Source: Bacteroidota bacterium (GTDB lineage: Bacteria; Bacteroidota; Bacteroidia; Flavobacteriales_C; GCA-002722245). Taken from it: a stretch of 64,000 nt of DNA. Positions 1-64,000 of this stretch are shown here, piece after piece (positions within the stretch are counted from its first letter, which is position 1; each line of letters starts with the position of its first letter). The translations under genes and the position numbers were made by a program. The notes under the pieces are model-generated. The model did not search any database. It saw only the letters and a list, made by a program, of their open reading frames with translations, and was not told the origin of the DNA. The stretch is from NCBI GenBank assembly GCA_026390935.1, contig JAPLEZ010000153.1:4052-68051 (forward strand), written 5' to 3'.

Positions 1-839
1 ACATCGACGTTGACAAATTAGAGGCGCTTTTAAAAGGTCATCCAAAAAATACTTTCGCAGGAATTGTTCCCGTGGCCTTCGCTGGCTGTCCGGTGCGTCT
101 TGAAAAGATAAGTGCCTTAGCCAAAGAGCACGGATTGTGGATAGTGGAAGATGCTTGTCATGCTCCAGGCGGCTATTTCAAGGATTCTAAAGGAAAACAA
201 ATTAAATGTGGAAGTACAATTTACTCCGATTTGTCTTGTTTTTCGTTTCATCCAGTGAAACATATCGCAGCGGGAGAAGGGGGAATGATTACTACTAGCA
301 ATCTTGAGCTTTACAATAAATTGAAATTGCTGCGCACTCATGGCATCACCAAAGAAGCTTCTTTGTTAAAGGAAAATCACGGCGGTTGGTATTATGAAAT
401 GCAGGAGTTGGGGTACAATTACAGAATTTCTGATATCAATGCAGCGTTGGCGTTGTCGCAGTTGAACCGTGCCGACAAAGGAATCACACGCCGACAAGAA
501 ATCGCAAAAAAGTATCGCGCAGCATTTGCGGATTTACCAATAAGCTATCAAAAGGAACAAAACGATTATTTCAATGCGTACCACTTGTATGTCATCGAAA
601 CCGATCGCAGAAAAGAACTGTATGATTTTTTAATCACACAGGGCATCTATTCGCAAATCCACTACATTCCTGTGCACATGCAGCCTTATTATAAAGGTTT
701 AGGATTTAAAAAAGGCGATTTTCCAGTAGCTGAAAGGTATTATGAAAGATGCATTAGTTTACCTATGTACGCTTCAATCAGTGATGCGGAATTGGATCAT
801 GTTATTTCTTCTGTAAAAAACTTTTTTAATGTCAATTGA
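1..839 (+). CDS. DegT/DnrJ/EryC1/StrS-family sugar aminotransferase (PLP-dependent); 5'-truncated by window edge, frame continues from nt 3; probable PseC-like step
   Basis: Translation from nt 3 (IDVDKLEALL...) continues into the track ORF; motifs IVEDACHAPGGYF, FSFHPVKHIAAGEGG, TNN, typical DegT family C-terminal half; located in Pse locus. Confidence 0.75.
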   Translation, partial: IDVDKLEALLKGHPKNTFAGIVPVAFAGCPVRLEKISALAKEHGLWIVEDACHAPGGYFKDSKGKQIKCGSTIYSDLSCFSFHPVKHIAAGEGGMITTSNLELYNKLKLLRTHGITKEASLLKENHGGWYYEMQELGYNYRISDINAALALSQLNRADKGITRRQEIAKKYRAAFADLPISYQKEQNDYFNAYHLYVIETDRRKELYDFLITQGIYSQIHYIPVHMQPYYKGLGFKKGDFPVAERYYERCISLPMYASISDAELDHVISSVKNFFNVN

Positions 840-2469
840 TAAAATTATTCTTGGCACTGTCCAGCTGGGTTTGAGTTACGGCATTAACTCAACGGGGAAA
901 ATTCTTTCGGAACAAGAAGCAATACAAATTTTACAACAGGCAAAATCAGCAGGTATAAAAGTTTTGGATACCGCTAAAGCTTATGGCAATGCCATGAATA
1001 TCATTGGCTTGTACCATAAGGAAGGACAGGTGTTTGAAGTGATTTCCAAATTTCATATTCATGAAAATTTTGGATTCATTGTGGAATACAAAAACGATTT
1101 AAAAGCATTGAACATTTCTAAAATGTATGCTTTGTTGTTTCATGATTTCTTGGATTACCAAAACAATGCAGAGTACTTTAAAAAACTGAAGCAATTAAAA
1201 GAAGAGAATTTACTAGAAAAAATTGGTGTGTCGGTGTATACCAACGACGAGTTTGCAAAAGTAATTGATGATGAAAATGTTGATTTGATTCAGTTGCCTT
1301 TTAATTTACTTGATAATTATAATTTGCGTGGGGAATTGCTGAAAAAGGCAAAGCAAAAAAACAAGGAAATTCACGTCCGATCTATCTTTTTACAAGGATT
1401 GTTTTACAAAGATGTTGATCAGGTTCCCGAAAAACTAAAGAGTTTAAAACCATATCTTACAAAGATCAAAAGCATTGCTGATGATTTTAATATCAGTGTG
1501 TCGGAACTCGCTTTTATGTATGCTTTGCAGCAAAAGGAAATTGATAAGGTAGTGTTTGGTGTTGATAATCTATCTCAGCTGAACCTGAACATTGAGCTAA
1601 TTAAAAAACTGCCTTCATTTTCAGTGACGGAAAGAGTAAACAAAGAAATTTCTGTAAAAGATGTTCAGCTGTTAAACCCTTATAATTGGCGAACTAAAAC
1701 AGCTTTGATTACACAGGCCAGAACAGGGTCTTCTCGTTTGCCGGGAAAAGTTTTGAAAAAAGTAAATGGCGAAACATTGTTGGATATTCATTTGAAAAGA
1801 TTGGCGAAATGCAAAACCATTGATCATTTTGTTGTCGCCACTACCGTCAAAGATACCGATGTTGCTATTGAAAAAATTGCCCTTGAAAAAGGTTGGAATT
1901 GTTTTCGTGGTTCGGAAAGCAATGTGCTGGAAAGATTTTATAAATCGCTTCCTGAAAATGAATACGATTATGTGGTAAGGGTGACCTCTGATTGTCCGCT
2001 AGTTGACGCAGAAATTGTAGATGAACTGGTGAAGTATACCATAGAAAATAAATTGGATTACTGCACCAATTCCCTCAGTCATCAATATCCCGATGGAGTG
2101 GATGTGGAGGTGTTTACCTATAAGGCTTTGCAATATTCATGGCAAAATGCAATTGATAAATTAGACAAAGAGCACGTGACTTTGTTCATGACTCGACATT
2201 CCAATTTGGAAGGCGGAAAAATATTTAACGGGGCCGATTATCCTTCCAATTTAAACATGGGAGATTTTCGTGTTACTGTAGATGAACAATCGGATTTTGA
2301 CTTGGTGGAAAAACTGATTCTTAAGTTGGGATCTGATAAAAACTGGAAAGAATATATTGCAGTTCTTCAGCAGGACAAGGCTCTGGCCGAAATCAATAAA
2401 GGTATTGTAAGAAATGTGGGTTATTTAAAAGCACTCGAAGAAGAAGAAAAGAAAAAATTAAATAAATAG
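829..2469 (+). CDS. Fusion protein: N-terminal aldo/keto reductase domain + C-terminal acylneuraminate/pseudaminic-acid cytidylyltransferase (SpsF/PseF-like) domain
   Basis: N-term GTVQLGLSYG...LDTAKAYGNA (AKR signature); C-term TKTALITQARTGSSRLPGKVLKKV...DHFVVATT (CMP-sugar cytidylyltransferase GxSxRLPxK motif). Confidence 0.65.
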   Translation: MSIDKIILGTVQLGLSYGINSTGKILSEQEAIQILQQAKSAGIKVLDTAKAYGNAMNIIGLYHKEGQVFEVISKFHIHENFGFIVEYKNDLKALNISKMYALLFHDFLDYQNNAEYFKKLKQLKEENLLEKIGVSVYTNDEFAKVIDDENVDLIQLPFNLLDNYNLRGELLKKAKQKNKEIHVRSIFLQGLFYKDVDQVPEKLKSLKPYLTKIKSIADDFNISVSELAFMYALQQKEIDKVVFGVDNLSQLNLNIELIKKLPSFSVTERVNKEISVKDVQLLNPYNWRTKTALITQARTGSSRLPGKVLKKVNGETLLDIHLKRLAKCKTIDHFVVATTVKDTDVAIEKIALEKGWNCFRGSESNVLERFYKSLPENEYDYVVRVTSDCPLVDAEIVDELVKYTIENKLDYCTNSLSHQYPDGVDVEVFTYKALQYSWQNAIDKLDKEHVTLFMTRHSNLEGGKIFNGADYPSNLNMGDFRVTVDEQSDFDLVEKLILKLGSDKNWKEYIAVLQQDKALAEINKGIVRNVGYLKALEEEEKKKLNK

Positions 2470-2470
2470 C

Positions 2471-3760
2471 ATGAGCACTAAATTCAAAAAATCAGAAGAG
2501 TTATTGAAAATTGTTGAAACCGTGATTCCACTGGGTTCACAAACGTTCAGCAAAAGTAAAGTAAATTACCCTTTTGGTGTTTCTCCTTATTTTGCAAAGA
2601 AGGCGAAAGGCGCTTATTTGTGGGATGTGGACGACAATAAATATGTGGATTACATCAGCTCATTATTGTCGGTAACCTTAGGTTATGCCGATGAAGATGT
2701 AAATAAAGCAGTTGCTGCGCAGTTGGAACTGGGTTCTATTTTTTCCATCGCCAGTGAATTGGAATACGAAGTAGGAAAAGCAATTTGCGAAATGGTGCCT
2801 TGTGCCGAAATGGTGCGTTTTGGAAAAAACGGATCCGATGCCACTGCTGGTGCTGTTCGATTGGCACGTGCGGTGACCAAACGCGATGATGTAATCGTTT
2901 GTGGATATCATGGCTGGCAAGATTGGTACATTGGTTCTACTACTCGTAATCTTGGAGTACCAAAAGCAACTTCTGATTTAACACATACTTTTCAGTACAA
3001 TGATATTTCATCGTTGGAAGAACAGTTTAAAAAATTGCAAGGCAAAGTAGCTGCTGTGGTGATGGAACCTACGAACGTTTATCCTCCTGCAGAAGGGTTT
3101 TTACAACAGGTAAAGGATCTGGCTCATAAAAATGGTGCCTTGTTAATTTTTGATGAAACCATTACTGGTTTCCGATTTGCAAAAGGTGGTGCGCAGGAAT
3201 TGTATGGCGTAACTCCCGATTTGGCAACGTTTGGAAAAGGTTTGGCCAATGGCTTCCCTCTATCTGCTATCGCCGGAAAAAGAGAATACATGAAACTAAT
3301 GGAGGAAGTGTTTTTCTCTTTCACTTTTGGAGGCGATACTTTGTCTTTAGCGGCTTCCAAAGCCAATCTTATCAAGTTAAATACACAACCTATTTTAGAG
3401 TCTATTCATAATTATGGAAACCAGGTGATTGATCAACTGGTGAAAAAAATATCCGATCATCAACTTGATGAATTCTTTGAAGTGAAAGGACATCCGGCAT
3501 GGAGCTTCTTAATTTTTAAAGAGCAAAAACAATTGGACGGGATGGAATTAACCACTTTAATGGTTCAGGAGATGCTGGATCAGGGCTTGATATATTTAGG
3601 GACACACAACATGAATTACTGTCACAGAGAGGCTGAAATCAAGCAATTGATGAATGGTTATGATGTGTTCTTCTCCAAAGTAAACGAAGCTTTGAAAAAA
3701 GGAAATATCAGCAGCTTGTTGAATTGCAAGCCGTTAGTGCCTTTGTTTAAAGTGCGATAA
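2471..3760 (+). CDS. Class III PLP aminotransferase, glutamate-1-semialdehyde 2,1-aminomutase-like (SpsC/HemL-like), polysaccharide-locus associated
   Basis: FDETITGFRFAKGG...TFGKGLANGFPLSAIAG (PLP-Lys region of GSA-aminomutase family), length 429 aa. Confidence 0.65.
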   Translation: MSTKFKKSEELLKIVETVIPLGSQTFSKSKVNYPFGVSPYFAKKAKGAYLWDVDDNKYVDYISSLLSVTLGYADEDVNKAVAAQLELGSIFSIASELEYEVGKAICEMVPCAEMVRFGKNGSDATAGAVRLARAVTKRDDVIVCGYHGWQDWYIGSTTRNLGVPKATSDLTHTFQYNDISSLEEQFKKLQGKVAAVVMEPTNVYPPAEGFLQQVKDLAHKNGALLIFDETITGFRFAKGGAQELYGVTPDLATFGKGLANGFPLSAIAGKREYMKLMEEVFFSFTFGGDTLSLAASKANLIKLNTQPILESIHNYGNQVIDQLVKKISDHQLDEFFEVKGHPAWSFLIFKEQKQLDGMELTTLMVQEMLDQGLIYLGTHNMNYCHREAEIKQLMNGYDVFFSKVNEALKKGNISSLLNCKPLVPLFKVR

Positions 3761-3805
3761 TTTACCTGTTTCTCGAAATCCTCCTTCCTCCGCACAGTCA
3801 ACGCA

Positions 3806-3905
3806 CTCCTCCTTTTTCAAAGGAGGAAGTAAGTTAGCTGGCATTTCCTGAAAAACATATTTGATAATGGATGAGCGCTGCTCTTCTCCCTTTGGAAAAG
3901 GGAGA
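3806..3905. terminator. Two stem-loops between convergent genes (cctcc-tttttcaaa-ggagg at ~3806-3830; tctccc-tttggaaaa-gggaga at ~3885-3905); probable bidirectional terminators
   Basis: Inverted repeats read directly in sequence; located between + gene ending 3760 and - gene ending 3967. Confidence 0.4.
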
Positions 3906-3966
3906 GTGCGAGGGATTCTGTGTGATGGCAAGAGGGATTTTGGGTCCTGGAATAAAGAAAGTAAAA

Positions 3967-5433
3967 TCACTTTCTCTGTATTCCCAAAAAGTCGAATAAC
4001 TCCGCTTTTCTTTTAAAGAAAATAATCCCTACTGCAGTGGAAATGATTGCTATCATTAGCGCTTGCGCAATGAAGTAGGCGTTTGTGAAAGGGAAATCAA
4101 TGATGATAAACTGATACAACAGCGCCACGCCAAATAAAACCACCAGCATTATTTTATTGTGAAAATATCGTTTTTTATCCACGGAAATATTAGAAACCTG
4201 TGCGTAAAAAATGCTGAATACAATGAAGTCCATTCCGCCAATAATCAGCGACAAATACTCAAATGGAAGGCTTAAAGATTTGTACAGAAAATAACCTAAG
4301 GCAAAAATTCCAATGCTGATAATAGACAAAATCACGTAAGTATTCTCTTTGTCTTTAGCGATGAAAACCTGTTTGAGCATGGCATAAGCACCTTTGATTA
4401 TTCCCGAAAAAGTCATGAGGTAAAACAATTTCAATCCTTCCTGAAAAGCCGGTTTATCATGGAAAAACAAGCGAACCAAGCAATCGATAAAAATGGATGC
4501 GAAAGGAAAAAGGAACAAACAAATCAGGAAATAAAACAAAATAGAATTGTGCAGTAGTTGTTCTGATTTTACTTTATCAGATTCTGCCAGAGCCATGATT
4601 TTAGGCTGAAGTGCGGTGATGAAAATCCCTGAAACTGCTATCATCAGCCAACCGAAGGTGAGTCCGAGGGAATAGGCGCCATAGCCCTCCGAAGAGAAGA
4701 TCCACAGCACAAACCATTGATCGCAGGTGCTGTTCAGGGTTTCCGCAATAGAGATAAAAAACAGGCGCAGATAACCTCTGATGTTTTTGAAAAGTGTGAA
4801 ATCAAAAGTGAGTTTGGCACGAAGATCCACTCTTTTGTAAATGTACATGAAGAGAAAAAATTCAGTAACGGCCGTTGCCAACACACCACCGATAGCACCA
4901 TAATAGTAAATTCCAAACACCACGAAGGTCACCGATAAAATGTTGTTTAAAATATCCACCGTTATTCCAAGGCGGTACTGTTGAATGCCCAAAGCGTAGG
5001 TCATGAAAAACTCACGCAGTTTATAAAATATGGTGGATGGAATTAAAATCAATAAGGCGATTTGGTAAAATTCTGCGTTGGTTCCCGATATGAAAAATCC
5101 TATGATGGTGAGGTAAATGGCAGAGATCGCAAAAGAAAAAACAATGAAGGAATACGCCTGGTCACTCAGTTCCTGCGATTGTTTGATGTTTCCGTTCAAA
5201 TACAATTGCGGTAATTTTTTGGAGAAATAAGCACGTGCACCAAAATCGGAAAATTGTAAGTAACGTGTGAAAAGTGCTACGGAAGTGAAGAGTCCGTAAC
5301 TCGCTTCCGACAAAATTTTAGGTATGATCAATCCGCGCAGCAACTTCACCGCCATCATTACAACTGTACCAATGGTGCTCCATTTGAAGCCACTGACAAC
5401 ATTGATTGATTTTTTTTCTCCTTCTGTGCTCAT
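3967..5433 (-). CDS. Polysaccharide biosynthesis membrane protein, Wzx/MOP-flippase-like (multi-TM)
   Basis: ~490 aa highly hydrophobic with ~12 predicted TM stretches, N-term MSTEGEKKSINVVSGFKWS typical of Wzx/polysaccharide biosynthesis protein family; start moved to internal Met (5433) to avoid overlap with upstream gene. Confidence 0.5.
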   Translation of the reverse strand: MSTEGEKKSINVVSGFKWSTIGTVVMMAVKLLRGLIIPKILSEASYGLFTSVALFTRYLQFSDFGARAYFSKKLPQLYLNGNIKQSQELSDQAYSFIVFSFAISAIYLTIIGFFISGTNAEFYQIALLILIPSTIFYKLREFFMTYALGIQQYRLGITVDILNNILSVTFVVFGIYYYGAIGGVLATAVTEFFLFMYIYKRVDLRAKLTFDFTLFKNIRGYLRLFFISIAETLNSTCDQWFVLWIFSSEGYGAYSLGLTFGWLMIAVSGIFITALQPKIMALAESDKVKSEQLLHNSILFYFLICLFLFPFASIFIDCLVRLFFHDKPAFQEGLKLFYLMTFSGIIKGAYAMLKQVFIAKDKENTYVILSIISIGIFALGYFLYKSLSLPFEYLSLIIGGMDFIVFSIFYAQVSNISVDKKRYFHNKIMLVVLFGVALLYQFIIIDFPFTNAYFIAQALMIAIISTAVGIIFFKRKAELFDFLGIQRK

Positions 5434-7232
5434 GATTTTTGCGAGGTAAATTCGCGGATGATACTGTCCATCCAAATAAATTTCATCAGGAATGGAAGGC
5501 GGTTGGCCTGAATGTTTTTCGACATGTTTTTAAAATCGTTCAGCACTTCTTGGCTGATGATGCCCTCATATATTTCCCATTTCGTTTGCGAAAGGTTGTC
5601 CATGAGGTAATCGTAAAATTTCCTGTTGCTCAGCCATGCATTGTAGAGGAAAGTAGTGGACGAAGAGTCGTTCGGATCTGATCGGTTGATGATGTAATCG
5701 GGCATGTTCAGTTTAGTTCGACTCAATTTAATGTTGGGATATTTTGCATAAAACCAGTATTTCCAGTTCGGTTTAAGCATCACTAAATTTTCCAAAACAG
5801 AAAGATGTGTGTATGGAAGGTAAACATTTCTCCCGTAGATCAAAGGCAAATTGATGGTGGAGCGATTGGCTGATCCCTGCATGTATGTGTGCTGATAAAT
5901 CAATTGAAAATAGCCGTGAAAACTCAGTCCGGGCCATTTGCTTAAAATAGGCTGAATGTATTCGTCGTACATCCAGTCGGCCAGTTGACGAATCTCTGTC
6001 ACAGAGCGGTATCCTGGATCATTTTCCCAGAATGGCATATTCTTCATTTCCATGGCCAAACCGAGCAAATAGTCTTTATCGCTAAAGATGTTGGAAGAAA
6101 TATTGTAGTTCTTTTTATAGTAGATTTTCATCAGCCAGTTGGAGAGGAAATTCTGGATGAAGTTGGGATTGTCTTTGTATGAAAATTGAAAATTTCTTGC
6201 GAAGAGTCCGCCCAAACCGGTTATTTTTAATCCTTTCCTCATCGGGAATCCCGCAGCACCAAAAGATAAAACGCTATCGGCATTTTGTCCGCTGATGATT
6301 AAATTGTCTTTTTCAATTTGACTGGCTACTGGTCCGAAGGCAATAGCAGGTGCGTATTCATTGAACAAAAAATCTTTCAGCTCCACAAAATCACGCATTA
6401 TCTGATCGGAAGAATAATCGTAATTGAGTTTTTTGTGTGTGATTTTTTCTTCGGCGGCGAGTTTTTCAGAGTAGTATAAATCGTAGTCATTGTCGATCAT
6501 CTTATCTTTTTTCAATCCGCCGATGATTTCCGTCACAGTGTCTAGCTTGCTGCGATCGGCGCCGTTGGCCATTAAAAATTTCAAGAGAAAAGAAGAATCC
6601 ATTCCTCCCGATAAGTACAACGAATAGTGATCGTAATTTTCAAAATAAGTGCTGAAAGATTCTTTGAGCGTGTTGTAAAACTCATCTACAAAATCTTCTC
6701 CATCAATTCTCCTGGAAGCATCAATTTGCATGTAAGTGCTTAGAGAATAAAAAGTTCCTTTTACCTCGTAAATACTAGCGGGCTCAAATTTGCTGATTTC
6801 ATTGAAGAGCGTGTGTTTTGACGGCGTGTAGTTGTTCAGCATGAATAATTTAACAGCGTTTTTGTTCACTGTAAATTCTTTGCATTCTGCTTTGAAATCT
6901 TTGTAGTTGTCGCTGATGACGAGCTTTTCCCGACTTTGATACGCATACAATTTTAATGCAGCGTATGGATCGGTCACCACAAATAAAGCATCGTTATTGC
7001 GGATGATGAAATAAAAATGGCTCGGAAGACTTTTGTACAATTTATTGACGAAAGTCGCCAATGACATGTTGTTGAAGTGTGCTGCAAAAAACTGTTTAAA
7101 AGCGCCAAACATTTTTTCATTGAGTCCGCCAAACACCAACACTGAAGCATCTTTCACTTCAAACTGATAGTTTTTGAAAACAGAATTTTTGTCAATGGAT
7201 ATAGCGCCTGAGGCGTCAACAACTATTTTCAT
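5430..7232 (-). CDS. Asparagine-synthetase-family PP-loop amidotransferase lacking N-terminal Cys nucleophile (PseA/WbpS-like sugar amidotransferase candidate)
   Basis: SLYLSGGMDSSFLLKF (SGGxDSS PP-loop of AsnB C-domain); starts MKIVVD (no Cys2). Confidence 0.55.
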   Translation of the reverse strand: MKIVVDASGAISIDKNSVFKNYQFEVKDASVLVFGGLNEKMFGAFKQFFAAHFNNMSLATFVNKLYKSLPSHFYFIIRNNDALFVVTDPYAALKLYAYQSREKLVISDNYKDFKAECKEFTVNKNAVKLFMLNNYTPSKHTLFNEISKFEPASIYEVKGTFYSLSTYMQIDASRRIDGEDFVDEFYNTLKESFSTYFENYDHYSLYLSGGMDSSFLLKFLMANGADRSKLDTVTEIIGGLKKDKMIDNDYDLYYSEKLAAEEKITHKKLNYDYSSDQIMRDFVELKDFLFNEYAPAIAFGPVASQIEKDNLIISGQNADSVLSFGAAGFPMRKGLKITGLGGLFARNFQFSYKDNPNFIQNFLSNWLMKIYYKKNYNISSNIFSDKDYLLGLAMEMKNMPFWENDPGYRSVTEIRQLADWMYDEYIQPILSKWPGLSFHGYFQLIYQHTYMQGSANRSTINLPLIYGRNVYLPYTHLSVLENLVMLKPNWKYWFYAKYPNIKLSRTKLNMPDYIINRSDPNDSSSTTFLYNAWLSNRKFYDYLMDNLSQTKWEIYEGIISQEVLNDFKNMSKNIQANRLPFLMKFIWMDSIIREFTSQKS

Positions 7233-8725
7233 CCTATAATTTTTCTTGCTTTTAGTTCAGCTGTAAATGATTGTTTTACGTTGGAGTAATTTTCTTTGTG
7301 ATCGGCAAAGGAATCGATTAAATTTTCCATCAGCGGCAATTGTCCTTTGTGCGATCCGCTGTATTTTCCGGCCAATAGCGCCAAAGCGTGTTTTTCAATT
7401 TCTTGTTCAGAAGGTTTTTCTTTTTTTAAGATATCTCTGATCATGCCTGGAAGTTCCCAGTAGCTCGGACAGTAATGAATCAAATTGGTGCTATTGAAAG
7501 CATATTTGGCAAACATGATGGATGGTTTACCGATGAACATTCCTTCCAGCGCGATGGTTCCCACAATGGTGATGATCAGCTCACAATTTTTTACCAGTTG
7601 TATACTGTTGATGCCATGGGCCAGTAAAATCACATTTTTGAGTTTGGTGATTTCGAGGTAAAATTCAACATCTCTTAAGCCCACCATTACCGAGTGTTCC
7701 TTCACCACCAAAAAATGTCCTGCTGGAATGCTGTTGGCGGCATTGCGGATGAGGGAAACCTGATCGTTGTAGTATTTGCCCAATCCATCTGTGGAATATT
7801 CGGGTTGGTAATGCAGTAAGAAAACACAGTATTTGATGTTTTCCGGAAGTTTAGGCACCGTTAATTTGTTGTAATCGGCATGACGTTTTCTTTCGCGTAT
7901 CATTCGGCGCACTTTTGCCGACAATCCTTTTTCCTGTGCGCTCAGCAAAATATTGGTGCGTTGTTCCTCTTTGTCGAAGCGCTTGAAAGCACGAAAAAAC
8001 TTTTTGCTTATTTCTTTAATCGACAATTGCGAAACATCGGTATATCCCGCTGGCGTTTGGGTTTGCAAAACGCTGTAACTCGGCTTTTCAAATTTTTTGG
8101 CAATGCGATCGTAAATGGGGTAAACTACCTCATGTACTTCTTGCGGAATCCCTTGCTGTACATATTTGTGGTAGTGTTCCACTGCACTTTTCCATTCCCA
8201 GTTGAAAGTATCTTCCAAACAAAATCTTTCAAAATAGCGCGTAGGAATTGGATATAAATATTCTTTGCCTTTGCTGTTGAAAAGGCGTTTGGCGTAACGG
8301 TAAAATGCAAGCGTATATTCTCCCAAACCAACAATTGGCTGGTATTTGTTGAAAGCATCAGTTAAAATTTGTGTGCCGTAATTGTAGTATTGAACGATGA
8401 AAGCTGGATCATTTTTCGCTTCCACAAAGCGATCCATTTTCAGGTCTTCCCACATAAAGGAAGTATTGGTTTCTTTTTCAAGATTTAAAATGCAATCGTT
8501 GATCTTTAAATCATATACCGAAAAATTTTCTTTGGGATTGAAGCCCTGAGTAAGATCGATAATTTCATCGTAGCATTTCAAAGGTTTGCTGAAAGCCACA
8601 GCCGATTTTCCCTGCACAAAAAGAATGACTTTGTGATTTGCACCCAGTTCCTTAAATGCTTCTGCAAAAACAGCGTACCACTTGATTTGCGCTACGTGTG
8701 AGCAGATGAACATAGTTTTTTCCAT
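7229..8725 (-). CDS. Hypothetical protein in polysaccharide locus (possibly capsule-polysaccharide-biosynthesis/KpsS-like glycosyl transferase fold)
   Basis: 498-aa soluble ORF with translational overlap (ATGA) to upstream gene; no motif confidently recognised. Confidence 0.3.
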   Translation of the reverse strand: MEKTMFICSHVAQIKWYAVFAEAFKELGANHKVILFVQGKSAVAFSKPLKCYDEIIDLTQGFNPKENFSVYDLKINDCILNLEKETNTSFMWEDLKMDRFVEAKNDPAFIVQYYNYGTQILTDAFNKYQPIVGLGEYTLAFYRYAKRLFNSKGKEYLYPIPTRYFERFCLEDTFNWEWKSAVEHYHKYVQQGIPQEVHEVVYPIYDRIAKKFEKPSYSVLQTQTPAGYTDVSQLSIKEISKKFFRAFKRFDKEEQRTNILLSAQEKGLSAKVRRMIRERKRHADYNKLTVPKLPENIKYCVFLLHYQPEYSTDGLGKYYNDQVSLIRNAANSIPAGHFLVVKEHSVMVGLRDVEFYLEITKLKNVILLAHGINSIQLVKNCELIITIVGTIALEGMFIGKPSIMFAKYAFNSTNLIHYCPSYWELPGMIRDILKKEKPSEQEIEKHALALLAGKYSGSHKGQLPLMENLIDSFADHKENYSNVKQSFTAELKARKIIG

Positions 8726-8898
8726 CGACTTGATATAGTGAAATTAGAGTGTTTAAAAAGGTGTTTAAATTTCGAACAAAGATATAAATATGCATTGATT
8801 TCACACTTTATTTTAATCCCTGTGTATAAATAGTATTATTTTTTATCTTTAGCCTCTGTAATTAAGGTACAGCACATTAATTGTAATATAAAAGAGGG

Positions 8899-9705
8899 AT
8901 GTATAATATACTTAAAAAAGTAGGCTTGAATTTTGGATTTTCTGCCTTCAATGCTTTAGGTTTCAGGAATTATTTTTTAACACTTGTCAGTTTAGTATTA
9001 AGTATTCCTCAGATTTTTGCCAAAAAAGATTTATCGCCTTTTGATAAAAAGGTGGGCAATGTAACCAATACTTTAAAAGTTAATTTTTTCGGTAAAAAAG
9101 TTGTTTTTCCGGTAAAGGAAATTGAGCAAATTATTCAGGAGGAAAGTTATACTTATGGTGTAATCAGAGAAATGGTTTTCAGAAAATGTTATTTTCAAAA
9201 CATTTCAAAGGAGGAACTTAGTTCGGTTAAAACAGTAGTTGATCTTGGTGCTAACAGAGGGGCCTTTTCTACTTTAATGACTTCCTTTGCTGATCAGATT
9301 ATTGCCGTTGAATGTCAGGAAAAATACCAAACTACTTTTAGATTGTTGATGAAGGAAAATAATTACACTAATTATAAGCTGGTCAACAAATACATTTGTG
9401 GAAGAGAGCAAGGTGAGCAATTCATGACTTTTGACCAATTGCTGGATTCCAATAATATTAAAACGCTTGATTTTCTTAAAATTGATATAGAAGGAAGTGA
9501 GTACGGTTTGTTTGAGAATTCAAAGCGCTTGAAAGATGTAAAACACATTGCTATGGAAGTTCACCCCGATAAAGGAAATCCCCAAGAGTTGGTTGATGTT
9601 TTTGTGAAAAATGGATTTGAAGTAAAGGCAGTCAATCGTGTATTTGAAGCTACCACTGTCCCTAAGGAAATGGACTTTATCTATGCGAAAAGAAAGAAAT
9701 CTTAA
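8899..9705 (+). CDS. FkbM-family SAM-dependent methyltransferase
   Basis: VVDLGANRGAFS and LKIDIEGSEYGLF motifs characteristic of Methyltransf_21/FkbM. Confidence 0.7.
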   Translation: MYNILKKVGLNFGFSAFNALGFRNYFLTLVSLVLSIPQIFAKKDLSPFDKKVGNVTNTLKVNFFGKKVVFPVKEIEQIIQEESYTYGVIREMVFRKCYFQNISKEELSSVKTVVDLGANRGAFSTLMTSFADQIIAVECQEKYQTTFRLLMKENNYTNYKLVNKYICGREQGEQFMTFDQLLDSNNIKTLDFLKIDIEGSEYGLFENSKRLKDVKHIAMEVHPDKGNPQELVDVFVKNGFEVKAVNRVFEATTVPKEMDFIYAKRKKS

Positions 9706-9717
9706 AATAAAGAGGAT

Positions 9718-10716
9718 TTGAAAACAATTTATTTTCGTGCAGATGGAAATGAAAATATCGGTTTAGGTCACGTTTTTCGCTGCCTCTCTATTGCCCAATA
9801 TTTCGGGAAGGAATTCAAAAAAAAGTTTATTATTCATGCGCCATCTCCTGCATTGGCTGGGGAAATCCTTAAAATTTGTGATGAGGTGGTGGAGATTGGA
9901 GCGCCTGGAAATGAAGCTCGATATATGGCAGATGTTGTGTTAAAAGATGCGCATGCGTTGGTGTTGGATGGCTATAATTTCCGTGAGGAATACCTCAAGG
10001 AATTGAACGACGCTGGAGTGAAAACTGTATTTATTGATGATCTGCACGAATGGCCGATGCCGGTGAGTATTGTGGTGAATCATGCCCCTGGCACCACGGC
10101 CAAACATTACGAAGGACTTACCAGCGCTCAATTATTTTTAGGAACTAAGTATCTTTTGCTTCGCAAAGAATTTATTGAAGCCAATAAAATACCGCGTCAT
10201 ATCGCCAAACCCGAACGCTTATTTGTAAGCTTTGGTGGTGCCGACGTTCATAATATTTCTCTCAAAGCATTGAAAGCATTGAGAAAGGTGACGACCATCA
10301 CCAAAATCAATCTTGTTTTGGGAAGTGAGTATACCTTTCATGAAGAACTCAAAGAATATTTAAAAATGTTTCCCGACGAAAGATTAAATATATTCAGTAA
10401 TCTTTCGGCTGCCGGAATGGTGGAAACTATGTCGGAATGCGACTTTGCTCTTCTGCCTCCCAGCTCAATTTCTTTGGAGGCTTTATCAGTTCAATTGGGA
10501 ATTATCACCGGATTGACAGCCGATAATCAAAAAGACATACTTTCGGGCCTAAAAAAGTTTATTTTTGTGCGCGGAATTGAGCCCTTTTTTGAGATTAGCG
10601 AAGAAGGCTTGAAACTGGAAATAGAAAAGTACATGCTGGAGCACGCCAATGGCATTGGCTTTGACGAAGCGAAAATAGATTTATCGGAATTAATACAAGC
10701 AATAATAAAACTATGA
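9718..10716 (+). CDS. pseG: UDP-2,4-diacetamido-2,4,6-trideoxy-beta-L-altropyranose hydrolase (PseG)
   Basis: N-term MKTIYFRADGNENIGLGHVFRCLSIA matches PseG signature (RxDxxxxIGxGHxxRCLxLA); adjacent to pseI/pseH. Confidence 0.7.
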   Translation: MKTIYFRADGNENIGLGHVFRCLSIAQYFGKEFKKKFIIHAPSPALAGEILKICDEVVEIGAPGNEARYMADVVLKDAHALVLDGYNFREEYLKELNDAGVKTVFIDDLHEWPMPVSIVVNHAPGTTAKHYEGLTSAQLFLGTKYLLLRKEFIEANKIPRHIAKPERLFVSFGGADVHNISLKALKALRKVTTITKINLVLGSEYTFHEELKEYLKMFPDERLNIFSNLSAAGMVETMSECDFALLPPSSISLEALSVQLGIITGLTADNQKDILSGLKKFIFVRGIEPFFEISEEGLKLEIEKYMLEHANGIGFDEAKIDLSELIQAIIKL

Positions 10717-11759
10717 TAAAAGTTGGTAATAAACTCATCGGCAAAGGAGCTCCCTGTTTCATTGCAGCCGAAATAGGTATTAATCACAACGGTGATATGG
10801 ACTTGGCATGCAAAATGATTGACGCGGCTAAGGAAGCAGGCGCCGATGCCATTAAATTTCAGAACTACAAAACAGAAGATTTTGTTTTGAATAAAGAACT
10901 CACCTACGATTATATTTCGGGTGGAAAAAAAGTGACAGAAACTCAATTTGATATGTTCAAGCGCTATGAGCTGACGCGCGAACAATTGAAGTTTTTGAAA
11001 GCTTACTCGGATAAAGTCGGACTGACTTTTTTCAGCACTCCTACCGGTGAAGATGGTATTCAGGATTTGTTGGATGCGGGTTGTGAGTTGTTTAAAAATG
11101 GTTCGGATTACCTCGTGAATCTTGAATTGATTCAGGCTTTTGCCCGTACCGGTAAACCTTTGATCATCTCCACGGGGATGTCGGTTTTAGGTGAAATTGA
11201 TGATGCCGTTCGTGCCTTTGAAGAAGCAGGTGGAAAAGAATTATTGATTCTGCATTGTACTTCTCAATATCCAACACCTCCGCTGGATGTGCATTTGAAT
11301 AAAATCACCACATTAAAAAATACTTTCCCTTATCCTATTGGCTTCAGCGATCATTCCGACGGCATTATTGCTGCCGTAGGTTCTGTGGCACTGGGAGCAG
11401 TTTTCATTGAAAAACATTACACTTTAGATAAAAATTTACCGGGTCCCGATCATCGTTTTTCCATGGATCCGAAAGAATTGAAAGAATTGGTTACTGCAGT
11501 GCGCGCCATTGAACAAAACATGGGCTCTCCGGTGATTGGGCCTACGGCTTCGGAAGCGAAAGGTCGCAGAGATTACCGCTTGTCGTGTATCGTTAACAAG
11601 GATGTTCCTGCCGGACACCAATTAACGGAAAGCGATATTATTTTCTCGCGTCCGGCTACAGGCTTACCGCCTAAATTCAAATCTCAACTGGTGGGACGAA
11701 AATTGGTAAAAGCATTGAAAGTCGGACAAGTAGTCACACTCGATTCTTTAAACGGATAA
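10713..11759 (+). CDS. pseI: Pseudaminic acid synthase / N-acetylneuraminate-synthase family (PseI/NeuB)
   Basis: GKGAPCFIAAEIGINHNGDMDLA...AIKFQ (NeuB family TIM-barrel motif), C-terminal SAF domain (VVTLDSL). Confidence 0.8.
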   Translation: MIKVGNKLIGKGAPCFIAAEIGINHNGDMDLACKMIDAAKEAGADAIKFQNYKTEDFVLNKELTYDYISGGKKVTETQFDMFKRYELTREQLKFLKAYSDKVGLTFFSTPTGEDGIQDLLDAGCELFKNGSDYLVNLELIQAFARTGKPLIISTGMSVLGEIDDAVRAFEEAGGKELLILHCTSQYPTPPLDVHLNKITTLKNTFPYPIGFSDHSDGIIAAVGSVALGAVFIEKHYTLDKNLPGPDHRFSMDPKELKELVTAVRAIEQNMGSPVIGPTASEAKGRRDYRLSCIVNKDVPAGHQLTESDIIFSRPATGLPPKFKSQLVGRKLVKALKVGQVVTLDSLNG

Positions 11760-12238
11760 TGAACAACTTCAGAAAAATGGAAGTGGACGACGCCCCATTG
11801 GTTTACCAGTGGCGCAATGATCCATTCATCATGAAACTGGGGTCTTTGCAGCAAACTGTTACCTGGGAAGATCATTACAACTGGATTAAAAATACCGTTG
11901 AAGGCAATAAGCGCCGCGCATTTGTTTTGTTGCAAAACAACGAGCCCTGCGGACAAATTCGCTTTGATGCATTCAACAGCGATAATATTACTACAGGCGA
12001 TTCCTGTGTGGTATCGGTGTATCTGCTGGAGCGATATACCGGTAAAGGTCAGGGTGTTCAATATTTAAAAGAAGTTTGTGCTGCGTTTTTTCAAAACAAC
12101 TGCAACATCAAAAATATTTATGCTTTTGTAAGGGACGATAATGCTGCCGGACAGAAAGGCTTTGAGAAAGCAGGATTTCAAAAAATAAATAACAACGTTC
12201 CTGAATACCATCAGGGATATTTAATGCAAACAAAGTGA
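11759..12238 (+). CDS. pseH: GNAT N-acetyltransferase, PseH-like (UDP-4-amino-4,6-dideoxy-N-acetyl-beta-L-altrosamine N-acetyltransferase)
   Basis: 159 aa, YQWRNDPFIMK...; GNAT size and position directly after pseI (TAATG overlap). Confidence 0.6.
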   Translation: MNNFRKMEVDDAPLVYQWRNDPFIMKLGSLQQTVTWEDHYNWIKNTVEGNKRRAFVLLQNNEPCGQIRFDAFNSDNITTGDSCVVSVYLLERYTGKGQGVQYLKEVCAAFFQNNCNIKNIYAFVRDDNAAGQKGFEKAGFQKINNNVPEYHQGYLMQTK

Positions 12239-13269
12239 TTCCACACAACCGACTCACATATGACCAACGCGAGGAAGAGGAAGTGCTTAGCACTATCCGC
12301 AGTGGTTATTGGGCGGGTGGTCCAAAGGTGAAAGCACTGGAGGAAGCACTAAAAAAGAAGTTGAACAGAGCCTATGCTTTTGGCGTTGGCAGCGGAGTAG
12401 GTGGCTTGCGCATTGCGCTGTTAAGCGTTGGTATACGTGAAAATGGTGAAGTAATTCTTCCCGGATATTGCTGCGTGGCTTTAACCAATGCCATTTTAAA
12501 TATTGGCGCTATTCCTGTACCAGTGGATGTTTCGGGTACCGACTGGAACATTTCTCTTGAAAGCGTTCAACAAAAAATTACTCCAAAAACGAAAGCCATT
12601 ATAGCTGTAAATACTTTTGGTGCTCCAGCTAATATTGAGGTTTTGAAAAAATTTAATCTTCCTGTAATTGAAGATTGCGCGCACGGTTTTGGTGAAAGCG
12701 GAATGGGGGCACAGGGCGATGTTTCTGTATTGTCTCTTTATGCGTCTAAATTTATTGGTTGTGGGGAAGGTGGTGTGGTACTAACCAACAATAAGAGCTA
12801 TGCAGAACGCATTGAAGATTATAGGGATTATGCCGATAAATTACCTGATAAAAATAAGCTCAATGATAAAATGAACGATCTCGAGGCAAGTATTGCATTG
12901 GTGCAGCTGAGTAAAGTTGATTTATTTATTGACAAAAGAAGAGCTATCGCGCAAAAATATAATGAAGCATTATCACGGGAATCACAATTGATTTTACCAG
13001 CTTTTTCTTCCAATAGAATATGGTACCGTTATGTGATTTCTCTTAAAAGTGTAGAAGCAAAAAAACTCATTGATTTATTTATGGCAGAAGGTGTGAAAAC
13101 CGATGCTCCTGTGGAGGATTGGCGAACAGATGTTTATCGCAAAGATCCAATGTTAAATACAGATCGCGCTTACAATTCTTTGTTATCTGTTCCTATTTAC
13201 CCATCTTTATCCAACGAGGAGCAGGATATCGTAATTCAATCTATTAAAAACGTATTAAAAAAAATATAA
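12235..13269 (+). CDS. DegT/DnrJ/EryC1-family PLP aminotransferase (short form)
   Basis: VSVLSLYASKFIGCGEGGVVLTNN (S-x-x-K PLP lysine followed by GEGG). Confidence 0.6.
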   Translation: MIPHNRLTYDQREEEEVLSTIRSGYWAGGPKVKALEEALKKKLNRAYAFGVGSGVGGLRIALLSVGIRENGEVILPGYCCVALTNAILNIGAIPVPVDVSGTDWNISLESVQQKITPKTKAIIAVNTFGAPANIEVLKKFNLPVIEDCAHGFGESGMGAQGDVSVLSLYASKFIGCGEGGVVLTNNKSYAERIEDYRDYADKLPDKNKLNDKMNDLEASIALVQLSKVDLFIDKRRAIAQKYNEALSRESQLILPAFSSNRIWYRYVISLKSVEAKKLIDLFMAEGVKTDAPVEDWRTDVYRKDPMLNTDRAYNSLLSVPIYPSLSNEEQDIVIQSIKNVLKKI

Positions 13270-13880
13270 TGGCAGCAACAGTTTTCGACGAAATAAACGA
13301 TTATTACAATCAAAGAATTGCACAGTTTGGTTACGATAGTAAATCGTGTGATTACGGGCACTCCCGTTCTCAGGAGATTAAATTTGATGTGATTGGAAAT
13401 TCTGTGGATTTCAACGGGAAATCAGTGCTGGATGTAGGTTGCGGTTTTGCCGATTTCAATAATTATTTGAAAAATAAGTTTAAGGATGTGCATTATACTG
13501 GAGTGGACATTACTTCGGGAATGGTGGAGAATGCTCAGAAATTGAATCCTGGTGTAGATATTTTCCAAAAAAATATTCTCAGCGATGATATGGGTAAAAC
13601 CTTTGATGTGGTGACGGCAAACGGTATATTTTATTTGTTAGGAGATAACGCTCAGCAAATCATGAATGACCTGGTGACAAAGATGTTTGAATTGTCGAGT
13701 GGAGTCGTGATTTTCAATTCCCTTAGCACTTGGGCACCAGATATTGAAAAAGGAGAATTTTATGCTGATCCGGCCAAAACATTGGAGTTCTGCAGAAAAT
13801 TAACGCCATGGGTGAGCTTGCGTCACGATTACCATCCAAGAGATTTCACAGTGTGGATGTATAAAGAAAGAACAAAATAA
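13269..13880 (+). CDS. Class I SAM-dependent methyltransferase
   Basis: VLDVGCGFADF motif I. Confidence 0.6.
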   Translation: MAATVFDEINDYYNQRIAQFGYDSKSCDYGHSRSQEIKFDVIGNSVDFNGKSVLDVGCGFADFNNYLKNKFKDVHYTGVDITSGMVENAQKLNPGVDIFQKNILSDDMGKTFDVVTANGIFYLLGDNAQQIMNDLVTKMFELSSGVVIFNSLSTWAPDIEKGEFYADPAKTLEFCRKLTPWVSLRHDYHPRDFTVWMYKERTK

Positions 13881-13881
13881 G

Positions 13882-14589
13882 ATGATAGTTTCTATCAATC
13901 AACCTGCCTATTTGCCGTGGCTTGGCTATTACTACAGAATAGCGAAGTCGGATATTTTTATTTACCTCGATCATGTGCAGTTTGAAAAGAACAGCATGAC
14001 CAATCGCAATAAAATTAAAACATCAAATGGCGCTGTAATGCTAACCGTTCCGGTGAAAACCAGCGGTAAGTTTGGTGATTTAAAAATTGCCGAACTGGAA
14101 ATTGATCCGGCACAAAAGTGGGCAAAAAAACATTTGAGTTCCATACAGCAGGCCTATTCCAAGGCGCCTTATTTCAAGGAAATTTTTCCTTCTCTGGAAG
14201 CGATTTATGCCAAGCCTTTCACACATCTGAATGAAGTGTTGAAGGAGATGAATAATTTTTTATTGTCATATCTGGAGATCAACACAAAGGTGCTGTACAG
14301 CTCGGAAATGAAGGCCGAGGGAGCAAAGAGTGAATTGGTGTTGAACCTCTGCAAAGAAGTAGGCGCAACAACTTATTTGTCGGGTCCTTTCGGCAGGGAT
14401 TACCTTGATCTTCCTTCTTTTGAACAAGCGGGAATTAAAGTGGAATATGCCGATTACCAGCATCCCGAATATCCTCAATTACACGGCGCTTTTGAACCTT
14501 ACTTAACGGTGTTCGATGTGCTTTTCAATCACGGAAAAAAAAGTTTAGAAATCATATTATCCAATCAAAATGAATCCATTAGCAAATAA
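13882..14589 (+). CDS. WbqC-family protein (polysaccharide biosynthesis)
   Basis: N-term MIVSINQPAYLPWLGYYYRI matches WbqC family start (HQPxxxPWLGYF). Confidence 0.7.
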   Translation: MIVSINQPAYLPWLGYYYRIAKSDIFIYLDHVQFEKNSMTNRNKIKTSNGAVMLTVPVKTSGKFGDLKIAELEIDPAQKWAKKHLSSIQQAYSKAPYFKEIFPSLEAIYAKPFTHLNEVLKEMNNFLLSYLEINTKVLYSSEMKAEGAKSELVLNLCKEVGATTYLSGPFGRDYLDLPSFEQAGIKVEYADYQHPEYPQLHGAFEPYLTVFDVLFNHGKKSLEIILSNQNESISK

Positions 14590-15280
14590 AAGAATATTGG
14601 TTGTAGTGGCTCATCCCGATGATGAATTGTTGGGTCTCGGAGCCACCATGCACAAACTTATTTCTAAATACAATGTTACGGCAAGAGCCATCATTTTGGG
14701 AGAAGGAATTACTTCCCGTTCGGATGCAAGAGATGTAAAAAAATGGGAAGAGCATTTGAAAGAGCACAAAGCAAACATTCAAAACGCTGCTGCCTGCATT
14801 GGTTTTGAAAGCGTTGGTGTGTATGATTTTCCGGATAACCGCTTTGATTCTGTTGCTTTGCTGGATCTGGTAAAAGTGATTGAAAAAGAAAAAGAAGAAT
14901 TCAAACCTGAAGTGATTTTTACGCACCATGGAGGAGATACGAATATTGATCACCGTCAGACTTTCGACGCTGTGGTGACTGCCTGTAGAACGCTGGAAGG
15001 AGAAGGAGTGAAAGATATTTATACTTTTGAAACACCATCCTCTACCGAATGGCAGGCGGCCAATTATCCAAATTATTTTAGGCCCAACATCTTTTTCCAA
15101 GTTGAAGAAGAAAATGTAAAGGCGAAAGTAGAAGCCATGGAATGTTATGTTTTTGAAAAACGACCTTTTCCTCATCCTCGTTCAGGAGAAGCGCTAATGA
15201 TTCAGGCGCAGCGCTGGGGAATAGTAGTTGGTTGCAAATATGCCGAAGCCTTCATGCACATTCGTGGAGTTTACAGTTAA
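14570..15280 (+). CDS. PIG-L/LmbE-family N-acetylglucosaminyl deacetylase
   Basis: VVVAHPDDELLGLGATM (AHPDDE motif). Confidence 0.75.
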   Translation: MNPLANKRILVVVAHPDDELLGLGATMHKLISKYNVTARAIILGEGITSRSDARDVKKWEEHLKEHKANIQNAAACIGFESVGVYDFPDNRFDSVALLDLVKVIEKEKEEFKPEVIFTHHGGDTNIDHRQTFDAVVTACRTLEGEGVKDIYTFETPSSTEWQAANYPNYFRPNIFFQVEEENVKAKVEAMECYVFEKRPFPHPRSGEALMIQAQRWGIVVGCKYAEAFMHIRGVYS

Positions 15281-15286
15281 TAATTA

Positions 15287-16711
15287 ATGGAAGCAGTAGA
15301 AGTAAAAGAAAAAAGTTCCGTTCAGGGTTTGCGTATTGGCCTATACTTGCTGCTCAACATTGCAGGATATATAGTGTGGAGCCAGCATTTGCTTTCTCCT
15401 TTGGGAGTTGAAATTTTGTATGTGGTACTTTTTTCTGCTTCCATGATCTTTGAATTCAGAGTAAAAGAAGATCGTTTTTTTGCTTTGCCACCTGCTTTTT
15501 TTTCTTTGTATGCCTACATTCAAATTATTTGGTCGGGGTATTTTTTCATGGAATACGGGTTGGGGGAATGGATATATTTTGACGGAGATCCCGACATAGT
15601 CAATAGAACTTCCATCTATACTTATCTTGCTACCTGTGTATTGTGGATTTCTTTTTATTTATTTCCCGGTTTTAAAGTAGATCTTTTCAAAAAGATCAAT
15701 TTTGTTGGAGTATCCAGAAATGTGGTTTTTGGCATGGTTGCCCTTTCTTTGATTTCATTGATCGTTGGTATAGAACTTGGCGTATATGGCTATCAGGCTA
15801 AAGAAGATGGTTCAGCTGTGATTTTCTACATCAGGTATTTTGTTGATTTGGGATGGCTCGCAATTATTTTTATTCTGATTTATTACTACGACGATAAAAG
15901 ATACAGGCGACTCATGTATATGTTGGTAATCATTTATTTTTTTGCCGGTATTGCCTTTGGTTCCAAATCCACAGCGGTAGCGCCTATTTTATTGTTTGCG
16001 GTGGGACTTTACATGACCGGCAGGAAAATAAAACTTGCTTTTATCATTGGGGCGGCTCTTACTGTTGTGGTTGCATTTACTGTGATTGAACCTTTCAGGA
16101 TGTATTACCAATTCATTGGAGATAAATACGATACCAGTAATCCGGCAGATTTAGTTAGAATGTATCGGGAGGCCTATCTTTTATCACAGCAATTGGAAGA
16201 TGATGAAAAGGCTGATATGGCACTGATGCTGGCCAGCAGGCAAAATAACATTGCGGCATTAGGGCTAACACTTCAATATGCAGAGAAGTATAATTATTAT
16301 GCTACTGATGAATATAAGCATCTTCTTTTGTCTCCTTTGTACGCTTTTGTCCCCAGGTTTATATGGTCTTCTAAACCTTTAGCAGATATTGGTCATTGGG
16401 CCAGTGTAAATATTTATGGTGGTTCTGACGAAAATAGCATTGGCATAACTCCGCAAGGCTATGCTTATTTGATTGGAAGAGAATGGGGAATTATATTTAT
16501 TTTTTTTATTTATGGAATGATGCAGCGTTTAATATTCAGCACCTTTTACGCCAATAAAAAATTTCTCCCCTTATATATCCTTATGTATTTTAGTGTTGGT
16601 TATCCTTCAGAGCTACCATGGGCCAATGTTGCAGGGACATTGAAGCAAGCCGTTGTTCTTTTGCCGGCTATTTATTTATTCGCCATTAAAGTGAAAATTG
16701 CTGAAAAGTAA
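15287..16711 (+). CDS. Polytopic membrane protein, putative O-antigen/oligosaccharide repeat-unit polymerase (Wzy-like)
   Basis: 474 aa, >10 hydrophobic segments, position within polysaccharide locus. Confidence 0.4.
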   Translation: MEAVEVKEKSSVQGLRIGLYLLLNIAGYIVWSQHLLSPLGVEILYVVLFSASMIFEFRVKEDRFFALPPAFFSLYAYIQIIWSGYFFMEYGLGEWIYFDGDPDIVNRTSIYTYLATCVLWISFYLFPGFKVDLFKKINFVGVSRNVVFGMVALSLISLIVGIELGVYGYQAKEDGSAVIFYIRYFVDLGWLAIIFILIYYYDDKRYRRLMYMLVIIYFFAGIAFGSKSTAVAPILLFAVGLYMTGRKIKLAFIIGAALTVVVAFTVIEPFRMYYQFIGDKYDTSNPADLVRMYREAYLLSQQLEDDEKADMALMLASRQNNIAALGLTLQYAEKYNYYATDEYKHLLLSPLYAFVPRFIWSSKPLADIGHWASVNIYGGSDENSIGITPQGYAYLIGREWGIIFIFFIYGMMQRLIFSTFYANKKFLPLYILMYFSVGYPSELPWANVAGTLKQAVVLLPAIYLFAIKVKIAEK

Positions 16712-16715
16712 AGTT

Positions 16716-17675
16716 TTAAGCAAGGTTTTTTAATTCTTCTTCCACCAGTAAATCCAGCACCTGAAAGAAATTTAAATCGTAGTTCCAGCCCAATTCTTTT
16801 TTTGCTTTTGAATTGTCGCCGTAGTTGTTCAGGATATCATCGGGACGGAAAAATTCATAGTTGATCACGAGTTTATCCATGCTCACGTTGAATTTTTTAA
16901 AGAGGTATTCTATAATTTCTCGCAAAGAAACTGAAGTTCCAGAACAGATAATAAAGTCATCGGCCGTAGAATGCTTGAGCATTTTTGCGATGGCTTCGGC
17001 ATAGCGTGGTGCATAGCCAAAATCGCGACGGATATCAATATTGCCCACTTCCAGTTTGTCCTGCAATCCTCTGGAAATTTTTATGGTTTCGTCGATTACC
17101 TTTTTAACGAAAAAGTTTTTGGATCTTAAGTACGATTCGTGGTTGAAGAGAATTCCGCAGGATACAAAGAGTCCGTAAGAAATCCTATAACTTTTTGCAA
17201 TGAAATGAGCACTGGTTTTAGAGATGGCGTAAGGGCTCAAAGGATTCAAGGAAGTATTTTCTGTAATCGGCAGGTGCTCTACCTTCCCAAACATTTCACT
17301 GGAAGAAGCCTGGTATATTCTGATATTTGGATTGATTTCCCGCACAGATTCAAGGATATTGAGCAGTGAGATGGTGTTGAATCGAATAGTGCCGATGGGT
17401 TGTTTAAATGAAATACCCACAGAACTTTGTGCGGCAAGGTTGTAAATTTCATCGGGTTTGTATTGCTTAATAATGTTGCTCACCCTTGAATAATCCAGTA
17501 AATCACATTCCTCCACAATTACTTTTTCGGAAATTCCTAAGTATTGCAAATTGCTCAATTCCAGGTGACGGTAGCTTCTGCTGAGGCCAACTACCCTATA
17601 GCCTTCTTCTAAAAGCAATTTGGCCAGATAGCCTCCGTCTTGTCCTGATATTCCTGTTATTAATGCTGTTTTCAT
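16716..17675 (-). CDS. NAD-dependent epimerase/dehydratase of GDP-mannose 4,6-dehydratase/GDP-4-keto-6-deoxymannose reductase family
   Basis: N-term ALITGISGQDGGYLAKLLLEEGYRVVGLSR (Gmd-type Rossmann signature), YAISK (YxxxK). Confidence 0.65.
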   Translation of the reverse strand: MKTALITGISGQDGGYLAKLLLEEGYRVVGLSRSYRHLELSNLQYLGISEKVIVEECDLLDYSRVSNIIKQYKPDEIYNLAAQSSVGISFKQPIGTIRFNTISLLNILESVREINPNIRIYQASSSEMFGKVEHLPITENTSLNPLSPYAISKTSAHFIAKSYRISYGLFVSCGILFNHESYLRSKNFFVKKVIDETIKISRGLQDKLEVGNIDIRRDFGYAPRYAEAIAKMLKHSTADDFIICSGTSVSLREIIEYLFKKFNVSMDKLVINYEFFRPDDILNNYGDNSKAKKELGWNYDLNFFQVLDLLVEEELKNLA

Positions 17676-17704
17676 CAGATTCCAAAAATAGCTAAAATAA
17701 TATA

Positions 17705-17712
17705 TACTTTTG
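17705..17712 (+). promoter_or_regulatory. Candidate Bacteroidetes -7 promoter element (TAnnTTTG: tacttttg) ~18 nt upstream of start at 17731
   Basis: Seen in sequence; matches Bacteroidetes sigma-A -7 consensus. Confidence 0.25.
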
Positions 17713-17730
17713 CAGACACAATAGACCCCA

Positions 17731-18648
17731 ATGAAATTAACCTTTTACCGAGAGAAATATGTAGTTAAACTAAGCTGTTTAGTCACTTTTTTGTTTTGGG
17801 TTTTGCAGCCGGTAAAGGGCTTCGTGCCTAAATTGCGTAAGTTGGCTTCTCTGTTTCTTTTTGTGAAACCAGGAGTGAAAATTAACAGGGAATTGGTGAG
17901 AAACGATTTTTCGTGGTTGCGCTATGCAACTGATGGCAATCGCATGCAGTTTTTTGATCTTGATGCAAAAAGAGTGATAAAGGTGGATCTCAAGATCAAC
18001 AAAGTGCAAATGCAAAAGGAAATTGAAGCGCGGAAGTTAATGGGAGATAATAGTCCGATTGTCATCAACTACCAGGAAGACCAAGGCATACTCACCGAGC
18101 AATGGATGAAATTGAAACCTACACCTGTTGATCTTTCTTTGGCTCATGATGCGTTTAAAATTTTAAGCGAAAAATTTCATGTTGTTAGAATGGTAGCGGT
18201 CGCAGAATATCTGCCGCAATTTTCATTTGTAAATAATATATCTGCTCTTCAAAAATTTGTGAAGGCAAATGGTATCGAATTCCTCAATATTTCACGCATT
18301 CATGGCGACATTTGGGCCGGAAATTTATGTTACAATGAAAGCGGAAAGCTAATTTTATTGGATTGGGAATACACCTCTGAAGCCATTGTTTCACATGATG
18401 TGTGGACCTACTTGTTTCAAATGTACAATTCACAAAAACTTTCCTTTGATGACGTGTATTTCAAAGCTTTTTCTAATTCATTAACAATGGTTTATGGAAA
18501 AGAAATAGAGGTAAATCAGGCAAAGACCTATCATTTATTGCACCTTCTTGAGAGATATCGTTTATATTTATCCCTTGAAATGAAGGAGAAGAAGGATGAG
18601 TTGGAATTTTTTAAAAGGCAAATCAATCAAATTATTCAAATTTTATAA
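17731..18648 (+). CDS. Aminoglycoside-phosphotransferase/choline-kinase-fold protein (putative sugar or small-molecule kinase)
   Basis: IHGDIWAGNLCYNESGKLILLDWEYTS (HGDxxxxN catalytic loop and DWE of APH/ChoK fold). Confidence 0.45.
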   Translation: MKLTFYREKYVVKLSCLVTFLFWVLQPVKGFVPKLRKLASLFLFVKPGVKINRELVRNDFSWLRYATDGNRMQFFDLDAKRVIKVDLKINKVQMQKEIEARKLMGDNSPIVINYQEDQGILTEQWMKLKPTPVDLSLAHDAFKILSEKFHVVRMVAVAEYLPQFSFVNNISALQKFVKANGIEFLNISRIHGDIWAGNLCYNESGKLILLDWEYTSEAIVSHDVWTYLFQMYNSQKLSFDDVYFKAFSNSLTMVYGKEIEVNQAKTYHLLHLLERYRLYLSLEMKEKKDELEFFKRQINQIIQIL

Positions 18649-18651
18649 AGC

Positions 18652-19386
18652 ATGTCACAACCCTTATCACAACGAATGAATTACCATCCTGATCCTCGGG
18701 ATTTATCAAATGCAGATAGAAAAGTAGGAATGCGTCTCGACCTTATTAAATCAAAAGTTGATTTTAAAGATAAAGTGGTTTTAGACTTAGGTTGCAGCGG
18801 AGGATTTTTCTCTTTTTCGCTGGCCAAAGATGCCAAAAAAGTGATTGCCATTGATGGTGATCCAGAAATCATCAAAAGAAATAAAGCCATTCAAAAAGAT
18901 TTGGGCATAGAAAACATTGAGTTTATTCACGGCACCATTTCCAAGGAGTTTATTGACAGTTTGGAAAAAATTGATGTCACTATCTTCTTGTCAGTTTACC
19001 ATCACATGCTGTCAATTTCCGACGCTTACGACTGGAACCAAGGACAAAATGAAGGCGCAAGAAATCAATTCATTGAGGCCTTGAACAGCAAAACAAACAC
19101 GCTTGTTTTTGAAATTGGTTTTCCCAATGAAGGCTACGAGTGGTGCGAAAGAATTCCTAAATACGAACCGAACTGGAACGAGTGGGTGAAACAAAATGTA
19201 TTCAGAGGTAAATACAAAAGTATTGATGTGTCGGAAGGCCCCGTACATGTTGGCTGGATCAACAAAAGCATTGTTTCAAAATTAAGCACTCCTTACAAAC
19301 AGGATTCGGGCTTCCTTAGAAAAATTAAAAATGTTTTCAAGTTTGATGCCCGCGATTTACGAAGAATTTACGTTGGTAAAAAGTAA
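18652..19386 (+). CDS. Class I SAM-dependent methyltransferase
   Basis: VVLDLGCSGGFFSFSLA motif I. Confidence 0.55.
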   Translation: MSQPLSQRMNYHPDPRDLSNADRKVGMRLDLIKSKVDFKDKVVLDLGCSGGFFSFSLAKDAKKVIAIDGDPEIIKRNKAIQKDLGIENIEFIHGTISKEFIDSLEKIDVTIFLSVYHHMLSISDAYDWNQGQNEGARNQFIEALNSKTNTLVFEIGFPNEGYEWCERIPKYEPNWNEWVKQNVFRGKYKSIDVSEGPVHVGWINKSIVSKLSTPYKQDSGFLRKIKNVFKFDARDLRRIYVGKK

Positions 19387-19389
19387 GGA

Positions 19390-20427
19390 ATGAAAATACT
19401 TTTTGTTGCAACTCAAATCAATGGCAATGGTGGAATTCCGCGCTTTAAACGCAATTTAATCAAGCAGCTTAAAAGCAGGGAAAATACTACGGTGGAAGTT
19501 GTTTCTTTAAACGATAGTGAAAAGGAATACAACGGCGCAGGAAAAAATAAAATTAAGTTTTTATTCACTTTCATTCGTGTCATGATCCGCTTCAAACCCG
19601 ATCAGGTGGTATTGGGACATATCCATTTGGTGAAGCTTGCCCGCTTTAAGTTTTTATTTCCATCGGCTTATTGGCACAGCATTTTGTATGGTATTGAAGT
19701 GTGGTTCAAAAGAGATGAACTGTTAAAACATTACCCATCTATCAGTCGCTACTGGGCCATCAGCAATTATACTAAGGCTAAGTTTGCCGAAACCAATAAC
19801 ATAGCTCTTGATAAAATAAAGTTGATTGTTTTGACTACTCCTTCCGACTGGGATCCAAAAGAGTTGGTGCTAACTGATAGCTCTTTCTTTTTGTCGGTTT
19901 CAAGATTGGATAAAAGCGAAGGATACAAAGGCATTGATAAAACGATTGAAGCCATTTACCAGAACAAAGCAGAGATGCAGTCGCTCGGTTACAAATATGT
20001 GATTGTAGCGGCGGGTGATGATTTGCCGCGTCATGTAGATATGGTGAAAAACTATAATTTGTCGGATATTATTTCCATTAAATCGGGAGTGAGTGACGTT
20101 GAGCTGAAGGAATTATACCGAACCACCAGTTGTTCAATTTTACCTTCCAGCGGTGAAGGTTTCGGTTTTATTTTTTTAGAGGCTATGGCTTTCAAAAAAG
20201 CTTGCATCGGCTGTAAAAACTGTGGAAGCGAAGATTTGATTGAGCACGATAAAACAGGATATCTGGTGGAACCAAAAGTGGAAGACATTTGGAAGCACAT
20301 GCGCTTGCTGATGCTGGATCCGGCAAAGAGCAAAGCCATGGGAGAGGCCGGTTATATTAAAAGAGAAAAAGAGTTTAAGGGCGCACGCACCGAAGACAAC
20401 ATTAAGGAACTATTATGTGTGGAATAG
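19390..20427 (+). CDS. Glycosyltransferase family 4 (GT-B)
   Basis: SSGEGFGFIFLEAMAFKKACIG (EX7E-type GT4 motif). Confidence 0.7.
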   Translation: MKILFVATQINGNGGIPRFKRNLIKQLKSRENTTVEVVSLNDSEKEYNGAGKNKIKFLFTFIRVMIRFKPDQVVLGHIHLVKLARFKFLFPSAYWHSILYGIEVWFKRDELLKHYPSISRYWAISNYTKAKFAETNNIALDKIKLIVLTTPSDWDPKELVLTDSSFFLSVSRLDKSEGYKGIDKTIEAIYQNKAEMQSLGYKYVIVAAGDDLPRHVDMVKNYNLSDIISIKSGVSDVELKELYRTTSCSILPSSGEGFGFIFLEAMAFKKACIGCKNCGSEDLIEHDKTGYLVEPKVEDIWKHMRLLMLDPAKSKAMGEAGYIKREKEFKGARTEDNIKELLCVE

Positions 20428-22226
20428 TTGGCTATTATTCTAAAACTGTTAATTCTTCCGAATTTAAATCGGCACTGAAATGCATTGCCCATCGTGGTCC
20501 CGATGACGAGGGGATTTTTGCCGTAAAAGATAATTTTTTGTTTGGACATCGTCGCTTAGCCATTATTGATCTTTCGCCAAAGGGACATCAACCCATGCAT
20601 TCCAACGATGGCAATTACACCATCATTTACAACGGAGAAGTCTACAATTTCAAAGAAGAAAGAGAAATTTTAATCGCCAAAGGATATACTTTTAATTCGC
20701 ATACCGATACTGAAGTTATTTTAAATCAATACATTGAATACGGCATTGATTTTTTAAATCGTTTGCGCGGAATGTTCGGGTTGGCGATTTACGATAAAAA
20801 ACAAAATAAAGTCGTGGTGGCCCGCGATCGAATGGGCATTAAACCAATTTACTATTACCACGATCAACATACTTTTGCTTTTGCTTCTGAACTGAAAAGT
20901 TTAAAAGAATTCAAAGCAGTGAACACCGAAAAAAATCCACAAGCCATCAGCGCGTTTTTGCAATTGGGTTCACTTCCTTTTCCACTCACATTAAACAAGC
21001 ACATTCACTATTTGGAACCTGGTTTTTATTTGGAATGGAAGGGAAATAACGAATTAAAAAAATCACAGTACTTTAATATTGAAGTAAACAAAAGACAAGG
21101 TTTGGTGTACGCCGACGAAGTAAAAAAATTACGTTCTCTTTTGCAGGAAGCGGTTTCCATTCGTACCATGTCGGATGTGCCTTTCGGTGCTTTTTTAAGC
21201 GGCGGAATTGACTCTAGTGTTGTGGTTGCTTTGATGAAATTATCGGGAGTGGAAGATTTAAAAACTTTTTCTATTTCCTTCGACGATAAAAAATATTCCG
21301 AATCGTATTTTGCGGAATTGGTGGCGAAAAAATTCAAAACGCATCATCACACTTTTATCGTTCAGCCTTCCGATGTGAAGAAGGAATTTCACAATATTGT
21401 TTCGCTGATGGATTCTCCAACAGTGGATGGCATCAATACTTATTTCGTTTCAAAATTTACACGTGAGGCGGGCATCATCATGGCCATGTCGGGATTGGGT
21501 GGTGATGAATTGTTTGGCGGCTATGATACTTTTGAGCGCTTGCCTAAATTAGTGTCTGCAAAAAGAAAAACACGAGTAGTGCCTAATTTGATTTTGAATC
21601 AGTCGGCATCCTTGCTTAAAAAGGACAAATACAAAAAGCTGGCGCAGCATTTAACTTCCTCTTCCAACGATTATGCTTCGGCATATCTGGCGTTAAGAGG
21701 CTTGCTTACCGCTAAAACAGCTGCCGATATTATGACGGTGGATGCTACTTTCAACTGTGCCGAATATTTGGAAAAATTATTGTCGGAGTTTGATTATAAG
21801 GACGAAGCCGACATCACCTCATATTTTGAAGCGCGCGTATACATGCACAATCAATTGCTGCGCGATACCGACATCATGAGTATGGCGCATTCACTGGAAG
21901 CACGTGTTCCGCTGATCGATCAAAAACTGGTTGAATTTGCGTATTCTCTTCCGCCCGAATACAGAAAAGGAAAAAGAATGCTGATTGATGCTATGGTAAA
22001 CGAATTGCCACAGGAAGTTTATAACCGACCGAAACAAGGATTTTTATTTCCTTTTCCAGTGTGGATGAAAAAAGAAATTAAGTCGGAAGTGCAGGATTTA
22101 ATTTTCATGAAAAATGATTACCTCAAAGCTACTGCAGTGGAAAAATTATGGAAAGGCTTTATGAGCGATAAGGTACACTGGTCGAGGGTTTGGCAGATAG
22201 CAGTGCTCAATAAAAAATTATCCTAA
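20415..22226 (+). CDS. Asparagine synthase (glutamine-hydrolysing)-family amidotransferase
   Basis: MCGIVGY (Cys2 Ntn nucleophile), RGPDDEG, FLSGGIDSSVVVAL PP-loop. Confidence 0.8.
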   Translation: MCGIVGYYSKTVNSSEFKSALKCIAHRGPDDEGIFAVKDNFLFGHRRLAIIDLSPKGHQPMHSNDGNYTIIYNGEVYNFKEEREILIAKGYTFNSHTDTEVILNQYIEYGIDFLNRLRGMFGLAIYDKKQNKVVVARDRMGIKPIYYYHDQHTFAFASELKSLKEFKAVNTEKNPQAISAFLQLGSLPFPLTLNKHIHYLEPGFYLEWKGNNELKKSQYFNIEVNKRQGLVYADEVKKLRSLLQEAVSIRTMSDVPFGAFLSGGIDSSVVVALMKLSGVEDLKTFSISFDDKKYSESYFAELVAKKFKTHHHTFIVQPSDVKKEFHNIVSLMDSPTVDGINTYFVSKFTREAGIIMAMSGLGGDELFGGYDTFERLPKLVSAKRKTRVVPNLILNQSASLLKKDKYKKLAQHLTSSSNDYASAYLALRGLLTAKTAADIMTVDATFNCAEYLEKLLSEFDYKDEADITSYFEARVYMHNQLLRDTDIMSMAHSLEARVPLIDQKLVEFAYSLPPEYRKGKRMLIDAMVNELPQEVYNRPKQGFLFPFPVWMKKEIKSEVQDLIFMKNDYLKATAVEKLWKGFMSDKVHWSRVWQIAVLNKKLS

Positions 22227-22280
22227 CCGACTCTTCGCAAGCGCTTTATTTCCCAACAAATTAATTGTATTTTTAGGGCC

Positions 22281-23405
22281 GTGAAAATTCTCTTTCCGAT
22301 AGGCTCATTTTACCCCGCACAGTCTGGTGGTCCCAACAATACCATTTATTGGCTGGCCAAGCGTGTAGTTCGTGAAGGTCACGAAGTAGAGGTGATCACT
22401 ACCAACGCCGGCATCAAAGAAGAACACAAAATTGCTTTGGACAAAAGCATTGATTTGGATGGCATTAAGGCCCGTTATTGTTCTACCCGTTTTCATCAAT
22501 TCCCTTTCAGCATGATTGTGCACAGCAGCAGGGCGATGAAAAATGCCGATATCGTTCAATTGAACAGCGTGTTTTATATTCCCTCCATTGTCATTGCTTT
22601 TATAGCACGTTTGAAAGGCAAAAAAGTGATTTGGTCTTCCCGCGGAGAATTAATAGGAGGTGCAATGGAATTCAGAAGTTTTCGCAAGAAAGTACGTTTA
22701 TATTTCATAAAAGCCATCATCAATAAAAATTTTACTTTTCATGGTACTTCTGCTGATGAGTTGCTATCTATTCAAGATCAATTGAAGAAAGACGCGATAC
22801 TGGTTCCGAATTACATGGAAATGCCAGTCAAAGAAGAAGAAGAGCTGCAAAAACAATTTTTATTCATTGGTAGAATTCACCCTATAAAAGCTTTGGACAA
22901 TCTAATAAAAGGAGTTGCAAAATCAAAATTGATGAAAGCTTCCGGCTATAAAATGATAATTCATGGCTATGAAGACAAAGCGGGCTATTTGCAGGAATTG
23001 CAGGAATTGATAAAATCCTTGGGAGTAGAGGGTCAAGTGGAATTCAGAGCACCGATTTCGTCCACCAAAAAATTGAAAGAGTACGCCAAAAGTCGTTTCA
23101 CTTTTTTGGTTTCCAAATCCGAAAATTTCGGCAATACCATTTTGGAGTCTTTGTCGCAAGGCACACCTGTAGTAGCCTCTAAAGGCACACCCTGGGGTGA
23201 GTTGCCAAAGATTCAAGCGGGTTTTTGGATAGAACATTCGGAAGAAGAAATTGCGCGTTGCATTGATGAAATTTTATCCATGGACGAAAGCACTTATCTT
23301 AGCTTTAGAAAAAACGCTTTTTCTTATGCTCACAGCGAATTTGATATCGATCAAAAATATTTAATTTGGATTGAGCATTATAAAAATATTTTACAAAAAC
23401 AGTGA
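22281..23405 (+). CDS. Glycosyltransferase family 4 (GT-B)
   Basis: FTFLVSKSENFGNTILESLSQGTPVVAS C-terminal GT4 motif. Confidence 0.6.
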   Translation: MKILFPIGSFYPAQSGGPNNTIYWLAKRVVREGHEVEVITTNAGIKEEHKIALDKSIDLDGIKARYCSTRFHQFPFSMIVHSSRAMKNADIVQLNSVFYIPSIVIAFIARLKGKKVIWSSRGELIGGAMEFRSFRKKVRLYFIKAIINKNFTFHGTSADELLSIQDQLKKDAILVPNYMEMPVKEEEELQKQFLFIGRIHPIKALDNLIKGVAKSKLMKASGYKMIIHGYEDKAGYLQELQELIKSLGVEGQVEFRAPISSTKKLKEYAKSRFTFLVSKSENFGNTILESLSQGTPVVASKGTPWGELPKIQAGFWIEHSEEEIARCIDEILSMDESTYLSFRKNAFSYAHSEFDIDQKYLIWIEHYKNILQKQ

Positions 23406-24256
23406 TGAGCAAAGCGCCTGTAACAGTTGTTATTCTTACGTTCAATGAATCCATTCATATTGAAAGGGCCATCCTGAACGTGAAAGAATGGGCGCAGGAG
23501 GTGATGATCCTCGATTCTCTTTCTACCGATGACACCTGTGCAAAAGCCGAGGCTTTAGGTGCAAAAGTGTATTACAATAAATTTGAGACTTACTCCAAAC
23601 AAAGAAATTTTGCCATTCAGCAATTGCCCATTCCAACTGAATGGATGTTGTTTTTAGATGCCGATGAATATTTGTTTGATGATTTAAAACAAGAGATAGC
23701 AGAGGTGTTACCTTCTGCAACGTGCAATGGATTTTATTTGAAGCGCCGCTTTTATTTCATGGGCAAATGGATAAAATACGGAGGATATTATCCCACTTAT
23801 ATTTTGCGATTATTTAAAAAACAATTCGCAAAATGCGAGCGTGAAATCAATGAGCACATCAAAGTAGAAGGTGAAATAAAAACCCTCAAAGGTGATTTCG
23901 CCGACGAGAATTTAAAAGGCTTGTCCTCCTGGATTGAGAAACACAACAAGTATGCTTCTTTTGAAGCGCAGGATTTATACCGTCGTGAGCAGGAAGGAGT
24001 GGATGAGGGAGAAGCTGCAAAACTCTTTGGAAAACAAAACGAAAGAAAACGCTGGATAGTAAAAAAAATTTGGAATCCCTTGATGCCAAAGCTCATCAGA
24101 CCATTTATATATTTTGGATACCGCTATTTTTTCCGTTTGGGATTTTTAGATGGCCGCCGCGGATTCATCTACCATTATCTCCAAGGTTTGTGGTTGTGGT
24201 TTCTCATTGATGCAAAGTATGTTGAATTAAAAAGACAAAAGAATGAAGGAAAATAG
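23402..24256 (+). CDS. Glycosyltransferase family 2
   Basis: VTVVILTFNES...LDSLSTDD...FLDADEY (GT2 DxD-type motifs). Confidence 0.7.
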   Translation: MMSKAPVTVVILTFNESIHIERAILNVKEWAQEVMILDSLSTDDTCAKAEALGAKVYYNKFETYSKQRNFAIQQLPIPTEWMLFLDADEYLFDDLKQEIAEVLPSATCNGFYLKRRFYFMGKWIKYGGYYPTYILRLFKKQFAKCEREINEHIKVEGEIKTLKGDFADENLKGLSSWIEKHNKYASFEAQDLYRREQEGVDEGEAAKLFGKQNERKRWIVKKIWNPLMPKLIRPFIYFGYRYFFRLGFLDGRRGFIYHYLQGLWLWFLIDAKYVELKRQKNEGK

Positions 24257-25058
24257 TGAAGCAAAAAATGATGTGAGGGATTTCTGGAACCAGGCATCAT
24301 GTGGTGAGGAATTGTATTTGCACAGTCGAGATAGCGAAGGTTTTGAGCAGCAAATGAAAAAGCGTTACGAGCTGGAACCTTACATTTTAGATTTCGCAGG
24401 ATTTAAAGAAGGCGCCGGAAAAAAGGTATTGGAAATTGGTGTTGGATTGGGTGCTGATCATGAAATGTGGGCGCGTAACAATCCCGAATTGTTTGGTGTG
24501 GATTTAACTCCTCGTGCCATTGAAAATACAACTGAGCGTTTTAAAAGCAAAGGATTGAAATCGACTTTAAAAGTAGACGATGCAGAGAAATTATCTTTTG
24601 CCGACAATACTTTTGATATCGTTTATTCCTGGGGCGTATTGCACCATTCACCCAATACACCAACTGCCATCAACGAAGTACACCGTGTTTTAAAACCGGG
24701 CGGCACTGCAAAAATCATGATTTACTACAAGTACAGTTTTGTGGGATATATGTTGTGGGTGAAATATGCTTTACTGAAATTCAAACCTTTCACTTCCCTG
24801 AAAACCATTTACCACAAGTACTTGGAAAGTCCGGGAACAAAAGCCTACTCCAAAAAAGAAGCTTTTGAATTGTTTAAGAATTACAAAGACGTTAAAATTA
24901 CAACGGTGTTAACGCACGGCGATTTATTAACGTCGGCAGCGGGACAGCGCCATGAAGGAAAAATGCTCGACATTGCCCGCAAAATATGGCCGCGATTTTT
25001 AATCAAAACTTTTTTCCCAAGTCACGGATTATTCATGTTAATCACAGCTAAAAAATAG
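24243..25058 (+). CDS. Class I SAM-dependent methyltransferase
   Basis: VLEIGVGLGAD motif I, ...IVYSWGVLHH. Confidence 0.65.
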   Translation: MKENSEAKNDVRDFWNQASCGEELYLHSRDSEGFEQQMKKRYELEPYILDFAGFKEGAGKKVLEIGVGLGADHEMWARNNPELFGVDLTPRAIENTTERFKSKGLKSTLKVDDAEKLSFADNTFDIVYSWGVLHHSPNTPTAINEVHRVLKPGGTAKIMIYYKYSFVGYMLWVKYALLKFKPFTSLKTIYHKYLESPGTKAYSKKEAFELFKNYKDVKITTVLTHGDLLTSAAGQRHEGKMLDIARKIWPRFLIKTFFPSHGLFMLITAKK

Positions 25059-26947
25059 TGTGCGGCATTTACGGATATATCGGACTGAGTGACGACAGCG
25101 TTTTAAAAAAGATGAGCGCTGCCATGCGCCATCGCGGACCTGATGCGCAAGGATTTTGGGGAGAAGATCAGGTTTTTCTCGGACAAAATCGCTTGTCGAT
25201 TATTGATTTAAGTTCCTCTGCTACACAACCGCTCTTCAATGAAGATGGATCGGTGGTGCTGGTGTTCAACGGAGAGATATACAATTACAAAGAATTGCGT
25301 GAAGAATTGTTGCAGAAAGGACATGTTTTCAAAAGCGAATCCGATTCGGAAGTGCTCGTGCATCTGTACGAAGAAGAGGGAATCACCATGCTTTCCAGCA
25401 TTCGCGGAATGTTTGCTTTTGTGATTTACGATAGAAAGAAAAAGCAAACTTTTATAGCGCGCGATCATTTTGGCATTAAGCCTTTGTATATTTTTCAAAA
25501 GGCGGGACACTTCGCTTTTGCCTCTGAAATGAAGGCTTTGCAGCAACATCCCGAAGTAAAATTTGAAGTGAATCCAAAAGCAGTGTTGGATCATTTGTCT
25601 TTTTTATGGTGTCCTTTTCCAAAAACAATGGCCAGCGATGTAACAAAGCTGGAGCCTGGAACGGCGCTAATTTTAGAAGGCAGCGAAATAAAAAAGAAAT
25701 GGAATTTTTATGATATTCCTTACACGGGAAGACACATGGATATTTCGGAAAAGGATGCGGTGGCGGAATTGGATCGCTTGCTGGAAGCCAGCATCAGCGA
25801 GCAGTTGGTGAGTGATGTTCCACTGGGATTGTTTTTATCGGGAGGATTGGATTCTTCATTGATTGCCGCTTATGTGCGCAAACTGAAACCACAACAAAAA
25901 ATAAAAGCATTCACCATTGATATACAGGGGGCCGACATGGAAGGCAATCCCAATGATTTGCCTTATGCGCGCAAAGTGGCGAAAGATTTAAATATCGATT
26001 TAGAAGAAATTATTGTAACGCCTGCCGAGGTGTTGAAACACCTGGAAGAACTCACGTATATTTTGGATGAACCGCTTGCCGATCCTGCAGCAGTAAATGT
26101 TTTGCTGATCACTAAAATTGCCCGCGAAAAAGGATATATCGTTTTGTTATCGGGAGCAGGTGGAGATGATGTGTTTTCTGGTTACCGCCGCCATCAGGCG
26201 ATGCTACTCGATTTGAAGCTATTTAAATTACCGGCCTTCTCCAGAAAGCTGATGGAATTTGCAGGAAAAAAATTACCGGTTATCAATCCTAAAATCCGAA
26301 AAGCAAAAAAATATTTGCAAAATTTTGGTGCATCATTGAATGACAGATTGGTGTCGTATTATTGCTGGTTGGATGAAAGGAAAGCGCATTCGTTGTTGAC
26401 AAATTCTTTCAATGAGAAATTGAAAGATTACTCATCAATAAAAAATTTGGAGCTTGCTTTTCAAAATATTCCAAATGAAAAATCGGCACTGAATAAAATG
26501 CTCTATCTCGAAAGTAAATATTTTTTAGTGGATCACAACCTCAATTATTCCGATAAAATGAGTATGTGTAATTCTGTGGAAACCCGCGTTCCTTTTATGG
26601 ATTACCGCATTGTGGATTTTGCTGCGCAGTTGCCTGTTGAATTGAAGTTGCAAAACGGACAAGCGAAATACATCCTGAAAAAAGTAGCAGAAAAATATTT
26701 GGATAAAGATATCATCTACCGTAAAAAAACCGGATTTGGTGCTCCTTTGCGGGATTGGATCTTAAATGATTTCCAACCTCTTTTTGATAAATATCTCAAT
26801 AAAGAAATCATGCAAAGGCACGGTGTATTCAAACACGATGCAGTGTGGAAAATGATTAAAGACAATGCTTCCGGAAAAAGCGATTCGGCCTATAGTATCT
26901 TCTCCGTGATTTGTATTTCTATCTGGATGGAAAGATTTCAGAAATGA
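25058..26947 (+). CDS. Asparagine synthase (glutamine-hydrolysing)-family amidotransferase, second paralogue
   Basis: MCGIYGY, RGPDAQG, FLSGGLDSSLIAAY; 3' end overlaps next gene by 37 nt. Confidence 0.8.
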   Translation: MCGIYGYIGLSDDSVLKKMSAAMRHRGPDAQGFWGEDQVFLGQNRLSIIDLSSSATQPLFNEDGSVVLVFNGEIYNYKELREELLQKGHVFKSESDSEVLVHLYEEEGITMLSSIRGMFAFVIYDRKKKQTFIARDHFGIKPLYIFQKAGHFAFASEMKALQQHPEVKFEVNPKAVLDHLSFLWCPFPKTMASDVTKLEPGTALILEGSEIKKKWNFYDIPYTGRHMDISEKDAVAELDRLLEASISEQLVSDVPLGLFLSGGLDSSLIAAYVRKLKPQQKIKAFTIDIQGADMEGNPNDLPYARKVAKDLNIDLEEIIVTPAEVLKHLEELTYILDEPLADPAAVNVLLITKIAREKGYIVLLSGAGGDDVFSGYRRHQAMLLDLKLFKLPAFSRKLMEFAGKKLPVINPKIRKAKKYLQNFGASLNDRLVSYYCWLDERKAHSLLTNSFNEKLKDYSSIKNLELAFQNIPNEKSALNKMLYLESKYFLVDHNLNYSDKMSMCNSVETRVPFMDYRIVDFAAQLPVELKLQNGQAKYILKKVAEKYLDKDIIYRKKTGFGAPLRDWILNDFQPLFDKYLNKEIMQRHGVFKHDAVWKMIKDNASGKSDSAYSIFSVICISIWMERFQK

Positions 26948-27396
26948 TTTTTTTTAAAAAAATAAGCACGCATATTTTCCAATCGGATTTCGAGTTTAAA
27001 AAATTGTTGATCAAAGCCTTTTTTTATTCCATGACGGTGCGTTTCATGATGCTGTTTGTGAAATACAATCGTTATGAAAAGCGTTTGGGGAAAAGAGGCG
27101 AAACAGATACTTACACCTTAAGCGAAAAAGAGTTTGCCATTGCACACAACATCGCAAAAGCTTTGAACGGTGTGAGCAATTATACTTTGTGGGAAAGCAA
27201 ATGTATGGTGCAGGCCGTATCGGCAAAATGGATGCTGCAAAAATATTCTATCCCAAGCACCATTTATTTTGGAATAGCAAAAGATGAAGACAATAAAAGT
27301 AAATTAAAAGCGCACGCGTGGTTGAAAGTGGGCGACTGTGTGGTTACTGGTCGTGCCGGTCATGAGCAATATAAAGTGGTTAATTTTTATTCCTGA
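26911..27396 (+). CDS. Lasso peptide biosynthesis B2 protein (transglutaminase-like Cys protease, leader peptidase)
   Basis: 161 aa; WESKCMVQAV (catalytic Cys), KAHAWLKVGDCVV (His/Asp) - pattern of lasso B2/McjB C-domain. Confidence 0.65.
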   Translation: MYFYLDGKISEMIFFKKISTHIFQSDFEFKKLLIKAFFYSMTVRFMMLFVKYNRYEKRLGKRGETDTYTLSEKEFAIAHNIAKALNGVSNYTLWESKCMVQAVSAKWMLQKYSIPSTIYFGIAKDEDNKSKLKAHAWLKVGDCVVTGRAGHEQYKVVNFYS

Positions 27397-27728
27397 CTTT
27401 ATTCCTCACAAAAACATAGGGCCAGAAGAGAGATCTTCAGCGGGAATCAATTAATCTATTGGTTTACCCATTTAAATTACAAAAACTAAATTTGACAGAA
27501 ATATTTTTGTATAGATCCTGCAAAAAGTTCAGGATGACGTTGGCTAGGTATCTCCTGAAGATTATGGTTCACCTTGGTCATCCTGAACTTGTTTCAGGAT
27601 CTATAAAAGAACCCGCCAGGCACTTCATGCATAGTGGATGACGACGTGGTGAAGCGAAGAATCGGGTATGAAAAATGGAATGTTTAATTTTTATTCCTGA
27701 CTTTATTCCTCACAAAAACATAGGGCCA
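27381..27728. repeat. 44-bp direct repeat (27381-27424 and 27685-27728) flanking a ~260-bp insert that carries an imperfect 25-bp inverted repeat (27514-27538 / 27577-27601)
   Basis: Copies identical by eye; copy 1 encodes the C-terminus of B2 (+), copy 2 encodes the C-terminus of the nucleotidyltransferase (-). Confidence 0.6.
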
Positions 27729-28811
27729 AAACAAAGGATATAAAAACGATAAAGTTGCTGGCAAGGAAACATATTTGTACATAAAAAACGGATAGTTGTA
27801 CAAATAAAATAAGCGTGCTCTGAAAGATCCGCTATGTTCCACTTCCACTGCCAGTCGTTTTAATTTGTATGAAACACTTTCACGATTGATAGGAGGATCA
27901 ATGCTTCCAGGAATATATAAAATGAGTGATCTTGCTTTTTCCTTGCTTTTAAATGTGATTTTATTTTTTATTTCCGATGAATAATTTTTTGTTTTTAAAA
28001 GATCTTCAAGTAATGCAAAAGTAATGGACAATTGTTTATCAAATCCATGTTTTTCAGAAAGACGGATCAGATTATTTATTTCTACTTCGGAGGATTTTTT
28101 AACTAAGATATCTAGATCCACCAACCACATCAATCTTTCCCATGCGTGCTGAAATCCGTGCAATAAAAGATATGCTAAATATTGGGCGTTGCCCATGGTA
28201 GAAAATTCAGTGTTGCCAATTTTAATCGTTTGCTTTTCTTTCCAAATATCTTGGAAAGAGAGCGGTAAAATATAGTTGTTTCTGAAGAGTCGCCAATGAA
28301 TTTCAAGGTTTACTTTTTTTTCAGGATGATGGTATAAAAACTGGTCGAAGTTTTTAATCAATACTTCTTTTTGATTTTCTTTTATTTCAAATTCCGGACT
28401 CGTTCTTTTCCATCCAGCAGCAAGCAATATGTTGTTGATGCGAAAGAGCTCGTTGGGCGCAATTAACAAGTCGATATCCAAAGAAGGGCGACAAAGTTTA
28501 TTGCCATGTAAAATCTGGTTGAGCGCCAAGCCCTTTAACAGCAGAAACGAAAGCTGATTTTGTTGAAATAGCGCATTCAGCTCTAAGAGTGTTTTTTGTT
28601 GTCGGAAAGCCTTGCGAGAATCTGCAGTTATTTTTTGTTGCAAGCTATCTGTAAATTGATCAGCCAAGAATAGTTGCAGTTTGTGCTTCACTATGGTAGC
28701 GTGTTCAATAGAGTATGAGGTAGCATGATGGGTGTTGCCCAAACGAAATGCCAAGAGCTCAGTGAGATTCACAAAGTCTTCACAATAAGTTGATTTTAAC
28801 GCGGCGCTCAT
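27684..28811 (-). CDS. Uncharacterised nucleotidyltransferase-family protein (PF14907-like) of the type found in kinase-containing lasso peptide clusters
   Basis: SLDIDLLIAPNELFRINNILLAAGWKR ... HWRLF pattern; genomic context next to HPr-kinase-like gene. Confidence 0.5.
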   Translation of the reverse strand: MSAALKSTYCEDFVNLTELLAFRLGNTHHATSYSIEHATIVKHKLQLFLADQFTDSLQQKITADSRKAFRQQKTLLELNALFQQNQLSFLLLKGLALNQILHGNKLCRPSLDIDLLIAPNELFRINNILLAAGWKRTSPEFEIKENQKEVLIKNFDQFLYHHPEKKVNLEIHWRLFRNNYILPLSFQDIWKEKQTIKIGNTEFSTMGNAQYLAYLLLHGFQHAWERLMWLVDLDILVKKSSEVEINNLIRLSEKHGFDKQLSITFALLEDLLKTKNYSSEIKNKITFKSKEKARSLILYIPGSIDPPINRESVSYKLKRLAVEVEHSGSFRARLFYLYNYPFFMYKYVSLPATLSFLYPLFWPYVFVRNKVRNKN

Positions 28812-28897
28812 CTGCAGCTAAAATACATACTTTTATAGTTAACAAGTTGTGCTTCTCAAAATATTGTGTTTTAGCGTTAATGAATTACTTTTACGCC

Positions 28898-29791
28898 ATG
28901 GAAAAAAGATATATAGCGGGCGGAATAGTGATTGAAACCGACATTCACTTTCCTGAATTTGTGGAAAGCACTGAACAGCCAGATGTTCAGGTGGTTTACG
29001 GAAAAGTTCCCGAAGAAATTGAAAATCCAAAATCACAGCGGGTTTTGGTGCAGTCGAATGAAAATGAAGTTTTATTGAAAATGCCCGGTGTTGCCAGATA
29101 TTTGGTAGAAGGGGATTCAAAAATTACCATTGAACTGACTGATGAAAATCGTAAAAATGATGCCGAAAAATACGTCCTCACTTTTATCTTAGGTGTATTG
29201 TCCTTCAAAAAAGGATTTTTCCCTTTGCATGGTGGTGGCGTGGTTCACAAGGGCGAAGCCTACTTGTTCACGGGGCATTCAGGTGCGGGAAAATCAACTA
29301 CTTTGGCCGGATTGGCACAAAGAGGTTTTCAGCCTTTGGCCGATGATATCTCCAATTTTTTTGTTCATGACGGAAAAGTATTTGTTCATCCTTGTTTTCC
29401 CCGATTTAAATTGTGGAAGGACAGCATGCAAATGCTCAACAATGAAGGAAGTGGTGAATACAAATTGGGAACCGACATTGAAAAATATTTAGTTCCTGTT
29501 GGTGATGATTTTCCTACAGGACCAATTCCTGTGAAACGAATTTATTTGTTGCAGGAAGATCGTGACGACAAAACATTTTTTAAAGAAATAAAGGGGAAAG
29601 AGAAGTTGATGAAGCTGAAGCAAAACTCTTATAAACCTTGGATGGTAAAGGCATTTAATCTCAATCAGAAACATTTTTCATTGATGAATGATATCGCCGC
29701 TCAAGTGGAATTGAAGGAGTTTCATCGTCCTTTCGATAAAAAGAAAATTAACGAGATGTATGAATTTTTGATCAAAGATATTCAGGGATAA
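28898..29791 (+). CDS. HPr kinase/phosphorylase C-terminal-domain-like Ser/Thr kinase (lasso peptide kinase candidate)
   Basis: LFTGHSGAGKSTTLAGLAQRGFQPLADD (HprK P-loop + LADD); ATG at 28898 chosen over track start 28790, which overlaps the divergent gene. Confidence 0.7.
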   Translation: MEKRYIAGGIVIETDIHFPEFVESTEQPDVQVVYGKVPEEIENPKSQRVLVQSNENEVLLKMPGVARYLVEGDSKITIELTDENRKNDAEKYVLTFILGVLSFKKGFFPLHGGGVVHKGEAYLFTGHSGAGKSTTLAGLAQRGFQPLADDISNFFVHDGKVFVHPCFPRFKLWKDSMQMLNNEGSGEYKLGTDIEKYLVPVGDDFPTGPIPVKRIYLLQEDRDDKTFFKEIKGKEKLMKLKQNSYKPWMVKAFNLNQKHFSLMNDIAAQVELKEFHRPFDKKKINEMYEFLIKDIQG

Positions 29792-30658
29792 GTGCAAGGA
29801 AAAAACAACATAATTTGGCTTACGTCTTATCCTAAATCGGGCAATACCTGGATGCGCATGTTTTTGCATGCGTTGAAAACCGGTTGTGATCATGTGGAAA
29901 ATTTTGAACAGATTGAAGGTTCTGATGGCATTGCTTCTTCACGCTCTTTGTTGGATGAGTTATTGGGAATATATACTTCCGACATGGTGGATATTGAAAT
30001 TCAGAAATTAAGAGCAGATGCTTATCGCTTGTATTCATCTGAATTGACAGAAGAAATTATTGTGAAAGTTCATGATGCTGCTTTTCATGGCGGCATATTG
30101 ACTTTCCCTAAAGAGGTCACAAAAAAAGTAATTTACATAGTTAGAAATCCTTTTGATATGGTGGCTTCTTATGCTAATCATATGGGAAGCAGCATTGAAA
30201 AATCAGTGCAGTCTTTATGCGATGGAAATGGATTTTTGGCTGGAAATAAAAAGAAACTAAACAACCAAGTTACCCAATACATGGGCTCGTGGAGCGATCA
30301 CTACAACTCCTGGAAAAATTTGTATCGTGAAAATATTGAGGTGATTCGTTATGAAGATATGCTCAATGATTCCTTCGCTACTTTTAATAAAGTGGTGAAA
30401 TGCATCGGATGGGAGAAAACAAATGAGGAAATTGAAAAGGCAATAAGTGTGAGCGATTTTAAAAATTTGCGGTCGGTGGAAGAGCAGGCTGGATTTAGAG
30501 AGAAACCGAAAGAGACAAAACATTTTTTCCGACAAGGAAAATCCGGACAATGGAAAAATGAAATTACCCCTGAACAAGCGAAAACACTGGTCGACAGGCA
30601 TTTTTATACTTTGTTGGAATTGAATTATATTGATGCAGCGGGAAATATTTTGGTATGA
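29792..30658 (+). CDS. Sulfotransferase-domain protein (PAPS-dependent)
   Basis: IIWLTSYPKSGNTWMRMF (5'-PSB motif), IYIVRNPFDMVAS (3'-PB region). Confidence 0.7.
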   Translation: MQGKNNIIWLTSYPKSGNTWMRMFLHALKTGCDHVENFEQIEGSDGIASSRSLLDELLGIYTSDMVDIEIQKLRADAYRLYSSELTEEIIVKVHDAAFHGGILTFPKEVTKKVIYIVRNPFDMVASYANHMGSSIEKSVQSLCDGNGFLAGNKKKLNNQVTQYMGSWSDHYNSWKNLYRENIEVIRYEDMLNDSFATFNKVVKCIGWEKTNEEIEKAISVSDFKNLRSVEEQAGFREKPKETKHFFRQGKSGQWKNEITPEQAKTLVDRHFYTLLELNYIDAAGNILV

Positions 30659-32490
30659 GTGCTATATTCGGATATACAGGAAACACAGGTAGTGCAGAAG
30701 CTCTGTCAAAATCACTTAGGCATTGGCAACCTGATAGGGAAGCTATTTTGCAAGATGATAAGGTATCGCTTGGAGCATTGGAATTGTTCAATGTTCCTGA
30801 ATCCCCTTTAACTCCGCAACCCTACCAATACAAAGATTTGATAGTGGTTGCTGATTGCAGAATCGACAATAGGGAAGAGCTGGCAAAGGAATTTTCCATT
30901 AAGGATATTTCAGCCCACGCCGATATTGAATACATCGCTTTAGCCTATGAAAAATGGGGAAACGATGCGCCAAAATATTTAGTGGGCGATTTTGCTTTTG
31001 CAATTTGGGATAAAAAAAGTGATCAATTATTTGCTGCTCGAGATCATTTTGGAATTAAAACTTTGTACTATTCTGAAGTAAAAGGCGAACTTGTTTTTGC
31101 TTCCGAAATGAAAGGAATTTTGGCTTATCCTGGATTTAAAATTTCGTACAATGAAGAGTATATCATTAGTGAATTTTCAGCCTTAGAGCTTTCTGCCACC
31201 AGCACGTTTTACGACAATATTCATTTATTGCCTCAGGGATTTTCTTTGATCTGGAAAAATAAAATCGTGAGAAGCTCAGCCTATTGGACTTTTGGTGAAC
31301 GAACAGTAGAAATCCCTATAACTGTTGCCGAACAAGAAGCGGAGTTCAATCGCTTGGCCTATCAAAGCGTTCGAGACCGTTTGCGTTCGTTTAGAAGATT
31401 GGGTGCGGAGTCCAGCGGAGGATTGGATTCAACAGGTATTGCAGCCATTGCCATGGAAACTTTGGGCAAGGGAAAAGAGTTTTATTCTTTTGGTTATGGA
31501 AGGGCAGCCAATCCTACCACCGAGCAGGATGATAAGGATGACATGGACATCGTCCGGGATATGTGCGTAAAATACGGTATTGAAAAATATCTCACTGTTG
31601 TGAGTGAAAATGATTTGAATGGTCAGGAAATGCTTGATTTGATGATTGAGGTTTGCGATGATTACGAAAGCAACGGTGTGCCTTTAATGTCGTTGGCTCT
31701 GTTGAAGCACGCTGTGAAGAATGATGTTGGTGTGATGCTTTCTGGTTGGGCCGGAGATCAGGGAGTAACTTGTACAGCCGAAGGATTTTTTGAAAACTTG
31801 TCGAGGGAAAAAAGATACCGCGAGTTATGGAAAGATTTGCGCAGAAAACATTCGCGCTTAAAGGCACCATCCCGTTTTCTTTTTTACGTGTTGAAGGGTT
31901 GGAATAGAAATTCGTTTTATAAAAAGAACAATAAAGTAGAAAGATTGAATTTGGAGCTGGGTCCTTTAAAAGAGGAACTCATTGCTAAATACAATTTGAA
32001 AGAATTGAGAGGAGTAAACGCTTTCTTAAAGGATTGTTCCGACATTCAAACCTATTTCAAAAGAAATATACAGTATAAAGGTATTGAAAAAAGAACTTGT
32101 GATCATGTATTGATCGGTCAACATTTTCGCATTGAATACCGCTTTCCAATGCTAGATGTAAGATTGTTGGAGTACATTTATAGCTTGCCTTTTAGTACGA
32201 TAGCTCCGCAAGGGAAATCACGATATTTATTTAAAAAGTTGGTTCAACCTCTAGTGCCTCCTCGCCTAATCAGCATGCATAAAAGTTATGTTGCAACAAC
32301 ACCTTTTATCTTTAAGTTTAATGAAGCTTTTCTTCCCTTTGTGCGCGAGCAATTTTATGCTAACAGAAATCCGCTTTTAGATAAATATTTTGCGGTGCAA
32401 AAATTGGAAAAAGAAGGCTCTGAAAAGGAAGCTAAAAAAAGAAATAAAAGCTACCTAAAATTATACTTCTTTGCAAAGAAGATGAAATAG
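30655..32490 (+). CDS. Lasso peptide cyclase (C protein; asparagine-synthetase homologue lacking the Cys2 glutaminase nucleophile)
   Basis: Starts MSAIFGY (Ser in place of Cys), ARDHFGIKTLYY, ESSGGLDSTGIAAIA PP-loop; context with B1/B2/precursors/ABC. Confidence 0.7.
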   Translation: MSAIFGYTGNTGSAEALSKSLRHWQPDREAILQDDKVSLGALELFNVPESPLTPQPYQYKDLIVVADCRIDNREELAKEFSIKDISAHADIEYIALAYEKWGNDAPKYLVGDFAFAIWDKKSDQLFAARDHFGIKTLYYSEVKGELVFASEMKGILAYPGFKISYNEEYIISEFSALELSATSTFYDNIHLLPQGFSLIWKNKIVRSSAYWTFGERTVEIPITVAEQEAEFNRLAYQSVRDRLRSFRRLGAESSGGLDSTGIAAIAMETLGKGKEFYSFGYGRAANPTTEQDDKDDMDIVRDMCVKYGIEKYLTVVSENDLNGQEMLDLMIEVCDDYESNGVPLMSLALLKHAVKNDVGVMLSGWAGDQGVTCTAEGFFENLSREKRYRELWKDLRRKHSRLKAPSRFLFYVLKGWNRNSFYKKNNKVERLNLELGPLKEELIAKYNLKELRGVNAFLKDCSDIQTYFKRNIQYKGIEKRTCDHVLIGQHFRIEYRFPMLDVRLLEYIYSLPFSTIAPQGKSRYLFKKLVQPLVPPRLISMHKSYVATTPFIFKFNEAFLPFVREQFYANRNPLLDKYFAVQKLEKEGSEKEAKKRNKSYLKLYFFAKKMK

Positions 32491-33261
32491 ATGGGTGCAA
32501 TTTCTTATATAAAAGCCCGAACAAGTAATTTCAGAAATGCCATTTGGCATTCTAATAAATTTGGCTATCGCGTCCTCCGTCCACTATATGCCTCTGCGCA
32601 TTTTACTTTTTCCTTTTTATTCAATTCAGCATATCGAAATAAAACCATTGATTACTTAAAATACCGTAAGCATTACCATCAATTCCCAAATTTTACAAAG
32701 GCGAATCGTTATCCCGATTTATTTAGCATTTGTCAGCGATACTTTAAGGACAAAGAGCAGGTGAGAATTCTTTCTTTCGGATGCTCAACGGGTGAAGAGG
32801 TGTATAGTATCAATGAATATCTTCCTGAAGCTACCATTGTAGGAACCGATATTAGTGAATACAACTTGAAAGAGTGCAATAAAAAAGAGAAGAAGAAAAA
32901 CATTTCATTTATTCATAGCTTGTCGGAAACCTACCAACAAAGCAAAAATTTTGACGCGATATTTTGTTTGGCGGTTTTACAACACAACGATAATTTCAAC
33001 AAAGACATACCAACTGCTACTAAATATACCTTCAGTCAGTTTGAAGAGCAGATCATTACTTTAGACGAAAAGTTAAAATCAGGAGGCCTGTTTTTCATTG
33101 ATCAAACTGATTTCAATTTTTTGGAAACGAAACTCCGAAATCAATATTTTCCTTTGGAAGTTCGAGGCAATCGTAAAAGCAATCCCCGACCTTTATACAA
33201 TTCCAAAAATATCAGAATTTCCAATGAGCATAACTGTTTCAGGGTTTTTTTGAAGAAGTAG
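32491..33261 (+). CDS. CheR-type SAM-dependent (carboxyl) methyltransferase
   Basis: VRILSFGCSTGEEVYSI matches CheR motif (WSAGCSTGEEPYS); 256 aa. Confidence 0.55.
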   Translation: MGAISYIKARTSNFRNAIWHSNKFGYRVLRPLYASAHFTFSFLFNSAYRNKTIDYLKYRKHYHQFPNFTKANRYPDLFSICQRYFKDKEQVRILSFGCSTGEEVYSINEYLPEATIVGTDISEYNLKECNKKEKKKNISFIHSLSETYQQSKNFDAIFCLAVLQHNDNFNKDIPTATKYTFSQFEEQIITLDEKLKSGGLFFIDQTDFNFLETKLRNQYFPLEVRGNRKSNPRPLYNSKNIRISNEHNCFRVFLKK

Positions 33262-33311
33262 TGGTGAATTAATTGAATTTCTTTTATTTTTAGAAAAATA
33301 CCACATTGATT

Positions 33312-33437
33312 ATGGAAACAAAAAATGAAATAGAAGTAAAAAAAGTTTGGGTTAAACCTGAATTGAAAGTTGAAGAATTGAATATAACGGCTGTCAAAGG
33401 CACTAATATATTAGAAGGTGGTCCCTACCGCACTTAA
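33312..33437 (+). CDS. Lasso peptide precursor A1: METKNEIEVKKVWVKPELKVEELNITA|VKGTNILEGGPYRT (predicted core after leader Thr-2)
   Basis: Read by hand; not in ORF track (41 aa); shares leader KKVWVKPELKVEE with A2/A3. Confidence 0.65.
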   Translation: METKNEIEVKKVWVKPELKVEELNITAVKGTNILEGGPYRT

Positions 33438-33471
33438 TAGCATGTATAATTGAAATAATAGCATTTGCATT

Positions 33472-33591
33472 ATGAAAACAGAAAAAGAAGTAAAAAAAGT
33501 TTGGGTTAAACCTGAATTAAAAGTTGAAGAAGTAGAAGTTACTAATGGTGGTGGGGCGCGAGTTAGAGAATCAGGGACTTACAGAACGTAA
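33472..33591 (+). CDS. Lasso peptide precursor A2: MKTEKEVKKVWVKPELKVEEVEVTN|GGGARVRESGTYRT
   Basis: Read by hand (39 aa); leader Thr at -2, Gly1, Glu8 for 8-residue macrolactam. Confidence 0.7.
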   Translation: MKTEKEVKKVWVKPELKVEEVEVTNGGGARVRESGTYRT

Positions 33592-33595
33592 TTGT

Positions 33596-33805
33596 TTATA
33601 TCTCTTTGAGATAGTTAAAGAGTTCAAAATCTTTTTTGTAAAAGTCTTTAACCATTTCAAGTAATTCATCATCGTAAAATTCCATGAAATTCAAGTGCTT
33701 AGAGCTATTGATTTCATGGAATTTTGGTTTTGATAGGTTTAAGGTATTGAAGAAGGACTGGAGGATGAGCTTCGAGACCAATTTACTGTGGTGGCATGTG
33801 TTCAT
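33596..33805 (-). pseudogene. Truncated duplicate of the 3' end of the sulfotransferase gene at 34024-34650 (C-terminal ~47 aa near-identical)
   Basis: ...NLSKPKFHEINSSKHLNFMEFYDDELLEMVKDFYKKDFELFNYLKEI vs C-terminus of 34024..34650 product; nucleotide repeat 33592-33750 ~ 34017-34175. Confidence 0.6.
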
Positions 33806-33893
33806 TGCTTGGATAGTTGGCTTGCTGTCGCAGCTACATCGTCAATCATTGTTATTATTATCTAGATTTATTATTTTCGAAAAAAAATCACTC

Positions 33894-34019
33894 ATGGAAA
33901 ACAAGAACGAACAAGAAATTAAAAAAGTTTGGGTTAAACCTGAAGTTAAAGTTGAAGAAGTAGATGTTACTAATGGTGGTGGGCCGGGATTGAGAGAAGG
34001 AGGGACTTACAGATCGTAA
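33894..34019 (+). CDS. Lasso peptide precursor A3: MENKNEQEIKKVWVKPEVKVEEVDVTN|GGGPGLREGGTYRS
   Basis: Internal Met of track ORF 33684..34019; same leader; only last 41 codons judged real. Confidence 0.7.
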   Translation: MENKNEQEIKKVWVKPEVKVEEVDVTNGGGPGLREGGTYRS

Positions 34020-34023
34020 TCGT

Positions 34024-34650
34024 TTATATCTCTTTGAGATAGTTAAATAGTTCAAAATCTTTTTTGTAAAGGTCTTTAACCATTTCAAGTAATTCATCAT
34101 CGTAATATTCCATGAAATTCAAGTGCTTAGAGCTATTGATTTCATGGAATTTTGGTTTTCCTAGGTTTAAAGCACTAAAGATGTGCTGAAGGTCATTGTT
34201 GAAGTTTTCCACCTTTCCTATAAAATCCATTTTGAGTTGGCGGTTTTCATTGACTAAGAATTCAAACTGCGGCAGCAAATGAATTTTTGATTCCAGATTT
34301 TCCTTACTAAGCATTTTTTTAATTTCGTCTCGATGTACTGAAGGACTTATGTTTTCAGTCTTTTTTATGAAGAAGTAATAGGAGATGAGTCTATCGTATG
34401 GATTGCGAACAAAAGCAAATTTATAATATTCGTTGATTAATGGCTTGAAGTAGGGTTCTACTTCCGTATACTTTAAATGACCATGTGGAATATCGGCCAG
34501 TTTTTTAAAAGGAAGTTTGCTCGACTTAAATAATGCAACCTGTTCAAGGTCCTTTTCAGACAGATGTTCCCGCAAAGCAAAGCGCACTGAATGTGTTCCT
34601 GTTTTAGGAATCGCAAAAAACATAAATTTATGTTGGTGGCTGATGATCAC
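34024..34650 (-). CDS. Sulfotransferase-family protein (second sulfotransferase of the cluster)
   Basis: FFAIPKTGTHSVRFAL (PKTGTT-type 5'-PSB motif), VRNPYDRLISYY. Confidence 0.6.
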   Translation of the reverse strand: MIISHQHKFMFFAIPKTGTHSVRFALREHLSEKDLEQVALFKSSKLPFKKLADIPHGHLKYTEVEPYFKPLINEYYKFAFVRNPYDRLISYYFFIKKTENISPSVHRDEIKKMLSKENLESKIHLLPQFEFLVNENRQLKMDFIGKVENFNNDLQHIFSALNLGKPKFHEINSSKHLNFMEYYDDELLEMVKDLYKKDFELFNYLKEI

Positions 34651-35240
34651 AATTCAAAGTCGGGTTTTGGAACATCATTGATTTCGGCATCCAGATATTC
34701 GAATATTAAGTGAATACGAGCTGTATTGCCGTCGTTTCTTACGGCGTGCATGCCTGAATTGTCCATTTCATAGGCTTTGCCTTTTTCAAAATAATAGTCG
34801 ATTCCTCTCACCGAAAAAACAACCTGCGGATTTGTAATTATTGGAATGTGAATTTTATGGGGAGGCCAGAAAATATAGTCAGAATCAATGTGTTCGGGAA
34901 TTATGGTACCCGGAACCATGCGCGCCAACATCACTCTCGGAAAAAATCCTTTTTTATAGCCATAAGGTTCTACGGCTTTTTGCATGATTGGCAGCAAAAC
35001 AGCTTTATACTTGTCCCACAATTCCAAATCGAAATAGACACAGGGACCTTCTAGTTTTTTACTCCAACGAAAATTGACGTGATTGACTTGTGATAGAGAG
35101 TATTTTTTATTTTGATTGACTTTAAAATCTTCCTCCTTATCCCATTCATATATCAATTCGGGAAGTATTTTAATTAAAGGGTTAATGTCAACTTCCCCTA
35201 AAAACCGCACGCTGTTTGTTTTGCAATTGTTTTTTTCCAT
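34647..35240 (-). CDS. Aspartyl/asparaginyl beta-hydroxylase-family (AspH/LpxO-like) Fe(II)/2-oxoglutarate oxygenase
   Basis: PEHIDSD...H...NSGMHAVRNDG...RIHLIF cupin-type metal-binding pattern; 197 aa soluble. Confidence 0.45.
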   Translation of the reverse strand: MEKNNCKTNSVRFLGEVDINPLIKILPELIYEWDKEEDFKVNQNKKYSLSQVNHVNFRWSKKLEGPCVYFDLELWDKYKAVLLPIMQKAVEPYGYKKGFFPRVMLARMVPGTIIPEHIDSDYIFWPPHKIHIPIITNPQVVFSVRGIDYYFEKGKAYEMDNSGMHAVRNDGNTARIHLIFEYLDAEINDVPKPDFEL

Positions 35241-35307
35241 TAGTCTTCCTATTGCTTGATAAAGATATCGGTAAAATTATCTTATTTTTGCTCAAAATCT
35301 AGGAATC

Positions 35308-35580
35308 ATGGACTTGAATAAAAAAATCTCCCGCAGCGATAATTATGTTTTCAATGAAGTGGATGGAGAGTTGGTAATGATGAACATTGAAACAGGTTCG
35401 TACGCGAGCTTAAATGAAACTGGGAAATCTATTTGGTTGCAGTTGGAAACAGCTAAAACATTGGATAGTGTGATTGAAGGTTTGATTGCCGAATATGAAA
35501 TTGATAGAGCTACTTGTGAGCAAGAAGTTTTTCCTTTCGTGGAAAAAATGGTAAAAGACGAAATACTGATTTTAGCTTAA
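35308..35580 (+). CDS. PqqD-like RiPP recognition element (lasso peptide B1 protein)
   Basis: 90 aa, NEVDGELVMMNIETGSYASLNETGKSIWLQLETAKTLDSVIEGLIAEYEID - PqqD family pattern. Confidence 0.65.
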   Translation: MDLNKKISRSDNYVFNEVDGELVMMNIETGSYASLNETGKSIWLQLETAKTLDSVIEGLIAEYEIDRATCEQEVFPFVEKMVKDEILILA

Positions 35581-35609
35581 TTTTTATTGTGAGGGCCTGG
35601 AGTTTCGTG

Positions 35610-36812
35610 CTATAACTCTGTAATTTTTATCTCCGATTTTAAATTCTTTAGAGCAAAATTCACTTTGAATTTATTTCCTTTTTGTGGTGAAATAAAATAC
35701 AGTTGAGAGCTCCAATGATTGCTGGGATCCACTTTTTGAGGATGCATAGAAAGAACGTTGTTGCTCGATAATTCTGTTTCAAAGTACAGTAGCATTCCGT
35801 TGAAAATTCCGGAATTTTCCAAAGAAAATATTTTTTCACAATCTTCTACTTTATCTACAGCGTTTGAAAAATCTAGATGAGCCAATTCTATTGGTTCAGA
35901 AAGCACTTTCCAGTTTTTAGTTTCAGTGCTATTGATGTTGATTTTTTGTAAAGTTTGTTTGTCGTTAAATTCAAGGAACGAGGAAAAATCAACACCATAC
36001 CATTCTTTCCAATGGACAATATTTTCTGGTGACAATTGATTTTGATGGTATTTTTTAAAATCTGCTTCAACCGCCATTCCAAATACTGTAATGCTTTTGG
36101 GAATTATAATCGCGATGGGAGTGAGTAATCTCTCTTTAGCATCTTTAAAGGTTTTAATAATGCCTTCCTGGAAGGGATCATTCCCAATGATTTCGCTTAC
36201 CAAAACGGTGGCTTTTTCGGGTAAGGTTATTTTTGTCGAATCGCCGTGGATCAAAGTTATTTTATCTTCCAGTCTGTTGGCTTTAAAAACGGCACTTGCC
36301 ACTTCAATAAATTCGGTCCTTTCAATGGCATACACATGCTTTGCTCCGGCCATGGCTGCAGTAGCGGCTAATATGCCATTGCCAGTTCCAATATCTAATA
36401 CAATGTCGTTTGGGGTTACGGTTTCACGAATGGCTTTTTGAAAAGCTAATGTTCGCGCTTTATCGTTCAACATTCGGATATGAACAGGAAAGGAATCAAA
36501 TTTTCCGCTATGGAAACCAAAGGTGTTTTTGCTTTCGTCTTTTACTTCAAAAAAGCCTTTTTTGAGTAAGTCGTGAAAATCAGCAGTAAATGTTATAAAG
36601 GAACTTTTATCTGTGCAGCTGTCAGCTATTTTTTTGAGTCCGTCTTCAATGCTAGTCCATTGTTGAAAAACCTCCACAAGTTTTAATACTTCATTTGATT
36701 TTTTTATCCTCAACTCCCCATTAGAAATAGTAAAGCCCGAATCGGTAAATTGAAAATTTACTTTTCTATTGAATCTAATGATGTCTTTTTTGTTTATTTT
36801 CATGGAAATCAA
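35610..36812 (-). CDS. Protein-arginine-N-methyltransferase-like class I SAM methyltransferase
   Basis: DIVLDIGTGNGILAATAAMAGAKHVYAIE...LVSEIIGN closely parallels PRMT1 motifs I/post-I/II (VLDVGSGTGIL...AGARKVIGIE...IISEWMGY). Confidence 0.5.
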   Translation of the reverse strand: MISMKINKKDIIRFNRKVNFQFTDSGFTISNGELRIKKSNEVLKLVEVFQQWTSIEDGLKKIADSCTDKSSFITFTADFHDLLKKGFFEVKDESKNTFGFHSGKFDSFPVHIRMLNDKARTLAFQKAIRETVTPNDIVLDIGTGNGILAATAAMAGAKHVYAIERTEFIEVASAVFKANRLEDKITLIHGDSTKITLPEKATVLVSEIIGNDPFQEGIIKTFKDAKERLLTPIAIIIPKSITVFGMAVEADFKKYHQNQLSPENIVHWKEWYGVDFSSFLEFNDKQTLQKININSTETKNWKVLSEPIELAHLDFSNAVDKVEDCEKIFSLENSGIFNGMLLYFETELSSNNVLSMHPQKVDPSNHWSSQLYFISPQKGNKFKVNFALKNLKSEIKITEL

Positions 36813-36862
36813 ACTTAGTTAAATTTTGTAACTTGCAGGAAATTCTAAAGCGATTAAATCAA

Positions 36863-36988
36863 ATGGAAAATAAAATCAAAGAAGGAAAAAAAGTTTGGAT
36901 TAAACCTGAATTGGAAATTGAAGATGTGCTTTTAACCGAAGGCGGTCGAAATACTCCTGCTCCCGAGAACAGCACTCAGCGTACTTAG
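36863..36988 (+). CDS. Lasso peptide precursor A4 (divergent core): MENKIKEGKKVWIKPELEIEDVLLTE|GGRNTPAPENSTQRT
   Basis: Read by hand (41 aa); leader motif KKVWIKPELEIE; C-terminal RT. Confidence 0.6.
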   Translation: MENKIKEGKKVWIKPELEIEDVLLTEGGRNTPAPENSTQRT

Positions 36989-37021
36989 TTCAAGTAGCTT
37001 TTAAATAAAGCGAAACTCTAT

Positions 37022-37963
37022 ATGTATGGCACTTTTCAAAGACTTCAGCTCAGTGAAATAGATGAGCAGCAAGTAAGTTTGTCGGAACGCTACATTTCCC
37101 CCAACATTCAAATATTTGAAAAGGCTTTTTGTGATTTTAGAAAAGAGGTAGATGAGATTTGGAAAGCGGGATTTTCATCAACAATAAGTGCCCAAAAAAA
37201 TTCCTTTTTAAAAGAGAAAATTGAACAAAGCAAGAAGAAATTATTTTCTTCGGAAATAGCTGCATATCCTGTTGGAATATGCTATCCTCTTTCAGAAATA
37301 GCATTTCAATTCCTTATGGAATTGGAAGTGCACGATCCAAAATCGGTATTTTATTCTTTGCGTGAATTCCTTGAAAAAGGCGGCATCATTAAAGTAATTT
37401 GGGGAGAAGTTCGGCATGAGTTTTTTCAAACTTCTTTGCAAATTGGAGAATGGTGTGTTGATGTTGCCAACGATACCGTGGATGTGAAAAAACCTAAGGT
37501 GGTGTGTTTTAAGCTTACTGCTTCCGATTGCCCTTTTCATGAAGTTTTATCAATAGAGCAATATGTGCAAATAAAGCGATCGTATCATGATTGCACCATT
37601 TATGTGAATACCATATTTCCGCATTTATTTCCTTACTTTCCACTGCTGGTGCTTCAAAATAAAGATGGAAAAATCAGTTTAGACACATCCATTTGTGTGC
37701 TTGATTTGACATTGAGCAAGGGTTATGACTTTGTTTTTTCTTCTTTGTTTCAACCATTGCCAAAAGAAGTTTTTGAGCGCATATCAATAAAGGTGGATCG
37801 TTTGCGCGCTAAGTATCAATATGCTGAATTGCTGGAGTGTAGAAATTGCGCACTTGAAGAATTGGCAAAACTAAGTGTTGCTCAAGTGTTAACCGATAAA
37901 GCCACCATGACCAAAGTTAAAGCCACTGTGAAATACATTAATTTTATGGTGAATGCTTTGTAA
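37022..37963 (+). CDS. Hypothetical protein inside lasso cluster (no recognisable motif)
   Basis: 313-aa ORF, good coding appearance, co-oriented between precursor A4 and ABC exporter. Confidence 0.3.
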   Translation: MYGTFQRLQLSEIDEQQVSLSERYISPNIQIFEKAFCDFRKEVDEIWKAGFSSTISAQKNSFLKEKIEQSKKKLFSSEIAAYPVGICYPLSEIAFQFLMELEVHDPKSVFYSLREFLEKGGIIKVIWGEVRHEFFQTSLQIGEWCVDVANDTVDVKKPKVVCFKLTASDCPFHEVLSIEQYVQIKRSYHDCTIYVNTIFPHLFPYFPLLVLQNKDGKISLDTSICVLDLTLSKGYDFVFSSLFQPLPKEVFERISIKVDRLRAKYQYAELLECRNCALEELAKLSVAQVLTDKATMTKVKATVKYINFMVNAL

Positions 37964-38001
37964 GTCTTTTGCTGCCCAACATAAAAGCTTATTTTTGATC
38001 A

Positions 38002-39660
38002 ATGCACAATCTTAAATCCATACTTTCATTTTTCAAATTGATGCTTTCGCATTTCAGGTGGAAGATTGTATTGATTGTGTTGTTCGGTATACTTTTTTCC
38101 TTTTTTCAGGGCGTAGGAATTGTAATGATTATTCCACTGCTGGAATCTTTTCAGAACAATGGAAATTCCATGTTTACCAAGGTGTTTGAGTTTTTGGGCT
38201 GGAGTGGTGGATTGAATCAATTGTTGTTGATTTATTTTTTGATTTTACTTTTTTATGCGCTCTTCAAAGCTTTGCAAATTTTATACACGCAACGCACGAT
38301 CGCACGTTTTTCCAATCAATTTGCAGTAGATGCCATGCAGCATTTGCTAACGGCCAATTGGGAATTTTATTTAAAAGTACCTTCTTCACAAATCATTAAT
38401 TTATTGAAAACCGAAAGTCGTTCGGTGAAAACATTGGCGCATTTTCTTTTTCAGGCAATGCAGGGCGCAATATTAATTGCCATTCAATTGTTTTTTGCTT
38501 GCTGGATTTCTGTTAAGCTCACAGCACTTTTGCTGGTGATACTGGTATTTTTATTTCTCATTCAGCGCTTTGTTTTTAAAGCCAATTACAATTTAGGAAA
38601 GGGAAATGTGGGCTTGTCGGAATTTTTACAAAAATATCTCAACGAGACTTTTAAAGGAATAAAACTATTGAAGTTACACCGACTGGAACTGAAAAAAGGT
38701 AAAGAGTACGAGGAACAAATGGAAAGAATTTACCAAAATGAAATTAAGAAGTCGACGATGGATGCTTTGAGCGATTTGCTGTACACCTTGTCGGGAGCGC
38801 TCATCATTATTTTAATGATAGGATTCAGCATTTCTTACAATTTACTTTCTATTACGTCCTTATTGGTTTTACTGGTTTTATTTTCCAGGGTAATTTCACA
38901 GTCTACAGCTCTTGTTCAAACTACAGGTTATATTGTGAATTTAATTCCATCTTTTAATCGCTTTGCTGAAATAGTTGATTTGGCGAAGGAAAGCGCACAG
39001 CAACCTTCAGAGAAGTTGGAAAGAAGAAATATTGCATCATTGGAATTGAAAAACATTCACTTCTCTTTTGGAGAGAAAAAAATATTGAACGATCTCAACA
39101 TCAAATTTGAAAAAGGAAAATTTTATGTGCTCACTGGTGCAAGCGGAGTGGGAAAAACCATTACTTCCGATTTGATTTGCGGATTGATTTCGCCTCAGCA
39201 AGGAGAAATCATCATTGATGGAAATATAGTGAGTATAGAGCTCTTAAAAAGCTATCAGGCGTCTATCGGTTATGTTTTGCAGGATACTGTTTTGTTTGGC
39301 ACTTCCATCCGCAACAACATCACTTTCATGGAAAATTATTCCGATGAACAAATTTTAAATGCTGCACATAAAGCCGGATTGAAAAGTCTTTTGGAAAAAT
39401 TGCCCGAAGGATTAGATGCTATTGTGAAAGAAGACAATCGCGGATTTTCGGGAGGTGAAATGCAACGCATTGCCATTGCCCGTGCGCTCATTCGCAAAAC
39501 TCCTTTGATTATTTTGGATGAGGTAACCAACGCTTTGGATAGAAAAAACGAAGACATTATTTTGGCTACGATCAACGAAATAAAAAAAGACAGCATTGTG
39601 ATTTTAATCACGCATAAAGAGTATTTGTTTGATTTGGCCGACGAAGTAGTACGTTTGTAA
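38002..39660 (+). CDS. ABC transporter, fused permease/ATP-binding protein (lasso peptide exporter D candidate)
   Basis: N-terminal 6-TM region; Walker A GASGVGKT, signature FSGGEMQRIAIARAL, Walker B LIILDEVTNALD. Confidence 0.8.
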   Translation: MHNLKSILSFFKLMLSHFRWKIVLIVLFGILFSFFQGVGIVMIIPLLESFQNNGNSMFTKVFEFLGWSGGLNQLLLIYFLILLFYALFKALQILYTQRTIARFSNQFAVDAMQHLLTANWEFYLKVPSSQIINLLKTESRSVKTLAHFLFQAMQGAILIAIQLFFACWISVKLTALLLVILVFLFLIQRFVFKANYNLGKGNVGLSEFLQKYLNETFKGIKLLKLHRLELKKGKEYEEQMERIYQNEIKKSTMDALSDLLYTLSGALIIILMIGFSISYNLLSITSLLVLLVLFSRVISQSTALVQTTGYIVNLIPSFNRFAEIVDLAKESAQQPSEKLERRNIASLELKNIHFSFGEKKILNDLNIKFEKGKFYVLTGASGVGKTITSDLICGLISPQQGEIIIDGNIVSIELLKSYQASIGYVLQDTVLFGTSIRNNITFMENYSDEQILNAAHKAGLKSLLEKLPEGLDAIVKEDNRGFSGGEMQRIAIARALIRKTPLIILDEVTNALDRKNEDIILATINEIKKDSIVILITHKEYLFDLADEVVRL

Positions 39661-39674
39661 AAATTTAATTTCTG

Positions 39675-40847
39675 TTGATTATGAATTTTTCTGAAGTGAT
39701 TCATCCTGTTACGGTAAAAGAATTTTTTGACGACTATTACGAAAAAAAACCTTTGTACATTGCACGAAACAATCCTTCGTATTACCATACTTTCCTGAGT
39801 GTGCAGGAGATTGATGCTTATTTACAATTGAAGCAAACTTATGCGCCAAATGTGAAAATGGCTTTTCAAGGAAAGGAAGTTTCTCCATTGTTGTTTTGTG
39901 ATCCCGCAGGTTCTGTTGTGCCATTTAGAGTGAACCCTGATAAAATGCTCGACTTGTTCAAACAGGGTTACACCATTAAATACGATAAGTTGCACCAAAC
40001 CTATCCTCCCTTGGCGCAAAAGGTATCGGCCATTGAGCAGGAGATTGGCATTAAAATTAGAACGAGTTTGTACATTACTCCAGAAAATTCACAGGGATAC
40101 GGTGTTCATACCGACAGGCACGATGTGTTGGCGTTGCAAATTAATGGTGCAAAAATTTGGAAAGTGAAATCTTCCACAGAAATTTTGCCTTCGGTTTACC
40201 AAACCAATATTGCAGTGAATTGGACGGAAGAAGGTGTTCAGGAAATTTGTTTGAAGGCGGGAGATTTTTTTTACTGTCCGCGTGGATTAGCGCACGATGT
40301 GTTTACCAAAGATCAGTCGTCCATACACTATACCCTCGGATTCAAACCCGTGTACGGCTACAATCTCGTTGAAAAATTAAGCGCCTTGGCTTATAAAAAT
40401 TCTTTTTTCAGAAGTGCCGTTCCAAATAATTTTTCATCTGTTGCAGACAGGGATTCATACCAAAAGAGATGGCAAAAAGAATTGGAAGAAATAATTGCGT
40501 TGATGAATTTTGATGATGTTGATGTTTTGGGAGAAGAAGCGACAAAGCAGTCCCAAATAAATTTTGAAGCCGGCAGGTTTATTGCGCAAATTTATCAGCC
40601 TTCACTGAGCGATAAATTTGTTCTTTGTTCAATACCTTGGGAATTAACTTTTACAAAAGTGGCTTGCAGAATTGATATTCTTGGTGGAAAGCACGACTTT
40701 CCTTATTTGCTAAAAGAGTTTTTTGAGAATATTAAAAGCGATACGCTATTCTCTACTTCGCTGGATAAATTGAACTTAAATGATGCTCAAAAGTTGAAAT
40801 TGATCAAAAGATTATTGAAAATACAATTGATTCGAAAGGTTGATTAG
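39675..40847 (+). CDS. JmjC/cupin-4-family Fe(II)/2OG oxygenase (RoxA/YcfD-like ribosomal-oxygenase fold)
   Basis: GYGVHTDRHDVLALQINGAKIWKV (HxD) ... CPRGLAHDV (distal His). Confidence 0.55.
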   Translation: MIMNFSEVIHPVTVKEFFDDYYEKKPLYIARNNPSYYHTFLSVQEIDAYLQLKQTYAPNVKMAFQGKEVSPLLFCDPAGSVVPFRVNPDKMLDLFKQGYTIKYDKLHQTYPPLAQKVSAIEQEIGIKIRTSLYITPENSQGYGVHTDRHDVLALQINGAKIWKVKSSTEILPSVYQTNIAVNWTEEGVQEICLKAGDFFYCPRGLAHDVFTKDQSSIHYTLGFKPVYGYNLVEKLSALAYKNSFFRSAVPNNFSSVADRDSYQKRWQKELEEIIALMNFDDVDVLGEEATKQSQINFEAGRFIAQIYQPSLSDKFVLCSIPWELTFTKVACRIDILGGKHDFPYLLKEFFENIKSDTLFSTSLDKLNLNDAQKLKLIKRLLKIQLIRKVD

Positions 40848-40985
40848 GTGTGGTACTCAGCGTCTTCCCTTATGTTCAATATACCACCACCTAGCGTGGA
40901 ATCTAGCTCTAAATCAGTCATTGCAGGAGCAACCCATTGTTTTTTTTCTGGTGTCATAAGAATTAATTTTTTCAAAGATAGTAAT

Positions 40986-42005
40986 TTATAGTTTAGGATA
41001 CTGCATGCTGATGCAGTGAATGGAGCCATGCTGCTTGATTAGCGGAACACTGTTGATGGAAATAATCTCTTTATCAGGGAATATGCTTTGCATTATTTTC
41101 AGTGCCTCTGCGTCTTTGCTGGAATTGTAAATTGGAAACAAAATCGCATCATTCATAATTAAAAAATTGGCGTAGGTGGCCGGAAGTCTTTCGCCATCGT
41201 CATCATAAGCTGCATCAGCCATAGGGAGGGCAACGAGTTTGTATTTTTCACCTTGCAAATTAGTGCAACGTTGCAGTTCTTCTTCCATCTTGCTCAATTC
41301 GCTGTAATGCTCATCGTTGGGATCATCGCACTTCACATAGGCAATGGTATTTTCGTTGCAGAAACGTGCGAGGGTATCAATGTGACTGTCGGTATCGTCT
41401 CCAGCTAGATAACCATGATTGATCCAGATGACTTTTTCAACGTGCAGCAATTCCTTGAGTAGCTTTTCAATTTCGGTGATGGTCCATTGAGGATTACGGT
41501 TTTCTTCCAGCAAACATTCGCTGGTAGTCATTAGCACGCCTTGTCCGTCTACTTCCAAGGATCCGCCTTCTAGCACAATGTGGTTTAAATCTTTTATTGT
41601 CCAGGAGGAAGGAAAAGCTTTTGCATCATAAAGTTTTTGAGTGATGGCGCTGTCTTTTTCAGCAGCGAATTTTTTGCCCCAGCCGTTGAATTGAAAATCT
41701 AAAACAACAGGCTTTCCATTTTCTAAAATGGTAATTCCGCCGTGATCTCTTGCCCAGGTATCGTTCACATCACATTGGTAAATTTCAATGTTGTTGAGGT
41801 TACAATGTTGCACATAAGATTTTACTTCTTCCACATTTTGTGCGGCGATGATGAGTTTTTGACGCTTTGCAATTTCAAAAGCAATTTTTTTGTAGCACTC
41901 TTGAACCTCATCCCAAATGTCGGCCCAGTCGGTGTTTTGGTGAGGCCAGGTGAGTTGTACCGCGCTTTGCGGAAACCATTCGGGGGGGAAGAAGTTATGA
42001 TTCAT
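40986..42005 (-). CDS. Agmatine deiminase / Porphyromonas-type peptidylarginine deiminase family protein
   Basis: N-term FFPPEWFPQSAVQLTWPHQNTDW (cf. AguA MPAEWEPH..TWMxWP), C-term GSIHCISMQ (catalytic Cys, cf. GGIHCITQQ). Confidence 0.75.
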   Translation of the reverse strand: MNHNFFPPEWFPQSAVQLTWPHQNTDWADIWDEVQECYKKIAFEIAKRQKLIIAAQNVEEVKSYVQHCNLNNIEIYQCDVNDTWARDHGGITILENGKPVVLDFQFNGWGKKFAAEKDSAITQKLYDAKAFPSSWTIKDLNHIVLEGGSLEVDGQGVLMTTSECLLEENRNPQWTITEIEKLLKELLHVEKVIWINHGYLAGDDTDSHIDTLARFCNENTIAYVKCDDPNDEHYSELSKMEEELQRCTNLQGEKYKLVALPMADAAYDDDGERLPATYANFLIMNDAILFPIYNSSKDAEALKIMQSIFPDKEIISINSVPLIKQHGSIHCISMQYPKL

Positions 42006-42032
42006 CTTGTAGTTTTGAGGTAAAAATAATTT

Positions 42033-44321
42033 TTATTTTCCTATTAAAGGTTTTTCAATTTCAAAGCTATCTACTTGATTGCAATAACATAGGAAGGCAA
42101 CGCTTTTCAAGTCTACAATCATTTGATTTTCTTTTAGAATTTGTTCTTGTTTTTTTTCTGCATCCGATGGTCCTTTTTTACTTGTCCATTGTATTCTTGG
42201 AAATGCTATAGCGCTGTTGGAGATGGATTGTGTAAGTATTTTATCGACATCCTCCATTCTTTTTTGCAAATCACCATCCACTTTAAAAGTTTTCATTTGT
42301 GCTCGAATATCCTGAATACTGGTAAGCATTAAATTTACTTCAATTTGTTGTGAAGCATAAGGATTATAACGCAACGCGAACCATTGGTAGGCATCTCCTT
42401 TTTTATCGATGGCCATGCAATAGGTGTTTTTCATTTGTTGTCCTTCTGCACTTTTTTCCAAAGGGAACAATGCTGTTGCAAAACCATTTTCAATATTGAG
42501 CGGAGTTACATTGTTGATTGTGTTTAACCATTGATAAATTTCAGTAGTACCTGCCATGTTATTAATTTTCATTTTTAAAGAAATGAAACCGTTTGAAAGA
42601 ATATGTAAATAAGCATCAATGTTTACCCAGCCGCTTTTTGCCCAGTTGAAGGCATGAGAGTTAGCAGTGGCAACAGATCTTTTAGGTAAGTTATTCGCCA
42701 TTTTTTCTGCCCTTTCGTTTTCTTTTTTAATTGTTGCAGCAAGATCATTCAATTCTTTTGTCTGCATGTTTTTCCATGTGCTGATTAGGTCTGTTTGTGC
42801 TTTTTGATATTCATTTCTTTTTTTGGAATAGTAGGCCGAAAGTTGTTCTTGATAAATAGCAGCATCTTTAATATTGGTGCATTTTTGTGATGCAAAATTT
42901 TCAAAAATGTTTTTGTCTTTTCCACTTAATTTTTCTGCTACCAAGGAATCAGAAACACATAAATCCTGATTCAAATGATCAACATAAATTTTAAGCATTG
43001 CATCTCCGCTATCGAGTTTGTGTAAAGCACGCACTCTGTCTTCAAATTCTTTTGTTGCGATAAAACTTTTGGAAAACTCTTTGGTTTTAATGGTTTTGAT
43101 GGAGGAGGGATTGATTCCGCATGAGATTTTTTTTTGATTGCTAAAAGCAGTAGCAGTCGCAATAGCATCAGATCCATAATATGTTGAATCCATTCCTCCC
43201 TTATTGTTGCGGATGATTGATGTAGTAATCTTTTCTGATCTAGGTTTCAATGCAAGAGGCACTAATGTTCTTGTGCTTTGCTCTAAGCTATAATACAAAC
43301 TATCCACTAAGTCTTTATTCGCTTTTTTATGATTTTTGTATGGAACATAAGTCTCCACCTTTTGAGTAAAACCTTCCGGTAAAAAATCCAAATCTTTCAA
43401 CGGAACATTCACCAAATATTTTTTTAATGCTTTTGGATTTTCCCAGTTTAATTTTCCGTTTTCTTGCACTTTTCCTTCAAAGGCCATCATTCCATCTTTT
43501 ATTTCGTTTGTAGGAATTTCAATATACAAGGGACGAGCAGGATTGATTTTAACTTCTTTGTTGTTGCTAACTGCTCTGATGTGTAGCATCCCTCCGCTTT
43601 CCAACGGAGTACCGTTAGATGTGGTTCCGAGATTGTACAATATCATATCTTCTAAGTTGAGGGCTTCCACCAATTCAACAACAACTTCACCTTGCACTAC
43701 TTGATTGTTATCGTCCACAAATGCGTTAGATGGAACAATAATTAAAGTTCCTTCCTTTCCTTCGATGGTAGTGCTTTTTGCTGCATCCATAGGAAAGATT
43801 TGTACATCAGGTTTTACCCATGTATTCAATCCGTTAAAATTGTAGCAGTCATTTACTTTTTCTTTCGGAGTTGTATTGGCAACTATATTTTTTGAAGTTC
43901 CGGCAAAAGATTGTTGTTGTGTGTTAGCTGTTGTTGTGCTGTTTTCTTTTTTTACTTCCGGAAGTGCTTCACTCGTTTCTTCTTCTTTTGTGATAGTGCT
44001 GATTTCTTTTGTAGGAGCTTCAGTTTTTTCTGCTTCTTTTGGGTAGAAAAAATATGCGGAAGCGCTTATTGCAATGATAATTCCCGCAATGATGGCAATG
44101 TTCCCTGCATTGAATCCTCCATTGCCTTTAGCTGCTTTTTTAATCTCTTTCCTTATTCCAATTCTTTTGGCTGTTTGAATAATATCTTTTTGAATTTGCA
44201 CCTGCTGCTGCAACTCAGCATTTTCGTTCAATGCAGATTCAAAATCTTCTTTTTCTTTTCCCGATAATTCACCATTCAGGTACTTATCGATCAGTTCTAT
44301 ATTTTCCAATGACGGTCTCAT
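42033..44321 (-). CDS. Putative anti-sigma factor: N-terminal cytoplasmic anti-sigma-like segment, single TM, large extracytoplasmic domain
   Basis: N-term IDKYLNGELSGKEKEDFESAL typical of Bacteroidetes anti-sigma proteins; TM IAIIAGIIIAISASAYFFY; immediately downstream of ECF sigma gene. Confidence 0.4.
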   Translation of the reverse strand: MRPSLENIELIDKYLNGELSGKEKEDFESALNENAELQQQVQIQKDIIQTAKRIGIRKEIKKAAKGNGGFNAGNIAIIAGIIIAISASAYFFYPKEAEKTEAPTKEISTITKEEETSEALPEVKKENSTTTANTQQQSFAGTSKNIVANTTPKEKVNDCYNFNGLNTWVKPDVQIFPMDAAKSTTIEGKEGTLIIVPSNAFVDDNNQVVQGEVVVELVEALNLEDMILYNLGTTSNGTPLESGGMLHIRAVSNNKEVKINPARPLYIEIPTNEIKDGMMAFEGKVQENGKLNWENPKALKKYLVNVPLKDLDFLPEGFTQKVETYVPYKNHKKANKDLVDSLYYSLEQSTRTLVPLALKPRSEKITTSIIRNNKGGMDSTYYGSDAIATATAFSNQKKISCGINPSSIKTIKTKEFSKSFIATKEFEDRVRALHKLDSGDAMLKIYVDHLNQDLCVSDSLVAEKLSGKDKNIFENFASQKCTNIKDAAIYQEQLSAYYSKKRNEYQKAQTDLISTWKNMQTKELNDLAATIKKENERAEKMANNLPKRSVATANSHAFNWAKSGWVNIDAYLHILSNGFISLKMKINNMAGTTEIYQWLNTINNVTPLNIENGFATALFPLEKSAEGQQMKNTYCMAIDKKGDAYQWFALRYNPYASQQIEVNLMLTSIQDIRAQMKTFKVDGDLQKRMEDVDKILTQSISNSAIAFPRIQWTSKKGPSDAEKKQEQILKENQMIVDLKSVAFLCYCNQVDSFEIEKPLIGK

Positions 44322-44325
44322 ATCC

Positions 44326-44874
44326 TTACTTTTTAGGTTTGTGATCAGCAGCCAGGCGGATGGCCTGCTCCATGCATTTGTACTTTTGTGTTTTGGCCGA
44401 ATTCACGGAAGAGAATCCCAATGCCGCAGCTAAATTTTCCATGGATTCTTTTTTAAAGTAGAATCGCTCAAAAATTTCCTGGCACTTTGCCGAGAGTGAA
44501 GAAATAATACGTTCCATAGCAACGAATTTTTCTTCTTGTACATGATCATAACCGATGTCTTGTTCGGATATTATTAGAGTGTCACTCCATTCCAATTCTT
44601 GTGTTTTATTTTGTTTGCGCAATTGGTTTTTCCACAATAAGCGAGCGATGCCATAGAGATAGGTGGATAATTTTGAAGTGAGTTCAAATTTCGGATCGCT
44701 GACTTTTTCAATGAGCAGCAATAAACTATCATTAAAAATTTCTTCAGCACTTTCTGTATTTCCACCCGATGTGATGATGTTGTGCTTTATTTTTGGGAAC
44801 TCTTTGTAGAGAACCTTCAAAGCTTTTTCCCTTTGGCCCTCCCTTATTTTACTAATTATTTCATGGTCTTCCAT
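44326..44874 (-). CDS. RNA polymerase ECF-type sigma-70 factor
   Basis: 182 aa; region-2-like KEFPKIKHNIITSGGNTESAEEIFNDSLLLLIEKV and region-4 HTH (SMENLAAALGFSSVNSAKTQKYKCMEQ). Confidence 0.65.
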   Translation of the reverse strand: MEDHEIISKIREGQREKALKVLYKEFPKIKHNIITSGGNTESAEEIFNDSLLLLIEKVSDPKFELTSKLSTYLYGIARLLWKNQLRKQNKTQELEWSDTLIISEQDIGYDHVQEEKFVAMERIISSLSAKCQEIFERFYFKKESMENLAAALGFSSVNSAKTQKYKCMEQAIRLAADHKPKK

Positions 44875-44951
44875 AAATGCTTTTTTGTATTTATGTCAGA
44901 GTTGGGGAAAAGGTAACCATGAAATGGAAAATAGATTCTTTAATTTGTGGA

Positions 44952-45251
44952 TTATGCAGCCTTTCGTATGTGTTTTTTAATGCTTTGAAATTCTTTTTCC
45001 TTATGATTTTGTTCTTCTTCAATATCAAAATCATCTTGTAAACCCAACCAGAATTTTGGGGAATTACCAAAATACAAACTCAAGCGCAAGGCGGTGTCAG
45101 CGGTAATTCTTCTTTTTCCTTTTATTATTTCTGATAAGCGGGTTTGAGGAATAGAAATTTCTTTAGAGAGGCGGTAAGCAGTTATTTCTAAAGGCAATAG
45201 AAATTCTTCCATTAATATTTCTCCCGGGTGTATGTTTTTAAGTTTTGTCAT
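44952..45251 (-). CDS. higA: HigA-family antitoxin / XRE-type HTH protein (no cognate toxin gene adjacent)
   Basis: HPGEILMEEFLLPLEITAYRLSKEISIPQTRLSEIIKGKRRITADTALRLSLYFGNSPKFWLGLQDDFD - canonical HigA pattern. Confidence 0.65.
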   Translation of the reverse strand: MTKLKNIHPGEILMEEFLLPLEITAYRLSKEISIPQTRLSEIIKGKRRITADTALRLSLYFGNSPKFWLGLQDDFDIEEEQNHKEKEFQSIKKHIRKAA

Positions 45252-45283
45252 AATTCACAAATATATTTTTTATTCTATTTTGA

Positions 45284-45390
45284 GGGCGATAGATCCTTCC
45301 TTCGTCAGGAGGACAAATGTGATTCATTTCCTGAAGTGTATTTTCGAATATGCTTGTCCTCCTGACGAAGGAAGGATCTATCGCCCTCCT
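45284..45390. repeat. Perfect 35-bp inverted repeat (45284-45318 / 45356-45390) with 37-nt loop immediately 3' of asnS
   Basis: gagggcgatagatccttccttcgtcaggaggacaa ... ttgtcctcctgacgaaggaaggatctatcgccctc read directly. Confidence 0.7.
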
Positions 45391-45392
45391 CA

Positions 45393-46847
45393 TCAAAACT
45401 CCGCTGTTTTAGGTGCCCGTGGAAAAGGAATCACATCACGTATATTGCTCATGCCAGAGATGAACAACATCAATCTTTCAAAGCCCAATCCGAAGCCAGC
45501 ATGCGGAGCCGAGCCAAAGCGGCGTGTATCCAAATACCACCAAATATCTTTTTCGGGAATGTTAAAGCGTTTGATGGCTTCTATCAACTTGTCGTAATTG
45601 TCTTCGCGCTGCGATCCGCCAATGATTTCACCGATGCCAGGAACCAGCACGTCCATAGCTGCTACAGTTTTTCCATCATCATTTTGTTTCATGTAGAAAG
45701 CTTTGATGGCTGCAGGATAGTTGGTGACGATGACTGGTTTTTTGAAATGTTTTTCTACCAAATATTTTTCGTGTTCGCTTTGCATATCAAAACCCCACTC
45801 ACCAATAGGAAATTGAAATTTTCCAGCTTTGTGTGGTTTTGAATTTTTGAGAATGTCGATGGCTTCTGTGTAAGTGATGCGCTCAAATTTATTGTTGAGG
45901 ACGAAGCGCAATTTCTCAATCAAATCCATTTCACTGCGTTGTTCTTTTGGCTTGTCTTTTTCTTCATCGATCAAACGTTGTTTCAAAAACTCCAGATCGT
46001 CCATGTTGTTTTCCAGTGCATAAGCGATGAGGTATTTAATGAAATCTTCGGCGAGGTCCATGTTCTCTGTAATTTCATTGAAAGCCACTTCGGGTTCTAT
46101 CATCCAGAATTCAGCGAGATGACGGGTGGTATTTGAATTTTCGGCGCGGAAAGTTGGACCGAAAGTGTAAATTTTTCCCAGCGCCATGGCGGCCAGTTCA
46201 CCGTTCAATTGTCCGGAAACAGTGAGGTTGGTTTCTTTTCCAAAGAAGTCCTGTTTATAATCCACAGAACCATCTTCTTTCAAAGGTGGATTTTTAGGGT
46301 CGAGAGTGGTTACACGAAACATTTCGCCAGCGCCTTCACAGTCGGATCCGGTGATGATGGGCGTATGCACATTAAAAAATCCACGGTCGTTGTAAAATTT
46401 ATGAATGGCGAAAGTCATGGCGTGGCGCAAGCGCAATATAGCGCTGAAGGTATTGGTGCGCGGACGCAGATGCCCTATTTCTCTCAAAAATTCCAGCGAA
46501 TGCTTTTTAGGTTGCAGAGGATATTTTTCGGGATCGGCTTCGCCCAAAATTTCAAACGATGTTACCTGAATTTCAACAGCTTGTCCGGAACCACTTGATT
46601 CCATTAGTTTTCCTGATATGGAGAGACAAGCACCAACAGAAATTCCTTTGGTTTGGTCGGCCGACACTTTATCAAGATCAATTACCGCCTGTATGTTATT
46701 GATTGTGGAACCGTCATTCAAAATCACAAAGCGGTTGCTTCTAAAGAAACGTACCCAGCCTTTTACTACTATTTCTTTACCGAAATCCTTTGCTATCAGT
46801 AGCTCTTTGATGGAACTTTGCTTCGTTTTATATGTGCTGCTGCTCAT
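45393..46847 (-). CDS. asnS: Asparaginyl-tRNA synthetase (class II)
   Basis: 484 aa; motif 2 [21 protein letters not shown], motif 3 [16 protein letters not shown]-terminal OB-fold. Confidence 0.8.
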
Positions 46848-47029
46848 TGTTTTGGTTGTTTTTTTGAGCTCTAAAAGTAAGTAAAAAGTTTAGAGAATTC
46901 GCCGTGTTAATTGTGCTTTTAACCGTACAAATTTTACCATTCACCTATTTTAGGGAAACGAATTTGTTAAAACATTGTATCGGTTGGGAAATTGATTTAC
47001 ATTTGGAAACATTTAAAAATATTAGCACT

Positions 47030-47680
47030 ATGGAAGGTCAGGAATACGAGTTGTATCGCAGAACTACAGAAGTATACATGAAAAACGGTATCAAGAACAT
47101 TACCATGGATGACATGGCGAAGGAATTGAAGGTTTCCAAAAAAACATTGTACAAGTACGTGAAAGATCGTCCGGAATTGGCTGCAAAGTCGATGGAGTGG
47201 AAGTTGGCCTATGATAAAAAATTTGTGAATGACATCTTAGCCAAAAATTTAAACGCAATAGAAGAATTGTGTGAGATCAGTAATTTTTATTGCGCTAATC
47301 TGATGCAAATGCATCCTAGTTTGCATTTCGATTTAGAAAAATATTATCGTCACGCTTGGGAGCAGTTCATTGAATACCGAAATTCGTTTTTGTACAACAC
47401 TATGTTGTCAAACGTTAATAAAGGCATCAGAGATGGATTGTACAGAGCAGATTTCGACATTGAAGTGATAGTTACATTGTATATCATGAAAGTGGATATG
47501 GTTTTTGATCCGAGGGTTTTCCCAATTTCAAAATTCAAATTTGCTGAGGTATATATTGAAATGGTGAAATATCATTTATCGGGAATCGCTAGTGAAAAGG
47601 GTTTGAAAGAAATGCATCGATTACTGGAGACCAAATGTTTGGGAATACCAAAAAATCCTGATTTACAATTAGCATCATAG
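47030..47680 (+). CDS. TetR/AcrR-family transcriptional regulator (start moved to internal ATG)
   Basis: N-terminal HTH ITMDDMAKELKVSKKTLYKYVKDRPEL; precedes efflux operon. Confidence 0.6.
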   Translation: MEGQEYELYRRTTEVYMKNGIKNITMDDMAKELKVSKKTLYKYVKDRPELAAKSMEWKLAYDKKFVNDILAKNLNAIEELCEISNFYCANLMQMHPSLHFDLEKYYRHAWEQFIEYRNSFLYNTMLSNVNKGIRDGLYRADFDIEVIVTLYIMKVDMVFDPRVFPISKFKFAEVYIEMVKYHLSGIASEKGLKEMHRLLETKCLGIPKNPDLQLAS

Positions 47681-47700
47681 ACAGATAATACAACTTAAAA

Positions 47701-49026
47701 ATGAAAAAGAATTTTTTTCTATTGGCTTTAAGCTTTTGCTCATCTGTAGCATTTGCACAAGAGTTTACCTTGAAGGAAGCCATTGATTATGCGATAGCCA
47801 ATAATGCAAATCATAAAAATGTAATCATCGATCAGCAAATTGCGAACATGAAGCAAAAGGAGATCAGGGGAATTGGTCTTCCGCAGATTGGCGCCAGTAT
47901 TGAAGCACAGGATTTTGTAAAAATCCCAACATCTTTAATTCCAGCATCAGCTTTCGGTGGCCCTGAAGGGCAATATCTTCCGGTTCAATTTGGTATCCAG
48001 TACAACATGTCGGCGGGAGTTCAGATTTCTCAATTGATTTTCAATAGTGATTATATTGTGGCTCTGCAGGCTTCAAAATCATTTATGGAGTTGGCACAAA
48101 AAAATGTGGATCGTTCAAAAGTAGAAGTCACTGTTGCGGTAACAAAAGCATACTACAATGTTTTGGTCACCAAAGAGCGCGCTAGTTTGCTGGATGTTCA
48201 GGTGGAAAGAGTGAAGAAATTGTTGGATCAGATGCAGGCCATGCATCAAAGCGGAATGGTTGAAAAATTAGATGTGGACCGAATTACTTTAACCTATAAC
48301 AATTTGCTTTCTGAAAAGGAAAAAGTAGCCCGTTTAATTGAGTTGACCCAATATCTTTTAAAGTTTCAAATGGGGTTGAATATCCAATCTCCAATTGTAT
48401 TGAAAGATTCATTGAATCTGAATTTGGAAGTGCAGGAAGCTCCTGTGTTAAGCGGCAAGTTTGATTATGGAATCCGTTCGGATTATTCTATGGCTCAGCT
48501 GCAGTTGAAGATGAACGAGTTGGATTTGAAAAGATACCAGATGAAATGGATGCCATCAATATTTGCTTACGGAAGTTTTAGTGAAAATGCGATGCGTCCG
48601 GAATTTAGTTTTTTTGATTTTAGTCAGAAATGGTATCCAACAGGAATCGTTGGTGTGAAAATGAGTATTCCGGTTTGGGATGGCGGACAAACTTATTTTC
48701 TCAAACAACAGGCAAAACTGAATGTTACAAAAACACAAAATACCATCACCTACATTGAAAGTGCAATTGATTTGGAGATTCAATCTTCTGCTACCATGTA
48801 CAAAAATGCTTTGCTTGCCCTTACTTCTGAAAAAGCGAACATGAAGCTGGCTGAAGAAGTTTATTCGGTTTCAAAAGTAAAATACGAACAAGGAGTGGGA
48901 TCTGTGCTGGAAGTGATCAATGGCGAAGCTTCTTTGAAAGAGGCACTGGTAAATTATTATAGCGCAATGTACGAATACATGATCGCTAAAACCGATTACG
49001 AAAGAGCAACGGGAATCATCAAATAA
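47701..49026 (+). CDS. TolC-family outer-membrane efflux protein
   Basis: Signal peptide MKKNFFLLALSFCSSVAFAQ, two-repeat coiled-coil/beta architecture, first gene of OMP-MFP-RND operon. Confidence 0.7.
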   Translation: MKKNFFLLALSFCSSVAFAQEFTLKEAIDYAIANNANHKNVIIDQQIANMKQKEIRGIGLPQIGASIEAQDFVKIPTSLIPASAFGGPEGQYLPVQFGIQYNMSAGVQISQLIFNSDYIVALQASKSFMELAQKNVDRSKVEVTVAVTKAYYNVLVTKERASLLDVQVERVKKLLDQMQAMHQSGMVEKLDVDRITLTYNNLLSEKEKVARLIELTQYLLKFQMGLNIQSPIVLKDSLNLNLEVQEAPVLSGKFDYGIRSDYSMAQLQLKMNELDLKRYQMKWMPSIFAYGSFSENAMRPEFSFFDFSQKWYPTGIVGVKMSIPVWDGGQTYFLKQQAKLNVTKTQNTITYIESAIDLEIQSSATMYKNALLALTSEKANMKLAEEVYSVSKVKYEQGVGSVLEVINGEASLKEALVNYYSAMYEYMIAKTDYERATGIIK

Positions 49027-49037
49027 GAATATAAAAT

Positions 49038-50195
49038 ATGCAAACTATATCTACTCAAATGAAAAAATTAAGTGTACTTATCCTTGCCGCTACAGTGTTG
49101 GCTGCATGTGGTGGTGAACCAACTAAAGCAGAGCAGCTGACTGCTAAAAAAGAAGAACTCGCTGCCTTGAAAAAGGATTATGCTACACTGGCTTCTGAAA
49201 TTAAAAAAGTTGAAAATGAAATTGCTGCAATAGGCGATACAACCGAAGAAGAAAAAGGGAAAATGGTGGCTTTGGATACCGTGAATACTTCTTCTTTCCG
49301 TCATTATGTGGAAGTGCAGGGCGCAGTGGATGCTGAAGAAAATGTGGCTGTAAGTCCGCAAATGCCAGGCTTAGTTGTCCGCATTAACGTGAAAGTGGGA
49401 GAGGTAGTAAGCAAGGGACAAGTGTTGGCAGAAATGAATAATGGAGCTGTTTCTCAGCAAATAGAAGGAGTGAAGGCTCAAGTGGAACTGGCAAGAACTG
49501 CTTATCAAAAGCAAAAAACTTTGTGGGACCAAAAAATTGGTTCAGAGATGCAATACCTGCAAGCAAAGACTCAAAAAGAATCTGCTGAAAAATCTCTTGC
49601 AGCTTTAATGGAACAAGGTGATATGTCTAAAATAGTATCGCCAATTAATGGCGTGGTGGATGCGGTGATCGCAAAAGTTGGTCAGGGTGCTGCTCCGGGT
49701 TATCCGGCGTTTCAGGTGGTGAATCTTTCCAACCTGACTGTTAAAGGAAAAGTTCCTGAAAAATATGCTTCAAAAATAAAAAAAGGGACAGAAGTAGTAT
49801 TGTATTTTCCTGACCTTAAAAAAGAGGTGAAAGCCACCGCTTCTTATTCTGCAACGGTGATTGATCCTATGTCGAGAACCTTCACTGTTGAAGTAAAACT
49901 TGAAGGCGACAACAAAGATTACAATCCTAATATGATTGCCTTACTTAAGGTAGTGGATTATAAAAAAGACAGTGCTATTGTGGTTCCTACCGATATCGTA
50001 CAACAGGGAGAAAGCGGAAGTTTTATCTATGTTGCTCAAAAAGACAAGCTAGGTACTGTAGTTAAAAAGAAGGTGGTTGAAGTAGGTGTAAGTTATAATG
50101 GATCTACTGAAATTTTGAAGGGACTTGCGGTTGGTGATGCCATTATTACCAAGGGTTATCAAAATGTAAACGACGGCGACATTATTCAATATTAG
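49038..50195 (+). CDS. Efflux RND transporter periplasmic adaptor subunit (MFP/HlyD family)
   Basis: Lipoprotein-like N-term (LAACGG), coiled-coil region, beta-barrel C-term; between TolC and RND. Confidence 0.75.
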   Translation: MQTISTQMKKLSVLILAATVLAACGGEPTKAEQLTAKKEELAALKKDYATLASEIKKVENEIAAIGDTTEEEKGKMVALDTVNTSSFRHYVEVQGAVDAEENVAVSPQMPGLVVRINVKVGEVVSKGQVLAEMNNGAVSQQIEGVKAQVELARTAYQKQKTLWDQKIGSEMQYLQAKTQKESAEKSLAALMEQGDMSKIVSPINGVVDAVIAKVGQGAAPGYPAFQVVNLSNLTVKGKVPEKYASKIKKGTEVVLYFPDLKKEVKATASYSATVIDPMSRTFTVEVKLEGDNKDYNPNMIALLKVVDYKKDSAIVVPTDIVQQGESGSFIYVAQKDKLGTVVKKKVVEVGVSYNGSTEILKGLAVGDAIITKGYQNVNDGDIIQY

Positions 50196-50216
50196 TTCAT
50201 CATAAGATTTTAAGTC

Positions 50217-53200
50217 ATGGAAAAGAAATTCAAAGAATTCCGGCCCACCAGCTGGTCTATAGATAATAAAACGGCCATTTATCTCTTAACGATCTTTATT
50301 ACGTTGGCAGGTATTTTAACCTACAGTTCGTTACCAAAAGAAAAATTTCCGGATATCGTTTTGCCTACTATCGCAGTGGCTACCGTTTATCCAGGGGCAT
50401 CTCCGAAGAACGTAGAGAACTTGGTAACAAAGCCGATTGAGAAAAAATTAAAAGCCATTTCGGGCGTAAAAAAAATTACCAGTAGTTCTGTTCAGAACAT
50501 GTCGGTGATCATGGTGGAATTTAATTCAGATGCTATCGTTGCTGAAGCCAAACAAAAGGTGAAAGATGCAGTAGATGATGCAGCAAAAGATTTGCCTCCT
50601 TATCCTACAGAAATTATCGCGCCACCATCAGTGAGTCAGATTGAATTTTCTGAAATGCCGATTTTGTTTGTCAATGTTTCGGGTGATTATAGTTTGGATA
50701 AATTGAAAGTATACGCCGATGAATTGAAAGATAAAATAGAAACCTTAAAGGAAATTAAGAAAGTTGAATTGGTAGGTGCTCTCGACAGAGAAATTCAAAT
50801 CAATCTGGATATGCATAAAATGCAGGCTTCCATGATTTCATTGTATGATATTTATCAGGCGGTAAACAAGGAAAATAAAACTTCTTCAGCAGGTAATATA
50901 ACAGTGAATGGAATGAGCCGTTCGGTGAGTATTTCGGCAGATTTTACAGACATTGAAAAGCTGGGAAATCTGGTGATCAATTCAGGCAATGGCTCTCATG
51001 TTTATTTGCGTGATATTGCTGAGGTAAAAGATTCGCATAAAGAACAGGAAAGTTTTGGCCGTCACGACGGAAAAAATGTAATCACTTTAAACATTGTAAA
51101 AAAAGCAGGAGAAAACCTGATTGCTTCTTCTGATAAAATCAGAGAGATTGTAGAAGAAATGCAGGCCAATTCTTTCCCTGAAAGTTTGAAGGTTGAAATC
51201 ACTGGTGACCAGTCGAAAGAAACCAGAATTACCCTGCACGATTTGATCAATACGATCATCATCGGATTTATTTTGGTAACGATTATCCTGATGTTTTTCA
51301 TGGGTGCTACCAACGCGATGTTCGTTGGGTTGTCGGTTCCTTTATCCATGTTCATTGCCTTCATCGTTTTATCGATGATAGGTTATTCCATGAACATGAT
51401 TGTATTGTTCGCCTTCTTGCTTGGATTGGGGATAGTGGTAGATGACGCGATTGTGGTGATTGAAAATACGCACCGTATTTACGACAATGGTAAAATGCCG
51501 ATCAAACAGGCAGCAAAATATGCAGCGGGAGAGGTATTTCTACCGGTGCTTTCTGGTACGGCTACAACATTGGCGCCTTTCGTTCCATTGGCTTTCTGGA
51601 GCGGTATGATGGGAGAATTCATGAAGTATCTGCCCATTACTTTAATCATCACCTTAACCGCTTCATTAGTGGTGGCCTACATTATGAATCCTGTATTTGC
51701 AGTGAGCTTTATGAAGCCTCACGGATCAGTGGACAAAGAAAAAAAGAAAAGAAGAATCCGTTTGGTTTCTGTGTTGTTGATTTTTATCGCGGTGTTGTGT
51801 TACGCAGTGGATTTCTCCAGCGGTTCAGAAGAGCACGGTGCGCGTGGTGTTGGTAATTTCATGCTGGCAATGTTACTGGTGTATTTGTTCTATCAGTTTG
51901 TGATGGAAAAAGCAATTGAAAAATTCCAGACTAAGTTATGGCCTGCTGTGCAGCATAAATATTCCCGCTTCCTGGATTGGGCTTTGAGCCGTCCCGGAAA
52001 AGTAATCGGAGGAACTTTCGGCTTGCTGGTTTTGTCGATCATTTTAATGGTAGCGCGTCAGCCCAAAGTAGAATTTTTCCCTACCGCCGATCCTAACTTT
52101 ATTTATGTGTATGTGACCTTGCCTATCGGAACTGATGTTCATTATACTGATTCTATTACCCGCGTAGTAGAACACAGAGTGATGAAGGTACTGGAAAAAG
52201 ATACAGATATCGTGGTATCAGTAATGGCCAACGTAGCCATTGGTGCTTCCGAGGATCAATTTGATAGGAGTGCCCAGTCGCACAAAGGAAAGGTAGGTGT
52301 GGCCTTTGTTGAATTCGGAGAGAGAGATGGCCGCTCAACGGCTGATTTTCTGGATAAAATCAGGAAGGCAGTGAAAGGAATTCCAGGTGCAGAAATTACA
52401 GTGGGTCAGGAGCAAAACGGACCGCCTGTAGGAAAACCGGTGAGCATTGAAATCAGTGGTGACCGTTTCGAAGATTTGATGAATGCTTCCAATGCCTTGA
52501 AACATTATCTGGATTCATTGAATATTCCTGGTATTGAAGAATTGAAAACAGATTTGATCAACAGCAAACCGGAGATTTCTTTCAAAATGGATCGTGAGCG
52601 TTTGAACCGTGAGGGAATCAACACCGATGCGGTTGGTTTGGAGTTGCGTACTGCTATTTCGGGCTGGGAAATTTCCCGCTTCAAAGATGCCAATGAAGAT
52701 TATCCGATCATGTTGCGTTACAAGGAAGATCAAAGAAAAAATATAGATGTACTGAGCAATATGAAAATGACATATAGAGATATGGCCAAAGGCGGACAAA
52801 TTCGTCAGGTTCCTGTTTCTGCATTCACCGATATTGAGTACGGTACGTCATACGGAGGTATCAAAAGAAAGAACCAGAAAAGGGTAGTTACCCTGGGTTC
52901 TAACGTTTTGAGCGATTACAATCCGAATGAAGTGGTAGCTGAAATTCAGGCTGCAGCAGCCGGATTTAAAACGCCGGAAGGTGTGGAAATAAATTATACC
53001 GGTCAGCAGGAAGAGCAAGCCGAGCAAATGGGTTTCCTTTCTACTGCCTTGTTGATTTCAGTTGGAATAATCATCCTGATTTTGATCATTCAGTTCAACT
53101 CCATCAGCAAAACCTTGATCATCGTTTCTGAGATTTTGTTAAGTATCATTGGTGTATTGCTTGGTTTGGCTATCACAGGAATGAACTTCTCTATCATCAT

Positions 53201-53621
53201 GACCATGATTGGTATCGTGGCGCTGGCGGGTATTGTGGTGCGGAACGGTATTTTATTGGTAGAATTTATTGATATTCTGGTGGAAGAAGGAATGCCGGTT
53301 CGTGAAGCGGTAGTGGAAGCGGGTAAAATTCGTATGACTCCGGTTATTCTTACGGCAACGGCTACAATCCTTGGTATGGTTCCGTTGGCAGTAGGTTTCA
53401 ACATTGATTTCGTAACGATGTTTACGCACCTCGATCCTCATCTTTATTTTGGTGGTGACAGCGTTGCGTTCTGGGGACCTTTGTCCTGGACCATCATCTT
53501 CGGATTGGCCTTTGCTACTTTCTTGACCTTGATTTTAGTGCCGGTGTTGTATTATCTGGCTTACAGAGTAAAAGAAAAAGTGAAAGCCGTAAAAGCAAAA
53601 ATGATTGCTCCAAAAGTTTAG
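50217..53621 (+). CDS. Efflux RND transporter permease (AcrB/HAE1 or CzcA family), 1134 aa
   Basis: 12-TM / two large periplasmic loop architecture; AIVVIENTHR, PVLSGTATT motifs typical of AcrB family. Confidence 0.85.
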   Translation: MEKKFKEFRPTSWSIDNKTAIYLLTIFITLAGILTYSSLPKEKFPDIVLPTIAVATVYPGASPKNVENLVTKPIEKKLKAISGVKKITSSSVQNMSVIMVEFNSDAIVAEAKQKVKDAVDDAAKDLPPYPTEIIAPPSVSQIEFSEMPILFVNVSGDYSLDKLKVYADELKDKIETLKEIKKVELVGALDREIQINLDMHKMQASMISLYDIYQAVNKENKTSSAGNITVNGMSRSVSISADFTDIEKLGNLVINSGNGSHVYLRDIAEVKDSHKEQESFGRHDGKNVITLNIVKKAGENLIASSDKIREIVEEMQANSFPESLKVEITGDQSKETRITLHDLINTIIIGFILVTIILMFFMGATNAMFVGLSVPLSMFIAFIVLSMIGYSMNMIVLFAFLLGLGIVVDDAIVVIENTHRIYDNGKMPIKQAAKYAAGEVFLPVLSGTATTLAPFVPLAFWSGMMGEFMKYLPITLIITLTASLVVAYIMNPVFAVSFMKPHGSVDKEKKKRRIRLVSVLLIFIAVLCYAVDFSSGSEEHGARGVGNFMLAMLLVYLFYQFVMEKAIEKFQTKLWPAVQHKYSRFLDWALSRPGKVIGGTFGLLVLSIILMVARQPKVEFFPTADPNFIYVYVTLPIGTDVHYTDSITRVVEHRVMKVLEKDTDIVVSVMANVAIGASEDQFDRSAQSHKGKVGVAFVEFGERDGRSTADFLDKIRKAVKGIPGAEITVGQEQNGPPVGKPVSIEISGDRFEDLMNASNALKHYLDSLNIPGIEELKTDLINSKPEISFKMDRERLNREGINTDAVGLELRTAISGWEISRFKDANEDYPIMLRYKEDQRKNIDVLSNMKMTYRDMAKGGQIRQVPVSAFTDIEYGTSYGGIKRKNQKRVVTLGSNVLSDYNPNEVVAEIQAAAAGFKTPEGVEINYTGQQEEQAEQMGFLSTALLISVGIIILILIIQFNSISKTLIIVSEILLSIIGVLLGLAITGMNFSIIMTMIGIVALAGIVVRNGILLVEFIDILVEEGMPVREAVVEAGKIRMTPVILTATATILGMVPLAVGFNIDFVTMFTHLDPHLYFGGDSVAFWGPLSWTIIFGLAFATFLTLILVPVLYYLAYRVKEKVKAVKAKMIAPKV

Positions 53622-53642
53622 TTTTATTCTTGTATAAATGAA

Positions 53643-53676
53643 AAGTCGCCTTGAGAAATCAGGGCGACTTTTTTGT
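53643..53676. terminator. Rho-independent terminator (aagtcgcc-loop-ggcgactt + TTTTT) shared by RND operon and convergent downstream gene
   Basis: aaaagtcgccttgagaaatcagggcgacttttttg read directly. Confidence 0.6.
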
Positions 53677-53678
53677 TA

Positions 53679-54155
53679 TTATTCTTTTTTGATTTTTATC
53701 AAACGCATTTTATCTTTTTCCTTAATAATTTGAAAGGTGTAGCAAATATTTAAATAATCCATTAAGAAGGTAATAGTATTATGAAGAGTATATACTTTCC
53801 AGGTACCGGCATCAGCATCTGTCGCACCCACTATCCAAACTACACTTGATTCCCCAATTTCATTTGTCGTATGCATAGAATCAACGGCCCATATCGTAAA
53901 ACGTAAATCGACACAATTTAATTTTATATACTGATATGCTTTTCCGTGTAAATGTACATCTCTTGTAAAATCAATAGTATCTACTTTATCGAAAATGCAT
54001 TTAGCAGTATCAAGAGTATCTTTTTCCGAATACTTTAATTGTGTGGTAATCCAATTGTATCCAAAGTTGTATTCACAAAAAGTTTGAGCACATAGCGAGC
54101 CACTCAAAAAAAATAAAACAATTAGTTGCAGATTTCTCATGCAGCAATAAGACAC
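53679..54155 (-). CDS. Small secreted hypothetical protein
   Basis: Signal peptide MRNLQLIVLFFLSGSLCAQ; no motif recognised. Confidence 0.3.
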   Translation of the reverse strand: MSYCCMRNLQLIVLFFLSGSLCAQTFCEYNFGYNWITTQLKYSEKDTLDTAKCIFDKVDTIDFTRDVHLHGKAYQYIKLNCVDLRFTIWAVDSMHTTNEIGESSVVWIVGATDADAGTWKVYTLHNTITFLMDYLNICYTFQIIKEKDKMRLIKIKKE

Positions 54156-54197
54156 ATTTTATGATTTCGTTACAATCGATGAAAGAATTTTGAGAAT

Positions 54198-54345
54198 GAA
54201 ACGGTTATGCCATTCCCTCTCGGAGGAGAGGGGTGTGCAAGCTTTTTGCGGGAAGGAGGGAGATGGAATAAGGAGAAATAATCCATCTCCCTGCCTTCGC
54301 ACATTCTCCCGCACCCCTCTTCTTCAAGAGGGAATCCCATTCTCT
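54198..54345. repeat. ~150-bp GC-rich nested imperfect palindrome (gaggagaggggtgtgc...ggaaggagggagatgga...tccatctccctgccttc...gcacccctcttcttc)
   Basis: Inverted symmetry read directly; lies in intergenic space between two convergent genes; track ORF 54190..54414 overlaps it. Confidence 0.4.
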
Positions 54346-54365
54346 AAAAACTATAGCTCATTTAT

Positions 54366-57014
54366 CTATTTCTTCTCCTCCCACAACTCCGGTGAATTGG
54401 CTTCGTTTTTATAAGCAGCGCATTCCTTGCAATAAAAATTTCGGAAGGCTTCACTATCTAGCACCTGAAAGCTGATGTTGCAGTTACCTATAAAAAGTTT
54501 GCACCATTCGTCTTCTTTGAAATACGGTTTTATGTCTATCAGCCATTTTGCATATTCTTCTGTTTTGTTTTCAATGTAATTGATGTAAGTCAGTTTGGCG
54601 TAATAGCCGAGTAGCTCGGGATTGGTCGACTTTTTATCAACATAGATTTTCAGGAAACTGACTGCAAATCCGTAACCATGATAGCGGGTAAAGGCCTTGG
54701 CAATGCGAACTGCGGTGGCTTCATCAGGTAGATTTTTGGTGTAATAGGTATATAAGTAAGCCAGACTTTTTAGCATCTCGTCGTATTTTTTTACGTTGTA
54801 ATAATACTCAGCTGCTTTAAAAGAATAATTCAATCCGAGCTTTGGTAAAACAGGTAAAATGGAATCGTTGCTGGTGAAATATCCTTCCACCCCTTTCTGC
54901 AAATCATCCATAGTGATGCCTTTTGGAACCGATGCCGAATCCCAAGTTTTCATCACATTGATTAAGTAATTTGCTCCTGCAAAATCGTAGGAATTATCAG
55001 TGAAATAATTTTTCAGAGTACTTCCTTTTACCTGTTCATTCAAATTGAATTCTTCCTGAAAACAAAATAAGTTGTTGTACATTTTATACATTTCTTTTTT
55101 GCCGCAACATTCAAACGTCATTAAGAAGCCCGGATGTAAAACACCTTCCTTTACTTTTTGGTAGGCGTATTTTTGAATCATCCAAAGTGTATCTATTCTT
55201 CGCAAATACAGTTCATCTACTTTTTTTTCATCCAAAAGTCGAAACAACCTGTTGTGTTCATTGATCAAAAATTTGCCAATGGTTTTGTCGCTCAAATCAT
55301 ATTTCGTTTTTATTATGATGTCTGCTTTTCTTTGTTTGGCGAGGTAAGGTTCTAATTTTGCGCAAAAGGCTTTGTTTTGCAGTGAATCTGTTAGTTGCTC
55401 TTTACTCAGATTTCTCAGAGAGGCCAGTGCTTCCGTGCTGTCAATTTGTTGTTTGAAAAATTGCCAATTGGTTGATGTGGCAATTGTTGGTTTAATGCTG
55501 TATTGTTGTTTCTCCTGAAGAGCCTTAATTAAGTTTCCGGCTCTTTTTTGTTGTAAATTGTTGTTGATGTTTTCGCTTCCTTCTACCGATGAATAGGCAT
55601 GAACGTCGGCACTTAAAATGATGAATGCATCATCGGTAAGTGAATCCAAAAGAGGTTTGAGGTCTTTAAAAGTGTAATCGGATTTCCCTTGTTTGAAAAG
55701 GAATTCAAAGCGGTATTCTTTTTCATAAGCAATGGGTAAGTAATTGCTGTCGGGAAATTCTTTGAGGTAATTCAATGGATAAAATTCTGAATAGTATGCT
55801 CCGCACATATCAGTAAAATGCGACACTCGGGCGATTCCTCCCTGCTTGATGTACACAAGATTGAATTCGTTATAGCCTTCGGCTTCTTTGGGAATTTTTC
55901 CCAGTTTTAAGCGGAAGCTTGTTGGTTCGTATGGCGCACGTATTCCATTAATAAAATTCACAAAGAATCCATTTTCTTTATGTTTGATATTTTCTAGTTT
56001 GATACGCTTAAACATATTTTTCCGGCGTGGTTTAAAGCCTTTTAAAAGTTGTTTGCGATACACGGGCTCAAGTACAATACCACTGAATTCGCATTGCTTG
56101 TTGCGTCGACTTCTTTGGGTGTAATATTCTGGGTTTCCACAATCGTAGGGCGTGTAGGATACCATTTCTACCGCAACACCATCTTTAGCGTTTTCAAAAA
56201 ACTTTAAAAAACCTAAAGCGTTGTATTCTGCAACAAGGTAGATGGATGAGCCTTTAATTTCCCAGTAAAGAGGACTATCACTTTGCTCAATCAAATAATT
56301 GGCGCGCACATAAATAGGACTTTTAGTGTTCATTGTTGTTAGTCCGAATTCATGCTTTGTGTCGTGCAATTTTTGTGATACTTCTTCAAAAGAATTTACT
56401 GTTGGGGATGGGATGTAGTCCGAATAGGAAAACATTTTTTTGTTTTCTGCGAATTCATATTTCCCAAGTACTTTGGCAAATTTTTGAACGGCGTATACCG
56501 CTTTTGTTTTTTCATCAATGTGCACAGCTAGCCCCGTTACTTGGTAGGCGGGAGTGATCATGTTTGCAAAATGTCCTTTTGAATGAATCCATCCCTGTAC
56601 AAGTGCATTTGCAAGTTGCTTATAGGTGTTGTTAACGGTAAGGTGATTCGATTTGTCTTTGATGGCTAGTCCATAAAAACTTTTGATGATATTTTCTCCC
56701 ACCTGATAGTTTTTGGAAGCTCCATAATATTCAGCACGGATCTGTGGATTTTTAAATTGTTTGTCGTCTTCGTCGTGACTGAATTTTCCGCTTTCGCGCA
56801 AATAATTTGCATGGTGCTGTGCAGCGATGTACAGCACCGAATCATTTACAAGTGTATTGAGATTATGGGCGCTTCGCACACTGTCAATACCTTTCTTAAT
56901 TAGGTGCTCCAGATATTTTACATTGATATTTCCTGAGACCAATTTGTCATCAATGTCTTGTGCCGGAATAAGTTGATATACCAACAGAAAGAGAAAAAAG
57001 GCGATTTTTTTCAT
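54366..57014 (-). CDS. Large secreted hypothetical protein (882 aa) with possible N-terminal CAP/SCP-like domain
   Basis: Signal peptide MKKIAFFLFLLVYQLIPAQD; HHANYLRESGKFSHDED...GWIHSKGHFANM weakly CAP-like; remainder unassigned. Confidence 0.3.
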   Translation of the reverse strand: MKKIAFFLFLLVYQLIPAQDIDDKLVSGNINVKYLEHLIKKGIDSVRSAHNLNTLVNDSVLYIAAQHHANYLRESGKFSHDEDDKQFKNPQIRAEYYGASKNYQVGENIIKSFYGLAIKDKSNHLTVNNTYKQLANALVQGWIHSKGHFANMITPAYQVTGLAVHIDEKTKAVYAVQKFAKVLGKYEFAENKKMFSYSDYIPSPTVNSFEEVSQKLHDTKHEFGLTTMNTKSPIYVRANYLIEQSDSPLYWEIKGSSIYLVAEYNALGFLKFFENAKDGVAVEMVSYTPYDCGNPEYYTQRSRRNKQCEFSGIVLEPVYRKQLLKGFKPRRKNMFKRIKLENIKHKENGFFVNFINGIRAPYEPTSFRLKLGKIPKEAEGYNEFNLVYIKQGGIARVSHFTDMCGAYYSEFYPLNYLKEFPDSNYLPIAYEKEYRFEFLFKQGKSDYTFKDLKPLLDSLTDDAFIILSADVHAYSSVEGSENINNNLQQKRAGNLIKALQEKQQYSIKPTIATSTNWQFFKQQIDSTEALASLRNLSKEQLTDSLQNKAFCAKLEPYLAKQRKADIIIKTKYDLSDKTIGKFLINEHNRLFRLLDEKKVDELYLRRIDTLWMIQKYAYQKVKEGVLHPGFLMTFECCGKKEMYKMYNNLFCFQEEFNLNEQVKGSTLKNYFTDNSYDFAGANYLINVMKTWDSASVPKGITMDDLQKGVEGYFTSNDSILPVLPKLGLNYSFKAAEYYYNVKKYDEMLKSLAYLYTYYTKNLPDEATAVRIAKAFTRYHGYGFAVSFLKIYVDKKSTNPELLGYYAKLTYINYIENKTEEYAKWLIDIKPYFKEDEWCKLFIGNCNISFQVLDSEAFRNFYCKECAAYKNEANSPELWEEKK

Positions 57015-57066
57015 TTTGTTTAATCTGCTGCAAAAATATCAATTTATTCGGGACAAGATATTTGTG

Positions 57067-57097
57067 TTTGACATCCCCCTGATTTATACTATTTTTG
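57067..57097 (+). promoter_or_regulatory. Candidate Bacteroidetes sigma-A promoter (-33 TTTG at 57067-70; -7 TATTTTTG at 57090-97) upstream of dxs
   Basis: TTG...19 nt...TAnnTTTG spacing read directly. Confidence 0.35.
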
Positions 57098-57121
57098 CAA
57101 GGTATCACGTTAAGCGTTGCA

Positions 57122-59053
57122 ATGGACTTTAAAGCAGGGGAATTACTTCAAAACATAAACATTCCTTCAGACCTACGGGCACTGAAGGAAGGTCAACTGG
57201 TTCAGGTGAGCGACGAATTGCGTCAGTTCATCATCGATGTGGTATCTGTTAAAGGCGGTCACTTCGGTGCGAGCCTTGGTGTGGTTGAATTGACTGTTGC
57301 TTTGCACTACGTTTTTAATACGCCCTACGATAGAATCGTTTGGGATGTGGGCCATCAGGCTTATGGACACAAAATTTTGACCGGTCGGAAAGATGTTTTT
57401 GATACCAACAGAAAATACAAGGGAATCAGTGGTTTCCCTAAGCGTTCAGAAAGCGAATACGATACTTTTGGGGTAGGACATTCCTCTACTTCTATATCTG
57501 CTGCACTAGGTATGGCGGTGGCTTCCCGTTATAAAAAGATTGACGACAGACAACATATTGCTGTGATTGGTGATGGTGCGATGACTGCCGGATTGGCCTT
57601 TGAAGCATTGAATCACGGGGGAGTTGAGCCTTCAAATATGATAGTTGTGTTGAACGACAATTGCATGGCTATCGACCCTAACGTTGGTGCGCTCAAGGAA
57701 TATTTAACCGATATGACTACTTCTCCCACTTACAACAAAGTGAAAGATGAAGTGTGGCATTTGTTGGGTAAAATCAGCAAGTTCGGCCCAAATGCGCAAG
57801 CTATTGTTCAGAAGGTTGAAAATGGAATTAAGTCGGCATTACTAACAAAAAGTAATTTATTTGAATCTTTAAACTTCCGTTATTTCGGTCCGGTAGACGG
57901 TCATGATGTAAAGTATCTAGCGAAGGTTTTAAAAGATTTAAAAGATATTCCGGGTCCGAAAATATTACACGTTCTTACCAAAAAAGGGAAGGGCTTTGTT
58001 CATTCCGAGTTTGGAGATCAAACTACCTGGCACGCTCCAGGTGTTTTCAATAAAGACACTGGTGAAATCATTAAGGTAACTCCGCAATCTCCACAGCCTC
58101 CTAAATATCAGGATGTGTTTGGACACACCATAGTTGAGCTGGCCGAAAAAAACGATAAAATAATGGGAATCACGCCGGCAATGCCGAGTGGAAGTTCATT
58201 GAATATAATGATGGCGGCGATGCCCAATAGGGCTTTCGACGTAGGTATTGCCGAGCAACACGCTGTTACTTTTTCGGCGGGATTGGCGGCGGAAGGATTG
58301 ATTCCTTTTTGTAATATTTATTCGTCGTTCATGCAACGTGCCTACGATCAGGTGATACACGACGTGGCGCTACAAAATTTACCTGTTGTGTTTTGTTTGG
58401 ATAGGGCCGGATTTGCCGGAGCCGACGGACCGACGCATCATGGTGCTTACGACATTGCTTACATGCGTTGCATACCAAACATGATTGTTGCTGCGCCTAT
58501 GAATGAGGCTGAATTGCGCAACATGATGTACACAGCACAACTCGAAGGTAATGGTCCATTCTCCATCCGCTATCCAAGAGGTGAAGGGGTGATGATTGAT
58601 TGGAAAACACCAATGAAAGCCATTAAAATTGGCACCGGTAGAAAAACCATCAATGGAGATGAAATTGCCATTTTAACGATAGGTCACGTAGGAAATTTTG
58701 CAGTGAATGCTTGTGCAAAATTGGAGAACGATGGTGTTTCAGCAGCGCATTACGATATGCGTTTTGCTAAACCTATTGATGAAATGTTATTGCACGAAGT
58801 TTTTGGAAAATTTAAACATATAATTACAGTAGAAGATGGTTGCGTGATGGGTGGAATGGGATCAGCAGTGCTGGAATTCATGAGCGATAATGGCTATCAG
58901 GCCAATGTAATTCGATTGGGTATTCCTGATAAATATATTGAACACGGTAGTCAGGATGATTTGTACAAAGAATGTTTGTTCGATACCGAAAACATCTACC
59001 TCACCGCAAAAAAAATGCTTTCTAAATTGAAATCGAAACAAAGCGCAGGCTAA
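57122..59053 (+). CDS. dxs: 1-deoxy-D-xylulose-5-phosphate synthase
   Basis: GHFGASLGVVELTVALHYVFNTPYDRIVWDVGHQAYGHKILTGR (Dxs TPP motif), transketolase-like C-domain; ATG 57122 preferred over TTG 57095 which overlaps the putative -7 box. Confidence 0.9.
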   Translation: MDFKAGELLQNINIPSDLRALKEGQLVQVSDELRQFIIDVVSVKGGHFGASLGVVELTVALHYVFNTPYDRIVWDVGHQAYGHKILTGRKDVFDTNRKYKGISGFPKRSESEYDTFGVGHSSTSISAALGMAVASRYKKIDDRQHIAVIGDGAMTAGLAFEALNHGGVEPSNMIVVLNDNCMAIDPNVGALKEYLTDMTTSPTYNKVKDEVWHLLGKISKFGPNAQAIVQKVENGIKSALLTKSNLFESLNFRYFGPVDGHDVKYLAKVLKDLKDIPGPKILHVLTKKGKGFVHSEFGDQTTWHAPGVFNKDTGEIIKVTPQSPQPPKYQDVFGHTIVELAEKNDKIMGITPAMPSGSSLNIMMAAMPNRAFDVGIAEQHAVTFSAGLAAEGLIPFCNIYSSFMQRAYDQVIHDVALQNLPVVFCLDRAGFAGADGPTHHGAYDIAYMRCIPNMIVAAPMNEAELRNMMYTAQLEGNGPFSIRYPRGEGVMIDWKTPMKAIKIGTGRKTINGDEIAILTIGHVGNFAVNACAKLENDGVSAAHYDMRFAKPIDEMLLHEVFGKFKHIITVEDGCVMGGMGSAVLEFMSDNGYQANVIRLGIPDKYIEHGSQDDLYKECLFDTENIYLTAKKMLSKLKSKQSAG

Positions 59054-59056
59054 TTT

Positions 59057-59752
59057 ATGAAGCGGATTTTCTCTATTTTATTTCTTTTTTGTCTGGTTAA
59101 TTCTGCTTTTGCACAAACGGTTGAAACTGTGCAGCGTGCTCCAAAGAAGCAATCTTTCAAAAGAAAAAAACGTTTGTTCAGTGAAGATGGAGTTGCCTTT
59201 GACCTAGTAAGCAATTCGTGGCTCACCACACCAAGCGGTATCATTCAAAAGCCACTACAATCTATAGGATACAATGTTTCTATTTTTAAAGATTGGCCGC
59301 TAGGGCACAGCATCTTTACCATTGCTGCAGGTATAGGATACAGTGTTGAAAATATTCAGCACAACGGACAGTTTTTGTATACCAACAACTTCACACAATC
59401 TTTTTTATATCCGCTACAGGTTCCGTTTAATTCCAACCGAATTACGCTGCAGTGGTTTGAAATTCCTGTTGAATTGCGTTTGCGTACAAAAGGTAAGGGG
59501 CCTTTCCGACTTTATCTTGGAGCGAAGGCAGGACTGCATGTTACGAGCTACACGCAGTTCATTGATCACGATTCAAAAAACAGGGAATACTACATAAAAA
59601 ACCTGAATTGGTACCGTTATGGTGTTTATGCCCGTTTGGGATATGGTTATTTTAATTTATTCGCTTATTATTCTTTAAGCGAATTATTCGTGCATAATCA
59701 CGGTCCGGTATTGACGCCTGTTTCAGTGGGATTGTCGGTGATGTTGAGGTAA
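59057..59752 (+). CDS. Outer-membrane beta-barrel protein (porin-family/OmpA-like barrel)
   Basis: Signal peptide MKRIFSILFLFCLVNSAFAQ; alternating amphipathic strands; C-terminal aromatic residue pattern. Confidence 0.45.
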   Translation: MKRIFSILFLFCLVNSAFAQTVETVQRAPKKQSFKRKKRLFSEDGVAFDLVSNSWLTTPSGIIQKPLQSIGYNVSIFKDWPLGHSIFTIAAGIGYSVENIQHNGQFLYTNNFTQSFLYPLQVPFNSNRITLQWFEIPVELRLRTKGKGPFRLYLGAKAGLHVTSYTQFIDHDSKNREYYIKNLNWYRYGVYARLGYGYFNLFAYYSLSELFVHNHGPVLTPVSVGLSVMLR

Positions 59753-60418
59753 TTAATAAACAAACAACAGCAAAGTTTCTGTAATTACACCCAGTATAAA
59801 TCCTGCCAGCACCTCAAAGGGTTGATGGGCATTGAGTCGCAATCGGGCAAATCCAACCAGTCCGGCAATCAATAACGTACCATACAACATCAAGTCCCAC
59901 GAAAAATGGAAGAGGTGCATCATTAATATTTCAGTGCCAACAATTCCTCCGATCCCTATCATGTGAATGCTTATTTTCCAGAAAACAGAAATTACCAAGG
60001 CTAGTAATATCGCTAGTTGTGCTCCTGCGAGCACAATGAGTATGAGTTGATTGGGGTGATCTACAACATTTTGCAATACCACTGACGCCAACAAGTAGCA
60101 ACCGCCTGTTAAAGCAAAGGGAAGCAAGCGCTCCCGGTTACTGTTCATTTCCAACGATTTAATTTCACCCATTCGTTTTAAGATGAGGGCGCTAAGTCCT
60201 GGAAGGATCATGGTGAATAGAATAACTATTAAAAAAATCATTCTGTTGTCGGCCATAGCTTCCGGCACAGCATACAAATTAAAACCCGTGAGCTGGTTGC
60301 TGAAAAAAAGTAGTAGCAGTCCGTAAGTCGGCATGAACAAAGGATGGAAGAGGTACGAAAGAATTTTCGCGAAAGTAATTTCGCGGGATGCTGCTGCAAT
60401 AATTTCCTGCTCTTCCAT
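59753..60418 (-). CDS. Integral membrane protein, possibly PAP2-family lipid phosphatase
   Basis: KISIHMIG (PSGH-like) and ARLRLNAHQPFEVLAGFILG (SRxxxxxHxxxD-like) motifs; 5-6 TM. Confidence 0.35.
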   Translation of the reverse strand: MEEQEIIAAASREITFAKILSYLFHPLFMPTYGLLLLFFSNQLTGFNLYAVPEAMADNRMIFLIVILFTMILPGLSALILKRMGEIKSLEMNSNRERLLPFALTGGCYLLASVVLQNVVDHPNQLILIVLAGAQLAILLALVISVFWKISIHMIGIGGIVGTEILMMHLFHFSWDLMLYGTLLIAGLVGFARLRLNAHQPFEVLAGFILGVITETLLLFVY

Positions 60419-61872
60419 TAAATTTCTTTTCTTAATCTTCCCACAGGAATGTTGAGTTGTTCGCGGTATTTTGCAACGGTGCGGCGTGCGATGTTGTATC
60501 CTTTTGTTTTTAATACTTTCATGAGTTCATCGTCGGTGTATGGACTTTTTTTGTCTTCCGCCGTAACGCATTCTTCCAGTATTTTTTTGATCTCTTTGGT
60601 GGAAACTTCTTCACCGCTGTCGTTTTGCAGAGATTCCGAGAAAAAGGATTTAATCAGTAAAGTACCAAAAGGAGTTTGAATGTATTTGCTGTTGGCAACG
60701 CGTGAAACAGTAGAAATATCAATGCCTACTTTTTCAGCGATGTCTTTTAAAATCATTGGTTTCAGCTTGGTTTCGTCGCCCGTTAAAAAATATTCGTGTT
60801 GATATTCAATGATGGCGCGCATGGTAAAAAGCAAAGTGTTTTGTCGCTGTTTAATAGCATCTATGAACCATTTGGCCGAATCCAGTTTTTGCTTCACAAA
60901 CATTACAGCTTCTTTTTGTTCTCTGTCGGCACCTGTTTTATTGCTACTGTATGCCTTCAACATTTCCGAAAACATTTTGCTGATTTTCAGTTCAGGTGCG
61001 TTGCGCGCATTGAGCTGAAGATCCAATTCACCATCGTTATTAATTAAAACGAAATCGGGAACTACTGCTTGTGCTGTTCTGCTGGAATCGCCCGCTGAAT
61101 TGCCTGGTTTCGGATTCAGCTTTAAAATTTCTGCTACAGCGCCTTTCAGACTGTCTTCAGTGATTTCTAGTTTTTTCAGGATTTTATCAAAATGCCTTTT
61201 TGAAAATTCGTCAAAGTATTTATCTAAAAGCATTTCAGCCAAAACGATACTCGGTGTGGCTCTTTTTTTTCTTTTGATTTGTAGCAGCAAACACTCCTGT
61301 AAGTTGCGTGCGCCAATGCCTGGAGGATCCAGACTTTGGAGAATGACCAGCAATTCTTCCAATTCTTTTTCAGTGGTGGTAATGGATTGGTAAAAGGCCA
61401 TGTCGTCTACTATCGACGCCAAATCCCTGCTGAGGTATCCCGATTCATCGAGGTTTCCAACCAAATATTCGGCCACTAAATATTTATGATCATCAATGTT
61501 TTGCAATCCCAGCTGCGTGAGCAACATCTCCTGGAAGGATTGTCCCATGGATAAAGGGATTTCTCGTTCCTCATCGTCTTTGCTATGGTTGTTGGCTTCG
61601 TATTTATAGGAAGGTTCGTCGTCGTCGGAAATGTATTCAGAAAGATCGAAGTCGTCTCTGCTTTCTCCCTCTGGATCAAGGTCATCGGCATTGCTTTCTT
61701 CTTTTTCGTTATCGTCGCTGTCGGATAAATCTTCAAGAGCGGGGTTGCTTTCTATTTCTTCTTTGATTCGTTGTTCCAGCGCTATGGTTGGCAATTGCAG
61801 TAGCTTCATCAGCTGAATCTGCTGAGGAGACAATTTCTGTAAAAGCTTTTGATTCAGACTTTGCTTTAACAT
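60418..61872 (-). CDS. rpoN: RNA polymerase sigma-54 factor
   Basis: C-terminal RpoN box ARRTVAKYREQLNIP, acidic region II, HTH region. Confidence 0.9.
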   Translation of the reverse strand: MLKQSLNQKLLQKLSPQQIQLMKLLQLPTIALEQRIKEEIESNPALEDLSDSDDNEKEESNADDLDPEGESRDDFDLSEYISDDDEPSYKYEANNHSKDDEEREIPLSMGQSFQEMLLTQLGLQNIDDHKYLVAEYLVGNLDESGYLSRDLASIVDDMAFYQSITTTEKELEELLVILQSLDPPGIGARNLQECLLLQIKRKKRATPSIVLAEMLLDKYFDEFSKRHFDKILKKLEITEDSLKGAVAEILKLNPKPGNSAGDSSRTAQAVVPDFVLINNDGELDLQLNARNAPELKISKMFSEMLKAYSSNKTGADREQKEAVMFVKQKLDSAKWFIDAIKQRQNTLLFTMRAIIEYQHEYFLTGDETKLKPMILKDIAEKVGIDISTVSRVANSKYIQTPFGTLLIKSFFSESLQNDSGEEVSTKEIKKILEECVTAEDKKSPYTDDELMKVLKTKGYNIARRTVAKYREQLNIPVGRLRKEI

Positions 61873-61976
61873 TCTTTTTTCCTTTGAAAGGTTAAATTAT
61901 AAATGCTTTACGAGAGCAGCAATTATTTTGTGTCAATTTTTGGGCCATTTATTTAAAAGGCCCGTTAATCAAGGAT

Positions 61977-63527
61977 CTATGCATTTTTCTTTTCTACCCA
62001 AAATAGGGAGAAGAAGAATACAAAGAAAGAAACACCGGCCTGGGTTTCCAAGGTGTCTTCGGAAAACATAGACAATACGATGATGATCATGAAAATTTTT
62101 GCGAGAAAAGAATATTCCAAGTGGCGAGTATACCTGTAAAGGCTGATCAGCATAATTGTAAAAAATAAAAAGCCGACCAATCCAAAGCTGATCCAGAAGG
62201 TAAGAAATTGGTTGTGTGTGTGACGGCGCAACTCGCCTTTGAGTGTGGCTTTATCTTGGTCGTATTGAGCGTTGAATGCAGCTTGCACATCGCCGCTACC
62301 AACACCGAATAAATAATTTTCTTGAAGTATTTCTACACCAGTTTTCCAATAAATAAAGCGCTGAGTTAACGAGTTGTGATCCACTTCTGCACCCGAATAA
62401 TACATGTCGATTTCCCACAGCAATTCGCGAATTCTTTTTCTTACCGGATTGGTTTTAACGTTGGTGGCGTTGGCTTCCCCGTTTTCAATATTGGCAATAT
62501 CGTCAGGGGAGAGTTGTTGTATACCTTGCGCGTCTTTTTTGAGTCCGAGAGAACTTAAATATCGGATCAAAGTTCCAGATACCGGTTGTCCTTTTTTATC
62601 CAATGAGTAATATGGAAATGCACTGTGACTATCCCAGTTTTGCTGAAGTTCTGTAATTGAAATATTTCTGGAGATGTAGTAGCCGTTTTCTTTGAATGTA
62701 TTTGTTAAGTCATGAGAGTAGGGGTTACCAAGTGCTGTTTTTGTGGCGATTTCCTGATTTTCTTTAGGCACAAAAATATCGTTGATTTCATAATACAAAT
62801 AGCTTCCGATGGTGCAAACAATTAAAAGTGTTGCCAGCGCAATTGTTTTCAAATTCTTTTTGATTTCCCACTCTATAAGCATCATGGCCAAAGGGAAAGC
62901 AAGTGCTCCAAGGGTAATGAGTCCTGTGATGGCTTGTAGTAAAACCATGCAATATAATAGTGGCAAACATGGAAGCAGGCAGAGCCATCCTGAAATCAAT
63001 TTTTCCTTCCATGCAAAACAAAGTACAGCAATGGTAAAGCAGATCATTAAGGAGAAGCGGATGTGCGACGTGAAGGTTGAAAGCTGACGATGATCCAATA
63101 TTTTTTCAATCCATCCGGCTTCGGAAGCGAAGTGTTTTCCTATCACAATCAAAGCTCCGGCAAGCACTGCGGCACAAAAGAATCCGATGGTCCATAAAAA
63201 TTCTTTTTTGCTTGGTTTGGCAGTGGAGGCCACAACAAATGAAACCAAAAATAAAGGAATTTTTATGTTGATGTCGTGAAAGGCATACTTGTAGTCATCG
63301 GTGTTGAAGAGGAAAACAAAATGCAGAATCATCAATCCCGGAAACCACCACAGTATGCGGTTTTCCTTGAAGTGATTTATTTTCTCTTTGTAGTTGAAAT
63401 TTAGCAACCAACTCACTCCGAGGGCAACTTGTGAAATGGTTAAAAAAGTTTTCGACAGCGGTAAAGACGCGGCAAATAAGCACAATCCGAAGACATATAG
63501 AAATCTGCTGATCTTTGTCAAGGTCAT
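61977..63527 (-). CDS. O-antigen ligase (WaaL/Wzy_C)-family polytopic membrane protein
   Basis: Multi-TM with RRHTHNQFLTFWISFGLVG (conserved His of O-antigen ligase domain) and large loop. Confidence 0.55.
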   Translation of the reverse strand: MTLTKISRFLYVFGLCLFAASLPLSKTFLTISQVALGVSWLLNFNYKEKINHFKENRILWWFPGLMILHFVFLFNTDDYKYAFHDINIKIPLFLVSFVVASTAKPSKKEFLWTIGFFCAAVLAGALIVIGKHFASEAGWIEKILDHRQLSTFTSHIRFSLMICFTIAVLCFAWKEKLISGWLCLLPCLPLLYCMVLLQAITGLITLGALAFPLAMMLIEWEIKKNLKTIALATLLIVCTIGSYLYYEINDIFVPKENQEIATKTALGNPYSHDLTNTFKENGYYISRNISITELQQNWDSHSAFPYYSLDKKGQPVSGTLIRYLSSLGLKKDAQGIQQLSPDDIANIENGEANATNVKTNPVRKRIRELLWEIDMYYSGAEVDHNSLTQRFIYWKTGVEILQENYLFGVGSGDVQAAFNAQYDQDKATLKGELRRHTHNQFLTFWISFGLVGFLFFTIMLISLYRYTRHLEYSFLAKIFMIIIVLSMFSEDTLETQAGVSFFVFFFSLFWVEKKNA

Positions 63528-63530
63528 CTT

Positions 63531-63977
63531 TTACTTAACAGGTTGTAAAACTGCTTTGTATTTTTCCTGTGATAGCAATACTTCCATCGCTTTATCAATG
63601 TACCTGTCGTTGTATAGAGAAGCTTCTATTCGTCCGGTTTGATAATAATATCTGCTCACTATTTCTTCTTTAAGCATTTGGGAAATAATGTTTTTATACA
63701 AGGAAAGGTCTTTCTTTTTTTGTGCCGCCAGTTTTTGTTGAAGCGCATCGTATTCAGGCTGCAGCAATTTATAAAACTCTTCTTTTTCGGAAGTCTTTTT
63801 GAAACTGTTCAGCACTTTTTCACTTTCACTGGTATAGCTGTAGTCCTTGTCTTTAATGAATTCTAGGAAGTCATTGTAGGTAGCATCTGTCAACTGAAAT
63901 ATTTTTGCTGGCGCGATAGAGTCGTGTTTCAATCGGTATTGCGTAACGAAGTCGAAGATGAGATCTTTAGAAATCAA
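63531..63977 (-). CDS. Hypothetical protein (may extend beyond window end)
   Basis: Track ORF only; no motif recognised. Confidence 0.2.
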   Translation of the reverse strand: MISKDLIFDFVTQYRLKHDSIAPAKIFQLTDATYNDFLEFIKDKDYSYTSESEKVLNSFKKTSEKEEFYKLLQPEYDALQQKLAAQKKKDLSLYKNIISQMLKEEIVSRYYYQTGRIEASLYNDRYIDKAMEVLLSQEKYKAVLQPVK

Positions 63978-64000
63978 AGAAGCTACGATAGGATTGCTTT

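Follow-up and report, generated by a model that had tools for sequence, protein, structure and literature searches.

The window, a stretch of 64,000 nucleotides from a Flavobacteriales-like Bacteroidota metagenome-assembled genome (MAG), likely carries a complete split-B lasso gene cluster of about 15 kb (about 26.9-42.0 kb of the window), whose five precursor genes (A1 to A5) would encode unusually short lasso peptides; this grade applies to the explanation as a whole. Pfam and NCBIfam profile matches placed the core set (B2, PqqD-type B1, Asn-synthetase-like cyclase and ABC exporter) in the locus; a conserved protein is listed with it:

26911-27396, + strand: lasso leader peptidase B2, transglutaminase-like (NF033537, 81.9 bits, cutoff 33; PF13471)
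30655-32490, + strand: lasso cyclase C (top NCBIfam match the lasso cyclase model NF033535, 267.7 bits, below its cutoff of 525)
35308-35580, + strand: lasso B1, PqqD-type RRE chaperone (NF033536, 74 bits; PF05402)
37022-37963, + strand: conserved 313-aa protein
38002-39660, + strand: ABC exporter, lasso D-type (orthologs 74-80% identical)

The cyclase begins with MSAIFGY, so it does not have the Cys that true Asn synthetases carry at the N-terminus. Its orthologs in the related clusters L050 and L053 are 61-63% identical, and those of B1 are 92% identical in L035 and 87% in L053. A second cyclase type is present in related loci and absent from the window; the single cyclase would need to take both Gly1 and Val1 and to close 8- and 9-membered rings. 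In several of the related loci, the gene for the 313-aa protein lies directly 3' of a precursor gene; the protein has homologs in L001, L035, L048 and L050-L053. It had no match in Pfam or NCBIfam, and its AF2 model (pLDDT 41) was unusable.

A sequence-only reading had described four precursors. All four peptides were reproduced letter for letter on the + strand in the ORF listing and the aligned translations, but the count was one short, as a fifth precursor (A5, 40957-40844 on the - strand) lies outside the region considered there. In the predicted cores below, a slash follows the ring Glu:

33312-33437, + strand: precursor A1, leader METKNEIEVKKVWVKPELKVEELNITA, core VKGTNILE/GGPYRT (14 aa; predicted Val1-Glu8 ring and six-residue tail; NCBI annotation NT150_15320)
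33472-33591, + strand: precursor A2, leader MKTEKEVKKVWVKPELKVEEVEVTN, core GGGARVRE/SGTYRT
33894-34019, + strand: precursor A3, leader MENKNEQEIKKVWVKPEVKVEEVDVTN, core GGGPGLRE/GGTYRS (within a longer ORF starting at 33684)
36863-36988, + strand: precursor A4, leader MENKIKEGKKVWIKPELEIEDVLLTE, core GGRNTPAPE/NSTQRT (predicted Gly1-Glu9 ring; the listed ORF starts at a TTG, 36833)
40844-40957, - strand: precursor A5, leader MTPEKKQWVAPAMTDLELDSTL, core GGGILNIRE/DAEYHT (begins 29 nt 3' of the PAD_porph gene)

The degenerate DNA pattern for KKVW[VI]KPE occurred four times in the window (0.00 expected, 100 shuffles). In Peribacillus the same leader adjoins C, HprK, B1, B2 and ABC genes, in a cluster of the paeninodin type, and a Rikenella MAG has it next to B2, C and B1. 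The homologous precursor P0004 (GGRNIAGGE/NATYRT) occupies the position of A4 in a syntenic contig, and the counterpart of A5 is the only precursor found in L053.

The leader/core boundary was checked against 12 homologs from other metagenomes/MAGs (independent contigs, several in syntenic clusters), giving a family of 17 peptides with A1-A5, numbered with cleavage after the residue immediately C-terminal to Thr(-2). The same register was kept throughout. Trp at -15, Pro at -12 and a hydrophobic residue at -10 were found in 17/17 peptides, Thr(-2) in 16/17, Glu at core position 7-9 (predicted ring 7-9) in 17/17, exactly six residues after this Glu in 16/17, and a terminal Ser/Thr in 17/17; four of the five window precursors end in Thr. 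The motif recognised by discrete lasso RREs is [Y/W]xxPx[L/V/I/A/F/Y]; PbaA, a paeninodin-like leader bound by its B1, has a WxxPxL motif with Trp at -15 (PMC13381572), the register of the 17 peptides. All of A1-A4 show the common leader, Thr(-2), one Glu at core position 8 or 9 and six residues following it and, as each of these cores has exactly one acidic residue (Glu8 or Glu9), the predicted ring acceptor is unambiguous. The earlier interpretation as lasso precursors cleaved at this site, with a Glu8/9 ring and a six-residue tail, thus gains support from B2, B1 and the cyclase in the locus, from homologs in the same register, from its match to the published W-15 register and from the leader motif next to lasso genes in Peribacillus. 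The Arg plus hydroxyl residue that it gave as the end of every core is seen in A1-A4, which end in [Y/Q]-R-[T/S], but is not shared by all cluster precursors, because A5 ends in Y-H-T; in the family, the penultimate Arg is found in 10 of 17.

The peptides might be cleaved and cyclised as predicted, with a six-residue tail too short to hold a thread, and would then be unthreaded branched-cyclic (lariat) peptides; we consider this rather unlikely. The empirical minimum after the acceptor is a loop of 3 plus a tail of 2 residues, and solved lassos have 14-33 aa (PMC12214591). Six residues suffice by this measure but lie at the minimum; P0005 would measure only 13 aa, and in some members tail positions 4 and 5 hold small residues (P0013 ends in TGS, P0011 in FSS). 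By contrast, the tail is exactly six residues in 16 of the 17 members despite variable ring and tail sequences, and a length that stays fixed while sequences vary speaks for a constraint of geometry, threading for example. In most members, tail positions 4 and 5 hold an aromatic and then a basic residue, a pair that could serve as plugs, and extra bulk could come from a phosphate or glycosyl-phosphate at the C-terminal residue. A six-residue tail lies at the lower limit for known lassos, and threading is not inferable from sequence.

A 284-nt direct repeat (33481-33764 and 33909-34192, 90% identity) carries a precursor (the A2 copy) and one further feature:

33596-33805, - strand: remnant of the 3' end of the Sulfotransfer_2 gene, copied together with a precursor

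Only some of the precursor genes might be functional, A2 being a by-product of recent segmental duplication that may be unexpressed or unprocessed. The truncated, presumably dead, sulfotransferase end was copied along with it, a related lineage has a decayed precursor with two in-frame stops, and A2 seems never to have been gene-called in any source, as no entry of the protein collection has exactly its sequence. Nevertheless, the A2 ORF is intact and keeps W-15, P-12, L-10, T-2, Glu8 and the six-residue tail, and its core departs from A3 at several positions yet retains the family features; we find it decidedly unlikely that only some of the genes function. The computed [M+H]+ of the predicted A2 lasso is 1448.735.

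Two genes following B2 resemble those of phosphorylated lasso peptides:

27684-28811, - strand: NTP_transf_5 nucleotidyltransferase (PF14907, E 4e-43)
28790-29791, + strand: HPr-kinase-like lasso kinase (Walker A GHSGAGKST; weak Pfam/NCBIfam matches, below cutoffs)

The kinase matched that of the paeninodin-type Peribacillus cluster (tblastn E 7e-32). Its L053 ortholog is 81% identical with an alignment beginning at residue 33, and translation probably begins near residue 31-37 of the ORF as listed. The terminal Ser/Thr is a plausible target: the enzyme would most likely phosphorylate this residue, the only hydroxyl conserved across all precursors. Characterised lasso-type kinases act on Ser, BsfK (PMC10368454) and LppK on Ser3 and not at the C-terminus; LppK gave no phosphorylation when Thr replaced its target Ser, and according to a review the paeninodin kinase recognises a C-terminal Ser. 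In pseudomycoidin biosynthesis, a nucleotidyltransferase puts a hexose on the phosphorylated residue, and the NTP_transf_5 enzyme may likewise attach a sugar to the terminal phosphate.

The cluster resembles the paeninodin-type systems (paeninodin, pseudomycoidin, PbaA/PbaB1) in its split B1/B2, HprK-like kinase, NTP_transf_5 and ABC exporter, and the precursors do so in a WxxPxL leader with Trp -15 and Thr -2 and a core ending in a hydroxyl residue; the Peribacillus precursor also has the common KKVWVKPEL leader. However, paeninodins are restricted to Bacillota according to a 2026 paper (PMC13381572), whereas the window host is Bacteroidota. The window cores have 14-15 aa with a fixed six-residue tail (about 22 aa in the Peribacillus core), they end mostly in Thr rather than Ser, and the cluster has five precursors plus an RRE-fused PRMT-type enzyme, two sulfotransferases, two 2OG oxygenases and a further methyltransferase. 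The Bsf system of Bradymonas sediminis is likewise a Gram-negative lasso cluster with an HprK-like kinase (PMC10368454). There, B1 helps tailoring of the linear precursor and BsfK phosphorylates Ser3 (PMC10368454), but Bsf has a YxxPxL leader, Ile(-2) and the Ser3 site, while the window precursors keep Thr(-2); none of the five window cores has Ser or Thr at position 3.

It is highly improbable that the products are phosphorylated but linear RiPPs, comparable to the linear polyphosphorylated peptides (LPPs) recently reported from Bacillota, made with the kinase, NTP transferase and RRE in use and the cyclase idle. The HprK-like kinase, NTP_transf_5, discrete RRE and ABC exporter do form the LPP core set minus its signal-peptidase-type leader peptidase (PMC13381572), but the cluster has B2 and a lasso-type cyclase, both conserved in related clusters, and no gene for signal peptidase I was noticed. 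Moreover, the leaders have WxxP without the YxxPxVLxHQxIxFETxxS motif of LPP leaders, and an acidic residue stands at position 7-9 of every core.

The lasso cluster also encodes a methyltransferase fused to a predicted RRE fold:

35610-36812, - strand: RRE-fused PRMT-family methyltransferase (~1-100 RRE fold; ~100-400 PRMT catalytic and beta-barrel domains)

The enzyme keeps motif I, an NHW loop and the double-E loop (SEIIGNDPFQE); together with the N-terminal RRE fold, these indicate that it probably acts on leader-bearing precursors. This precursor-directed role is well supported by the motifs and the predicted structure, from which the RRE assignment derives; profile comparison of the N-terminal region with B1 proteins gave no match. 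The enzyme would most likely methylate an Arg guanidinium on the linear, leader-bearing precursor. The link with Arg is imperfect: P0008 (L035) and the 43-aa precursor of L050 have no core Arg, yet both clusters carry the PRMT-type enzyme. Eukaryotic PRMTs (PRMT1, Hmt1, PRMT7, CARM1) align with its Rossmann catalytic and beta-barrel domains over ~270 residues, and the THW-like loop (NHW here), the double-E loop and motif I are common to both. Unlike these, the window enzyme is bacterial, has an N-terminal RRE fusion and is encoded in lasso clusters. We found no description of a leader-binding arginine-methyltransferase-type enzyme for lasso peptides among the papers searched.

Six further genes, and the 313-aa protein listed above, may contribute to tailoring:

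29792-30658, + strand: sulfotransferase 1 (PF00685; nearest solved relatives Teg12, Teg14 and StaL)
32491-33261, + strand: class I SAM methyltransferase, directly after the cyclase stop codon (position kept in three related clusters)
34024-34650, - strand: sulfotransferase 2 (PF03567; same position in the syntenic ENA contig)
34647-35240, - strand: Asp/Asn beta-hydroxylase-family 2OG oxygenase (PF05118; same position in the syntenic contig)
39675-40847, + strand: JmjC_2 (ribosomal-oxygenase-type) 2OG oxygenase (PF08007)
40986-42005, - strand: PAD_porph/agmatine-deiminase-like gene, directly upstream of A5 (PF04371)

Tyr sulfation is a candidate modification, suggested by one sulfotransferase that resembles, at family level, the glycopeptide sulfotransferases Teg12/Teg14/StaL; a solved relative was sought for sulfotransferase 2 and none was found. 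The nearest solved relatives of the JmjC_2 oxygenase are the histidyl hydroxylases NO66 and MINA53, with a weaker match to the arginyl hydroxylase YcfD. Citrulassin offers a lasso peptide with a modified Arg (to citrulline), and here a deiminase-superfamily gene lies directly upstream of A5, whose core Arg adjoins the ring Glu. The PAD of citrulassin, however, is a PF03068 enzyme whose gene lies outside the citrulassin cluster. The nearest solved relatives and best NCBIfam models of the window gene are agmatine deiminases, which makes its role in the cluster doubtful; it is 83-88% identical in L050 and L053, a level not far from that of the housekeeping AsnRS (87-96%), and its membership of the cluster is uncertain.

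Judging from the published motif, B1 would bind the leader through W(-15)xxP(-12)x[L/V/M](-10). B2 would cut after the residue immediately C-terminal to Thr(-2), and the cyclase would link the freed N-terminal residue (Val in A1, otherwise Gly) to the Glu8 side chain in A1-A3 and to that of Glu9 in A4 and A5. The products would have 14-15 residues with a C-terminal segment fixed at six. If threaded, this segment would leave a minimal loop of ~3 residues and end in Ser/Thr, and the aromatic and basic side chains of tail positions 4 and 5 would act as plugs. The ABC transporter would export the product.

The sequence-only reading reported four lasso precursors (A1-A4). All four open reading frames translate exactly as it gave them, but the count was incomplete, as a fifth precursor (A5) was found at 40957-40844 on the minus strand.

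Precursor genes (coordinates, strand, description)
33312-33437, +, A1, annotated as hypothetical protein NT150_15320
33472-33591, +, A2, exact sequence absent from every source of the protein collection
33894-34019, +, A3, annotated as hypothetical protein NT150_15325
36863-36988, +, A4, annotated as hypothetical protein NT150_15350
40844-40957, -, A5, leader MTPEKKQWVAPAMTDLELDSTL, ring GGGILNIRE and tail DAEYHT, 29 nt downstream of the PAD_porph-family gene

The DNA pattern encoding KKVW[V/I]KPE occurred four times in the window and not once in 100 shuffles. Protein searches traced A1, A3 and A4 to the MAG deposited as "Bacteroidetes bacterium". A5 was uncalled in the NCBI annotation of this MAG, although an independent Logan contig (10.4 kb) has a called peptide identical to it; two of the five window precursors are missing from the public annotation of the MAG. 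A counterpart of A5 (leader METNKKKWEAPEISDLGVDATL, ring SNPTPNVRE, tail TAEFKS) lies 11 nt downstream of the same PAD_porph gene in a Flavobacteriales MAG (L053), whose otherwise syntenic cluster yielded no other precursor. The AsnRS proteins of the two organisms were 95.5% identical over 134 aligned residues. Two further candidates were rejected as precursors: the gap between B1 and the methyltransferase in L053, and a 70-aa ORF in L050, a 67.9-kb contig with a syntenic cluster.

A2 and A3 lie within a 284-nt direct repeat (33481-33764 and 33909-34192, 90% identity), indicating that precursor number grew here by segmental duplication. The duplication also took in the 3' end of Sulfotransfer_2 and left a 69-codon remnant between A2 and A3 (33596-33805, minus strand). 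A promoter and terminator scan of 33000-37200, made with a tool that does not cover Bacteroidota promoters, gave sites no commoner than in shuffled sequence. In two related contigs a decayed precursor was observed downstream of the PAD_porph gene (L050, around 12700-12850, and L051, around 5560-5710, both on the minus strand). It reads MNIEKK*TAPEM*DFSITDSGYRPPIAENSGD, with one of its two in-frame stops at the conserved Trp position, and, being found unchanged in contigs from two separate samples, is a pseudogene and not the product of sequencing errors.

Twelve more family members from other contigs brought the set to 17 peptides with A1-A5. They came from two profile searches, one of the word-indexed collection and an exhaustive one of 1.84 billion representatives, and from scanning genomes and metagenomes by DNA pattern. 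Cleavage was set after the residue following Thr(-2), as in the sequence-only reading. Trp at -15, Pro at -12, a hydrophobic residue at -10 (L, V or M in all five window precursors), Glu at core position 7, 8 or 9, and Ser or Thr as the last residue were present in 17 of 17 precursors. Thr at -2 was present in 16 (including A1-A5; the L050 precursor has Met), and exactly six residues follow the ring Glu in 16 of the 17. The acceptor is Glu8 in A1-A3 and Glu9 in A4 and A5. As A1-A4 have only one acidic core residue each, accepting the cleavage site leaves no doubt about their ring acceptor. A1 has Val as core residue 1, as do the homologous precursors P0006 and P0007. The penultimate Arg, described earlier as strictly conserved, is present in A1-A4 but in only 10 of the 17 peptides; other endings are YHT (A5 and P0014), FKS (L053), KFT (P0008), and FSS or TGS. 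The robust family rule is Glu, six residues, and a terminal Ser or Thr.

The motif bound by discrete lasso RREs is [Y/W]xxPx[L/V/I/A/F/Y], and PbaA, a paeninodin-like leader, meets its B1 via W-15 (PMC13381572). In Peribacillus frigoritolerans, a paeninodin-like core with the same KKVWVKPEL leader lies beside C, HprK, B1, B2 and ABC genes. The proposed leader/core boundary and the Glu acceptor column were kept in the alignment with the 12 homologs, and the register holds across the 17 precursors and matches the published one; with both related precursors and a published register in agreement, the structural prediction stands. Syntenic clusters holding some of the homologs were also found on an ENA contig (L001; methyltransferase, precursor, Sulfotransfer_2, beta-hydroxylase, PqqD, precursor, PRMT-like gene, precursor and unknown protein, in this order) and on L035 (cyclase, B1, three precursors, unknown protein and PRMT-like gene). 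The W-15/P-12/T-2 register is a simple rule for finding such precursors.

The functions of the cluster genes were called from Pfam and NCBIfam scans, which point to a lasso cluster of the split-B type.

Genes of the lasso cluster (coordinates, strand, product)
26911-27396, +, B2 leader peptidase (NF033537, 81.9 bits, above cutoff)
27684-28811, -, NTP_transf_5
28790-29791, +, HPr-kinase-like protein with P-loop
29792-30658, +, Sulfotransfer_1
30655-32490, +, Asn-synthetase-like cyclase
32491-33261, +, SAM methyltransferase, beginning right after the cyclase stop codon
33312-34019, +, block of A1, A2 and A3
34024-34650, -, Sulfotransfer_2 (PF03567)
34647-35240, -, Asp/Asn beta-hydroxylase-family oxygenase
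35308-35580, +, PqqD-type B1
35610-36812, -, PRMT-like methyltransferase
37022-37963, +, 313-aa protein without family match
38002-39660, +, ABC exporter
39675-40847, +, JmjC_2 oxygenase
40986-42005, -, PAD_porph-family gene

B1 scored 60.7 bits with PF05402 (above the Pfam cutoff) and 74 bits with NF033536 (just under the cutoff of 80). The best NCBIfam model for the cyclase was the lasso cyclase NF033535 (267.7 bits, under the cutoff of 525), and the protein has no catalytic Cys1, unlike true Asn synthetases. Directly upstream of B2, an exopolysaccharide-type block (20415-26947, plus strand) encodes a methyltransferase, two glycosyltransferases and two genuine Asn synthetases of the glutamine-dependent kind, the second of which has an ORF whose end runs into the listed start of B2. 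This second ORF (25058-26947) was rejected as a second lasso cyclase, having Cys1 and scoring as a genuine AsnB/EPS-type amidotransferase. Both Asn synthetases (20415-22226 and 25058-26947) were rejected as cluster members, as they have Cys1 and genuine amidotransferase scores and lie among glycosyltransferases. At the other edge, 42033-45251 (minus strand, between the PAD_porph gene and AsnRS) encodes a 762-aa anti-sigma-like protein, an ECF sigma factor and a HigA-like HTH gene; being present in L053 and absent in L050, this block is a variable insertion. Some related loci (L050, 1955-2125, minus strand, and 2417-4096, plus strand; L035, 3058-4380, minus strand) have a second cyclase type, absent from the window and about 26% identical to the window cyclase (52% between L050 and L035). 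L050 also has a longer precursor, with the leader MEKKKWSQPKLLSLNNKETA followed by AGVCSASRE and GQTRRTV...HYGS.

The 313-aa protein had no Pfam or NCBIfam match and one non-self homolog in the word-indexed search, and its AF2 model from two sequences (pLDDT 41) was unusable. Homologs of about 305 aa, also without family match, were observed in L001 (402-785), L035 (1342-2241, minus strand), L048 (2713-3636), L050 (10001-10918) and L053 (9039-9959, minus strand). The gene directly follows a precursor in the window, L001, L035 and L048, and lies beside the PRMT-like gene in L050-L053.

The window locus has the lasso gene set of leader peptidase, RRE and macrolactam cyclase, and all five precursors carry the [Y/W]xxPx[hydrophobic] leader motif with Thr(-2) and a Glu acceptor within core positions 7-9. 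The empirical minimum for a lasso is a loop of 3 and a tail of 2 residues, and solved lassos have 14-33 aa (PMC12214591). Six residues after the acceptor suffice for this minimum, near its lower limit. If they are lassos, the family peptides would be among the shortest, P0005 having just 13 aa. For the predicted lassos without further modification, the calculated [M+H]+ values are 1486.801 (A1), 1448.735 (A2), 1345.661 (A3), 1567.757 (A4) and 1626.787 (A5). The fixed tail length, with an aromatic residue at tail position 4 and a basic one at position 5, may reflect the needs of a minimal threaded design. These features support the structural interpretation as a putative Bacteroidota lasso family with a paeninodin-like WxxP leader, a minimal fixed tail and five precursors.

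The tailoring set, whose chemistry is predicted from the genes throughout, includes a PRMT-family enzyme that appears to be fused to an RRE. This protein aligned with the solved PRMT7, PRMT1/Hmt1, PRMT3 and CARM1 over both domains (E 3e-26 to 1e-22) and matched PRMT_C. It contains HxxMLxDxxRT, motif I (VLDIGTGNGILA), the double-E loop SEIIGNDPFQE and NHW in place of THW, motifs nearly invariant across 47 homologs; motif I, the double-E loop, the THW loop and the C-terminal beta-barrel place it in the PRMT family. In the AlphaFold model, the first 109 residues form four strands and then three helices (pLDDT 85), a predicted arrangement that agrees with the PqqD/B1-like winged helix of RREs (3-4 strands, then three helices). 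This fold came out only in structure prediction and fold searches: hhalign of the N-terminal region (3 sequences) found no similarity to B1 proteins, and Pfam at E up to 10 gave nothing meaningful for it. Together, the PRMT motifs and the modelled RRE fold indicate that the protein is probably a PRMT-family enzyme that binds the leader and takes part in RiPP tailoring. Homologs numbered 133 at E<=1e-10, most of about 400 aa, and lasso clusters surround all three of the distant members inspected, those of a Flavobacteriales MAG, Lentisphaera araneosa HTCC2155 and Cyclobacteriaceae YHN15. Our best inference for its predicted activity is Arg methylation of the linear precursor. The candidate methylation site is not fixed; some precursors in enzyme-bearing clusters have no Arg, and in addition to the penultimate Arg, one just before the ring Glu recurs in A2, A3, A5, P0005, P0006, P0010 and the L053 precursor. 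In the literature searched, we found no paper tying PRMT-type enzymes to lasso peptides and no characterised lasso example with sulfotransferase, arginine methyltransferase, methylarginine, PRMT or Lentisphaera.

The window kinase has a P-loop, a weak Hpr_kinase_C match, and a tblastn match (E 7e-32) to its counterpart in a paeninodin-type cluster of Peribacillus. The window shares the HprK-like kinase of paeninodin-type phosphorylated lassos. In that type the phosphorylation site is a C-terminal Ser; of the window precursors A3 alone ends in Ser, and A1, A2, A4 and A5 end in Thr. According to a review, the paeninodin kinase recognises a C-terminal Ser, and the related enzyme LppK rejected Thr in place of Ser (PMC13381572). 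BsfK and LppK act on Ser3 (PMC10368454, PMC13381572); none of the five window precursors has Ser or Thr at core position 3. The terminal Ser/Thr is the favoured candidate target of the kinase, because it is the sole hydroxyl conserved in every precursor. Paeninodin-type lassos have been described as restricted to Bacillota (PMC13381572), whereas the window host is a Bacteroidota MAG. A second, larger Bacteroidota-type lasso family was also observed (L018, L020, L022, L025-L027, L033, L034, L036, L037, L040, L041, L044 and L046; also L010 and L055), with the leader KKVW[VI]KPEV..L.IKKDTF, cores starting SGS..G.E, and the gene order NTP_transf_5, HprK, B2, precursor, C, B1. Despite the kinase, its cores have no terminal Ser/Thr.

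The nearest solved relatives of the first sulfotransferase were the glycopeptide sulfotransferases Teg12, Teg14 and StaL, followed by phenol and alcohol sulfotransferases, which is compatible with Tyr O-sulfation without being specific for it. The second (PF03567) had no solved relative at E up to 0.01. The JmjC_2 protein most resembled the ribosomal histidyl hydroxylases NO66 and MINA53, with a weaker resemblance to the arginyl hydroxylase YcfD. In L047 (184-1736), a gene of the flavin-dependent Trp-halogenase family (PF04820, E 2e-106) comes 2 nt after P0014 (ring GGPNTAIAE, tail GGLYHT, no core Trp).

The PAD_porph gene belongs to PF04371 (397.7 bits), with agmatine deiminases as its best NCBIfam and PDB matches, whereas the citrulassin PAD belongs to PF03068. 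Its identity between genomes (83-88%) is on par with that of the housekeeping AsnRS (87-96%), compared to 33-81% for cluster genes. The gene lies constantly directly upstream of a precursor, or of the decayed one in L050 and L051, and for this reason a role in the cluster is possible, if somewhat doubtful.

To our knowledge, phosphorylation has not been demonstrated on Thr, nor O-sulfation on any lasso peptide. A joint reading, in which peptides of 13-15 aa with the fixed tail of six residues would be the shortest known lassos and would undergo Arg N-methylation at the leader stage by the RRE-PRMT, phosphorylation of the terminal Thr/Ser (possibly as a glycosyl-phosphate) and O-sulfation, is tentative and, taken as a whole, rather unlikely. 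If true, RiPP biosynthesis would gain its first arginine methyltransferase, and the PRMT family a bacterial branch with a defined substrate.

Lasso peptides are prized as stable scaffolds and antibiotics. Solved lasso structures come from three phyla only, according to the LassoPred survey (PMC12214591). The locus adds a Bacteroidota family whose architecture is strict and minimal, with 7-9 residues in the predicted ring and exactly six after it, and an unusually dense set of tailoring genes; five candidate natural substrates for one cyclase would be useful for engineering. The most transferable result is a PRMT-family enzyme with what is predicted to be its own leader-binding domain, recurring in lasso clusters of at least two phyla, which raises the question of whether bacteria use PRMT chemistry on ribosomal natural products.

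Follow-up and report, generated by a model that had tools for sequence, protein, structure and literature searches.

Several precursor genes with conserved leaders and variable cores are standard in RiPP clusters, lasso peptides included, e.g., the prochlorosins (ProcA) and, among lasso peptides, the caulonodins, whose clusters contain several A genes. Tandem paralogues in bacteria are also subject to gene conversion (concerted evolution). General background on multi-precursor RiPP and lasso clusters is available (PMC8498205, PMC10783134), and in Firmicutes some lasso clusters are on record that include HPr-kinase-like, nucleotidyltransferase and putative sulfotransferase genes (PMC8498205, PMC4289311).

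The window analysed here, i.e., a stretch of 64,000 nt, comes from an NCBI MAG labelled 'Bacteroidetes bacterium' (locus tags NT150_153xx, contig of 218 kb), and its gene content points to a lasso-peptide-type gene cluster with a putative product:

26911-27396: B2 protease (NCBIfam NF033537 lasso_biosyn_B2, 81.9 bits, cut-off 33; Pfam Transglut_core3, 1.7e-20)
27684-28811, -: NTP_transf_5
28790-29791: HPr-kinase-like
29792-30658: Sulfotransfer_1
30655-32490: Asn-synthase-like cyclase (within the Pfam Asn_synthase threshold; best NCBIfam model NF033535 lasso cyclase, 268 bits, cut-off 525)
32491-33261: methyltransferase (MT)
33312-33437, +: precursor A1 (METKNEIEVKKVWVKPELKVEELNITAVKGTNILEGGPYRT; ORF list, leader repeat family and protein-database match; NCBI NT150_15320)
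33472-33591, +: precursor A2, 39 aa, core GGGARVRESGTYRT (ORF list)
33894-34019, +: precursor A3, 41 aa, core GGGPGLREGGTYRS (ORF list; NCBI NT150_15325)
34024-34650, -: intact Sulfotransfer_2-family gene, 208 aa, convergent with A3 (Pfam PF03567, 5.9e-21)
34647-35240, -: Asp/Asn hydroxylase
35308-35580: PqqD (B1; Pfam PqqD, 60.7 bits, cut-off 23.4; NCBIfam lasso_PqqD_Bac, 74 bits, cut-off 80)
35610-36812, -: PRMT-like methyltransferase
36863-36988: precursor A4
37022-37963: 313-aa protein with no assignment
38002-39660: ABC exporter
39675-40847: JmjC protein

This set resembles the kinase- and nucleotidyltransferase-tailored lasso clusters of paeninodin and pseudomycoidin (PMC8498205, PMC4289311) in its split B1 (PqqD) and B2 proteins, Asn-synthase-like cyclase, HPr-kinase-like and NTP_transf_5 genes, sulfotransferases and ABC exporter, and in precursors with a final Ser or Thr. 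In contrast to those clusters, the host is a Bacteroidetes MAG and the product is a predicted one; the tailoring set is much larger, its two sulfotransferases belonging to different Pfam families and being joined by a JmjC protein, an Asp/Asn hydroxylase and two methyltransferases, one of them PRMT-like, and precursors occur at up to three sites. A literature search of a limited collection returned no paper on such a Bacteroidetes cluster, nor any on precursor duplications that take along the ends of neighbouring genes.

Geometry of the repeat and the sulfotransferase remnant

A1 is the first of three tandem lasso-type precursors at the site between the MT and sulfotransferase genes. A2 starts 34 nt past the A1 stop, with no stable structure in the gap, and judging from the locus-tag numbering it apparently carries no NCBI locus tag. 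A repeat search of the window returned a two-copy direct repeat of 284 nt with 90% identity and a spacing of 428, and the same tract was obtained by ungapped comparison at offset 428 and by local alignment. The copies differ by 27 mismatches over the 284 nt, and the longest exact run common to both is 53 nt (33679-33731 = 34107-34159); in shuffles of 32000-36000 (n = 50), the longest repeat was 14 nt. The features concerned are as follows:

33481-33764, no strand: repeat copy 1, most of A2 and the sulfotransferase 3′ remnant
33596-33805, -: remnant ORF of 69 codons (ORF list, HMM, alignment)
33765-33893, no strand: non-duplicated spacer between the copies (33802-33885 homologous to positions 136-218 of contig L009, discussed below)
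33909-34192, no strand: repeat copy 2, most of A3 and the 3′ end of the intact sulfotransferase

Each copy thus comprises most of one precursor gene, A2 or A3, and ~170 nt past its stop codon; on the minus strand, these nucleotides read as the 3′ end of the convergent Sulfotransfer_2 gene. The stop codon of A3 is 4 nt away from that of the sulfotransferase, so that any copy including the 3′ untranslated region of the precursor must carry sulfotransferase coding sequence. The mismatches are distributed along the copies as follows:

A2/A3 leader N-terminus: 3/18, plus a 2-codon indel
A2/A3 conserved leader: 3/54
A2/A3 core: 7/42
Sulfotransferase 3′ tract, 33596-33742: 5/147
Segment 33743-33764: 8/22
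Segment 33765-33805: 33/41 (unrelated)

The initial annotation had described a recent tandem copy of a precursor together with the 3′ end of the sulfotransferase gene, to be abandoned if the similarity were confined to the precursor gene. The similarity continues ~170 nt past the A2 and A3 stops, and the copy reaches past the gene into its flank to leave a truncated neighbour, so that a segmental duplication with a non-functional remnant stands. A simple tandem does not: in a head-to-tail duplication the unit length equals the period and the copies abut, whereas here the repeat covers 284 nt of a 428-nt period, and the remaining 144 nt (33765-33908) are unduplicated, matching neither 34193-34336 nor 33337-33480. 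The 159-nt recurrence that it had listed is real, with 10 mismatches, but its register needs correction, because position 33592 pairs with 34020 (offset 428) and not with 34017. The 69-codon minus-strand ORF with a near-identical C-terminus does exist, and the core sequences it quoted are correct.

The last 48 aa of the remnant are identical to the C-terminus of the intact 208-aa enzyme at 45 of 48 positions, and the intact Sulfotransfer_2 gene is the parent of the remnant. Upstream of the high-identity 3′ end (33596-33742), identity to the intact gene is 64% at 33743-33764, and 33765-33805 is not alignable; homology past 33742 into the sulfotransferase is not significant (33743-33801: 60 of 500 shuffles), so that the homology may instead end abruptly at a young breakpoint near 33742-33764, past which the sequences are unrelated. 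The N-terminal PKTGTHS region of the enzyme is missing from the remnant. A sulfotransferase HMM built from 120 homologues aligned to the remnant over model positions 157-206 of 208 alone, and it gave no other match in any frame between the MT and sulfotransferase genes; a Pfam and NCBIfam search of the 69-aa ORF gave no match.

Synonymous and non-synonymous differences were counted by the Nei-Gojobori method. The remnant and the intact sulfotransferase gave pS 0.043 and pN 0.033, i.e., a pN/pS of ~0.8 from few sites, as expected for one unconstrained copy. Taken with the relaxed constraint, the absence of the catalytic N-terminus indicates that the upstream sulfotransferase copy, roughly the last 50 codons, is a pseudogene fragment, and it should not be counted as a gene in annotation. 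For A2 and A3 the values were pS 0.044 and pN 0.128. Silent divergence is thus uniform, at ~4%, over the entire repeated tract.

Core divergence between A2 and A3

All four precursors, A1 to A4, read with Thr at position −2 and Glu at core position 8 or 9. The related precursors P0125-P0128 obey the same rule (Thr at −2 and an Asp/Glu acceptor at core position 7-9), and L007 has V at −2. The leaders have in common an exact 24-nt block encoding KKVWVKPE, and the precursors terminate in Ser or Thr. Three related but distinct lasso-type peptides are predicted from one site, in a heavily tailored, uncharacterised Bacteroidetes cluster, and for annotation A2 is to be treated as an intact precursor that apparently lacks one.

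The observation that the cores diverge while the leaders stay alike was borne out by the mismatch counts, i.e., 7/42 in the core vs. 3/54 in the conserved leader. Compared with the sulfotransferase tract (5/147), the core excess gives a Fisher p of 0.006. Over the 14-codon core, A2 and A3 show pS 0.042 and pN 0.217, corresponding to 0.5 synonymous vs. 6.5 non-synonymous differences. Five core codons are changed, all non-synonymously (A4P, R5G, V6L, S9G and T14S), which places the changes at ring positions 4-6, position 9 and the C-terminal Thr/Ser; the conserved core residues use identical codons throughout.

By these counts, amino-acid changes in the core would have accumulated ~5 times faster than silent changes since homogenisation (see below), a difference that is supported statistically, on few sites. 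The core excess fits diversifying selection on the product, with leader and flanks held constant. The copied piece of the neighbouring gene serves here both as a mark of the duplication and as a near-neutral yardstick, by which the core changed faster than its flanks.

Related loci and the history of the duplication

The intact sulfotransferase is a 100% match to a protein of the NCBI MAG, and orthologues were found at 86% and 68% identity. Neither the sulfotransferase of the window, nor its cyclase, nor P0001 has an exact protein on record, and a scan of a genome collection with the sulfotransferase showed no orthologous locus, its matches being limited to homologues from cyanobacteria and Francisellaceae at 29-33% identity. 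The contigs ERZ27296333 (4686 nt) and SRR14366772 (1785 nt) were compared through their gene maps.

In the JGI contig L007 (sulfotransferase 68% identical), the gene order is the same, with 50 bp and no precursor between the MT and sulfotransferase genes; its two precursors are located after PqqD. In the ENA contig ERZ27296333 (sulfotransferase 86% identical), the gene map shows one 41-aa precursor in the 194-bp MT-sulfotransferase gap and additional single precursors after PqqD and after the PRMT-like gene; for this precursor and the end of the sulfotransferase gene, the DNA sequence comes from L008. The number of precursors at this site is thus 0 in L007, 1 in ERZ27296333/L008 and 3 in the window, which amounts to amplification in situ, as had been proposed from the window.

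Between the two tandem precursors of L007 lies a copy, 58 nt long and 98% identical, of the PqqD gene's 3′ terminus. This is an independent analogous event, so that in this cluster family duplications have repeatedly captured the end of an adjacent gene. A metagenome scan with the precursor profile found only two further matches; in L010, a related cluster without the sulfotransferase, three tandem precursors follow PqqD, and L011 was rejected because it is not a lasso locus.

The age of the event is informed by L009, a 542-nt contig from an independent ENA metagenome sample (lineage of ERZ27249284). This sulfotransferase 3′ piece also opens L009, where it matches the intact gene of the window at 94.8% identity over 77 nt, and past this conserved piece its reverse complement reads as a degraded stretch, apparently frameshifted and with stop codons. 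Its spacer aligns to that of the window with a score of 102, vs. 22.5 ± 4.1 for shuffles, at ~80% identity (17/83 mismatches), and leads to the precursor P0127 with the unrelated core EKAPIRREGLTYRT. The spacer matched nothing else in the rest of the window or the comparison loci. It had also been considered as a decayed methyltransferase 3′ end plus the upstream region of A1, the prediction of a clean tandem junction; this candidate was rejected, the score being 24 vs. 22 ± 3.9, which is not significant. The spacer holds, on reading the sequence, a Bacteroidetes-type promoter-like motif, i.e., TTG at 33849-33851, 20 nt, and TATTTTCG at 33872-33879, which may be a promoter; a sigma-70 promoter scan gave nothing useful.

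The remnant-spacer-precursor junction common to the window and L009 implies that the junction is older than the split of both lineages, although it is documented by one contig whose relation to the window locus may be orthologous or paralogous. Given the ~80% identity of the spacer, the ~4% silent divergence of the tract would then reflect later homogenisation or constraint and not the age of the founding event. The word 'recent' in the initial annotation is therefore not simply right. By a rough estimate by hand on small counts, the tract (5/147) and the spacer (~8.5/83 per lineage, ~10%) differ with p ~0.03, i.e., with moderate statistical support. A3 itself is a mosaic: its upstream spacer and first codons (GAACAAGAA, EQE) are like those of L009 P0127, and from the conserved leader to 170 nt past the stop it matches A2. 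Thus, with one comparison genome, the paralogues A2 and A3 are closer to each other than are the positional counterparts A3 and L009 P0127.

The explanation that we favour, with somewhat better than even confidence as a whole, is that two paralogous units, each a lasso-type precursor with the last ~50 codons of a convergent Sulfotransfer_2 gene antisense to it, arose by local segmental duplication whose right breakpoint fell within the sulfotransferase; the intact gene closes the downstream unit (A3), and the truncated remnant the upstream unit (A2). That a duplication left a pseudogene remnant is highly probable. The founding duplication would be older than the separation of the window and L009 lineages, A1 and A2 would have come from another short duplication, and a 260-284 nt tract, reaching from the leader through the second 3′ hairpin, would later have been homogenised between the units. 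This probably happened by gene conversion or unequal recombination, most likely with the unit of the intact gene as donor, and the outcome would be ~4% silent divergence within the tract and unalignable sequence just past it. For this sequence of an older event followed by homogenisation, the chances are about even. The tract identity may be due to gene conversion, to selection on the 3′ hairpins described next, or to both.

Competing explanations and known systems

On the precursor strand, the 149-nt 3′ regions of both copies hold two strong hairpins each (z −5.8 for copy 1, −3.05 for copy 2):

33605-33661 (approximate), +: further hairpin, copy 1
33675-33726, +: long AU-rich hairpin (the second 3′ hairpin), copy 1, inside the remnant, then GGUUUUGAUAGGUUU (−23.9 kcal/mol, z −4.9)
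34107-34162, +: the same hairpin, copy 2 (34107-34150), then UUUUGGUUUUCC (−20.5 kcal/mol, z −3.75)

The copy 2 hairpin sits inside the intact sulfotransferase coding sequence, and its predicted folding makes it a candidate for terminating the A3 transcript or stabilising its 3′ end. There, i.e., in the A3 copy, UUUUGGUUUU follows the AU-rich stem, and the high-identity tract stops 1-2 nt after the U-run.

These structures raise the alternative that the remnant is a functional 3′ module (a terminator or RNA stabiliser, perhaps antisense to the sulfotransferase mRNA) kept ~95% identical in the window and in L009 by selection on the RNA, instead of or alongside conversion. The strong hairpins in both copies (z −4.9 and −3.75) speak for it, as does the 4-nt gap between A3 and the sulfotransferase, which requires any terminator to sit inside coding sequence. 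Among the relatives, these codons form a hairpin in L008 too, where one precursor is convergent, though its inner stem differs (z −4.68), and no hairpin in L007, which has no convergent precursor (z +1.30); the L009 remnant retains the hairpin via a U-G wobble (z −2.8). In addition, over 77 nt the window and L009 remnants both show 94.8% identity to the intact gene, against 70-80% identity between their adjoining spacers, and the U-run nearly coincides with the end of the high-identity tract.

However, a consensus terminator scan found none and did not flag the copy 2 hairpin, an Rfam search gave no match, and the L008 hairpin has no U-run after it. Covariation over 5 sequences is not significant (99 of 500 shuffles reach the observed score), and the presence/absence correlation comes from three lineages. 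Moreover, RNA selection leaves unexplained the identical A2 and A3 codons at the conserved core residues. We consider this alternative, which is compatible with conversion, an unlikely hypothesis.

A combined version, in which the remnant is a selected portable 3′ module (a terminator or stabiliser hairpin lying antisense in a tailoring gene, possibly also an antisense regulator) and recurrent conversion fixes leader and module while the core is free to vary, is more speculative still and would be rather improbable. If true, such a portable module would amount to a built-in cassette architecture for lasso peptide diversification.

A simple recent tandem duplication would explain the locus by one illegitimate-recombination event, which copied the precursor with 170 nt of sulfotransferase ~4% silent divergence ago, with nothing since. 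Such an event would account for the two direct copies 428 nt apart, for the low and uniform silent divergence (~0.04 in precursor and remnant) and for the differing copy number among relatives. However, its unit should equal the period, and 33765-33908 has no partner. Nor does it account for the spacer beside the remnant, which is common to L009 at only ~80% identity with an unrelated precursor core there, or for the 5′ end and upstream region of A3, which are like L009 and unlike A2. As a full account it is thus improbable.

An assembly artefact, in which two strain variants of one precursor locus were joined in tandem in the MAG, might be suspected because the window is metagenome-assembled and the copies resemble allelic variants. 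However, the exact common runs are at most 53 nt, below read length and large assembler k values, so that the reads can be placed uniquely, and collapsed alleles cannot yield a 144-nt unique spacer and a truncated remnant; the same remnant-spacer-precursor junction is also present in L009, from an independent ENA sample. A separate Logan contig, L006, is 100% identical to window positions 34130-44563 (10,434 nt) and starts exactly 30 nt inside the 53-nt common run, its first 31-mer being the first one unique to copy 2. With the Logan assembly k, which we take to be 31, this start corresponds to a graph branch at a true repeat. Identical sequence is also present in SRR20698652. The break at the repeat boundary thus means that both continuations exist in reads, and an artefact is very improbable.

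Least probable of all, to the point of being negligible, is hypermutation by a diversity-generating retroelement with one repeat templating the other, which near-identical repeats with differences clustered in a short coding stretch might suggest, but the 27 mismatches are mixed with no adenine specificity (A/T 6, G/A 4, T/G 3, G/T 3, T/C 3 and others), no reverse transcriptase was found among the neighbouring genes scanned, and the repeat takes in non-coding and antisense sequence as well.

Returning to the favoured reading, i.e., segmental duplication followed by homogenisation, the event is a fresh example of a known process and reveals no new mechanism; the refinement lies in the mosaic age, the probable conversion and the possible embedded 3′ element. 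The locus offers a dated, internally controlled snapshot of a RiPP cluster enlarging and varying its product set. As in bacterial gene conversion elsewhere, a high-identity tract would lie within an older, more diverged duplication; unlike there, the core within the tract is not homogenised, owing to later divergence under selection or to patchy conversion, and the comparison draws on two genomes. As in other multi-precursor RiPP clusters, tandem precursors with an exact leader block, differing cores and variable copy number are served by one enzyme set, whereas here the footprint of the duplication is visible through ~50 codons of a convergent tailoring gene.

Precursor A2, the sulfotransferase remnant and the repeat

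The tandem array of lasso-type precursors A1, A2 and A3 lies between the methyltransferase gene and the intact sulfotransferase gene, and the following features bear on its middle part:

33435-33464, direct repeat TAATAGCAT of 9 nt, present in two copies at a distance of 21 nt within the short A1-A2 intergenic region
33472-33591, precursor gene A2, which looks intact
33596-33805, remnant of the sulfotransferase gene

Both A2 and the remnant seem to lack an NCBI locus tag. Since the tags of A1 (NT150_15320) and A3 (NT150_15325) are consecutive and the A2 gene looks intact, A2 is probably an unannotated precursor. The first copy of the 9-nt repeat includes the A1 stop codon, and this repeat may go back to the junction of the A1/A2 duplication.

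L006, a Logan contig from SRR20698652, matches the window with 100% identity across 10,434 nt, and its first 31 nt (L006:1-31, i.e., window 34130-34160) form the first 31-mer found only in repeat copy 2, which holds most of A3 and the 3′ end of the intact sulfotransferase gene. This starting point shows that the short-read graph was broken at the A2/A3 repeat, and arrays of this kind will usually be left in fragments by short-read assembly.

Neighbour-gene ends and precursor sites in related loci

An analogous duplication event, independent of the one in the window, was observed in the related JGI locus L007 (L007:146-607). Between its two tandem precursors (158 nt, 88% identical, spacing 187) lies a 58-nt copy of the 3′ end of the PqqD gene (98% identical), and the first precursor unit contains about 86 additional nt, which, judging from the sequence, appear to have the direct repeat ACATATGAAA on either side. 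In the short ENA contig L009, the first 39 nt are identical in both precursors, and the spacer between them (L009:351-504) is significantly similar to the methyltransferase 3′ end and A1 upstream region of the window (score 47 vs. 25.3 +/- 4.6); this spacer is a flanking-gene remnant of a second kind in the array.

The occupancy of the precursor sites also differs from relative to relative (window 35580-35610 compared with the ENA gene map ERZ27296333, L007 and the metagenome locus L010).

Precursors counted at two sites
After PqqD: window 0; ERZ27296333 1; L007 2; L010 3
After the PRMT-like gene: window 1 (A4); ERZ27296333 1

Tailoring genes and cluster surroundings

The lasso core genes are surrounded by a very rich set of tailoring genes (window 26911-40847), which includes two sulfotransferases from different Pfam families, a class I methyltransferase and a PRMT-like methyltransferase, an HPr-kinase-like gene, NTP_transf_5, an Asp/Asn beta-hydroxylase, a JmjC protein and a 313-aa protein for which no family match was found. 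The genes on either side are:

20415-22226, Asn-synthase homologue
25058-26947, Asn-synthase homologue, closest to XrtA/PEP-CTERM amidotransferase or AsnB
40986-42005, minus strand, Porphyromonas-type peptidyl-arginine/agmatine deiminase (PF04371, 4.9e-119)

The two additional Asn-synthase homologues, 5′ of the lasso genes, are accompanied by two glycosyltransferases and one methyltransferase, and this upstream block (20415-26947), which may or may not be part of the cluster, is conserved in L007 with 84% nucleotide identity. The deiminase gene, directly past the JmjC gene, is conserved in L006 and may encode either a housekeeping enzyme or a tailoring enzyme that citrullinates the Arg-rich cores.

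Predicted core peptides

The precursors share a C-terminal motif, (T/P)YR(T/S) or xxR(T/S). Several predicted cores in the precursor family (window 33312-33437; L007:154-469; related precursors P0126-P0128) would have Val or Lys as their first residue in place of Gly, and position -2 in the L007 precursors is Val, not Thr.

Core starts (slash, inferred cleavage site)
A1: T-A/VKG..E8
P0126: T-E/VKT..E9
P0127 (from L009): T-E/KAP..E7

If the inferred cleavage site is correct, Val or Lys as the first core residue is unusual for lasso macrolactam formation.

Follow-up and report, generated by a model that had tools for sequence, protein, structure and literature searches.

A lasso-peptide island encoding a PRMT-like protein and a JmjC-type oxygenase, adjoining an agmatine deiminase gene, in a Bacteroidota genome

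Gene content and borders of the lasso-peptide island

We analyzed a 64,000-nucleotide stretch of DNA (the window) from an uncultured Bacteroidota genome, in which positions ~26945-40991 form a 14-kb lasso-peptide island of low GC content (0.34-0.36 within the island vs 0.40-0.41 beyond it). A polysaccharide-biosynthesis cluster flanks the island on one side, and a backbone block (AsnRS-HTH-ECF-anti-sigma-aguA) flanks it on the other. The island holds five precursor genes, the B1/PqqD, B2, cyclase and ABC exporter genes, and many tailoring genes. Its first gene encodes the transglutaminase-like lasso leader peptidase B2 (26911..27396, +; Pfam Transglut_core3, 1.7e-20). Next come an NTP_transf_5 nucleotidyltransferase-like tailoring gene (27684..28811, −; Pfam, 4e-43), an HPr-kinase-like lasso precursor kinase (28790..29791, +; weak Hpr_kinase_C and HprK_rel_A matches) that presumably phosphorylates the C-terminal Ser/Thr of the precursors, a sulfotransferase (29792..30658, +; Pfam Sulfotransfer_1, 1.3e-28), the lasso cyclase or C protein (30655..32490, +; NCBIfam NF033535, 268 bits; Asn_synthase), and a class I SAM methyltransferase (32491..33261, +; Pfam Methyltransf_25/31/11) that is unrelated to the PRMT-like protein described below and is kept in the related loci L002, L003, and L082. 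A second sulfotransferase gene (34024..34650, −; Pfam Sulfotransfer_2, 6e-21) and a gene for an Asp/Asn beta-hydroxylase-like 2OG oxygenase (34647..35240, −; Pfam Asp_Arg_Hydrox, 1.9e-11) form a pair that recurs in L036 and L045. They are followed by a PqqD-type RRE, lasso B1 (35308..35580, +; Pfam PqqD, 1.7e-16), and, beyond the PRMT-like gene, by a conserved 313-aa protein of unassigned function (37022..37963, +) and the ABC exporter or D protein (38002..39660, +; ABC_membrane plus ABC_tran). The 313-aa protein is seen in L003-L006 and L082, has no match in Pfam or NCBIfam, and shows no similarity to B2.

The precursor genes P1 (33312..33437, +; core ...VKGTNILEGGPYRT), P2 (33472..33591, +; core GGGARVRESGTYRT), and P3 (33894..34019, +; core GGGPGLREGGTYRS) lie between the class I methyltransferase and Sulfotransfer_2 genes, with P3 inside a 284-nt tandem duplication. 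P4 (36863..36988, +; core GGRNTPAPENSTQRT) is divergent from the PRMT-like gene, and P5 (40844..40957, −; core GGGILNIREDAEYHT) is convergent with the JmjC gene at the edge of the island. The leaders carry a conserved KKxWxxP motif, and the last residue of every precursor is Ser or Thr. The island thus shares with paeninodin/pseudomycoidin-type clusters the HPr-kinase-like and NTP_transf_5 genes, the split B1/B2, the cyclase and ABC exporter, and precursors with a KKxWxxP leader and a C-terminal Ser/Thr (PMC9266682). Unlike those clusters, it lies in an uncultured Bacteroidota genome and additionally has an RRE-PRMT gene, a JmjC gene, an Asp/Asn-hydroxylase-like gene, two sulfotransferase genes, a second methyltransferase gene, and five precursors.

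An earlier reading made from the sequence only had singled out three candidate arginine-modifying enzymes of one RiPP cluster: a PRMT-like methyltransferase (35610-36812, −), a JmjC oxygenase (39675-40847, +), and an AguA/PPAD-family deiminase (40986-42005, −). All three ORFs are present, their quoted motifs are found in the translations, and their families are as named; the RiPP context is borne out by the cyclase, the Transglut_core3 peptidase, PqqD, the ABC exporter, and the five precursor genes. Membership in the cluster, however, holds for only two of them. A close relative, L127, shares both flanks of the island and has none of its lasso genes (identity to the window: deiminase 88%, AsnRS 94%, ECF 94%, AsnB 81%, and GT2 80%). 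By blastn, adjacent L127 segments match window positions 25058-26944 and 40992-41996, with the L127 homology stopping at 26944, and in L127 the AsnB and aguA stops are ~70 bp apart. The island therefore spans ~26945-40991, with the PRMT-like and JmjC genes inside and the deiminase gene outside.

The neighboring deiminase

The deiminase gene is aguA, a backbone gene flanking the island, and its product matches PAD_porph over the full length (PF04371, E 5e-119) and retains the catalytic Cys (Cys331) in a C-terminal GSIHC motif, in agreement with the family assigned to it before. Upstream of aguA lie the backbone genes for a putative anti-sigma factor (42033-44321, −) and an ECF sigma factor (44326-44874, −; Sigma70_r2), and the same pair is found upstream of aguA in L084 and L127, both of which lack lasso genes. 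The deiminase shares 55-62% identity with thousands of Bacteroidota proteins of the agmatine deiminase family, and its PDB relatives are named as agmatine deiminases or are uncharacterized 'putative' or 'hypothetical' proteins. It is absent from five orthologous lasso clusters (L004, L005, L006, L087, and L088).

The lack of an aguB partner had been held to weaken a role in the polyamine pathway. This argument is not borne out: orthologues of the deiminase at 61-77% identity have aguB directly after them (L084, L125, and L126; the best NCBIfam match of the L084 aguB is TIGR03381, 301 bits). The two genes are not adjacent in the window, L127, L003, and L082, and aguB was not located in the genome of the window; since aguB is missing beside the L127 deiminase gene too, its absence there is a feature of the lineage and not of the island. 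As in the AguA-AguB agmatine-to-putrescine pathway, we find a full-length PAD_porph domain with its catalytic Cys and orthologues directly followed by an aguB-like CN_hydrolase gene; unlike in that pathway, aguB is not adjacent in the window lineage and the TIGR03380 score (224 bits) is below the NCBI cut-off of 381.8, with the aguB-linked L084 orthologue at 230. We read the deiminase as an ordinary housekeeping agmatine deiminase of the polyamine pathway, and it is adjacent to the lasso genes because the island happens to adjoin aguA.

Citrulassin, a lasso peptide in which Arg is converted to citrulline, had been invoked as a precedent for a deiminase acting on the cluster's arginines, but the citrulassin deiminase is a human-PAD-like PF03068 protein encoded far from its cluster, with no significant homology to PF04371. 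Together with the position outside the island, the aguB-paired orthologues, and the absence from five clusters, this largely refutes the deiminase as a lasso citrullinator. It is also very improbable that the backbone aguA has been recruited to a second role, the deimination of peptidyl-arginine in P5 or in the corresponding L003 precursor. A gap of 28 bp separates aguA from P5, which follows it on the same strand, with a similar layout in L003, so that co-transcription is possible, and both cores have an ...RE motif with Arg before the ring Glu. However, in L005 and L006 the equivalent precursor comes after AsnRS without a deiminase, whereas L082 has a cluster-adjacent aguA that is followed by no precursor. 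Moreover, the aguA-model score matches that of the aguB-linked L084 orthologue (224 versus 230 bits), and the deiminase diverges in step with its ECF neighbor (88%/94% in L127 and 77%/79% in L084).

The PRMT-like protein and the arginines of the precursors

The PRMT-like protein (400 aa; Pfam PrmA 1e-9, PRMT_C 1.6e-8) probably starts at the ATG at 36803, because MKINKK is the N-terminus both in its homologues and in the gene caller's prediction. Residues ~100-400 (35610..36515, −) form a PRMT catalytic core plus beta-barrel: a PDB profile search matched solely PRMT1-9/CARM1 over both parts (E 1e-40 to 1e-51), and Foldseek matched the AF2 model (pLDDT 91) to TbPRMT7, PRMT6, PRMT9, and PRMT3 (E ~1e-21 to 1e-23). 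The protein contains VLDIGTGNGIL, AGAKHVYAIE, and SEIIGNDPFQE, and in the profile alignment the last of these falls on the double-E loop and NHW on the THW loop. Every SAM-binding and guanidine-binding motif is retained, and H111, R120, G142/144/146, E164, E207, E216, and W367 are invariant among homologues. The first ~95 residues (36528..36812, −) are predicted to adopt the fold of a RiPP recognition element (RRE); as hhalign against PqqD gave only 7% probability, the RRE call rests on predicted structure.

The whole catalytic module is common to this protein and the eukaryotic type I/III PRMTs (PRMT1, PRMT3, PRMT6, PRMT7, PRMT9, and CARM1), including the Rossmann SAM domain with GxGxG, the post-I acidic residue, the double-E loop, a THW-like loop, and the C-terminal beta-barrel (predicted fold TM ~0.7-0.8). 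It differs from them in being bacterial and RiPP-cluster-encoded, in its identity of only 22-26%, in its putative N-terminal RRE in place of SH3, zinc-finger or TIM-like modules, and in the variable His of the THW loop (NHW/NSW). The analysis covered 80 genome loci with a relative. At least 37 of them, spread over more than 10 phyla, have two or more lasso markers no further than 10 kb away, and these lasso clusters are kinase-type; the HPr-kinase-like gene is found in 36 of the 80 loci and the NTP_transf_5 gene in 26, while about half of the loci show no lasso genes. The earlier label of a PRMT-like methyltransferase is therefore strengthened to that of a true PRMT homologue with a predicted RRE fusion and relatives that recur in lasso clusters.

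The claim that all cores carry a conserved Arg stands only in part: Arg occurs at least once in all five cores, but they share no Arg position. The penultimate residue is Arg in four cores (YRT, YRT, YRS, and QRT) and His in the fifth (YHT), and Arg immediately precedes the ring Glu in three of the five. Across related PRMT-containing clusters, Arg is neither enriched nor positionally conserved, being present in ~23 of 34 identified cores, which is near chance for cores of 15-20 residues. No Arg-containing core was found in the available sequence of L004, L087, and L062, with L004 and L087 limited by contig ends.

These patterns leave some room for a tailoring methyltransferase with a non-Arg acceptor, such as the side chain of a Lys or His close to the C-terminus, the C-terminal carboxylate, or the kinase-placed phosphate. 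Lys or His takes the place of Arg in some cores (FKS, YHT, and FKQS), and the nearly constant linkage of the methyltransferase gene to the HPr-kinase-like gene fits as well. Nevertheless, we consider this unlikely. The double-E glutamates, the THW-loop Trp, and the HxxMLxDxxRT helix bind guanidinium in characterized PRMTs; here they are invariant across phyla, and all structural and sequence neighbors of the protein are arginine methyltransferases.

The most likely role of the PRMT-like protein is leader-guided N-methylation of a peptide arginine, and we hold it probable overall that it acts in this way in an island to which it and the JmjC protein belong, with the deiminase as a neighbor only. 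The data establish family membership, the folds, the island borders, and the co-occurrence, whereas the residues modified, the sequence of the reactions, and their chemistry are inferred. The RRE would dock on the KKxWxxP leader of the linear precursor, and the PRMT core would move a methyl group from SAM onto a guanidino nitrogen of an Arg in the core; the candidates are the Arg adjoining the C-terminal Ser/Thr and the Arg immediately before the ring Glu. Methylation would precede leader cleavage and lasso formation and may run beside the modification of the C-terminal Ser/Thr by the HPr-kinase-like enzyme. Peptide arginine N-methylation of a lasso peptide was not found in the searchable literature. 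SAM-dependent lasso tailoring is seen with the lassomycin-type C-terminal O-methyltransferase and the LihM/PIMT-type aspartimide-forming O-methyltransferase (PMC13352647), but these are carboxyl O-methyltransferases of other families, whereas the island enzyme combines the guanidine-binding architecture of PRMTs with a predicted RRE of its own.

The JmjC oxygenase

The last enzyme gene of the island encodes a JmjC/ROX-type Fe(II)/2OG oxygenase (JmjC_2 PF08007, E 5e-23), whose HxD...H triad is intact (H145, D147, and H207, invariant in seven orthologues along with K160). It accompanies the PRMT gene in nine out of nine Flavobacteriales-type clusters despite gene rearrangements, and a P5-equivalent precursor adjoins its 3' end in L003, L004, L005, L006, L087, and L088. 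The earlier reading holds for its signature and its cluster membership, but nothing points to Arg as the substrate. Its closest relatives of solved structure, NO66/MINA53 (1e-16), hydroxylate His, and the PDB match to the Arg hydroxylase YcfD is weaker (1e-4). The adjoining precursors are often without Arg, as in L004, L087, L082, L090, and L093. Arg hydroxylation is unsupported, and the target residue is probably not Arg.

The full model of the sequence-only reading, with a conserved core Arg methylated by the PRMT-like protein, hydroxylated by the JmjC protein, and citrullinated by the deiminase, is consistent with the Arg in all five cores, the location of the three genes within 6.4 kb, P5 directly 3' of the deiminase gene on the same strand, and the activity of the distant relative YcfD. 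Against the evidence on the deiminase and the JmjC protein given above, it is extremely improbable. We also consider it very improbable that the PRMT-like and JmjC enzymes leave the peptide untouched and modify a producer protein, such as a ribosomal protein, for self-immunity. Such a role would resemble that of ROX oxygenases and PrmA, which act on ribosomal substrates: the JmjC protein is in the ribosomal-oxygenase family, PrmA is Pfam's best single match for the methyltransferase domain, and resistance by modification has a lasso precedent in the Lys acetylation of triculamin and lariocidin (PMC13352647). However, the methyltransferase has a predicted RRE-fold domain, like RiPP-leader-binding enzymes, a precursor gene always adjoins the JmjC gene, and the usual immunity route is already present as the ABC exporter.

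We propose instead that the JmjC protein would hydroxylate, by Fe(II)/2-oxoglutarate chemistry, precursors of the family whose genes adjoin its 3' end. A precedent for JmjC hydroxylation of RiPP side chains is BpmG of the biphenomycin pathway, which acts on ornithine (PMC12257519). The island protein has the JmjC_2 double-stranded beta-helix and HxD...H in common with NO66, MINA53, YcfD, and BpmG, and differs in its lasso context, its 27-34% identity to non-lasso relatives, and its weak similarity to YcfD. Bacterial PF08007 proteins have also been noted in RiPP-like contexts (PMC12710340).

An RRE-fused PRMT homologue

All three open reading frames that a sequence-only reading had flagged as arginine-modifying enzymes acting in one RiPP cluster are present with the motifs it quoted, and their Pfam families are as it named them: a PRMT-like methyltransferase (35610-36812, reverse strand), a JmjC oxygenase (39675-40847, forward strand) and an AguA-type deiminase (40986-42005, reverse strand). 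PRMTs count as essentially eukaryotic enzymes of signalling and chromatin, and in them the two Glu residues of the double-E loop hold the guanidinium. The PRMT-like protein matches Pfam PrmA (1e-9) and PRMT_C (PF22528, 1.6e-8), and 134 homologues with lengths near 400 aa were retrieved. Aligning 32 of them, we found that the three glycines of motif I VLDIGTGNG (G142, G144 and G146), the post-I acidic residue (E164, in AIE) and both Glu residues of the double-E loop (E207 and E216, 9 positions apart) are invariant, as are H111, D117 and R120 of the SAM-closing N-terminal helix (YFxxY...HxxMLxDxxRT), whose sequence here is FDSFPVHIRMLNDKARTLAFQ. The segment SEIIGNDPFQE aligns with SEWMGYCLFYE of PRMT8; at the position aligned to the THW loop of PRMT8, W367 is invariant and N365 almost so, and the central His varies within the family (NHW/NSW/TSW). 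PDB matches of the family profile were PRMT1-9 and CARM1 only (1e-40 to 1e-51), covering the whole core and the beta-barrel. An AF2 model (pLDDT 91) superposes on TbPRMT7, PRMT6, PRMT9 and PRMT3, and the predicted fold of the C-terminal beta-barrel gave a TMt of 0.74-0.80 against TbPRMT7 and PRMT3.

The N-terminal domain (residues 1 to ~95) is predicted to adopt an RRE-type winged-helix-like fold, with a three-stranded sheet followed by three helices. Comparison with RREs gave 9.6 for MccB, 9.2 for MadB, 8.9 for NisB, 8.7 for TigE, 8.6 for ThcOx, 8.3 for the PbtF RRE, 7.9 and 7.8 for the lasso B1 proteins TfuB1 and TbiB1, 7.3 for TglI, 6.8 for LynD and 6.7 for PqqD. At the sequence level the domain had no Pfam PqqD match, and hhalign against lasso B1 proteins returned a probability of only 7%, with the alignment running full length and in register. 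The product of 35610-36812 is thus best modelled as a fusion of an RRE to a PRMT module (RRE-PRMT), which sequence alone is insufficient to show. For the PRMT-like gene (36803-36812), the JmjC gene (39675-39681) and the ABC exporter gene (38002-38040), the mechanically called start probably lies upstream of the true one; an independent gene call on an identical contig gives 397, 388 and 539 aa, respectively, and homologues begin at an internal ATG.

We scanned one genome per species for the PRMT-like gene, obtained 456 loci with relatives and analyzed the best 80 of these 456 by jackhmmer. Among these 80 loci, at least two lasso markers lie within 10 kb in 37, and an HPr-kinase-like gene is found at 36, which shows that kinase-type lasso clusters repeatedly include the PRMT-like gene. 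The 37 lasso-linked loci belong to Bacteroidota, Gammaproteobacteria, Kiritimatiellae, Chloroflexota, Acidobacteriota, Gemmatimonadota, Actinomycetota, Cyanobacteria, Planctomycetota, Myxococcota and Methylomirabilota. The RRE-fused PRMT is more interesting than first proposed and recurs widely in lasso clusters. At two Acidobacteriota loci (L007, 4367-5828; L009, 10001-11520), a separate PqqD-like gene lies directly 3' of the PRMT-like gene, and no lasso marker besides PqqD was found within its reach; these pairs may place the enzyme family in another RiPP context.

Lasso precursors and the methylation target

The five precursors of the window (P1-P5) all have a KKxWxxP leader and Thr at -2, end in Ser or Thr, and place the ring-forming Glu at core position 8 or 9. 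A conserved Arg in the cores had been part of the original argument for arginine modification. Across about 34 cores from PRMT-containing clusters, collected by regex and HMM scans, Arg occurs in about 23, which is roughly chance level; with this near-chance frequency and no fixed position, Arg is ruled out as a conserved precursor feature of these clusters. What is left of the proposed conservation is two recurrent motifs. In 7 cores Arg immediately precedes the ring Glu (...RE), and in P1-P4 of the window and comparison loci L002, L013, L026, L045 and L056 an Arg stands at -2 or -3 relative to the C-terminal Ser/Thr. Some of the cores carry Lys or His at the near-C-terminal position or contain no basic residue. 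The converse idea, that the L082 and L004 clusters wholly lack Arg-containing precursors, was weakened by L089 and L088, which show more precursors beyond the first loci.

Arg is argued to be the acceptor because the guanidine-binding residues are invariant; the precursors lend this no independent support. The methyltransferase claim was strengthened in its PRMT motifs and fold and extended by the RRE fusion and the recurrence in lasso clusters, but not in its substrate. We consider it quite probable that the PRMT-like enzyme acts on the lasso precursor, and lean slightly towards Arg as the residue that it methylates. The broader proposal, that in kinase-type clusters of more than 10 phyla RRE-fused bacterial PRMTs act as leader-guided peptide arginine N-methyltransferases and equip lasso precursors with omega-N-methylarginine, is a tentative one, to which we give somewhat less than an even chance. 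By analogy with eukaryotic Arg-methyl/phospho switches, methyl-Arg beside a phosphorylated C-terminal Ser/Thr might interplay with phosphorylation.

The joining of a complete PRMT module to a putative RiPP leader-recognition domain, recurrent in lasso clusters of many bacterial phyla, points to a concrete class of substrates for bacterial PRMT homologues that can be put to the test. If the proposal is true, no prokaryotic PRMT would have had a function assigned before, and, as far as known and searchable, guanidino N-methylation would be new to RiPPs; if confirmed, peptide engineering would gain a compact arginine methyltransferase that is directed by a leader. We found no report in the searchable literature of a PRMT-like gene in lasso clusters or of lasso Arg N-methylation, and the RRE-PRMT predicts a modification, Arg N-methylation, that is absent from the lasso PTM lists of current reviews (PMC13352647, PMC9266682).

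The JmjC oxygenase and other tailoring genes

The core machinery of the cluster consists of a Transglut_core3 peptidase (1.7e-20), a cyclase (NF033535, 268 bits), a PqqD protein (1.7e-16) and an ABC exporter, accompanied by tailoring genes for an HPr-kinase-like protein, an NTP_transf_5 protein, two sulfotransferases, an Asp/Asn-hydroxylase-like protein and a second methyltransferase. The JmjC ORF (39675-40847) matches Pfam JmjC_2 (PF08007, 5e-23), and its iron triad (H145/D147/H207) and 2OG-binding K160 are invariant in 7 orthologues. JmjC and PRMT genes occur together in 9 out of 9 Flavobacteriales-type clusters (the window, L002-L006, L082/L089, L087 and L088), where the JmjC gene shifts position and a precursor gene abuts it in every case. 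Judging from these residues and this neighborhood, the protein appears to be a genuine tailoring oxygenase of the Flavobacteriales-type clade. There is precedent in BpmG, a RiPP JmjC hydroxylase that acts on ornithine (PMC12257519), and PF08007 proteins have already been noted in RiPP-like contexts (PMC12710340).

The HxD...H signature and the tailoring role thus held up, but we found no evidence for the Arg substrate originally suggested. Among solved structures, the JmjC protein is closest to the His hydroxylases NO66 and MINA53 (1e-16 over about 280 residues) and then to B. subtilis YxbC (4e-10), and the match to the Arg hydroxylase YcfD is weak (1e-4 over 88 residues). In addition, JmjC-adjacent precursors lack Arg at five loci (L004, L087, L082, L090 and L093). 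More distant JmjC relatives (27-34% identity) mostly have no lasso genes nearby, the exceptions being L090 and L093, whose JmjC genes fall in the L082/L002 subclade. On these two metagenome contigs (L090, 211-1230; L093, 1486-2476), a lasso-type precursor with the core GGAAFNDSEDPTFFHT lies directly upstream of the JmjC gene; the conserved N-D pair and the near-C-terminal His of this core are candidate hydroxylation sites. When the C-terminal ~100 residues of the JmjC protein were examined as a possible RRE, hhalign gave no significant match to PqqD or to the N-terminal domain of the PRMT-like protein.

The Asp/Asn-hydroxylase-like and Sulfotransfer_2 genes (34024-35240) form an overlapping pair that recurs in the Gemmatimonadota lasso clusters L036 and L045, which suggests peptide hydroxylation followed by O-sulfation. 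A tandem duplication of 284 nt (33481-33764 and 33909-34192, 90% identity) copied the P2/P3 precursor and the 3'-terminal part of Sulfotransfer_2, leaving a truncated sulfotransferase C-terminal fragment between P2 and P3 (reverse-strand ORF 33596-33805). A 313-aa protein (37022-37963) with no Pfam or NCBIfam match is also encoded beside the PRMT gene in L003-L006 and L082 (31-41% identity); as a divergent B2 peptidase, it was rejected at an hhalign probability of 0.1%.

Island borders and the flanking deiminase

The lasso genes form a 14.05-kb island (about 26945-40991) that contains all five precursors along with the genes for the PRMT-like and JmjC proteins and leaves the deiminase outside. 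We place these borders from blastn matches of window 25058-26944 and 40992-41996 to adjoining stretches of L127, a close relative that has no lasso gene. Both flanks are in the same order in L127: on one side RND efflux, TetR (84% identity), AsnRS (94%), HTH (90%), ECF sigma (94%), anti-sigma (49%) and deiminase (88%) genes; on the other, ~70 bp on and convergent, the orthologue of a 629-aa AsnB (81%), GT2 (80%), another AsnB (86%) and GT1. The window is Bacteroidota-like DNA of low GC (about 38%), with 0.34-0.36 in the island versus 0.40-0.41 in the flanks.

The deiminase is a full-length PAD_porph protein (PF04371, 5e-119; residues 6-337 cover profile positions 2-321 of 321) with its catalytic Cys331 in a C-terminal GSIHC, and it had been read as a clustered arginine enzyme. 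This reading is not supported: the gene lies outside the island, is in place in island-free L127 and is absent from five orthologous lasso clusters (L004, L005, L006, L087 and L088); in Chryseobacterium loci the terminal precursor comes straight after AsnRS. The sole known lasso-citrullinating enzyme, of the citrulassin type, belongs to PF03068, whereas PF04371 is the only Pfam match of the window deiminase, with no PF03068 domain, and the two families share no significant homology. The deiminase shares 55-62% identity with thousands of Bacteroidota proteins of the 'agmatine deiminase family', and its relatives in the PDB either carry the name agmatine deiminase (Helicobacter, Enterococcus, plants) or are uncharacterized putative deiminases, the top match being P. 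gingivalis 1ZBR (3e-115, 'conserved hypothetical protein'). It scores 224 bits against the curated equivalog TIGR03380, below the cut-off of 381.8, a shortfall typical of this Bacteroidota clade because the aguB-linked orthologue in L084 likewise scores only 230 bits.

The L084 deiminase is 77% identical and has no lasso genes around it; upstream lie the same ECF and anti-sigma genes (79% and 51%), and directly downstream lies a CN_hydrolase that matches aguB best in NCBIfam (TIGR03381, 301 bits). A CN_hydrolase also directly follows the deiminase in L125 (62% identical) and L126 (Reichenbachiella, 61%). Within the 64-kb window, tblastn with the L084 CN_hydrolase found no aguB. The lack of an aguB neighbor had been taken to weaken a polyamine role, an argument that fails because island-free L127 has no adjacent aguB either. 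The deiminase is best read as a flanking housekeeping gene: comparison with a single close island-free genome was enough to recast a plausible 'clustered PAD' as a polyamine gene beside the island, a lesson in drawing cluster boundaries.

The left flank (12235-26947) is a polysaccharide cluster of O-antigen or capsule type, with genes for DegT aminotransferase, WbqC, GDP-mannose dehydratase, GT1 and GT2 glycosyltransferases and two Asn-synthase-like amidotransferases. One of the latter, the 629-aa AsnB (25058-26947) adjoining the lasso peptidase gene, was rejected as a second lasso cyclase: it scores as a true Asn synthase/EPS amidotransferase and is a backbone gene of the polysaccharide cluster, kept in island-free L127. 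Beyond the deiminase, the putative anti-sigma factor (42033-44321) diverges much faster between relatives than its ECF partner (44326-44874), at 42-51% versus 79-94% identity. This ECF/anti-sigma pair lies inside the lasso cluster in L005 and beside aguA, without lasso genes, in L084 and L127.
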